Assembly: GCF_021054785.1 (NCBI RefSeq)
Contig: NZ_CP088239.1
Location: forward strand, 1,230,001 to 1,262,000
Reading direction: 5' to 3'
Length of the DNA stretch: 32,000 bases
Source: Tannockella kyphosi
Lineage (GTDB): Bacteria > Bacillota_I > Bacilli_A > Erysipelotrichales > Coprobacillaceae
Position 1 is the stretch's first letter; every line of letters starts with the position of its first letter. Position numbers and translations under genes: made by a program. The notes under the pieces were generated by a model. That model ran no database searches. It was given only the letters and a program-made list of their open reading frames with translations, and had not been told where the DNA came from. This document shows, in pieces, positions 1-32,000 of this stretch.

Positions 1-747
1 AAGAATTGATTTACTACTATGTATTGCTGTTTTTAGCGTTTCTATATTATCATGATGGCTATCCATATTAGATATTGCTTCACTCATAGGACGTAACTCA
101 TCTTGTGATAATGGTTGCAATGAATCTCTTAGCATCTCATTAATAGCAGTTGGTTTTAATGTGTTGCTTAATTTTGGCATACGTAATTTCAAAATCAAGT
201 CAATCGCCTCTTTGTAAATATCATTACTCGCAAATCCAAAAATACTTTGATTTACTCTTTCCATATATGCTTTTTGACCTTCTATATATTGTGAACCAAG
301 GATGTTTCTTAACTGCAGTTTTGTAATTGCAAGTTTCCCATCATATAAGGAAATTTCTTTGTTAATGCGACGATTATCATCGATAACAAAATACCAAGAA
401 TCCAATGGTTTTCCTTTTCTTGCACGCATCCCCATACCGATTGTTTTATATATTTCACTATCTTCTCTTTTAAATTCTATATATAAATAACCAATTCGAT
501 CATCTCTACCTGATTGTTCATCTAACAAATAACTTTCTAGTTTTCTAGATTTACTTCCAAAGGCATCTAACCTTTCACTGCTTTTATTCCCATCTAACAA
601 CAAAGGAATAAAGCTTTGCATCGTAACTGATTTTCCACTACCATTGCTTCCTCTAAGCAACATATGTCCATGATCAAAATAAAATTCCTCATTTACATAA
701 AACCAAAAATCAACTACCCCTAATTTATTCATATGCCATTTACTCAT
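1..747 (-). CDS. jetC: Wadjet JetC-like SMC/ABC-type ATPase (TIGR02680-like), N-terminal 249 codons only; the gene runs off the window start
   Basis: The frame is open to position 1. The ATG at 747-745 is preceded by AAGGAGG. Translation MSKWHMNKLGVVDFWFYVNEEFYFDHGHMLLRGSNGSGKSVTMQSFIPLLLDGNKS has a Walker A loop in the context typical of the ATPase that follows TIGR02677/02678 genes. Those genes sit directly upstream on the same strand. Confidence 0.8.
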   Translation of the reverse strand, partial: MSKWHMNKLGVVDFWFYVNEEFYFDHGHMLLRGSNGSGKSVTMQSFIPLLLDGNKSSERLDAFGSKSRKLESYLLDEQSGRDDRIGYLYIEFKREDSEIYKTIGMGMRARKGKPLDSWYFVIDDNRRINKEISLYDGKLAITKLQLRNILGSQYIEGQKAYMERVNQSIFGFASNDIYKEAIDLILKLRMPKLSNTLKPTAINEMLRDSLQPLSQDELRPMSEAISNMDSHHDNIETLKTAIHSSKSIL

Positions 748-759
748 TACAATGCCTCC

Positions 760-1866
760 TTAAAATGATCCTACTATTTTTGCTACAATTGGAAAAATAA
801 CTACCATTTGTTCTTCTAATAAAATAAACCCTACGTTTTCTTGATATTCGATAACTTGTTTTGTTAAATTTTCAATTCCTACTATTTGATATTTTTTTGG
901 TAATTTCTCAATATTTGTTTTCAATATTTTTTGTATTGCCAAATCATATTCTGTTTTTTGGATACTGACTATTTCATGTTCATTCTTTATCCATTTATTA
1001 TTTTTTATTAATTTCCTAATGTTTTCATTTACAATTAAACATAAATCATTCATTGTCCCAACACCTGGAATTGTTTTCTTTAAAATAGCATCTTCATCTA
1101 TTACTAGATAAGCACTTGATGAATGTACTTGCAAAGTACATGGAAATAACTTTTGGAAATCTTTTTCAATTTGATTTCGATAATTTCTAACATATTGAAA
1201 ATCCTCTTCATCACTTGTACTATAACGATAAATACCCAATGATAATAACAACTTACGATACACTCTTTGTCTACGAACAATCCCTCGATTTTCTTCTATT
1301 CCTATCCATTGTCCATAAAGAAAGTCTTCTGATTTTTGATAATCCATGATATCTGTTGTAAAATGTCTCATAAAGTAACGTGAGTTTCCTGTATTTTCAT
1401 ATAATGCATTTGCTTTTTCATCTTTTAAAAAGCCTTCTTCATCTCCATCATTTAGAATTAGTAATCCATTTTTTAGAGCAAATTTGATAACATGAATAAA
1501 TTGTCTTCTATTTTTATGAGTTTCCCAATCAATTTGATTATTTTGAAATTGAGTTTTGATGTATTCACTAATATCTAATAGTGCAAATTGTTCTTCTATT
1601 TCTTTATCTTCTAAATACATTAGAAGATAACAAAACATTTGATATTCTGTATTTGTTTGAAATTCTTGGATACCCATCCACCCTTCTCCTTTACCAGGAA
1701 TTTTTTCTAATTTGATTAGATTTTGGGTGATTATTAAGTTATAACCTATTTTTTCATATACTTTTTGTCTTATTTCTTTGCTATCATCTTTTATTTGATA
1801 ATACAGTTCGGTATTATCTTTTTTTAATACCCATCTTCTATTTAACAGTTCTTCAATTGTTTTCAT
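760..1866 (-). CDS. jetB: Wadjet JetB-like protein (TIGR02678/DUF2398-like)
   Basis: 368 aa ORF. It overlaps the upstream ORF by 4 nt (1863-1866) and ends 12 nt before the jetC start. Size and position (second gene of the quartet) fit. The family call rests on gene order and remembered family length, not on a search. Confidence 0.65.
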   Translation of the reverse strand: MKTIEELLNRRWVLKKDNTELYYQIKDDSKEIRQKVYEKIGYNLIITQNLIKLEKIPGKGEGWMGIQEFQTNTEYQMFCYLLMYLEDKEIEEQFALLDISEYIKTQFQNNQIDWETHKNRRQFIHVIKFALKNGLLILNDGDEEGFLKDEKANALYENTGNSRYFMRHFTTDIMDYQKSEDFLYGQWIGIEENRGIVRRQRVYRKLLLSLGIYRYSTSDEEDFQYVRNYRNQIEKDFQKLFPCTLQVHSSSAYLVIDEDAILKKTIPGVGTMNDLCLIVNENIRKLIKNNKWIKNEHEIVSIQKTEYDLAIQKILKTNIEKLPKKYQIVGIENLTKQVIEYQENVGFILLEEQMVVIFPIVAKIVGSF

Positions 1867-3344
1867 TTAGAATCCTCTCCAAATATAATCTTAAAGCAAG
1901 GTGTAATAAAATCACCATCACTACATTTTAAAACACATTCCCCTTCTTTTTCTTTTTCTACTCGATAAATTAATCCAGAATCTGTTTTTGCTGTTTTCGA
2001 TTTATTCGTAAGTGCTTTTGTTAGCCATGTTAAAATTATTTTTCGAGCTTCTTGACTAATTGGTGGTAAAGAAGATAAGTTTAATATATTTTCTTTTGTT
2101 AAGGTATCCATGATGTATTTTGTATGTTCCATTTGTTTTTCTAATTCTAATTTTTGCATTCTTCTTTCTAATTCAAAATCTTCTGGTGGTTTTCGATTGC
2201 TTTTTTCTTTTTGTACTCGAGTACGAACATCTAGATGTTGAAAATGTGCTGGTTCTTGGTAAACTCCACTATATATACTATCTGTTAGACGTTGACTAAT
2301 GTTTTTTAAATGTGTCGTATGTTCACTACCAAAAACAGAAGCACTTAAAATATGACAATTGTTTATTGATTCTAGTTGTTCAAACATACTTGCTATTTTC
2401 CGATATTCTTCTTTTCTATTTGCTCCATGATGATGCATTTCTCCTATGCTTAGTGCATATCTAGTTATTTTACGTATAATTTCATTTGTAATATTTTGTA
2501 AACGAACTATTTCATTTTCATCATTTTCTCCTACAAACCAACGATAAATACTTTGCCACTTTAAGTGACATTGTTCCATTAGGTCTTCTTTTAAAGGAAT
2601 AGCATCTAATCTAGGAATAGATAATTCATATGCAACAATTTGATGAAAGATTGTTTCTAATTGTTCTGGTTTTACTTTTAGTAAGCAATTTTCAATAATA
2701 TACGAATACTCTTGCATTGTTTTCACAAAAGTACGTAAATAAGTAATTAATTTATCTTTAAATTCTAAAAACTCTCTTGATTTCATCATTTCTTCTGCTT
2801 TTACACTATTTAACATAGAAATATAATCTTGATAATCTCTATTTAATCTTATAAAATCATCATTCAAACTACTCCACCAGGCACTTACTTCTACATTTGT
2901 TTTTTTATCTAAATCATGTACTTGTAAGATTTGATTTTTTATACGTTCTAATAATGTTGGTGATAACGAAGCACCTTTTGTTTCTAAGTTTTCTAAAAGA
3001 ATAGTCATACGTTCTATTTCTACACCATAAGGACTTAGTCTATAACGGTATTGACGGTTTTGAAATTCTTCTAAAGAAGCTGCTTTTGAGGTGTCTTGAA
3101 CATATAAAAGATTTCCCCACTGAGCTAATTTTTGTAAATCACTCTGGCATTTCTCCATTGTATAATCTTCAAACAAATTAGTTTCTTTTACTATATTATA
3201 TAGCTCTTCTCTATACATCCAGTATTGTAAATTTTCATACTGAGTATAAAAATAACGGACAATAATACGATATCGTTCCGTATTTTCTACATGTAAATAG
3301 GTTGTTTCTTCAATCGGTTTTAATAGTTTATCATTTATTTTCAT
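1863..3344 (-). CDS. jetA: Wadjet JetA-like protein (TIGR02677/DUF2397-like)
   Basis: 493 aa ORF with AGGAG upstream. The N-terminus YLHVENTERYRIIVRYFYTQYE resembles the conserved start of TIGR02677 proteins. It is the first gene of a tightly overlapping jetA-jetB-jetC array. Confidence 0.7.
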   Translation of the reverse strand: MKINDKLLKPIEETTYLHVENTERYRIIVRYFYTQYENLQYWMYREELYNIVKETNLFEDYTMEKCQSDLQKLAQWGNLLYVQDTSKAASLEEFQNRQYRYRLSPYGVEIERMTILLENLETKGASLSPTLLERIKNQILQVHDLDKKTNVEVSAWWSSLNDDFIRLNRDYQDYISMLNSVKAEEMMKSREFLEFKDKLITYLRTFVKTMQEYSYIIENCLLKVKPEQLETIFHQIVAYELSIPRLDAIPLKEDLMEQCHLKWQSIYRWFVGENDENEIVRLQNITNEIIRKITRYALSIGEMHHHGANRKEEYRKIASMFEQLESINNCHILSASVFGSEHTTHLKNISQRLTDSIYSGVYQEPAHFQHLDVRTRVQKEKSNRKPPEDFELERRMQKLELEKQMEHTKYIMDTLTKENILNLSSLPPISQEARKIILTWLTKALTNKSKTAKTDSGLIYRVEKEKEGECVLKCSDGDFITPCFKIIFGEDSK

Positions 3345-3416
3345 GTTTTTCTCCTAATGCATTATATTCTAAATCAATGCATTCTTTTTGATTATTTCAT
3401 TATCTACTTTACTAAA

Positions 3417-4127
3417 TTATTTTGTAGTAATATCTAGATAAAATTCTTCCATTGTGTCTAAACATAAACAAGCTAATCGTTTCATTCCACAATCAATAGC
3501 AATATGATTATATTTTTTATAAATTTTATCTGGATTTGGATTGTCAAATATACATAATGTTGGTGTATGTCCCGTGATTAATATTTTATCTTTATAATAC
3601 TCCATACCATAATCACAACGTTCCCACAATAATTGATCATAATCATATTCTGATATATCTTTCTCTCTAGTAAATTCTTTATGTCCTAAGGTATGAACTA
3701 ATAAATAGGTTTGATTGTTAACAACTATTTTATCATACATTGGTAATTCATCTAAAAATTCAAGAATCATTTCTTTTTGTTCTTCATTTAATTTTTTAAA
3801 GTCATCTAATGTTGCTTTTCCGCCAATATGATTAATCCATTCAATAATCATTTCTAATGTTTCACCATCTAATGATTGAATAAATTCATCTGTTATTTCT
3901 TGTTTTAACACTTTTAAACATTCACAAGCTAATACATCATGATTACCACAAAGACAATAAACATTATCTCGATACATAAGATCAAAAAGTAATTTCATAC
4001 TTTGATCCCCTCGATCAACATAATCTCCTAACAAAAATAAAATATCATTTTGTTGAAATGAAATTTCATCTAACATCATTAAAAAAGCATCATATCTTCC
4101 ATGTAAATCACTCATTACATAAATCAT
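3417..4127 (-). CDS. calcineurin-like metallophosphoesterase (PP1/PrpE/ApaH-type Ser/Thr phosphatase family)
   Basis: Canonical motifs are visible: SDLHG (DxHG), LLGDYVDRGDQS (GDxxDRG), CGNHD (GNHD/E) and a later GHTP. 236 aa. Confidence 0.85.
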   Translation of the reverse strand: MIYVMSDLHGRYDAFLMMLDEISFQQNDILFLLGDYVDRGDQSMKLLFDLMYRDNVYCLCGNHDVLACECLKVLKQEITDEFIQSLDGETLEMIIEWINHIGGKATLDDFKKLNEEQKEMILEFLDELPMYDKIVVNNQTYLLVHTLGHKEFTREKDISEYDYDQLLWERCDYGMEYYKDKILITGHTPTLCIFDNPNPDKIYKKYNHIAIDCGMKRLACLCLDTMEEFYLDITTK

Positions 4128-4359
4128 TTCCTAGCCTCCATTCAAATATTTCATTCCTATTTATAACACTATAATTCCTTTTAAATACCTCTTTTAGATA
4201 CTTTATTAATATCTTGTTATTCTCCAAAATATAACTAAGACTACAAGACAATAAAAATTCTTTTATCAACCATATTATACACTAAAAATAAAGATGTTAC
4301 AAAATAACAGTAACTAAAAAAGTCGGGTTAACCCCAACTATAAATAATGATTTATAAAA

Positions 4360-4408
4360 AGAAAAAAAGATAGACGTAACTCTTACAAAGTGAAGTCTAT
4401 CTTTTTAT
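4360..4408 (-). terminator. rho-independent terminator downstream of the SBP-like gene
   Basis: Inverted repeat AAGATAGAC (4367-4375) / GTCTATCTT (4395-4403). On the minus strand the hairpin is followed by a T7 run (A-run 4362-4368 on the plus strand). Confidence 0.6.
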
Positions 4409-4433
4409 TAAAAGCAATACTTTCTTATGGTAT

Positions 4434-6092
4434 TTAAGATTTTAGAATGGACCATTCATCTAAACGAAGATCACAGAAATAACGGACATTTCCAAATTCT
4501 AAATCATCTGGCACATCTACACGGGAAGTGTTTAAGAATATATAATTATAACTTGTAAATAATGGTAGTTTATACAATAACTCTTGTTCTAACTGCGTTA
4601 TTTGATTTTGATATTCTATTTGTTCTTCTTGGTTTATGGTAGCACTATAGTCTGCTATTAATTCATCAAATACGCCATCTTCTCCCATTAATACAGCTAA
4701 ATTTGTAGAAGTCATTAAATATTCATTATACCAATCCTCAATATTAAACGCTGATAATGCTTTAAATAACATATCATAGGTTGGTTCAACATATATCTCC
4801 CATCCTTCAAGCTGTCTTAATTCTGTTTGAATCCCGATTGCATTTAAGTACTCACATACTTTTTCTAGCATCACTCTTGTGGTACTATCTGTATGATAAT
4901 AACCTATTTCATATACATAATCAAAGTCATAATTAGCTTCTTCTAATAGCTCAATAGCTTTTTCAGGATTATATTCATATACTATACTAGCGTTGGTATC
5001 CCCTGCATATACTAGCGAACCTGTTGAAAAATAATAATCACTAAATAATTCTTCAATATCAATCGCATAATTAATAGCTTGACGTACTTGAGCATCTTGA
5101 ACTACCTCACTATTAGCCACGTTAAAGACAAAATAACGATAATAAGAAACATCTACTGCATACTCCGTATATTCCCTTAAACTACGATAACTAACTGTAT
5201 CACTAATTATACTTGACTCAAAATAATCAATATCTCTACTTTCCCAATCCCAACAAACTAACACAGTTTCAATATCTGACATTTTACCAGTATAATAAAC
5301 ATTTTGAGATAACACTATATTCATATCTTCATCAAATCCCGTACTTACATACATCCCACTACAAACAGGATTATCATTTTGGAAAAACCAATGTTCATCC
5401 GTAAGAGTAGATAAATCTTCCTCTTTTAAGATATGTTCTGGTAAAACAACAAACTGTGTTAATATCATTGCAAAGTTATTATATCTCTCTTCTAATTGAA
5501 ATGTAATCGTATTATCTTCACATGTAATCCCTATAATCGAATCACTATCTCCTGCTAGATATGCCTCTACTCCCTCTATTTTATTAAATGCCGTCGATAA
5601 ACTAGCATTCACATCATCACACATTAAGAATGCTTCCACACTAAAAGCAACATCATTTACATCAATTATTTCTCCATCAGACCAATATTCATTTTCACTC
5701 ATAGTAATAGAATAAGTCAACCCATCATCACTACAACTATAACTTAGTGCTAATCCATCATTAATCTCACTACAACTACTATCGGTTACAAATAAAGTTT
5801 GAAACAATAGAGCCCCTGTAAAAGATGCATTTTTCCAAGGACAACATAAGTCATATGTATCAGTAGGTTCCGTCGTAATTGCAGCCACTGTTAGAACATT
5901 ACCTTCTATATATTCTTTAGAACTATAATGGATACAATAGAATACCATACCAACACCTAGAACCATAAATAAAATAACTAAAAATATATTTCTAGCATTT
6001 TTACTTAATTTTACTTGTTCTTCTTCAAACCCTGACATATCATTTGTTTCAAAAATCATATCATAGTCATTATGTTTCCTTCTGTCCATCAT
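4434..6092 (-). CDS. membrane-anchored extracellular solute-binding protein, family 5 (SBP_bac_5-like), orphan
   Basis: 552 aa. N-terminal TM helix IFLVILFMVLGVGMVFYCI. The block DDGLTYSITMSENEYWSDGEIIDVNDVAFSVEAF matches the conserved W-DG-x-DV-FS signature of peptide/nickel family-5 SBPs. No permease or ATPase genes are nearby. It starts 5 nt after the GGDEF gene stop. Confidence 0.6.
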   Translation of the reverse strand: MMDRRKHNDYDMIFETNDMSGFEEEQVKLSKNARNIFLVILFMVLGVGMVFYCIHYSSKEYIEGNVLTVAAITTEPTDTYDLCCPWKNASFTGALLFQTLFVTDSSCSEINDGLALSYSCSDDGLTYSITMSENEYWSDGEIIDVNDVAFSVEAFLMCDDVNASLSTAFNKIEGVEAYLAGDSDSIIGITCEDNTITFQLEERYNNFAMILTQFVVLPEHILKEEDLSTLTDEHWFFQNDNPVCSGMYVSTGFDEDMNIVLSQNVYYTGKMSDIETVLVCWDWESRDIDYFESSIISDTVSYRSLREYTEYAVDVSYYRYFVFNVANSEVVQDAQVRQAINYAIDIEELFSDYYFSTGSLVYAGDTNASIVYEYNPEKAIELLEEANYDFDYVYEIGYYHTDSTTRVMLEKVCEYLNAIGIQTELRQLEGWEIYVEPTYDMLFKALSAFNIEDWYNEYLMTSTNLAVLMGEDGVFDELIADYSATINQEEQIEYQNQITQLEQELLYKLPLFTSYNYIFLNTSRVDVPDDLEFGNVRYFCDLRLDEWSILKS

Positions 6093-6097
6093 CTTCC

Positions 6098-7192
6098 CTA
6101 ATTTAACCCTTCTTTTGCTTTGATACGTTTCATTTCTTGTTTGTTTAGATACATACTTTCATCCGCTTTTTCAAAAAGTTGTTGAATTGTAAGTTCTTGT
6201 TGTAAAGAATCATTTAAAGCATAACCTAATGCATATGATATTGAAAAACGACGCATTGTTTCATTAAAACGTTCTGTTAAAAACGCCAATTCTTTCACTA
6301 GTATTTCAACCTCTTCTATGTTTTCAATACTTTGGTAGTATACAATAAACTCATCCCCACCATATCTTCCTACAAAAGGTTTGATCGTATATATATCACA
6401 AGCCTCTTTTAATAAGGTTGCAAAACAACGAATCAACTCATCACCTACTTGATGTCCTAATTCATCATTTGTCTTCTTTAACCCATTTAAATCAACTACT
6501 ACAATAGCATCAAAATTAACCCCTGCAGTCTTTAACTTTGTCTTAAATAAATCTTGGCATCTTGAACGATTAAACAATCCTGTAGCCGTATCAATAGCAG
6601 CTAAAGCTGCTAATTCTTTATTTTGTTTGATAACAATTGATGTTTGTATAAAATAAGTAGTTGCTAGAATAACAACTAATATAATTACTAAAATAATAGC
6701 TCCTTGTAAATAAAGTGCCTGATCATGTAACTCTTCTATTAAATCAGTAACGTTATTAGATAAAGAAGTCATTGAATTAAAATGATTATCTGCTGCTAAT
6801 TCTAATAAAGTAGTATCTAACTCCTCTTCTTCTAACAATACAACAATATTTTCCCAAGTAGCTACTGCATCCATTGCACTATCAGTAAAACTTTCATCCT
6901 CTAATACACTCATTTGATCTTGACTACCAACTGTTAATTCACTTTCTGTATGACTCCCAATTTGATAAATCAACTGATTATCAATATCTCCACTTAAAGC
7001 CATACGAACACATCGTTGTGTACTAGAACTTAAATATTGTATTTGAGATAAATCACTTGTTGTATCATACAAAGTAGACATTGTTTGCATTAGTAAAAAA
7101 GTCAAAACCATAAAAGCAAACGAAAAGAGACCCAAAATTCTCCAATATCTTAATTTTTCACTACGAAGCATCGACATAGAATCCCCTCCCAA
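6098..7192 (-). CDS. membrane sensor diguanylate cyclase (GGDEF domain)
   Basis: 364 aa with two hydrophobic segments flanking a periplasmic-type region. C-terminal GGDEF domain: GLFNRSR, VVVDLNGLKKTNDELGHQVGDELI, GRYGGDEFIVYY. The true start may be one of the internal Met codons at residues 6 or 8. Confidence 0.85.
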   Translation of the reverse strand: MGGDSMSMLRSEKLRYWRILGLFSFAFMVLTFLLMQTMSTLYDTTSDLSQIQYLSSSTQRCVRMALSGDIDNQLIYQIGSHTESELTVGSQDQMSVLEDESFTDSAMDAVATWENIVVLLEEEELDTTLLELAADNHFNSMTSLSNNVTDLIEELHDQALYLQGAIILVIILVVILATTYFIQTSIVIKQNKELAALAAIDTATGLFNRSRCQDLFKTKLKTAGVNFDAIVVVDLNGLKKTNDELGHQVGDELIRCFATLLKEACDIYTIKPFVGRYGGDEFIVYYQSIENIEEVEILVKELAFLTERFNETMRRFSISYALGYALNDSLQQELTIQQLFEKADESMYLNKQEMKRIKAKEGLN

Positions 7193-7284
7193 GCTTATCT
7201 ATTATACTTTAATGATACTCCTCTTTACCATCTATTGTCTAGATAAAAAACATAAAAAGCTTTCTATTAACTATACTTTTGTAC

Positions 7285-7314
7285 TAAAAAAGAGTTAGCT
7301 ATCACACTAACTCT
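7285..7314 (-). terminator. rho-independent terminator after the DUF2130 gene
   Basis: AGAGTTAG (7291-7298) / CTAACTCT (7307-7314). A T-run follows on the minus strand (A-run 7286-7290 on the plus strand). Confidence 0.6.
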
Positions 7315-7320
7315 TCTAGT

Positions 7321-8883
7321 CTATTCTTTTAGTTCTTCAAATTTCTGTGCCATTGTAGGATTGTTTTTTGTAAGTTTTTTAATTGTTAAATCTTGTGCCT
7401 TATCATTAGCAAGTCGAAGATTATTTTCAGATGATAATAATGCTTCTTTTGTTTTTTCTAGGTGTTTAATTGTTGTTTCTATTTCTTTAATAGCTGTTTG
7501 GAATTTCTTGCTAGCTAAATCATAATTTCTACCAAACTTATCTTTAAAGTCCATCATACTATTTTCAAAATTTGCAATATCAATATTTTGATTTCTAACT
7601 TCCAGTAATTGTTCTTGATAAGCAATAGAATTTAGAGCAGCATTACGTAATAAAGTAATGATTGGTATAAAGAACTGTGGACGAATAACATACATCTTTG
7701 GATACTTATGCGACATATCAACAATTCCATTATTATATAATTCATTATCACTTTCTAGTAATGATACTAATACTGCATACTCACAACCTTTTTCATTACG
7801 ATCTTTATCTAATTCTTTTAAGAAATCTTCATTCTTTTTCTTAGTAGCTGTTGTATCATTTTCATTTTTCATTTCAAACATAATAGAAATGAATTCTACA
7901 CCACTATCACTTTTTTCTTTAAAAATATAATCTCCTTTACTACCAGTTCTAGCATCATTATCTTTTTCAAAATAAGCTTTTTGAAAACCAGTAGCTCGTA
8001 AACGATTAAATTCTATTTCACAATGTTGTTCTAATGTTTCTCCTAACATTTTAGTAGATAATTTTGTTTTTAAATCTTTATAATAATCAATTGCTTCATC
8101 TTTTTCTTTTAGTTTTATTTCATAACTATCTTTAATAGTAGTTAATTCAAGTTCTTTTCCAGTTTTCATTGATTCAATATTAGCTTGTAGTTTTGTGATT
8201 TCTATTTCTTTTTTTGATAATTCTGTATTCTTTTTAAATTCTTCTTCTTTTAAAGCCATTGTTTTATCATTTTGAGAAACTAAAATTTGTGATTTTAGAT
8301 GCTCTACTTCTTGTTTAGAAGTAGATAACATTTTTTCTAGTTCTATTTTTGCATTTGCTTCTTGGATTTTTAATTCGTTTTCTTTTTTAGCATCTGCTGA
8401 TAATATTTGGGCTTTTAGTTGTTCGATTTCTTGTTTTGCATCTGATAATGTTTTTTCTAGTTCAACTTTTGCATTTGCTTCTTGAAGTTTACGATCATTT
8501 TCTTTTTCTATTTCAAATGATTTTTGATTGTTTTGTAGTTGTTCTTGTAATCTACCGATTAGAACATCTTTTTGGACTAATTCTTCTTTTTGTTTTGATT
8601 CTTCTTGTTTTAATGCCATCACTTTATCTGTTTTAGCTAATTCAATTTGAGAACGTAATTGTTCGATTTCTTGTTTAGCAGTAGATAATGTTTTTTCTAA
8701 TTCTGCTTTTGCACTAGCTTGTGCTAGTTGCAAAGCATTGTTTTTTTCTGTTTGTAACATTTCTTCTCTTTTTAATAATTCTTTTTGGAATTCTGCATCT
8801 CGTACTTGGGCTACAATTGCAATATAACCAGATTCATCAACCGTAAATGCTTCTCCACATTTTGGACATTTTATTTCATTCAT
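7321..8883 (-). CDS. DUF2130 family protein (N-terminal zinc ribbon, long coiled coil, C-terminal nuclease-like domain)
   Basis: 520 aa. The start [20 protein letters not shown] is the typical DUF2130 opening. The central coiled coil has three paralogous segments ([23 protein letters not shown] / [23 protein letters not shown] / [23 protein letters not shown]). The C-terminal part contains GDYIFKE...FEMKNE. Confidence 0.75.
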
Positions 8884-8894
8884 TTTTCTTCCTC

Positions 8895-9647
8895 CTATGC
8901 CGATACTCTAAAAACATGAGTTACTTTTTGTTCACTAATAACAATCATTACACTTACTGAGGTATCATATGGATTATCCATGCTAGTGGCATATGCTATA
9001 TCTGCTATTTCTGTTTGTAATGATTCTAATACTTCTGTTTGTGTACTTTCTACGTTTTCACTGTAGTCTCCTTGGAATACAGATGGTGAGCTAAAAGCCC
9101 ATTGACAATCACTTGCTAGTTCAAAAGATATTTCTGTAGTAGCTAGAAAATCCCAACTATCAATATATTCTTGATAAGTTTGCATCCCTTCACTATTAGA
9201 ACAAACGATTAGTTTATTATCTTCTATTTTAATATCTTCTAATTTCCATGCAGAAATAGATATTTCACAACCATCTTCCATTATTGATTCTATTTCACTA
9301 ATTAGCTCAACATTTTGTTGTTCAATATAACTAAGTGTAATATCTTCTAACTCACTAGTTGATTCTTGATACCATGATTTTTCATTAAAGTATTCATTTA
9401 AATCACTAGATTCAAAAATATATCCATGACGTGCATATACTTCATTTCTTGCAATTCTTAGCTCTTCACTAGTTAACATACATAAATCAATCGAAGATAA
9501 TACTTCTTCACTACTTGTATCAAATATATATTCATTTACTTCAACTTCTTCATTGTTTTGGCTAACATCTTCCTCTTCTTTGTCAACCTGACAACCTAAT
9601 AAACACACACATAAAAAGAAACTACTAATTATCTTTATAGTCTTCAT
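8895..9647 (-). CDS. lipoprotein with YARHG domain
   Basis: Signal peptide with lipobox ([10 protein letters not shown]). The motif [12 protein letters not shown] defines the YARHG domain. Confidence 0.75.
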
Positions 9648-9734
9648 TTTCTCTCTCCAATATCCAATTTTTTATACTCATCTCTCTACATCTAGTATAA
9701 CGCTTTTATAACATCGTTGCTAGTATAAAGGATA

Positions 9735-9768
9735 ATAAAAAATAATAGGTTATTGAAATTCAATAACC
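9735..9768 (-). terminator. rho-independent terminator after the SGNH hydrolase gene
   Basis: GGTTATTGA (9748-9756) / TCAATAACC (9760-9768). On the minus strand the hairpin is followed by a T-rich tract. Confidence 0.55.
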
Positions 9769-9775
9769 CATTATT

Positions 9776-10417
9776 TTATAATAAACCTACTAACTCCATC
9801 CAAGATGTGGCTATTACACTATGACCCAAACTAGTAGGATGTACTCCATCCAAAGAAAGTTCACTAGCTTGATGTGTTTTACTTGCAACAAGTGATGCAA
9901 AAATACCATCCATCGCTAAATAATACGTAGCATATTCTGTTGCTAGTTTACGAACTACTTGTATTTTAGGGTCTAAGTCTTCATGCCATTTATCTTTTAA
10001 AGGATCTGTTGGTATTAAAAAAGGTTCTATCATAATGATTGGTACTTGCGAGAAATCTTCTTTTAGTTGTTGTAATAACTGTTTATAATATTTCGTAAAA
10101 TCTTCTAGTGACATAGGATTATTTTCATCATACCTTCTCCATACATCATTAATACCTACTAATAAAGAAATAAAATCTGGTTGCACATCTTTGATATCTT
10201 CTTGATAACGTTCTAATATATCACATACTCGATCACCTGATATTCCTCTATTTACAAATTGAACTGGTGTATTTGGATATAGCTCTTTATAAATAGTTGC
10301 TATTTTAGCAGGATATCCCTCTCTCATTGGAAAAAACATTTCTTTTCTTCTACCACAATCTGTAATGCTGTCTCCTTGAAATAAAATTATTTGATTTTTA
10401 ATAAAAATAGATTCCAT
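9776..10417 (-). CDS. SGNH/GDSL-family hydrolase
   Basis: Block I FQGDSITD, block II GISGDR, block III GINDVW and block V DGVHPT are all present in order. 213 aa. Confidence 0.85.
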   Translation of the reverse strand: MESIFIKNQIILFQGDSITDCGRRKEMFFPMREGYPAKIATIYKELYPNTPVQFVNRGISGDRVCDILERYQEDIKDVQPDFISLLVGINDVWRRYDENNPMSLEDFTKYYKQLLQQLKEDFSQVPIIMIEPFLIPTDPLKDKWHEDLDPKIQVVRKLATEYATYYLAMDGIFASLVASKTHQASELSLDGVHPTSLGHSVIATSWMELVGLL

Positions 10418-10486
10418 AATAAACCCCTTTCTCTATTGGACATTTTTTTAAAAATGTATTGCTCAATAACTACACATTTCCTTTTA

Positions 10487-11176
10487 TTATTCTATTTGCA
10501 TAAATTCAATAATAAGTTGTACTGTTTGATCTTGTTGTTCTTTTGAAGAAATTGTTGCTTGTCCATCTCCATCATTTTCACCATAGTTACCAAATTGAGC
10601 ATGGTTTCCACCTTCAATAATATACACATTTGTTGAATAATCCACACTATCTCCTACTCTTAAATCATTAGAACCAACAATCGTAATTGTTTTTTCTAAA
10701 TCATATCCCATCGATTCATAAATACCTACAAATACAACTCCTTCTATTTTCTCTTCATTGTTAACAGCATACATGTCGGCAGCTACTCCACCTAATGAAT
10801 GTCCTCCAATATACCAAGAAGTAATCTCTTCATACTCTTCTATGAAATCATCCGCTTTATTAATGCCAAAACAAGCCATATTAAAAGGCATATCTACTAG
10901 GAATACATTAACCCCTTGCTCTTGTAATTTTTGACATAATGGCGCATATGCTAGATAATCTACTCTTCCACCCGGATAGAAGACAAAGCCTATCTCACTA
11001 TCCCCTTCAAAATAAACATAATCATCGATCAAATATACATCCTCTTGTTCTAATATTGTATAGTATTCTTCATCTAATGTACGGTAATCACTTGCATATA
11101 TACACAATCCTCCAAAACCAATAACTAATAAAGTTATCATTAGGATTAATATTTTGACTCTTTTTTTCATTATCAT
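10487..11176 (-). CDS. secreted or membrane-anchored alpha/beta hydrolase
   Basis: N-terminal hydrophobic anchor. Nucleophile elbow GGHSLGG. 229 aa. Confidence 0.7.
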   Translation of the reverse strand: MIMKKRVKILILMITLLVIGFGGLCIYASDYRTLDEEYYTILEQEDVYLIDDYVYFEGDSEIGFVFYPGGRVDYLAYAPLCQKLQEQGVNVFLVDMPFNMACFGINKADDFIEEYEEITSWYIGGHSLGGVAADMYAVNNEEKIEGVVFVGIYESMGYDLEKTITIVGSNDLRVGDSVDYSTNVYIIEGGNHAQFGNYGENDGDGQATISSKEQQDQTVQLIIEFMQIE

Positions 11177-11419
11177 CTTCCCCCATCTCTTCTATCATAG
11201 TAATAAATATTTAAAATAGTAGTCTTCTTTTAAATATTATAACGTATTTACATTACAATACAACTTGATAATAAAAAATAGCATAACAACAATCATATTG
11301 ATAGTTATTATACTATTTAATATATTTGGCAAAAACAAGTTTAAATAAATTCATTGCCGTTTTAATATATTTTCTGTACATTAATTTCCATTGTAATTTG
11401 TTTTGTTAGAAGTTTGTAC

Positions 11420-12766
11420 TTACTTAATTATTAGCCAGCTACCACTTCTAGAAGATCCAACACGTTCAATCAGCCCTTTTTCTTTGAGGGATTGAAACAA
11501 ACGTTTTACTTGACGTGTACTTAGACCTAACTCTTCTCCACAATTTATTTGCTTTACATTAGCATTTTCACGAATGTAGCGTAACACCTGTTCTTCACAT
11601 TCATTTAATGTTATACCTTCATTGGTGTCATGATTGGTGACATTGGTGTCATGATTGGTGACATTTTCATCTTCAGGTAGAGATTGCATCTGTTCAAATG
11701 GTAACACTACACGGATAAAATGGTCTGAAATTTCAAAAATGCTCTTATCGTATGCTTGCAAAATACGTGTCATACCTGAACCAAGTTGTTCTACCAAGCC
11801 AACATCACGGAACACACGCATCAATTCACGGTTACGTGGCATGCTACTGCAACTAAAGAAATCTCCTTCGCTTTGTCCCATCATCAACCCACCATATGAA
11901 GTCATCACCAGTCTGTCACTAAAAATTTCAAATACTGGTGGAAATTCACGACTATAATCATTATGTACAATCGCATTAATAATTGCTTCTCGCATTGCCA
12001 ATGGATCTACCAAATTTTTATCAATTCGTTGCGTGCTAGTTATTTTTGTTCGGGTGATGTTTTCAATCTTCAGCTTGTCCAACACCGCATTGGTCGCTTT
12101 TATTAACGAGCAATAACCATATTCCTCATTCTCAATTAAATCCATCTTATCTCTTCCGGCATACTTAGCAACTTTGATAGAATTCCCATTCTCATCTGCA
12201 AGTAAGTACGCTAAATAGTTGTATTTATCCTCAGGTGTAAGAAGCTCCAAACTGCTTTCAAAGCGTTCATTTAATGTCAGTTTCTTTTCTTCATAATAGA
12301 TTTTAAGTTGAGCAAAACTTAAATCTTGACGTGGGGCAATGACACTGCGTAAGGTTGTATGGATACGTTTAGCATAAAATTCATCTATCATATTTTGTGC
12401 CATCGGTAACGAAGATGAACCAATACGCATATAACAACCACTCGGTGACATTCCTTTATTTTTAATGTAATAAGGCTTTTCCGTGCCACTACATATCACG
12501 ACCTTGACCACCACTACATTTTCAACCATTTCTGTGCGAATTTCAAACAATCCAAGTGTTACTGGTAAGATATTATTTTTAATGCGATCTGAAATTTTAA
12601 GTTGCACGTCATCAACATCTATACGGCCCACTGGGTGTCCATCATTATCTAATCCAATATAAAGCGCACCTCCCTCACGATTATTAAAAAAAGCAACCAC
12701 TTCCTTTTCCAATTTATCATTCAGTATAGATTTAAACTCTATCTTATAATTTTCTTGCAATCTCAA
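11420..12766 (-). CDS. AlbA_2/Schlafen-type DNA-binding domain + HATPase_c_4-like domain + C-terminal wHTH protein (often annotated as a RecG-like putative transcriptional regulator)
   Basis: 448 aa. N-terminus EFKS...VVAFFNNREGGALYIGLDNDG (AlbA_2). Centre AIINAIVHNDYS...RNRELMRVFRDVGLVEQLGSGMTRI (HATPase_c_4-like). C-terminus LSTRQVKRLFQSLKEKGLIERVGSSRSGSWLI (wHTH). The gene is visibly richer in G+C than its neighbours. Confidence 0.75.
   Translation of the reverse strand: MRLQENYKIEFKSILNDKLEKEVVAFFNNREGGALYIGLDNDGHPVGRIDVDDVQLKISDRIKNNILPVTLGLFEIRTEMVENVVVVKVVICSGTEKPYYIKNKGMSPSGCYMRIGSSSLPMAQNMIDEFYAKRIHTTLRSVIAPRQDLSFAQLKIYYEEKKLTLNERFESSLELLTPEDKYNYLAYLLADENGNSIKVAKYAGRDKMDLIENEEYGYCSLIKATNAVLDKLKIENITRTKITSTQRIDKNLVDPLAMREAIINAIVHNDYSREFPPVFEIFSDRLVMTSYGGLMMGQSEGDFFSCSSMPRNRELMRVFRDVGLVEQLGSGMTRILQAYDKSIFEISDHFIRVVLPFEQMQSLPEDENVTNHDTNVTNHDTNEGITLNECEEQVLRYIRENANVKQINCGEELGLSTRQVKRLFQSLKEKGLIERVGSSRSGSWLIIK
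11620..11665 (-). repeat. in-frame tandem repeat, 21 nt x 2.2, encoding NVTNHDT NVTNHDT in the linker before the wHTH
   Basis: cattggtgtcatgattggtga occurs at 11620-11640 and again at 11641-11661, followed by a partial copy. Confidence 0.9.
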
Positions 12767-12806
12767 TCACCTCATCACTTTCACTTTATTATACTTAATA
12801 TACAAA

Positions 12807-12826
12807 ATTTACTTCCAAAAGTAAAT
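12807..12826. promoter_or_regulatory. palindrome ATTTACTT-N4-AAGTAAAT just upstream of the AlbA_2/wHTH gene; candidate operator
   Basis: 8 bp perfect inverted repeat at 12807-12814 / 12819-12826, about 40 nt upstream of the start at 12766. It lies next to a minus-strand TATAAT (complement of attata at about 12791-12796). Confidence 0.3.
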
Positions 12827-12914
12827 ATTACTGCCTCAAACATTTGTCAAAAATAATTTTATAAAACCAACGAATCAATATTTCAACAATCACTCATTTT
12901 ATAGTATTGAATAT

Positions 12915-13134
12915 TTATGTATCATTAACATGCAGTTTAGTAGCAACTCTACTTATCCTCCAGACATGATTAAATCTATAGCTAGCAATGTCTCTAGCAT
13001 TAAAATTCCATTTGCAATGCAATCATATTGTTTTTTTGAATTTCCGATGATTGCAAATCATAAGCAATATAAAAATAAATTTGTTACCTATCTAAAAATA
13101 CATTATTTATAATTTCTAGAGCGTATTTCTTCAT
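12915..13134 (-). pseudogene. decayed RelE/ParE-superfamily toxin remnant downstream of the antitoxin
   Basis: An ATG at 13134-13132 overlaps the antitoxin stop (TAATG). It reads MKKYALEIINNVFLDR then TAA. The same frame continues QIYFYIAYDLQSSEIQKNN (like the I-x-YIA-x-D block of ParE/RelE toxins) to a second stop. Another frame reads SYRFNHVWRISRV, like the C-terminal block. No intact ORF is present. Confidence 0.4.
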
Positions 13135-13448
13135 TAAAAATTAATCTCTCTAAAATTTTGAAAAGCAGCTTCTGCATTTTGTGTTTTACCTGAATACGCA
13201 TCCTTAACTCCTTGAAGCAACTTGGTATATAACTCGTCGTCTATCATAATATCAGCATTAACACTTGCTGGTGCTTTTGGTAATGTTATTGGAAATGGTA
13301 TTCCACCAGTCAATGAAATCTGATTCAAATACATATCAATAGCAGTAGACATTGGGATTCCTAATTTAGATAGAACCTCCTCTGCTTGTTTTTTTACATT
13401 TGGATCCACCCTTAAATTCAATATAACTGTTTTTTCCATAGCATTCAT
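13134..13448 (-). CDS. RelB/DinJ-family type II antitoxin
   Basis: 104 aa. LNLRVDPNVKKQAEEVLSKLGIPMSTAIDMYLNQISLTGGIPFPI is the ribbon-helix-helix DinJ signature. Confidence 0.8.
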   Translation of the reverse strand: MNAMEKTVILNLRVDPNVKKQAEEVLSKLGIPMSTAIDMYLNQISLTGGIPFPITLPKAPASVNADIMIDDELYTKLLQGVKDAYSGKTQNAEAAFQNFREINF

Positions 13449-13466
13449 ATCCTTTTTGTTATTACA

Positions 13467-13556
13467 TCATATTTCTTTTCCCTGTATACGTTTTAATGTT
13501 TTATATATCGCAAATCCTAGAATTATTGCTAGTACAATTATTAGTATAAAATCCAT
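13467..13556 (-). CDS. possible 29 aa single-TM peptide (MDFILIIVLAIILGFAIYKTLKRIQGKEI)
   Basis: Small ATG-to-TGA ORF filling the gap between the SWIM gene stop (13564) and the antitoxin start (13448). It has a hydrophobic core and a basic tail. There is no strong RBS, so coding status is uncertain. Confidence 0.25.
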   Translation of the reverse strand: MDFILIIVLAIILGFAIYKTLKRIQGKEI

Positions 13557-13563
13557 CTTTCTC

Positions 13564-15153
13564 TTAGTTCTTTATAATATTATTTAATTCATCAAACAGT
13601 GCTCTTCTAGAAGCATATTCTGATTGTTTAAGATCTTCGATAATTTCATTTACTAATACTATTCCATTATTTAATTTACTAATAGGTTTTATATAACGAC
13701 ATGCTACTTGATAATTCTTCCTACTCTTTTCTAATTTTAAGATATCATAGAACTTATTAATAAATTTAGTATATAATTCTTCTCTATAATCTTCTTCTAA
13801 AAAAGTAACATTTCGCATTAAGATATCCTCTTTTTTCATTTCAATCGCTAATTCATATAATGACTTCGGATCTTTTGTATATAGATATAGTATTTCTAAG
13901 GTGTAAATATTATATGATTTATCTTTAATAACTTTAATAGTTTCATCAAAGTTATTAAGTAACTCTAATTCTTGTAATATAGCACTACTATTAGTATATA
14001 AGAATTCATATAGTAATGCATCTTTATAGATATCTTTATTAAGTGTTAATGTATATAGTTTCATAAATATATCACTAATTGTTTGATTACGGTATAGATG
14101 TTTTTTATTTAGTAATTCTTTTGTTAACGTGTATAATTCTTCTTTATCTTCAAAATTATTTATTACATACTCTACATATTTAAGATACTTAGAGTATTTA
14201 ATTAGATTGCGTACAATCTCTTCTTTAGAATAACTATATAGTTTTGTTAGTGTTATTAAAACATTTGATTTAGGAGCAGTAGTCCTAATATTATATTGCT
14301 TTAATAACTTAAAGTATTCTTCTAATACTATTCTAAATTCTAATACATTATTATTTGTTTGTTTTTGATAAAAGTCACTAATCCAATTATAATTGTCATA
14401 CACTGTTAATTCTTTAGTAAGAAGAAGATTATCTATTTGTTTTTGAAATAGATTATTCTTATGATAATTAGAAGTTATTTGTTGCTTTTGTTGTTTGGTT
14501 AGTAACTCTTCTTGATAATATTTATAATCATAATTATAATCACTTTGCAATTCCCTTACCCTTTTAGAAATATCATCTACAATACCTTGCAGTGGATTAT
14601 TTACTAAATAATTTAAACAAGGTCCCTGTAGATACTCATAATAAGTATCTCTTGGAGTTTTTAGTAATTCTTTCTTTAATATCTCTTGTGCTTGTTTTAA
14701 CGATAAGCTCCCTACATATTCATATAATACTTCCTCAAAATAGTCTGGTTTAGTAAAACTATCCCTATAATTATATTCGTCATATTCATCATATTCATCA
14801 TATTCATCATCATATTCATCATATTCATCATCATATTCATCATATTCATCATCATATTCATGGGAATAGTCTGAAAACAACCGTTCTTCATAATCGTGTG
14901 TTTCTTCAGGATGAACACTAAAATAAAGAGCAATCATATGCTTACATATACTATGTCCATTTGCATAGGGACATGTACATGTGGATTTTCTAAGATGATT
15001 GGTATGTATTGTTACATCATATACTTGATTTCCACTACCTGCTACTAAGGCATGATATTCATAGATAGATTTTTCTTCCACTTCTCCCACCAATCCATCT
15101 ATATAGTACTCATATCCCCTACTTACTATTGCTGGTCCAGCTTGTTCTAACAT
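13564..15153 (-). CDS. SWIM zinc-finger protein with acidic D/E/Y repeat and long alpha-helical C-terminal region
   Basis: 529 aa. The start is preceded by AGGAGGA. N-terminus GYEYYIDGLV...VYDVTIH...CTCPYANGHSICKH is a CxCx8CxH SWIM finger. It is followed by a 26-residue tract of only D, E and Y (DDEYDEYDDEYDEYDDEYDEYDEYDEY), then about 380 aa of K/E/L/Y-rich helical sequence ending ...YQVACRYIKPI...EYASRRALFDELN. Confidence 0.8.
   Translation of the reverse strand: MLEQAGPAIVSRGYEYYIDGLVGEVEEKSIYEYHALVAGSGNQVYDVTIHTNHLRKSTCTCPYANGHSICKHMIALYFSVHPEETHDYEERLFSDYSHEYDDEYDEYDDEYDEYDDEYDEYDEYDEYNYRDSFTKPDYFEEVLYEYVGSLSLKQAQEILKKELLKTPRDTYYEYLQGPCLNYLVNNPLQGIVDDISKRVRELQSDYNYDYKYYQEELLTKQQKQQITSNYHKNNLFQKQIDNLLLTKELTVYDNYNWISDFYQKQTNNNVLEFRIVLEEYFKLLKQYNIRTTAPKSNVLITLTKLYSYSKEEIVRNLIKYSKYLKYVEYVINNFEDKEELYTLTKELLNKKHLYRNQTISDIFMKLYTLTLNKDIYKDALLYEFLYTNSSAILQELELLNNFDETIKVIKDKSYNIYTLEILYLYTKDPKSLYELAIEMKKEDILMRNVTFLEEDYREELYTKFINKFYDILKLEKSRKNYQVACRYIKPISKLNNGIVLVNEIIEDLKQSEYASRRALFDELNNIIKN
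14778..14870 (-). repeat. tandem catattcat(cat) repeats encoding the D/E/Y acidic tract
   Basis: Directly visible run of tcatattcatcatattcatca... units in multiples of 3 nt. Confidence 0.9.
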
Positions 15154-15162
15154 GATTTCCTC

Positions 15163-15921
15163 CTATTCCCACTCTACTTCTTCTGGGTATTCTAATTTTG
15201 GATCAGATAATTCATAGATGCTTGTTTTATATTTTTCAGCCCAATATTCAAAATTCTCTTCCATATCATAATAGATACCAGTCTTGCTAACTATTCTTTT
15301 TGTGATAATACGTAGTTTATCTTTTCTTTTAGAAACATTAGTTTTATAGTACTCAATATTACATTTATCAACAAATTGAGTTGTATATAATGTATAGTCT
15401 TCAGGATTTTTATCATAAGATCTTCTAATCTTCATAACATCTTCTTCCCCTATTACCTCTCCTATTGCTTGCCATACACTTGCAAATAAGAAATTCAGGT
15501 TTGCTACATCTAGGTAGTATTGAGTGAGTGGCACAGCTGGTAAAACATCCATTGCCTTGCCATAGTTTTCTTTGCAAAATCTATATAGTGTAGGAACACT
15601 ACAAGCTAGGAATATAATTTCCGGGAAAAATACTTCAACACTAAAATATGCATTCTTATCACTACATGTAATATCATGAAAATCTTGTAATTCTGGATAC
15701 ATATTATTATCCACAAATAAAACATTACGATCCCCTTGATACGCATGTCTTATATCATAACATAATCCTAGTAATCTCATCATCACCCCATAAGTTCTTA
15801 GATCATCTTCCGCATCATATCCTGAAAGATTATGAATACTTCTAGTTAGTTGATAAAAATCTCCATAGTCTCCTTGAATAGTTACTCCTAATAAGTTTTT
15901 TGTTGGTATTACTGATATCAT
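15163..15921 (-). CDS. hypothetical protein, first gene of the SWIM operon; no family recognised
   Basis: 252 aa ORF with GGAGAAT upstream. Its stop is 9 nt before the SWIM gene start. No motif I can assign. Confidence 0.6.
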   Translation of the reverse strand: MISVIPTKNLLGVTIQGDYGDFYQLTRSIHNLSGYDAEDDLRTYGVMMRLLGLCYDIRHAYQGDRNVLFVDNNMYPELQDFHDITCSDKNAYFSVEVFFPEIIFLACSVPTLYRFCKENYGKAMDVLPAVPLTQYYLDVANLNFLFASVWQAIGEVIGEEDVMKIRRSYDKNPEDYTLYTTQFVDKCNIEYYKTNVSKRKDKLRIITKRIVSKTGIYYDMEENFEYWAEKYKTSIYELSDPKLEYPEEVEWE

Positions 15922-16063
15922 ATAATTCTCCTTATTTATAAAAGACTCATTAATTAAAGTATTAGATACACTTAAATCACTACGTATTCATAGTAATCAT
16001 TTCAACGTATGTATTGTAGATATTTTCCTTTGATCTTCAGGTCGGGTACTACACTTTCTTCAT

Positions 16064-16103
16064 GTAACTATTCGAATACTATGTTAAGTGTTCGAATAGT
16101 TAC
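16064..16103. promoter_or_regulatory. perfect 13 bp inverted repeat GTAACTATTCGAA-N14-TTCGAATAGTTAC
   Basis: Arms at 16064-16076 and 16091-16103. No flanking T-run on either strand, so it is not a classical intrinsic terminator. It lies between the AlbA_2 remnant stop (16144) and the 252 aa/SWIM operon start (15921). Confidence 0.4.
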
Positions 16104-16143
16104 ATTACGGTTGAATTTATTTATATTTTAAACTTAATGATAA

Positions 16144-16786
16144 TCATTCTTCATCATTTTCGTTTCGAATCAACCACACGCCATTTTTGGTAGACCCTTC
16201 TCTTTTAAGGACACCTTTTTCTTTTAGTCTATCCACATTATAGCGAACACCATTTTTACTTAAAGAAAGTAATTTTTCTAATTCATCTAACGTTATTTGT
16301 GGTTTATCAATAATTAATGAAATTATTTTCCTTTCGTTACTATTTAAATTAGGAAATATTTTTTGTGTGTTAGTTTCTATGCTAGTTTCTATGCTAGTTT
16401 CTCGAAATGATACAGTTAGTATTGTACGATCAGGAATAAACTGTTCTTCAATTAAAGGATCAATCCATAACTATATCATTTTCAACTTCATATGTTTCAA
16501 CATCACTTTCTATCAAAAGATTAATACTAATTTTTTGCAAGTTATGTGCTTGATTCCAAAATTCATCAAGTAATTTATCTTTATCTACTGATTTTAATCC
16601 AGTAGTTATCCAATTACCATCATTTTTCTCTTTTACACCTAAAATAATTACTCCACCAGATGTATTTGCCATCGCAGAGTAACTTTCCCATAATGAAGAA
16701 GGCAATCCACCAGTAGCTTTTTTCACTTCTCTTCGATTATCCTCTTTATAAGTATCAAATTTATTAATGTTAAATAATTCATACAT
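16144..16786 (-). pseudogene. internally deleted, frame-disrupted paralogue of the AlbA_2/HATPase_c_4/wHTH gene
   Basis: ORF 16460-16786 encodes only the AlbA_2 N-terminus (EVKKATGGLPSSLWESYSAMANTSGGVIILGVKE). After its TGA, another frame (16144-16470) encodes TILTVSFRETSIETSIETNTQ...ITLDELEKLLSLSKNGVRYNVDRLKEKGVLKREGSTKNGVWLI. That is the extreme C-terminus plus wHTH of the family. The roughly 250 aa central domain is missing. Confidence 0.7.
16371..16402 (-). repeat. 12 nt tandem repeat x 2.7 (tagtttctatgc) encoding ETSI-ETSI in the pre-wHTH linker
   Basis: Copies at 16371-16382 and 16383-16394, with a partial copy at 16395-16402. Confidence 0.9.
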
Positions 16787-16973
16787 ATAAACACCTCTTT
16801 CTTCTTATTAAATAATGCAGTAAAAAATGATTGTTTTTTCTTTTATTATACACTTAGTTACTCATAAATATAAGAATAAATATTTAAGTTTTTAATATTT
16901 TATTTGAGCTTTTTGATGTCATATCTTCCTTAAAAAATTATTTAACAGTATTTATATGCTGTATTATGAAAAC

Positions 16974-16997
16974 AAAAAAAGGGATTTCTCCCTTTTT
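16974..16997. terminator. short bidirectional hairpin AAAAAAAGGGA-TTTC-TCCCTTTTT, interrupted on its right side by the IS
   Basis: GGGA (16981-16984) / TCCC (16989-16992), extended by A/T pairs. The T-run is part of the IS target duplication. Confidence 0.4.
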
Positions 16998-17249
16998 ATG
17001 GTAGCTTAAATTAACTTGGGGTTTTGTCCTGCTTTCCATTAACTTGGGGTTTTCATCTTTTTCGCTTTAAACTTATGGGGTTTGTTCTCCACAATTCGAA
17101 TATTTCTAAAAATAAGCTATTGGTTTGTAGTACTCTACATTCCTAATAGCTTTTTATGTTATGATAATAAAAAAAGAGAGACGCTATCAACTTTGCCGGT
17201 TCTGCGTTACTCTCTCAACACCAACACTCACAAAGGAGGTTGCACTATT

Positions 17250-17774
17250 ATGATACATGTAAATTCAAAGAACTTCAATACTACTACTACAAATATTCAA
17301 CAATATTTTATTGATTTCTATCAATCTATTCCTTTAGAAGAACTTACTTGTCCAAATTGTGGTGCTAGACTTATTCGTTATGGTACGTATTCACGTACTT
17401 TAAAAACAAATGGAAAATCTAATTCTATACAAATTCAAAGAGTATGTTGTACGAATATTTATTGTACTTGTCGTCATCATGCATTGATTCCTTCTGTATT
17501 ACTTCCTTGTTGTCAATTACTATCAAAAGACATATTTGTGATTCTTCATGCTTATCATACACATAGTACTTATGATTCTATTCTTTCTACCAATCCATTA
17601 CTGGACTTACGTTGGATTCAACATATTATTCATCGCTTTATTAACTACTGTTCTATAGAAAGTATCTCGATACTTTCTAATAATACATTTCTTGAAAACT
17701 ACTTTTATCATTATAATAGAGGATTTATGATAAGTCCTCATTATTCCTATTGTTTTTATGCTATACCAACATAG
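17250..17774 (+). CDS. IS accessory protein with N-terminal Cys-rich zinc ribbon (reminiscent of DUF6431)
   Basis: ATG at 17250 is preceded by AAAGGAGG. It has CPNCGARL...CCTNIYCTCRHH cysteine clusters. 174 aa. It lies inside the IS, upstream of the transposase. Confidence 0.5.
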   Translation: MIHVNSKNFNTTTTNIQQYFIDFYQSIPLEELTCPNCGARLIRYGTYSRTLKTNGKSNSIQIQRVCCTNIYCTCRHHALIPSVLLPCCQLLSKDIFVILHAYHTHSTYDSILSTNPLLDLRWIQHIIHRFINYCSIESISILSNNTFLENYFYHYNRGFMISPHYSYCFYAIPT

Positions 17775-17902
17775 GATTCCTATTCATCTTCTTCTTTTTT
17801 TATTATTCTAAAGATAGATAAAAAAAAGAAGGAGTTGATAATGATGAAATTATCGAATAAAGCAGCTATAAGCTATGATTTATCTTGGGGTGGTGATAGA
17901 TT

Positions 17903-19351
17903 ATGAATGATGATACTCTCACTATGTCCATTTGCCGTGATGACATCTTACAGTTATTTAATTTAGAAGCAAAACGTATTGATACCTTTGAAATACGTCC
18001 TACTTTGTTTAATGAATTAGAAATTCATGTAAAACTAAGCCGATGTTATCAAACATGTCCATGTTGTCATAATAAGACCAATACTGTAAAAGACTATGTT
18101 CCTAAAAAGATTACACATTCCTTACTTCATTCTAAACCAACTTATATCTTCTATAACGCTAGAAGATATCGTTGTAAAATATGTGGAAAATCATTCTATG
18201 AAGAAAATCCATTCACTCATGAAAAAGCAAGAATTTCTGCCTTGACCGTATATAATGTCATTGAGGAATTCAAAAGTCCTAGAGCTACTTTTAGTGATGT
18301 TGCTGCACGTTATCATATTTCTACTACCTCCGTAATCAATCTGTTTGATCAACATGTTTCTGTATCTAGAAAAACTCTTCCTAGATACTTGTGCCTGGAC
18401 GAAAATTATGCGTTCAAATATGACAAGAGTAACTACTGTTTTGTCCTCGTTGATTTACTAACCAAGGATGTTGTTGATATATTACCTTCACGTAAAAAGT
18501 TAGATCTATTACGTTACTTTGAAGCTATCCCTTTAGAGGAAAGAGAAGGTGTTGAACTCGTTGTTTCTGACTGTTGGAAAACATATCGTGATGTAGCTAA
18601 AAAGATGTTACCCAATAGTAAGTTTGTAGTAGATAAGTATCATATTCTAGCTGATCTTACAAAACGTGTAGACCGTATACGTATTGATGTCATGAATGAA
18701 AACTATGTAAAGATTAGTGCAAAAGAATTAGATGCACTACCTCCTGATAAGAAAGCAGAAATCATTCAAAAGAAACATACATACTATGTATTAAAGAAAT
18801 TCAATTGGTTAATCCATACCAATCATAAGAAAAAGAAAAAAAGAGAAAATGGAAAGATAATTGAATACTATGCTTTAGACCCTAATAATGAAAAGAAATA
18901 TAACTATGCATTAAGTAAGTTCCTTAACTTTTATGATTTATATGACCTTGTCTATCATTGTGATCCTAGATTAACAGAAGCAGTAGAACTAAAGGAATCT
19001 CTGGTTCGATTTTATAAGCAATCAACCTATAAGAATGCAAAACATAATCTAGATGAAGTGATTAAAGAATTTGAAGAAAGTACCCTCCCGGACATGAGAA
19101 AATATGCTTCTACATTAAAAGAATGGAAGAAAGGAATCATCCATTCATTTATACCTATAGATTCCCCTGTTCCTAGAACTGCAACCAATGCGATTATAGA
19201 AAATAGAAATAAACTAATCAAAGATATTAAACGTGGTGGTAACGGATTCCGTTGTTGGCCAAGATTCCGTAATCGTATACTCTTTGCCCTAAATAGCGAA
19301 AGCACCATGCATCTCAATCCAATAAAAAAAGAGAAACAACAAGATACCTAG
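17903..19351 (+). CDS. ISL3-family transposase
   Basis: 482 aa. N-terminal zinc finger CPCCHNKT...CKICGKSF (zf-ISL3). DDE core LCLDENYAF...VVSDCWKTYRDVA...VDKYHI. C-terminal TNAIIENRNKLIKDIKRGGNGFRCWPRFRNRILF matches the ISL3 signature TN-x-(I/V)EG-x-N-x-(I/L)K-x-(I/L)KR-x-x-(Y/F)G(F/Y)R-x-(F/W). Confidence 0.9.
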   Translation: MNDDTLTMSICRDDILQLFNLEAKRIDTFEIRPTLFNELEIHVKLSRCYQTCPCCHNKTNTVKDYVPKKITHSLLHSKPTYIFYNARRYRCKICGKSFYEENPFTHEKARISALTVYNVIEEFKSPRATFSDVAARYHISTTSVINLFDQHVSVSRKTLPRYLCLDENYAFKYDKSNYCFVLVDLLTKDVVDILPSRKKLDLLRYFEAIPLEEREGVELVVSDCWKTYRDVAKKMLPNSKFVVDKYHILADLTKRVDRIRIDVMNENYVKISAKELDALPPDKKAEIIQKKHTYYVLKKFNWLIHTNHKKKKKRENGKIIEYYALDPNNEKKYNYALSKFLNFYDLYDLVYHCDPRLTEAVELKESLVRFYKQSTYKNAKHNLDEVIKEFEESTLPDMRKYASTLKEWKKGIIHSFIPIDSPVPRTATNAIIENRNKLIKDIKRGGNGFRCWPRFRNRILFALNSESTMHLNPIKKEKQQDT

Positions 19352-19483
19352 TATCATTGTCATTTCCCTAAAACATAAGTTTTAAAACACTCTTCTTAGT
19401 CCTATAAACTTTGGGGTTTTGATAAAACCCCAAGTTATCTTATAGCCAAATAAGTACTATACCCCAGAACTATTTATAGTGCC

Positions 19484-19633
19484 CTTTTTATTTACTATTG
19501 TTATTCGAATTTGGAAAAAGACACTTGTTTCTTAACGATTTTTGTTTAAGTTTCTTATCCTGCATGATTACTATTATCTTTATTCTATATGATATTCTGA
19601 CTTACTGATGTAATGTTGCCATATTGTTGCCAA
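19484..19633. repeat. 150 bp direct repeat, copy A (left boundary of the 11 kb cassette)
   Basis: Aligns without gaps to 30667-30816 with 5 mismatches counted by eye. It lies 9 nt downstream of the TIGR04141-like gene stop. Confidence 0.95.
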
Positions 19634-19642
19634 GCATAATTA

Positions 19643-21270
19643 CTACTTTCTATAATTAATATAAATAATTGGTTTTAATCCAGCCAACCTAACTTCTTTT
19701 TTCCAACCATCAATTTTATTTTTTAATAAAAGCATATCAAGTTCATTGATATTTGGAACTCCATCTTCAAGTATAGGTAATTCACCTCTATCTAATATAA
19801 TCCATATACAAACTGTGTCTATTTCAGGCATATGTGTAAGTGTTTTATGTTGATACATCTTTAAAGAAGATAATGATTGATCCACAACATAACACAAATG
19901 AGCCGATGCCTTTCCTATTTTAACTGCAAACATCGTTTTGTCTTTATACAAATCCATAAGTTCTATACTAGATGTTCCATATCGTTGCTCAATTCTATCA
20001 TAATTCTTGAACCCATTGTCACGTTCTCGTATTAAATTGAATGTTCGCTCAGCATAAAATTTACGCATCAGCTTTTGTTTTGCTTTGCTTTTAGACAAAC
20101 CAATATAATCAGCAGAATCTTTATACTCTAAATATCTTGAATTAATATAATCATCATGTATGGAAGATGAAAAATCAAACTCTGGATTATAAATTACATC
20201 AATCTCAGCTAATGATGATTTAAGATATTCTAAGTAATCATCATTGAAATGATACCATTTACCCCTCGATAAAACACAACGCTCATCCTCGTCCATATAA
20301 TCAATTATGTTAATTAGCTTATCTGTTTTTACAGAGTTGCTCATATAATAACTAATAATATTAACTTTTTCAAAAGCACTTGCTAGGTCCAACTCACAAT
20401 TTTGAGCAAATTTTTTGAAGTCATCAAAAGTAATATTGTCTACACTCATCTCGTTTTGACCTCGCTTTAGAGTAAATTTGTAATCTGTATTATTAAATAT
20501 CTCCGTTGTTCCGATTATATCAAATTCTGAAAAAGCTACATTTAACTCGTCTTCAGTTGCGCATTTAATTAATTTAGAATATAACAAATCTATATATTCT
20601 TTATCTGTCACTTTGCAAAAAACTGGTATTTTATAAATATCAGCTTTGTTTATAATAATATTTTCAACAAATGATATGGTATCAACTATATTATCTAATT
20701 TATCTTCTTTCAGATTAAATTTAATAGAATGTCCAAGTTCTATATTAGGATCAAACAAAGCAAATTTTTTAGGAATATCTAATTTACCTTTTATTTTAGA
20801 AAACGCTTCTCCACTATTAAATTCTAATTCTGAATAATCAATATATGTGTTTACTGTTTTATTTCTCTTAGATGTAGGCGCTATTAGCGTGTTGTTTTAA
20901 TTTCTTTAAACTTATGTTTTCTAGCAAAACCAAAAGCAAAATCTGTATCACAGTATTTGTCTACTGTAAAAAATGAAAATCCAAATGTACAGGCATATAT
21001 GACATCTTTACTTTGTAACACTAGTACACTTTTAGGATTAGAACGATTAGTGTAATCTTCTTCACCAAAAGCATTTAACAACCATTGCCATTCCACTAAA
21101 TTGTCTTTTTGTTCAAAACTAATATATAACGAAAGAATATATGTTACACTTCCTGTCCCTATATTTCTTGAAATCGTCAGTTCATCTGATGGTGCATATT
21201 TGCTTTCCAATTCTTCTAAAAAGTCTTCCATTTTCAATTTATCAATTTTATATAAATTAAGTTGTCCCAT
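19643..21270 (-). pseudogene. frameshifted TIGR04141/DUF6119-like gene (sporadically distributed family), split into 128 aa and about 413 aa frames
   Basis: ORF 20884-21270 (MGQLNLYKI...VIYACTFGFSFFTVDKYCDTDFAFGFARK...) looks like the N-terminus of the family. The frame of ORF 19643-20758 is actually open up to 20896, so it overlaps the end of the first ORF in another frame. One indel near the A4 run at 20895-20898 would fuse them into about 540 aa. The C-terminal block ELMDLYKDKTMFAVKIGKASAHLCYVVDQSLSSL resembles the conserved core of that family as I remember it. Confidence 0.55.
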
Positions 21271-21353
21271 ATAACCTCCTGTAAAATTTATTAAACTTTA
21301 AAGATCACCCCTGTCACGTTATCTGACTTAGAGCTATTTCTCTTCCACAAAAC

Positions 21354-21381
21354 AAAACACAAACAGTTTTGTTTGTGTTTT
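21354..21381 (-). terminator. rho-independent terminator of the Fic/type I R-M operon
   Basis: Perfect 11 bp stem AAAACACAAAC (21354-21364) / GTTTGTGTTTT (21371-21381), 30 nt downstream of the hsdR stop. A T-rich tail follows on the minus strand. Confidence 0.75.
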
Positions 21382-21410
21382 ACGCCTTAGTGTAACTGTC
21401 ACATACTAAT

Positions 21411-24400
21411 TTAAGCTGCTACATTCGCATTAATACTATTAATTACATTCCTTATTCCCATCCAAATTTGCTGATCAGTAAAAACTTCAACAATACTTCC
21501 ACGATCTGTAAATGGAGATTCTTGTAGTACTGATAAGTCCTTCAACATACCATTATGAACGATATATTCTATGATTTGATTCACAAAATAGATTTGTCTA
21601 GCATCAAGATTTGTATTGTCCAAAAAATCCCCAAAAGCTTCTTTTGCACTATTCATGTCTAATCCCACTATTTCACGAACAAATTCCCCTAGTGGCTTTT
21701 CTCCATATTCAGCTATGTAATCATCTTTTGATCCAACTTCATTCCAAAGTATTGTTTCTAGTTCGTTAACATCCTTTTTTGTAAGAGATTGATTTGTTTT
21801 CAATTTAGCTATTGCATCATTTGTCTCGTTATTTCTAATGTAATATTCAGCTTTTGCACGATAGTTTTGCATTTCACCATATTCTATCTCTGATTCTCTA
21901 ACTACCATTGTTAATATATCATCTGTAAAATTAGTTTGATATTTAATTGACGTTTTAGGAATGTATTTCATAAGGTAACGTAGATTCTCACGTATATGCT
22001 CAAATTCATTTATCCCTGCATCTTCAATATAGTCTGTATTGAGAATCTTATCAATTAATTCTGATTGTGCTTTTATTTCTGGTATATTTGCAACACTTGC
22101 AACAGATTTCACTTTCTTATACAAATCACTTCGAGCCTTCCCGTGTGTTTTTCCTACTAGATAGGCTAATTCTAATCCATATACTAATGCATCAAATCGC
22201 AGTGCAGATGCCTCATCTATATCTGGAATAATTAATGGTGCTATATGTTCTTTAATAAGTAGTGTATCTTCATAAGTTAAAGCATTATACATATTTTCTA
22301 AACTATATTTTTTAACATATCGTAAATGTTGTTTTACAATAAAATTGGTAACATCAAGTTCTTTTACTTTATTTAAAATTTCATCTACTAATGATTTTCT
22401 AAATGCAGAAAGTTCTTCTGTTTGATATGCGATATCTTGTAATTTAAAAGCAATCTGAGTTTTTAAATCTAGTATTGCTCCCTGCAGTGCCAACATATTT
22501 GCGGTAGCTCTACCTTTATTCATTCTAAAAAATTCAAAATTTCCACAAAAATCAAAGATATAAAATTTCTCTTTATCCTCTCCATCTAATAGTGTTGGAC
22601 AAAGTCTAGTCCCCCTACCAATCATCTGCCAAAATTTTGCCTTACTCATTACTTTCTTGAAAAACACTAGGTTCAATACTTCAGGAATATCAATCCCAGT
22701 ATCAAGCATATCAACAGATATTGCTATTTGTGGTAACTTATTTGGTTCTGAGAATTCATCAATAGCAGACTGTGCGTAGGTCATGTAATTATCAATTACT
22801 TTCGCATAGCCGTTTAAATATGGATATTCTTTATTAAATACCTCATATATCTTTTCTGCATGATCATGATTTTTAGCAAAAATTATACTTTTACCAATTT
22901 TCTTTCCATATTCTATGTGTATGCCCTCACTCATTAATACATGGAGCACTTTTTTTATAGTATCTTCATTAAAAATCCACTTATTTAATGCTGAAGAATT
23001 TATTTTTTCAGGAATATTTCCTTGTTCATCTTCAAAAGTGTTTTCATATTCTTCTTTTTCTTCTTCTGTTAAGTCATCATAATTTATACCTTGTTCTAAA
23101 AATTTCAAGGTCGTCTCTACGGATAAAAAATCCACTAAGTATCCATCTTTAACAGCTTGTGCTAGTTCATATCCGTAAGTAGGATTCCCATTTTCAAGTT
23201 CAAATATTTCATATGTGTTTTTATCTATTTCATCCTTTGGTGTAGCGGTTAATCCTACTAAAGGTGCATCAAAATAGGTAAAAATATCTTTATACTTGTT
23301 GTAAATAGACCTATGAGCCTCATCACAGATAATCAAATCAAAATGTCCACTTGTAAATAGTTTTCCTTCTTCATCAAATGTATTATCTATCACGTTTATC
23401 ATAGTTTGATATGTAGAGAAAATGCAATTTGCATTGTAACCTCCCTTATCTTCGCATAAATTAGAAATAGATAAATTCGGTAATAGATTCACAAAACTTC
23501 TTTTTGCTTGTGTAACAAGAGAATTTCTATCTGCCAAGAAAAGAATATTCTTCACCCATCCATAATTCAGTAGAACATCAGACAAAGCAATGACTGTCCT
23601 TGTTTTCCCACTCCCTGTTGCCATGACAAGTAGTGATTTTCTTTTGTTTTTTTCATCGAAATGATGACAAACAGCCTTAATAGCACCAACTTGGTAGTAT
23701 CTTCCTGCAATATTTCTATTTACATCAATATAATAAAGTGGGCTCTTCATCCTTCTAAGATTAAATAATTTTTCTAAATCTCTCTTAGAATAAATATTTG
23801 CACAGTTTCTTTCTGGATACTGACCATCTATAATCTTTGTGTCAAATCCATTCGTTAAAAATATTACTGGTCTTCTACCATATTCTTTTTCTATGCAGTC
23901 AGCGTATAGTTTTGCTTGTTGTCTCCCTTTTACAACATCAACACATGTACGTTTAGCTTCTATTACTGCAAGAGGAATCTGCTTATCATCATAAAGTACG
24001 TAATCACAAAATCCCTCTTCTTTTTTATTAGGCATACCTTCTACACGAACTTCGTTTAACCAGTTTTTACCTTCTACCCAGTTTGCATCACGAAGTGTGC
24101 TATCTATATAGATCTTTCGTGTTTGGTATTCAGATAAATCAAGAGGTTTTGGAATATATGATTTGCTTTGTTCTTCTCGTCTTTGCGTTAGTTCTTCTTT
24201 TAATTTCTTGTTTTCTTCAATTAAACTTTCAAAATCGATATCGTGGCAAGCTTCTTTGATGGGAACCACAATTTCTTTTTCAAGCAAACTTGTATCATAG
24301 CTATTTTCAACATAACCTGTCCCATAGCAGTAAGCAACAAAATCTAAAAAGAGAAATAGATTTTCAAGGCATAACATAACTTCTTCTTTTTTCACTTTTT

Positions 24401-24698
24401 TAGTTGTATGAACAGCATTATTTCCAATTTTCCTTACAAGATGCATTCTAGTTAAAAGCTCATTATCCACAATCTCTCTAAAATCCTCATTTGACATAAG
24501 GGAAATAAGATTATTATCATGAGGCATGACAAGACTACTATCAACGGAGTACATCCATTTAATAGCAAATTCCATAGCTTTACGGCAATTTATAGCAGAA
24601 CTCTCTATATCAATGTTAATAAACTTTTCAGCATTAACAGCAACCGATGAGAATGTATTAAATTGTTCCTCTTTTAATAAAAAATCAAAATTAGTCAT
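21411..24698 (-). CDS. hsdR: type I restriction endonuclease subunit R with N-terminal DUF4145 (HEPN-like) domain
   Basis: The start is placed at MTNFDFLL (ATG 24698-24696, preceded by GAGGGGTGGA). The N-terminal domain has RKIGNNAVH. PD-(D/E)xK: CDYVLYDD...AVIEAKR. Helicase motifs VMATGSGKT, ICDEAHRS, GLTATP, QMIGRGTR. The tail is EcoEI_R_C-like. Confidence 0.9.
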   Translation of the reverse strand: MTNFDFLLKEEQFNTFSSVAVNAEKFINIDIESSAINCRKAMEFAIKWMYSVDSSLVMPHDNNLISLMSNEDFREIVDNELLTRMHLVRKIGNNAVHTTKKVKKEEVMLCLENLFLFLDFVAYCYGTGYVENSYDTSLLEKEIVVPIKEACHDIDFESLIEENKKLKEELTQRREEQSKSYIPKPLDLSEYQTRKIYIDSTLRDANWVEGKNWLNEVRVEGMPNKKEEGFCDYVLYDDKQIPLAVIEAKRTCVDVVKGRQQAKLYADCIEKEYGRRPVIFLTNGFDTKIIDGQYPERNCANIYSKRDLEKLFNLRRMKSPLYYIDVNRNIAGRYYQVGAIKAVCHHFDEKNKRKSLLVMATGSGKTRTVIALSDVLLNYGWVKNILFLADRNSLVTQAKRSFVNLLPNLSISNLCEDKGGYNANCIFSTYQTMINVIDNTFDEEGKLFTSGHFDLIICDEAHRSIYNKYKDIFTYFDAPLVGLTATPKDEIDKNTYEIFELENGNPTYGYELAQAVKDGYLVDFLSVETTLKFLEQGINYDDLTEEEKEEYENTFEDEQGNIPEKINSSALNKWIFNEDTIKKVLHVLMSEGIHIEYGKKIGKSIIFAKNHDHAEKIYEVFNKEYPYLNGYAKVIDNYMTYAQSAIDEFSEPNKLPQIAISVDMLDTGIDIPEVLNLVFFKKVMSKAKFWQMIGRGTRLCPTLLDGEDKEKFYIFDFCGNFEFFRMNKGRATANMLALQGAILDLKTQIAFKLQDIAYQTEELSAFRKSLVDEILNKVKELDVTNFIVKQHLRYVKKYSLENMYNALTYEDTLLIKEHIAPLIIPDIDEASALRFDALVYGLELAYLVGKTHGKARSDLYKKVKSVASVANIPEIKAQSELIDKILNTDYIEDAGINEFEHIRENLRYLMKYIPKTSIKYQTNFTDDILTMVVRESEIEYGEMQNYRAKAEYYIRNNETNDAIAKLKTNQSLTKKDVNELETILWNEVGSKDDYIAEYGEKPLGEFVREIVGLDMNSAKEAFGDFLDNTNLDARQIYFVNQIIEYIVHNGMLKDLSVLQESPFTDRGSIVEVFTDQQIWMGIRNVINSINANVAA

Positions 24699-24715
24699 AA
24701 TATCCACCCCTCTAT

Positions 24716-25462
24716 CTATCTTAATAATCTCTCTGCTTTTTCCATCCCTAAAGGAGAAATGTAGCACTTATCTAAAGAGTATTCAATTAGTCTATTCTTG
24801 TGTAAATCCCAAAGTTGTTTTTTAAATGTTGTTGAATTACTATATTCAATTGATGATTGCAATTCCTCTGCAGTTTGTGAGTCTTTGATATATAAAAGAC
24901 ATAAAACTTTATCTTTGGTGCTCATCTTTGCATCTAAAATTCTTAAGGTACTTCCTGTATCCCAAACAATGGAAGTTTCCTTACACATGATGCCATTTAT
25001 TATTTCTTCTGTCTCTTCAAACGTTTTAGTTGAAACTAATCTATAAAACTCTGCCAAAACCCATTTAGCATTGTATAGTAGCAAAGATGCATCCATCTTA
25101 TTAGGGTCTATATGATTTTTATGAATCATTCCTCTCTTGTTTCTAATACAATACATGCTATAAAGAACTCTTGGTATTATTATTCTATATTCTTCTTGTT
25201 TTGATGGTACATTTTCATAGATAATTAAAGCTTTTTCATTAAAAATCGATAATTTATCTGTTAATGATGTAAATTCACCGTGCAACTGATATTCTATCAA
25301 GCGTCTTGAAGTTTCAATAAACTGCCCCATTTCGTTGCCTGTATATTGCCAATTGCACTTTTTAAATTCAATTAAAGCATTTTCATAACTTGTTAACAAG
25401 TACAGTACTAACTCTTCTGGATAAACCGTTTTCAGCACTTGTTCAACGCTATTTATTTGCAC
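24716..25462 (-). CDS. uncharacterised protein embedded in the R-M operon: HEPN-like helical domain (Rx6H) plus C-terminal winged helix
   Basis: 248 aa. It overlaps the upstream ORF by 14 nt and ends 17 nt before hsdR. The motif YCIRNKRGMIHKNHIDP fits the HEPN Rx4-6H pattern inside a predicted all-helical region. The C-terminal KDKVLCLLYIKDSQTAEELQSSIEYSNSTTFKKQLWDLHKNRLIEY...ISPLGMEKAERLL looks like a MarR-type wHTH. Confidence 0.5.
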   Translation of the reverse strand: MQINSVEQVLKTVYPEELVLYLLTSYENALIEFKKCNWQYTGNEMGQFIETSRRLIEYQLHGEFTSLTDKLSIFNEKALIIYENVPSKQEEYRIIIPRVLYSMYCIRNKRGMIHKNHIDPNKMDASLLLYNAKWVLAEFYRLVSTKTFEETEEIINGIMCKETSIVWDTGSTLRILDAKMSTKDKVLCLLYIKDSQTAEELQSSIEYSNSTTFKKQLWDLHKNRLIEYSLDKCYISPLGMEKAERLLR

Positions 25463-26018
25463 TTAGCATTTCCTCTAACAAATTGACAGCCGCTTCCTCA
25501 CCAGGTTGAGTTAACTCTATTGTCCATTTTCTTCCCTGTCCTTTTTTAATTATGTTAGTTTTCTCTTTATTGAAAATAGCTGCAAAATTGGAAGAATCAT
25601 AACAATTATGTTTTTCACACAAAGAGATAATCTCCTTCCCTTCGATTTTTATTTTTCTTATATGTAGCACAATCAACGCAATATTTTTAATCTTTGTGGC
25701 ATCATTATTTCCTGGTATTTTTTTCAGTATAGATATACTACCATCTTCACTATCAATGTGATATATCCCTCCTTCTATATATTTATCACTCATGTTTAAT
25801 ACTGGTGTGATTTTTTGCTCTATAGCTGAGTTTTCACAGTCAGAATTCATCTTTATTTGATTTTCATGTGGTTGAGTCAGCTGCACAATACTACTGTTTT
25901 TCTCAACAAATGAAAATACATCACCCATGTTTTTCTCAACAAAAATTTCTGAGCCTTGTATACTAAAACTACCTTGTGATAAATTAATTGTAATACTTGC
26001 ATTTTTAATTTCTTCCAT
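25449..26018 (-). CDS. uncharacterised small protein embedded in the R-M operon
   Basis: 189 aa. It starts 15 nt after the hsdS stop. No recognisable catalytic motif. The C-terminal part (EIISLCEKHNCYDSSNFAAIFNKEKTNIIKKGQGRKWTIELTQPGEEAAVNLL) has a wHTH-like pattern. Confidence 0.5.
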   Translation of the reverse strand: MEEIKNASITINLSQGSFSIQGSEIFVEKNMGDVFSFVEKNSSIVQLTQPHENQIKMNSDCENSAIEQKITPVLNMSDKYIEGGIYHIDSEDGSISILKKIPGNNDATKIKNIALIVLHIRKIKIEGKEIISLCEKHNCYDSSNFAAIFNKEKTNIIKKGQGRKWTIELTQPGEEAAVNLLEEMLSANK

Positions 26019-26033
26019 GTTTAATTTTCCTTT

Positions 26034-27131
26034 CTATTCAAAATAATATTGCATACGTTCTTTTTTTAGCATTTCTAAGTTTTCAAGACTTTTTGACACC
26101 TCTTCTTTTAATTCCACAGTCTTTGCCACATACGTGGTAAATAGGTTTTGAAGTTTAAGTGGTGGCACAATAACTTCCAGTTCCTTCAATATTTCTAGAT
26201 TTATATTTTTTTGTGCTGACTCTGGTGCTTTAGTTTCTAATATTTCTTGAAAAAAAGAAAACCAATAATGAATAAATATTTCACCAGTTTTTTCGCCCGC
26301 TTCAAACCCCACAATACTATCTGGAAAACAAGCATCAAATTTTATAATTGCTGTTTTCGCAATGTTCGCAGCTACCGTTATGCATAATGTACCTTCATTC
26401 CACATTTTACTTTGCTTTACCCCTAATTCAGAATAAGTTTTCGTATATCGACTAACATACAATTTAGCATTAGCTACTTCCCCTGTTTGTATTAATGGAT
26501 AAGCACCGTTTAGTAATTGTGGATCATTTCGTGGTCGCTGCTTTGATACACCTCTATTCAATTCTCCTAAATCACCTAAATTATTAATTTCCCATCTCTT
26601 AGGATTCATTACAGGATCTCCAAACATCTCGATAAATCGAGATTTTACTAATACATCTAATTTTTCTAACTGCTCTTTTCGCTTTTCAATTAGCCCCGTA
26701 ATCTTATCAAGTTCATCTGCAATTTGCTTTTGAACTTTTATCGGTGGTAGCCATACATTTTCATTTCTATAATCCTTAAAATATATATGTGGTATTGTCG
26801 CTCCCGAAAAATATTTAGATAAATTCATTTTAAGTATGGCATAAAACAAATATCGAATATCTATATTATCATTAGGAAAAATATATTGCATTGTTCCTAT
26901 AACAGACGATTTTTCAGGCAATATCATTGTACGACCAACCCCTGCGCCATCTTTCACTATTGCTATGTAAGGTTTGCTTTGCTTGTAAAATTCTACTGTT
27001 TTAATAAGTCCGCCCGCACCATAAATCGGATATTCACCATTGCTATTTTCCAAATCTTTCTTTGCAATATTAGAACCTCCTTTAGTACAAACATCTCCTA
27101 ACTTCACCATCTGCCATTTTTCACTACTCAT
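26034..27131 (-). CDS. hsdS: type I R-M specificity subunit S (two target-recognition domains)
   Basis: 365 aa. It overlaps the hsdM stop by 8 nt. Two variable halves are separated by the conserved helices LEKLDVLVKSRFIEMFGDP and LENLEMLKKERMQYYF. Confidence 0.85.
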   Translation of the reverse strand: MSSEKWQMVKLGDVCTKGGSNIAKKDLENSNGEYPIYGAGGLIKTVEFYKQSKPYIAIVKDGAGVGRTMILPEKSSVIGTMQYIFPNDNIDIRYLFYAILKMNLSKYFSGATIPHIYFKDYRNENVWLPPIKVQKQIADELDKITGLIEKRKEQLEKLDVLVKSRFIEMFGDPVMNPKRWEINNLGDLGELNRGVSKQRPRNDPQLLNGAYPLIQTGEVANAKLYVSRYTKTYSELGVKQSKMWNEGTLCITVAANIAKTAIIKFDACFPDSIVGFEAGEKTGEIFIHYWFSFFQEILETKAPESAQKNINLEILKELEVIVPPLKLQNLFTTYVAKTVELKEEVSKSLENLEMLKKERMQYYFE

Positions 27132-28623
27132 AAAGTCCCTCCAGTTCTGAAAGTCCTTTTAAAATCTCTTCTTCCAAAACTCGGATATCTGCTAGTATTT
27201 CTTTAGTTGGTGGATACTCCACTGGTATGTAATCCACTTTTTTATATTTGTTAATAGATAAATCCCAATCGTTTTCTACGATTTCATCTTTTGGAACAAA
27301 GAATGATTTTTCTGTACGTTTTCTATCTGCTTCTTTATCAAGATTCTTGAATCGTTCTATAATATCTGGTATATCATTTTCATCTATAACTGCTCGCTTA
27401 TCATCCAAAGATAAACCATCTGCTGTCATATCATAGAACCATACATTATCTGTACCACCATGACCTGTCTTAGTAAAAATCAAGATACCTGTTGATACTC
27501 CTGCATAAGGCTTAAATACGCCACTTGGCATTGAGATAACAGCTTCTAATCTATTGGTTTCTATAATTTCTTTTCTTATAGATTTATGAGCTTTTGATGA
27601 ACCAAATAAAACACCATCTGGTACGATAACAGCACATCTACCTCCAACTTTTAACATGCGAAGCATTAAAGCAAGAAATAAAAGTTCTGTTTTCTTTGTT
27701 TTACAAACTTTTAATAAATCAGTAGAAACAGTATCTGCATCAAGACTTCCTTTAAAAGGAGGAGTTGCTAGAATCAAAGAATATTTTTCTTTGTCTGGAT
27801 TTTGATCAGATAAACTATCTCTATATTCAATAAATGGATTATCTACACCGTGAGTCATCATATTCATAGCACCAATACGTAGCATTGTTCTATCCATGTC
27901 AAATCCTGTAAACATTTTATTCATATAATGCTCTTTATTTGTTTTATCGAAAAATACATCTTCTTTTCTGTTTTCTTTTAAATATTCACCACTAGCAACT
28001 AAAAAACCACTTGTCCCACAAGATGGGTCACAGATAGTATCTGTTGGTTTAGGATCCATTAATTCTACCATCATTTTAATAATATGACGTGGTGTTCTAA
28101 ACTGTCCATTAAGTCCTGCACTAGCGATTTTAGAAAGTAAATACTCATACACATCGCCACGAATATCACTATCTTGAATACGTTCCATTTGGGTATATAT
28201 TTCATCTAAATTTGTTACAATCTTAGATAACAATAATGGGGTTGGTATTTTAAAGATAGCATCATCCATATATTTTGAATAGGTACTTCCTTTCTCTCCA
28301 TGAAGATTTTTTATAAATGGAAATACCCATTCTTGCATAGTACTATACATTTGTCCTGCTGGGAAATCATGGAATACTGACCATTTTAGATTTTCTCCAT
28401 CAATAGTACGTTCACCAACTTGAACTTCTTTTGCAAATATACTTTCAAAAGAAAGTCCTAGCATTGCACTTTCTTTTGCTTTTATATTATCCGTTTTATC
28501 AAGATCATGTATAAACATCAGATAAGTAATTTGCTCAATAACATCGAGAGGATTTACCAATCCCCCCGCAGCAAAGACATTCCATAATCCATCTATTTTA
28601 TTCTTTAATTCTCCTGTAATCAT
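27124..28623 (-). CDS. hsdM: type I R-M N6-adenine DNA methyltransferase subunit M (motif IV reads TPPF)
   Basis: 499 aa. HsdM N-terminal helical domain. Motif I ICDPSCGTSGFLV. Motif IV region LILATPPFKGS. Downstream LLFLALMLRMLKVGGRCAVIVPDGVLF. Confidence 0.9.
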   Translation of the reverse strand: MITGELKNKIDGLWNVFAAGGLVNPLDVIEQITYLMFIHDLDKTDNIKAKESAMLGLSFESIFAKEVQVGERTIDGENLKWSVFHDFPAGQMYSTMQEWVFPFIKNLHGEKGSTYSKYMDDAIFKIPTPLLLSKIVTNLDEIYTQMERIQDSDIRGDVYEYLLSKIASAGLNGQFRTPRHIIKMMVELMDPKPTDTICDPSCGTSGFLVASGEYLKENRKEDVFFDKTNKEHYMNKMFTGFDMDRTMLRIGAMNMMTHGVDNPFIEYRDSLSDQNPDKEKYSLILATPPFKGSLDADTVSTDLLKVCKTKKTELLFLALMLRMLKVGGRCAVIVPDGVLFGSSKAHKSIRKEIIETNRLEAVISMPSGVFKPYAGVSTGILIFTKTGHGGTDNVWFYDMTADGLSLDDKRAVIDENDIPDIIERFKNLDKEADRKRTEKSFFVPKDEIVENDWDLSINKYKKVDYIPVEYPPTKEILADIRVLEEEILKGLSELEGLYE

Positions 28624-28624
28624 A

Positions 28625-29686
28625 TTAATCTCCTAACTCTCTATTCCATATATATTTTGTGTAACGCCCGCCACTCATTTTGATAATTCTATTTTGCTTT
28701 ACAAGGTCATTAAGGGCTCTTTGTATCGTTGTATCACTAATATCCGGGCACTTTTCCATAAGTTCTCTTTTTGTTACTTGTCCAAGTGTTTGCTTAATAG
28801 TTTCTGCAATTCTTTCAGGTTTCGAATAACCTTTTGTAATCATTACTTCAACTCGATTTTCAAATTCTCTATAAGCAGCTATAATAACACCTAACATATA
28901 TCGAACAAATGGAGCATAATCATTCTCGTCTTCATGCCAACCATAAGAACTTACCTGTAATGTTTCATAGTAAGTTTCTTTGCTTTGCTCAATAATCTTT
29001 TCTATACTAATATATTTACCTACAATGCAGTTTGTACGATAAAGAAGTAATAAAGTCATAAGCCTGCTCATTCTACCATTCCCATCATTAAACGGATGGA
29101 TACAAAGAAAATCTAGTACAAACATTGGTATAAGTAAAAGGGCATTCGCTTTTCCTGTTCCCATAATCTGATTGTATGCATTGCAAAGTTCTTCTACTGA
29201 CTCTGCTGTTTCCCAAGAATGAACAGGTTGAAAACGTACTTTTTGTGTTCCATCAGTCATTTTTTCTGCAATTACATTATCTGAATTTTTATACTTCCCA
29301 CCAAAATTCAAACCACTATATTTATACAAATCTCTATGCAGCTGTAAAATCATACTTGGTTTTATTGGAATAAAATCATGACTTTCGTGTATTGTAGCAA
29401 GAACATCACGATATCCTGCAATCTCTTGTTCATCACGTGATTGCGGTGTTGTTTTATCCATAACCAGAAGTTTCACTCTATCATCGGAAGTATAGATTCC
29501 TTCTATCTTATTCGACGCCTCTGTACTTTGTATCTTAGCAATTTCAAGTAAAGTAGTTAAAGTGTCTGCTTTTTGTTCAACAAACAGTTTTTGCTCCCCT
29601 TTAAATTCATGAATTTGTGTAAGTAACGAAACTATTTCAGGAGTGATTAACTGTTCCCATTTATTTTCATAATTATAGTCTTTCAT
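28625..29686 (-). CDS. Fic-family protein (AMPylase-type) with N-terminal inhibitory helix motif and C-terminal wHTH
   Basis: Active-site motif HPFNDGNGRMSRL (HxFx[D/E]GNGRxxR). The N-terminal SNKIEG matches the (S/T)xxxE(G/N) inhibitory motif. C-terminal wHTH (TKRELMEKCPDISDTTIQRALNDLVKQNRI). The stop is 1 nt before the hsdM start. Confidence 0.9.
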   Translation of the reverse strand: MKDYNYENKWEQLITPEIVSLLTQIHEFKGEQKLFVEQKADTLTTLLEIAKIQSTEASNKIEGIYTSDDRVKLLVMDKTTPQSRDEQEIAGYRDVLATIHESHDFIPIKPSMILQLHRDLYKYSGLNFGGKYKNSDNVIAEKMTDGTQKVRFQPVHSWETAESVEELCNAYNQIMGTGKANALLLIPMFVLDFLCIHPFNDGNGRMSRLMTLLLLYRTNCIVGKYISIEKIIEQSKETYYETLQVSSYGWHEDENDYAPFVRYMLGVIIAAYREFENRVEVMITKGYSKPERIAETIKQTLGQVTKRELMEKCPDISDTTIQRALNDLVKQNRIIKMSGGRYTKYIWNRELGD

Positions 29687-29701
29687 TTTATACCTCCTTT
29701 T

Positions 29702-29801
29702 AATTTAGTCATTTATATTGTTTTGACTTAATTATATACTAACATACACAATTAGAAAAAACAAGCATCAATTTAGTCTTTTGCTTGTTTTTGACTAAAT
29801 T
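29702..29801. promoter_or_regulatory. upstream control region of the Fic/R-M operon with three copies of the 9-mer AATTTAGTC
   Basis: AATTTAGTC at 29702-29710 and 29770-29778, with the inverted copy GACTAAATT at 29793-29801. The last two flank an AAAACAAGCA / TGCTTGTTTT hairpin (about 29757-29790). The first copy lies between the RBS and a minus-strand TATAAT. Confidence 0.35.
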
Positions 29802-30008
29802 AAACTATACTTTTACTTATAACACCTTCCCAAACACTACCCCTTTACCATATTATTAATGATTCACACAATCTGTTCAGAAAGTTCTGCTATTTAATTT
29901 TCCATCATTACTTTTGTAAAAAAATTAGTTATCTTAATTGCTTGATGTATTTCTGGATTTTTTCTTGCGATAAACATATTTCTGTTACTACATCCATTGT
30001 TATTTTAA

Positions 30009-30431
30009 TATCTTTTTCAGGACGGTAATAATGATTATTTTTTTAATAGCATTAACTTTATAGCCTTCAAAACAGTTAATAAAGATGCCCTTGCTACAAA
30101 TAACTCTCCACAAATCAAATTCCTCCCTTCTAATGAAAACGACAATTATACCATGGCAGTTATGCAAATCAACGCAGAATTCTCCAGAATAAAAGAAGAT
30201 GAATTAAAAAAATCATCTTCCACAAAAATTACCAAAGAAATTACCAAAGAAATTACCAAAGAAATTAAAAAACACATGAAAAATAACCCTGAAATCACTG
30301 CGAAGGAATTAGCCATTCTTTGTGAAACTAATCAAGATACAATTCAGTATCGCATAAAAATTATGCGTACGAATAAGGAAATTAAGAGAGTCGGTTCCAC
30401 TAAATCCGGATATTGGGTAGTGTTAAAATAA
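30009..30431 (+). pseudogene. C-terminal fragment (end of HATPase_c_4-like domain plus wHTH) of a third AlbA_2-family gene; the longest ATG ORF is 30153-30431
   Basis: The frame is open from 30009. It ends AKELAILCETNQDTIQYRIKIMRTNKEIKRVGSTKSGYWVV, the same wHTH and STK-x-G-x-W ending as the two other copies. There is no AlbA_2 N-terminal domain upstream. Confidence 0.55.
30226..30267 (+). repeat. 12 nt tandem repeat x 3.5 (aaattaccaaag) encoding (K)ITKE-ITKE-ITKE in the pre-wHTH linker
   Basis: Copies at 30226-30237, 30238-30249 and 30250-30261, then a partial copy. Confidence 0.9.
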
Positions 30432-30632
30432 CAATGTTTCAACTATACATCAAAGATATCCACTGATACGATATTATGCACTACATATCCGTTTCCAATA
30501 GTACTTCGAAAAATAAATTATTATAAATACTTAAAACAATAAAATATAAATCCACAGATACTTATTGTACAATTATTTGTTGCTTACAAATTTGCTAGAA
30601 ACCAAAGGGAACTTTAAAACTTCGGATTAAAA

Positions 30633-30675
30633 AAGCCTATAACTCCTTTCAATAAAGGGTTTTAGGCTTTTTATT
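30633..30675. terminator. bidirectional hairpin terminator (T1) abutting repeat copy B
   Basis: GCCTATAAC (30635-30643) / GTTTTAGGC (30659-30667) with an inner CCTTT/AAAGG pairing. An A-run lies upstream and a T-run downstream, so it can terminate both strands. Confidence 0.6.
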
Positions 30676-30816
30676 TACTATTGTTATTCGAATTTGGAAA
30701 AAGAGACTTGTTTCTTAACGATTTTTGTTTAAGTTTCTTATCCTGTATAATTCCTATTATCTTTATTCTATATGATATTCTGAGTTACTGATGTAATGTT
30801 GCCATATTGTTGCCAA
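30667..30816. repeat. 150 bp direct repeat, copy B (right boundary of the 11 kb cassette)
   Basis: See copy A. It lies 54 nt downstream of the toxN-like stop. Confidence 0.95.
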
Positions 30817-30870
30817 AAACATCTGATTAGTAGCCTTTAAACCTTTCTCGAATGTCAGATGCGCTATAGG

Positions 30871-31410
30871 CTATTTCCATTCATGCATTTTTGTTTCTAA
30901 TAATTCAAAATCACAATAAGCAAACAATTTATTTCCTGTTTTCTTTTGATAGCGAATTATACTCTTAGTTTTATTTATAATTGTTTCTTTTTTTCTTAGA
31001 CAAAATTCATATTCTTTCGCAAGTAAATCTCGATCTTTATGTTTTCTTATATCAATTTCAAAAAAGCTCCCATCAGGAACTGGAATCGATTTTCTAAAAT
31101 CAATAACTGATATTAATTTTTTAATTTGATTATTAGGTGATTTTATGTAGATATCTTTTTCATGCAATTCATCACAACTGATGGTTTCAAAAACAATCAT
31201 ATAATCTTTACCTGTGTTTTTTAGCTTTAAATGTTTAGGTTTTGCTGAAGTTAATGGAATAAAATAATTTAATCCATTATCATATACAATTATTCCAACG
31301 TATGGTTTATTTTCATAGTCGTGTCTTCTCTTATTTAGATAAACTTCACTATCAAATGAATTAAGATACTTAATATATTTTATATCAATCGTATTAATTT
31401 CATATTTCCT
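30871..31410 (-). CDS. toxN: ToxN/AbiQ-family type III toxin (endoribonuclease) homologue lacking a canonical start codon; possibly a pseudogene
   Basis: The frame is open from 31434 to the stop at 30871. The translation (R)KYEINTIDIKYIKYLNSFDSEVYLN...KPYVGIIVYDNGLNYFIPLTSAKPKHLKLKN... parallels the remembered N-terminus of AbiQ/ToxN (MKFYTI..KYIEYLKEFD...FIGIV...YLAPLTSPK). The codon aligned to the Met is AGG (31410-31408). The first in-frame ATG is at 31200, which gives the 109 aa track ORF. Confidence 0.6.
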   Translation of the reverse strand, partial: RKYEINTIDIKYIKYLNSFDSEVYLNKRRHDYENKPYVGIIVYDNGLNYFIPLTSAKPKHLKLKNTGKDYMIVFETISCDELHEKDIYIKSPNNQIKKLISVIDFRKSIPVPDGSFFEIDIRKHKDRDLLAKEYEFCLRKKETIINKTKSIIRYQKKTGNKLFAYCDFELLETKMHEWK

Positions 31411-31505
31411 GCCACATAAAATAAAAGGAAGGAACTACGTCCTCCACACTTTAACGCCCTACACTTATGGCGGTAGGAGCCGTACTGTTGGTATTTCTAC
31501 CTTCA
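31411..31505 (-). other. G+C-enriched transcribed leader upstream of the toxN-like gene; possible structured RNA
   Basis: The stretch ...GGTAGAAATACCAACAGTACGGCTCCTACCGCCATAAGTGTAGGGCGTTAAAGTGTGGAGGACGTAGTTCCTTCC is far more G+C-rich than the surrounding DNA. It offers nested pairings (CCTAC/GTAGG, CGCC/GGCG, CTCC/GGAG, GAAGG/CCTTC). No tandem repeats are present. Confidence 0.3.
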
Positions 31506-31510
31506 AATAC

Positions 31511-31538
31511 ATTATATATTTGTTCATGTATAAGTCAA
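31511..31538 (-). promoter_or_regulatory. sigma-A type promoter TTGACT-16 nt-TATAAT driving the leader and toxN-like gene
   Basis: On the minus strand the -35 TTGACT is the complement of 31533-31538 and the -10 TATAAT is the complement of 31511-31516. Confidence 0.55.
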
Positions 31539-31627
31539 TAGAATTAGATCCTATATGACATTATTTATTAGATGCAATATATTATTTTAATATGCAAAAA
31601 CATTTATTTTTTTATGCTTTAATATAT

Positions 31628-31670
31628 AAAAAGAGCCTAATCCCCTTTAAATATAGAGTTTTAGGCTTTG
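31628..31670 (-). terminator. guaA terminator hairpin (T2), related in sequence to T1
   Basis: AGCCTAA (31634-31640) / TTAGGCT (31661-31667), 5-10 nt after the guaA stop. On the minus strand it is followed by CTTTTTAT. Confidence 0.55.
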
Positions 31671-31674
31671 TTTT

Positions 31675-32000
31675 TTATTCAAATTCAATCGTACCTGGAG
31701 GTTTACTAGTAAGATCATACATTACTCTATTTACACCACGTACTTCATTAATAATTCTAGACATTACTTTATTTAAGATTTCATAAGGGATTTCTGCAGA
31801 TTCTGCAGTCATGAAATCAATAGTATTTACAGCACGTAAAGCTACTGCATAATCATATGTTCTCTCATCACCCATAACTCCTACTGAACGCATGTTTGTA
31901 AGAGCTGCAAAATATTGACCAATACTTCTATCAATACCTGCTTTAGCAATTTCTTCTCTATAAATGAAGTCTGCTTCTTGAACCATTTTTACTTTTTCTT
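31675..32000 (-). CDS. guaA: GMP synthase (glutamine-hydrolysing), C-terminal end; the gene continues beyond the window
   Basis: ...[82 protein letters not shown] is the highly conserved GuaA C-terminus (dimerisation domain, terminal TSKPPxTIEWE-type ending). The frame is open to position 32000. Confidence 0.92.

Follow-up and report, generated by a model that had tools for sequence, protein, structure and literature searches.

Two neighbouring genes of the gut bacterium Tannockella kyphosi, encoding a 252-aa protein and a 529-aa protein with a SWIM zinc finger, were proposed in an initial annotation of this DNA to form a stand-alone defence or anti-MGE module. The question is whether they do belong together, or simply lie side by side. 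The window considered here is the whole 32,000-nucleotide stretch, and all coordinates refer to it. On balance the two are rather probably accessory genes of independent distribution, brought side by side in a lineage-specific way within a decaying island, and not a conserved two-gene system. The pair and its junction are:

15163..15921, minus strand: DUF6904-family gene (upstream partner), a 252-aa ORF matching Pfam PF21845 over its full length.
13564..15153, minus strand: SWIM / acidic linker / alpha-solenoid gene, a 529-aa ORF with full-length homologues.
15151..15168, minus strand: gene junction, by direct reading of the sequence: DUF6904 TAG overlapping an AGGAGGA ribosome-binding site, 9-nt spacer, SWIM ATG.

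Both ORFs and the 9-nt gap between them were found on the minus strand as first described, and the ribosome-binding site ascribed to the second ORF is present, overlapping the upstream stop codon; the junction reads TAG-GAGGAAATC-ATG. Neither a terminator-like nor a strong promoter-like site was found between the two genes. In the same scan, promoter-like sites were rarer than in shuffled sequences and the one terminator-like site was unrelated, but because the DNA is AT-rich the scan is uninformative. The GC profile does not set the pair off by any clear boundary. Three metagenome contigs from ~99% identical strains have the AlbA_2 relic described below, DUF6904, and the start of the SWIM gene in common. 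The DUF6904 and SWIM genes of the T. kyphosi strain are probably co-transcribed, and if so probably because they happened to become adjacent. The 9-nt spacing, the ribosome-binding site over the stop codon, and the retention of the arrangement in three further strains speak against juxtaposition; a functional operon would fit these as well.

The upstream gene product, which was initially said to match nothing recognisable, proves to be Pfam DUF6904 (PF21845) from end to end: residues 2-251 align to profile positions 1-238 of 238 (E=1.6e-59, 202 bits vs. a cut-off of 27), and it is a plain member with no differences from the family. Its sequence and that of WP_249028571.1, annotated in T. kyphosi as “DUF6904 family protein,” are 100% identical; an exact look-up gave no record of the latter's gene position. 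There are at least 209 homologues. A CYDIRHAxxGDR motif, P100, D185, and a C-terminal W are invariant in the family and the window protein, and the conserved polar residues are R58, H59, D64, R65, and D185. The AlphaFold2 model (pLDDT 90.6, pTM 0.88) has an alpha/beta plus helical-bundle fold, with no Foldseek match in PDB or BFVD at E<=0.001 and only insignificant matches to PDB sequence profiles. NCBIfam and PHROGs family scans returned nothing for the protein, no relatives were found in viral contigs (IMG/VR) or by a plasmid search, and no paper found mentions DUF6904. The genes beside it vary, including AAA_14/DUF4143, ATPase_2/DUF234, Schlafen/AlbA_2, Abi_2, AbiH, SEC-C, GNAT, and housekeeping genes; no recurrent partner was found among the DUF6904 loci. 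DUF6904 is a widespread, solitary accessory gene across the Bacillota, in highly variable neighbourhoods.

The downstream gene product has two structured parts, joined by a linker that is described separately:

14878..15153, minus strand: N-terminal SWIM domain, residues 1-92 (Pfam SWIM at residues 45-79).
14938-14979, minus strand: predicted Zn ligands C59, C61, C70, and H72, invariant in the alignment.
13567..14760, minus strand: C-terminal all-alpha solenoid, residues 132-529, helical from residue 139 onwards in the AlphaFold2 model; no Pfam domain.

The SWIM finger, CTCPYANGHSICKH (residues 59-72), deserves its original description as textbook: the Pfam SWIM match (PF04434) is above cut-off (E=2e-5, 24.4 bits vs. 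19.6), the four ligands are unchanged across 20 aligned homologues, and the modelled domain runs helix, strands, Zn knuckle, helix. The C-terminus, described from sequence as helical-repeat-like, is likewise modelled as an all-helical solenoid of ~21 helices, mostly at pLDDT >85 (mean for the whole protein, 85). It contains a conserved PKSNVLI motif (residues 294-300) in which K295, S296, N297, L299, and I300 are invariant. Foldseek gave only weak TPR/ARM/HEAT-like matches to the solenoid (best E=0.016), and no PDB match to the whole model at E<=0.001. Searches of Pfam, NCBIfam, PADLOC, PHROGs, and PDB (by sequence), together with Foldseek, detected no enzymatic domain in the SWIM protein, and nothing that would serve as an effector domain. 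NCBIfam and PHROGs had no match to it at all, and PDB sequence profiles gave insignificant matches only.

Full-length homologues are 24-40% identical and form ~30 clusters among 1.8 billion representatives; a search with the non-repetitive C-terminal region, limited by its word index, returned one match, and an exact look-up gave no record of the window protein itself. As judged by sequence comparison, the combination of SWIM domain, D/E/Y linker, and solenoid is confined to a small family from gut Bacilli. Membership among phage- or plasmid-borne anti-defence (DNA-mimic) proteins is not supported: relatives are absent from viral contigs (IMG/VR) and PHROGs, and the plasmid search matched short SWIM-domain proteins only.

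Between the two structured parts lies an acidic segment with a repetitive coding sequence:

14761..14877, minus strand: disordered acidic linker, residues 93-131, net charge -21, pLDDT <50 at residues 94-131.
14773-14859, minus strand: pure D/E/Y run, residues 99-127 (29 residues: 11 D, 9 E, 9 Y).
14786..14861, no strand assigned: perfect tandem DNA repeat, 21-nt unit in 3.6 copies, encoding (DEY-DDEY)n (TRF, 100% matches, score 152).

The tract had been described as 26 residues of D, E, and Y encoded by 9/15-nt tandem units. The run is indeed pure, but three residues longer, and the tandem repeat is perfect, but its best unit is 21 nt, made up of DEY and DDEY (9 + 12 nt). Nor is it an unusual feature of one gene, as had been supposed: all 20 aligned family members have such a linker, of 28-57 residues and 60-76% D/E/Y, its composition kept and its length variable. 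Composition has been kept despite the low overall identity; in the T. kyphosi strain the linker's coding sequence is a perfect, slippage-prone repeat. Short-read contigs of near-identical strains stop exactly where the repeat starts, in three cases out of three. By computed charge, the domains N- and C-terminal to the linker come out close to neutral, so that electrostatic autoinhibition by it would be without an obvious basic partner surface.

If DUF6904 and the SWIM protein formed a system, they would be expected to occur together, and on this point the initial proposal fails. A SWIM gene is downstream of DUF6904 in 2 of the 74 loci with a downstream gene: in Absicoccus (L022) it encodes a 1251-aa SWIM-SNF2_assoc-SNF2 helicase, and in L046 a 554-aa protein with only the SWIM domain in common with the window protein. 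Just one of the ~620 remaining ORFs of the DUF6904 loci contains a SWIM domain. The SWIM-family survey comprised 14 loci of seven distinct full-length homologues (127 kb) and 19 further metagenome loci. DUF6904 was absent from all of these, and the count for loci with full-length homologues is 0 of 26. Co-occurrence is thus essentially lacking. Since DUF6904 and the SWIM-solenoid gene are almost never together elsewhere, the window pair is better read as a local juxtaposition than as a conserved two-gene defence system; and as it fails as such a system, it should not be prioritised as one.

The few adjacencies nevertheless merit attention. Same-strand SWIM genes directly downstream of DUF6904, in two of 74 loci plus the window, are above simple random expectation (rough P ~0.01), an excess that weighs against juxtaposition. 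A genuine two-gene module acting in defence or against MGEs, with effector and sensor either way round and SWIM partners swapped between lineages, is quite unlikely. Such a module would account for the tight operon-like junction, the defence-island context, and the placing of DUF6904 before a SWIM gene in three independent cases, each with a SWIM architecture of its own (window, L022, L046), and the conserved polar residues of DUF6904 listed above could form an active site. However, a neighbouring SWIM gene is absent from 72 of 74 DUF6904 loci, and DUF6904 is absent from 26 of 26 SWIM-family loci. Each gene is evidently kept on its own. The three DUF6904 genes that lie next to a SWIM gene are dispersed over the tree and share no clade, and in PADLOC no system match to either protein extends past the SWIM domain. 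It is very improbable that DUF6904 would be a dedicated SWIM-domain partner, placed three times independently before different SWIM architectures, in a modular sensor-effector conflict system whose linker mimics nucleic acid and gates the SWIM domain.

The juxtaposed genes are set in an island adjoining guaA, with type I R-M, Wadjet, AlbA_2, RelB, a ToxN fragment, a split DUF6119 gene, and ISL3. Across the window, defence genes and relics are interspersed as in a mosaic; this is a real accessory island in decay. Two of these flank the pair:

16168..16786, minus strand: decayed AlbA_2-type gene upstream of DUF6904, with an N-terminal fragment at 16460-16786 and a C-terminal remnant at 16168-16347.
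13134..13448, minus strand: orphan RelB antitoxin gene downstream of the SWIM gene (Pfam RelB, E=2.4e-9); context only, with no shown tie to the pair.

The initial annotation had placed the pair between a toxin-antitoxin relic and a decayed AlbA_2 gene with an insertion sequence, and all three are there: the orphan RelB, the AlbA_2 relic, and ISL3. No toxin-sized ORF was found downstream of RelB. The N-terminal AlbA_2 fragment matches Pfam SLFN_AlbA_2 (E=2.7e-9), the C-terminal remnant corresponds to the HTH region (tblastn), and the relic is also present in strains L102 and L103. The remark that no SNF2 helicase gene lies beside the SWIM gene is borne out by the window scan, type I HsdR being the sole helicase in the window. 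Genes of AlbA_2/HATPase_c_4-like type lie upstream of DUF6904 in L006, L007, and L010. Acquisition of AlbA_2 and DUF6904 as a unit was rejected at the level of sequence, the window relic having no detectable similarity to the L006 AlbA_2 gene. A link between DUF6119 and SWIM was likewise rejected: the recurrence (window, L123) is at family level only, and the copies have no detectable sequence similarity.

The neighbourhoods of the SWIM family differ at nearly every locus, and the family itself is small, patchy, and highly divergent. At 11 of 26 loci a large serine recombinase is associated in the same element, in 10 of these 15-42 nt upstream of the SWIM gene and on the same strand. Two unrelated recombinase lineages (27% identity) are involved, and a 51-58 aa ORF overlaps the recombinase start. 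The 5-kb recombinase-AbiE element that splits the sporulation gene cotJC in L098 ends with the SWIM gene, which abuts its right end; in L088, L089, and L093, recombinase and SWIM co-diverge. In these last three and L099 the SWIM gene is consistently downstream of ffh, separated from it by cargo that varies, and comparison of L099 with L088 reveals a 2.2-kb unit of small ORF plus recombinase, cleanly inserted between Fic and SWIM. Elsewhere the SWIM gene follows Fic (L099), MqsA/SocA near cas genes, AAA_14/DUF4143, or RloB, or lies near DUF6119; in L086 it stands alone between ilv/leu and RpiR-PTS genes, a fully housekeeping context. Defence-type genes across the SWIM-family loci comprise AbiE, DpnII R-M, Fic, MqsA/SocA, cas, RloB, AAA_14/DUF4143, and DUF6119. 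No recombinase or remnant of one was found in the window, and no paper was found that joins “SWIM zinc finger” and “serine recombinase.”

These neighbourhoods could be taken to mean that the SWIM-solenoid protein is a large serine recombinase accessory, such as a recombination directionality factor (RDF) or a partner in target-site choice or regulation, and that the copy in the window was left over after recombinase loss; this is decidedly doubtful. The close same-strand spacing, its recurrence with two unrelated recombinase lineages, the co-divergence, and the L098 copy inside the cotJC-splitting element are in its favour, as is the presence of SWIM domains in MULE transposases and the Shu complex. 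By the criteria of PMC12286644, an RDF binds the recombinase DBD2/coiled-coil and switches directionality; that known RDFs have neither a common fold nor common synteny (PMC12286644) is a further point in favour. On the other hand, the 51-58 aa ORF is a more conventional candidate for the RDF role, and known RDFs are far smaller than the SWIM-solenoid protein. Intact family members also occur without a recombinase (window, L086, L095, L099, and ~12 metagenome loci), and the clean insertion in L099 vs. L088 suggests that SWIM is a neighbour or target, outside the mobile unit.

In another possible reading, the SWIM-solenoid gene is an ordinary chromosomal regulator or adaptor, housekeeping-like and with no conflict function, flanking an integration hotspot; an attB site at its 5' end would then account for its association with islands and recombinases. 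The conserved place downstream of ffh, the L086 context, the related short S. aureus protein encoded among core genes, and the lack of relatives in viral contigs, PHROGs, and plasmids would all be consistent with this. It is nonetheless unlikely: the L098 copy is unambiguously within a mobile element, the window copy is in a decayed accessory island, and the family is small, patchy, and highly divergent, its contexts shifting at nearly every locus.

To return to two independent accessory genes, the SWIM-solenoid protein may be a non-enzymatic adaptor or sensor whose SWIM domain and solenoid would bind a protein or nucleic-acid ligand, while the polyanionic linker would be either a flexible tether or a pseudo-ligand, competing or autoinhibitory. 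It would act without need of DUF6904, and its gene would travel as accessory cargo of variable islands. Because relatives edge large-serine-recombinase elements with AbiE, R-M, or Fic cargo, a conflict-related role is plausible but unproven. Each gene is of interest in its own right. SWIM domain, polyanionic D/E/Y linker, and alpha-solenoid together define an uncharacterised family, recurrently beside or inside large-serine-recombinase elements and of possible interest in the search for recombinase accessory factors or small-island cargo; DUF6904, an accessory protein widespread in Bacillota, has been modelled with confidence but has no known relative in fold.

Among the known proteins close to the SWIM gene product are short SWIM-acidic proteins of Bacillota, such as S. 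aureus WP_000523659.1 (157 aa) and Butyrivibrio pCY186 WP_013283121.1 (142 aa). These are ~42% identical to the window protein over residues 1-88 and continue into an acidic segment, but the 400-residue solenoid is missing from them; in S. aureus the gene has core genes (opp, femAB) around it. The PADLOC model PDC-S62, which is not mentioned in any paper found, matches the window protein in the SWIM region only (profile positions 16-96 of 566, E=6e-9). Neither the window protein nor any relative tested matches its remaining ~470 positions, and the short proteins match the model equally well or better. PDC-S62 membership was therefore rejected in favour of a shared domain, and as the SWIM-plus-acidic module extends to the core-context S. 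aureus protein, SWIM-only PADLOC matches are poor evidence of defence.

Retron type XIII accessories include a winged-helix protein whose C-terminus carries a SWIM domain, and also HEAT/ARM-repeat proteins (Mestre et al. 2020, PMC7736814). A SWIM finger, alpha-helical repeats, and a defence-associated setting are thus common to both, but the window protein has its SWIM domain at the N-terminus, in one chain with the solenoid. It is not matched by the PADLOC SWIM_XIII model, and a retron was rejected: the scanned window ORFs contain no RT domain, and the 32 kb yielded no Rfam match at gathering score. YwqA-like SWIM-SNF2 helicases (SNF2_assoc PF08455 + SNF2 PF00176) share the N-terminal SWIM domain; identity with these was also rejected, there being no SNF2_assoc, SNF2, or helicase domain in the window protein or adjoining ORFs.

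A parallel in overall layout comes from eukaryotes: in ZSWIM8, a cullin ligase substrate receptor with helical repeats (PDB 9rwz), a long alpha-solenoid likewise comes after a SWIM domain. This protein is the sole SWIM-containing PDB match and not a significant one (E=0.1 by sequence, E=0.12 by Foldseek), and the T. kyphosi locus is without cullin/ubiquitin machinery. Set against the SWIM zinc finger in general (PF04434; Makarova, Aravind and Koonin 2002, as cited in PMC7736814), the window protein has the CxCx8CxH signature, the invariant ligands, and the strand/helix context, and differs in placing the domain at the N-terminus, ahead of a disordered D/E/Y-rich linker and an unannotated solenoid.

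The two genes lie on the minus strand, separated by the junction TAG-GAGGAAATC-ATG (read directly). This leaves a 9-nt spacer, and the stop codon of the first gene is overlapped by the AGGAGGA Shine-Dalgarno sequence of the second; spacing and ribosome-binding site are thus as described in the initial annotation, which proposed a two-gene defence or anti-MGE operon in an accessory stretch. In this T. kyphosi strain the genes are probably co-transcribed. The accessory placement also holds: the stretch is a defence-rich, decaying accessory island, with an orphan RelB gene on one side of the pair and a decayed AlbA_2 (Schlafen/AlbA_2-type) gene and an ISL3 element on the other.

Gene order in the window, starting at the guaA 3' end and reading left
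31675-31986: guaA 3' end
30871-31200, minus strand: ToxN (type III toxin) fragment, with only the profile's C-terminal half matched
next leftwards: Fic-HTH gene
left of Fic-HTH: type I R-M system (HsdM, HsdS, two unannotated ORFs, HsdR)
19643-21270, minus strand, left of the R-M system: DUF6119 gene, split into two ORFs
left of DUF6119: DUF6431 and ISL3 transposase element
16168-16786, minus strand: decayed AlbA_2 gene, between the ISL3 element and the pair
15921..15163, minus strand: DUF6904 ORF, 252 aa (ORF call)
15153..13564, minus strand: SWIM ORF, 529 aa (ORF call)
13467-13556, minus strand: hydrophobic ORF, 29 aa (MDFILIIVLAIILGFAIYKTLKRIQGKEI), one predicted membrane helix and a basic tail
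left of the pair and the 29-aa ORF: orphan RelB gene
left of RelB: intact AlbA_2/HATPase_c_4 gene
left of that gene: hydrolases, YARHG, DUF2130, GGDEF and solute-binding protein genes
760-3344, minus strand, left edge of the window: DUF2397 and DUF2398 genes

The DUF2397 and DUF2398 genes we take to be Wadjet JetA and JetB, with the remainder of the system presumably beyond the window edge. A perfect 12-nt repeat (3.5 copies, 30226-30267) lies near the ToxN fragment, where Rfam finds no ToxI-like RNA; two overlapping ORFs of 248 and 189 aa between hsdR and hsdS (24716-26018, minus strand) have no Pfam match. Coding repeats occur inside the intact AlbA_2 gene (perfect 21-nt unit, 2.2 copies, TNHDTNV, 11620-11665) and the DUF2130 gene (120-nt unit, 1.9 copies, 8281-8507). 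The 29-aa ORF, which starts 7 nt past the SWIM stop and ahead of RelB, may encode a small membrane peptide or be toxin-like, or it may simply be a chance ORF.

The 252-aa protein, previously said to match nothing recognised, matches Pfam DUF6904 end to end (PF21845, E=1.6e-59), and is 100% identical to a T. kyphosi (Erysipelotrichales) entry annotated "DUF6904 family protein." The family has hundreds of members in Bacillota, including Lachnospiraceae, Clostridia, Bacillaceae, and Erysipelotrichaceae, with a conserved motif (CYDIRHAxxGDR) and other invariant residues. Its AlphaFold2 model is confident (pLDDT 90.6, pTM 0.88), and Foldseek finds nothing significantly similar to it in the PDB or among viral predicted structures; a literature search found no paper mentioning the family.

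Neighbor ORFs were called at 80 DUF6904 loci from species-representative genomes. A SWIM N-domain HMM identified a SWIM domain in three of the 848 ORFs, two directly downstream of DUF6904 and the third (L032) 5 kb away. Of the two, one is a classical 1251-aa SWIM-SNF2_assoc-SNF2 helicase (L022, Absicoccus), and the other, of 554 aa (L046, Breznakia), has only the SWIM domain in common with the window's family. When the 71 upstream and 74 downstream neighbors were clustered and scanned in bulk against Pfam, no recurrent partner emerged: some neighbors are of variable-island type (AAA_14/DUF4143, ATPase_2/DUF234, Schlafen/AlbA_2, Abi_2, AbiH, SEC-C, GNAT), others ordinary metabolic genes. From the SWIM side, neither the 14 stored loci (seven distinct members) nor 19 further full-length metagenome loci have DUF6904 nearby. 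Co-occurrence, named as a check in the initial annotation, is therefore essentially absent, 72 of the 74 loci with a downstream gene having something other than SWIM there. That the two genes form a real module seems unlikely. Three independent DUF6904-to-SWIM adjacencies, set against the ~0.16% of ORFs with SWIM at these loci, are a weak and unexplained residual signal (rough P ~0.01); in a neighbor-joining tree, the three DUF6904 genes concerned (window, L022, L046) are scattered and form no clade. The defence-module proposal is thus unsupported. The best explanation is that two independent accessory genes have come to lie next to each other in this particular lineage, DUF6904 being a solitary accessory protein.

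Directly upstream of DUF6904, the decayed gene at 16168-16786 is a relic of AlbA_2/HATPase_c_4 type. A gene of this type has the same position in several of the closest relatives of the window's copy (L006:660-2231, L007:3-566, L010:1750-2226), but these copies and the window's are too divergent to support common descent.

The SWIM-family genes themselves have varied contexts: isolated, with ilv/leu genes on one side and RpiR-PTS genes on the other (L086); after Fic (L099), AAA_14/DUF4143, or RloB; after an MqsA/SocA gene near cas4/1/2 (L095); and near DUF6119. In L123 an intact 580-aa DUF6119 gene (3598-5340) lies ~650 nt upstream; it has no detectable similarity to the window's copy, so the recurrence is at family level only. 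A large serine recombinase gene immediately precedes SWIM in L088, L089, L093, and seven metagenome loci.

Recombinase elements at SWIM-family loci
L098:2453-8037 (ENA ERZ28018825 k141_1597060): element splitting cotJC
L088:4755-7002 and L093:3991-5992: 2.2-kb recombinase unit
L099:2971-3010: empty counterpart of the unit

The 2.2-kb unit, a 58-aa ORF overlapping the recombinase gene, sits exactly between Fic stop and SWIM start; L099, collinear in other respects, lacks it. The recombinase lineage of this unit also precedes SWIM in the seven metagenome loci. The L098 recombinase is of a different lineage (27% identity). Its ~5 kb element (51-aa ORF, large serine recombinase, AbiEi, AbiEii, SWIM) interrupts cotJC, a sporulation gene (Mn_catalase), at the exact position DIGTEE|LAHLEM. 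SWIM is the last gene, and ~12 nt separate its stop codon from the right junction. The whole resembles a small sporulation-gene intervening element of non-phage type, with defence cargo. Two other roles are conceivable, the protein as a recombinase accessory factor or the gene as a chromosomal anchor beside an attB site. Both seem unlikely. The 32-kb window contains neither a recombinase nor a remnant of one.

As first described, the protein has a SWIM finger (CTCPYANGHSICKH, residues 59-72), which exceeds the Pfam cut-off (E=2e-5) and has its four ligands invariant in 20 homologues. An AlphaFold2 model built on a 20-sequence alignment (pLDDT 85) consists of a small SWIM domain, a disordered segment (94-131), and, where helical repeats had been suggested, an all-helical solenoid (139 to 529) with weak TPR/ARM/HEAT-like Foldseek matches; ZSWIM8 appears with non-significant scores, and no catalytic domain was detected. 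Full-length homologues (500-550 aa, 24-40% identity) make up a small family, about 30 clusters at 50% identity among 1.8 billion representatives; the protein collection searched has no entry identical to the 529-aa protein. Most likely it is a non-enzymatic adaptor or sensor, carried as island cargo and often with serine-recombinase elements.

The pure D/E/Y run is present but, at 29 residues (99-127), slightly longer than first reported. Its coding sequence in this strain is a perfect tandem array, 3.6 copies of a 21-nt unit (14786-14861) composed of 9-nt DEY and 12-nt DDEY subunits rather than 9/15 nt units; in-frame length change is therefore plausible, judging from the repeat. Nor is the tract peculiar to this gene: all 20 aligned family members have an acidic linker (28-57 residues, 60-76% D/E/Y, net charge -10 to -25). 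Because the domains on either side of the linker are close to neutral, an intramolecular electrostatic role is not obviously supported; DNA mimicry is speculation. Three independent short-read contigs from ~99% identical strains (L102:3636-3966, L103:1881-2179, L104:903-1202) all end exactly at the start of the 21-nt repeat, an assembly break. This makes it probable that many of the "short SWIM proteins" in metagenome protein sets result from truncated gene calls.

The combination of SWIM and a following acidic segment recurs across Bacillota, in many proteins that have other C-terminal domains (e.g., PRiA4_ORF3) and in short proteins. One of the short ones, a 157-aa S. aureus protein annotated as "SWIM zinc finger family protein" whose C-terminal tail is acidic (L100:4995-5468, NZ_CP077866.1), is flanked by opp-type ABC transporter genes and by HAD hydrolase and femAB genes, a core-like context, so the module is not intrinsically tied to islands. 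It matches the PADLOC candidate defence profile PDC-S62 as well as the window's protein does (E=6e-9, profile positions 16-96 of 566 only); membership was rejected in favor of a shared domain. Domain scans confirmed that there is no SNF2 partner in the SWIM protein or neighboring window ORFs. DUF6904 and SWIM families are absent from viral contigs and PHROGs, with no full-length members on plasmids. Type XIII retrons combine a SWIM protein with HEAT/ARM proteins (PMC7736814); the window has no reverse transcriptase or Rfam RNA, which excludes this arrangement.
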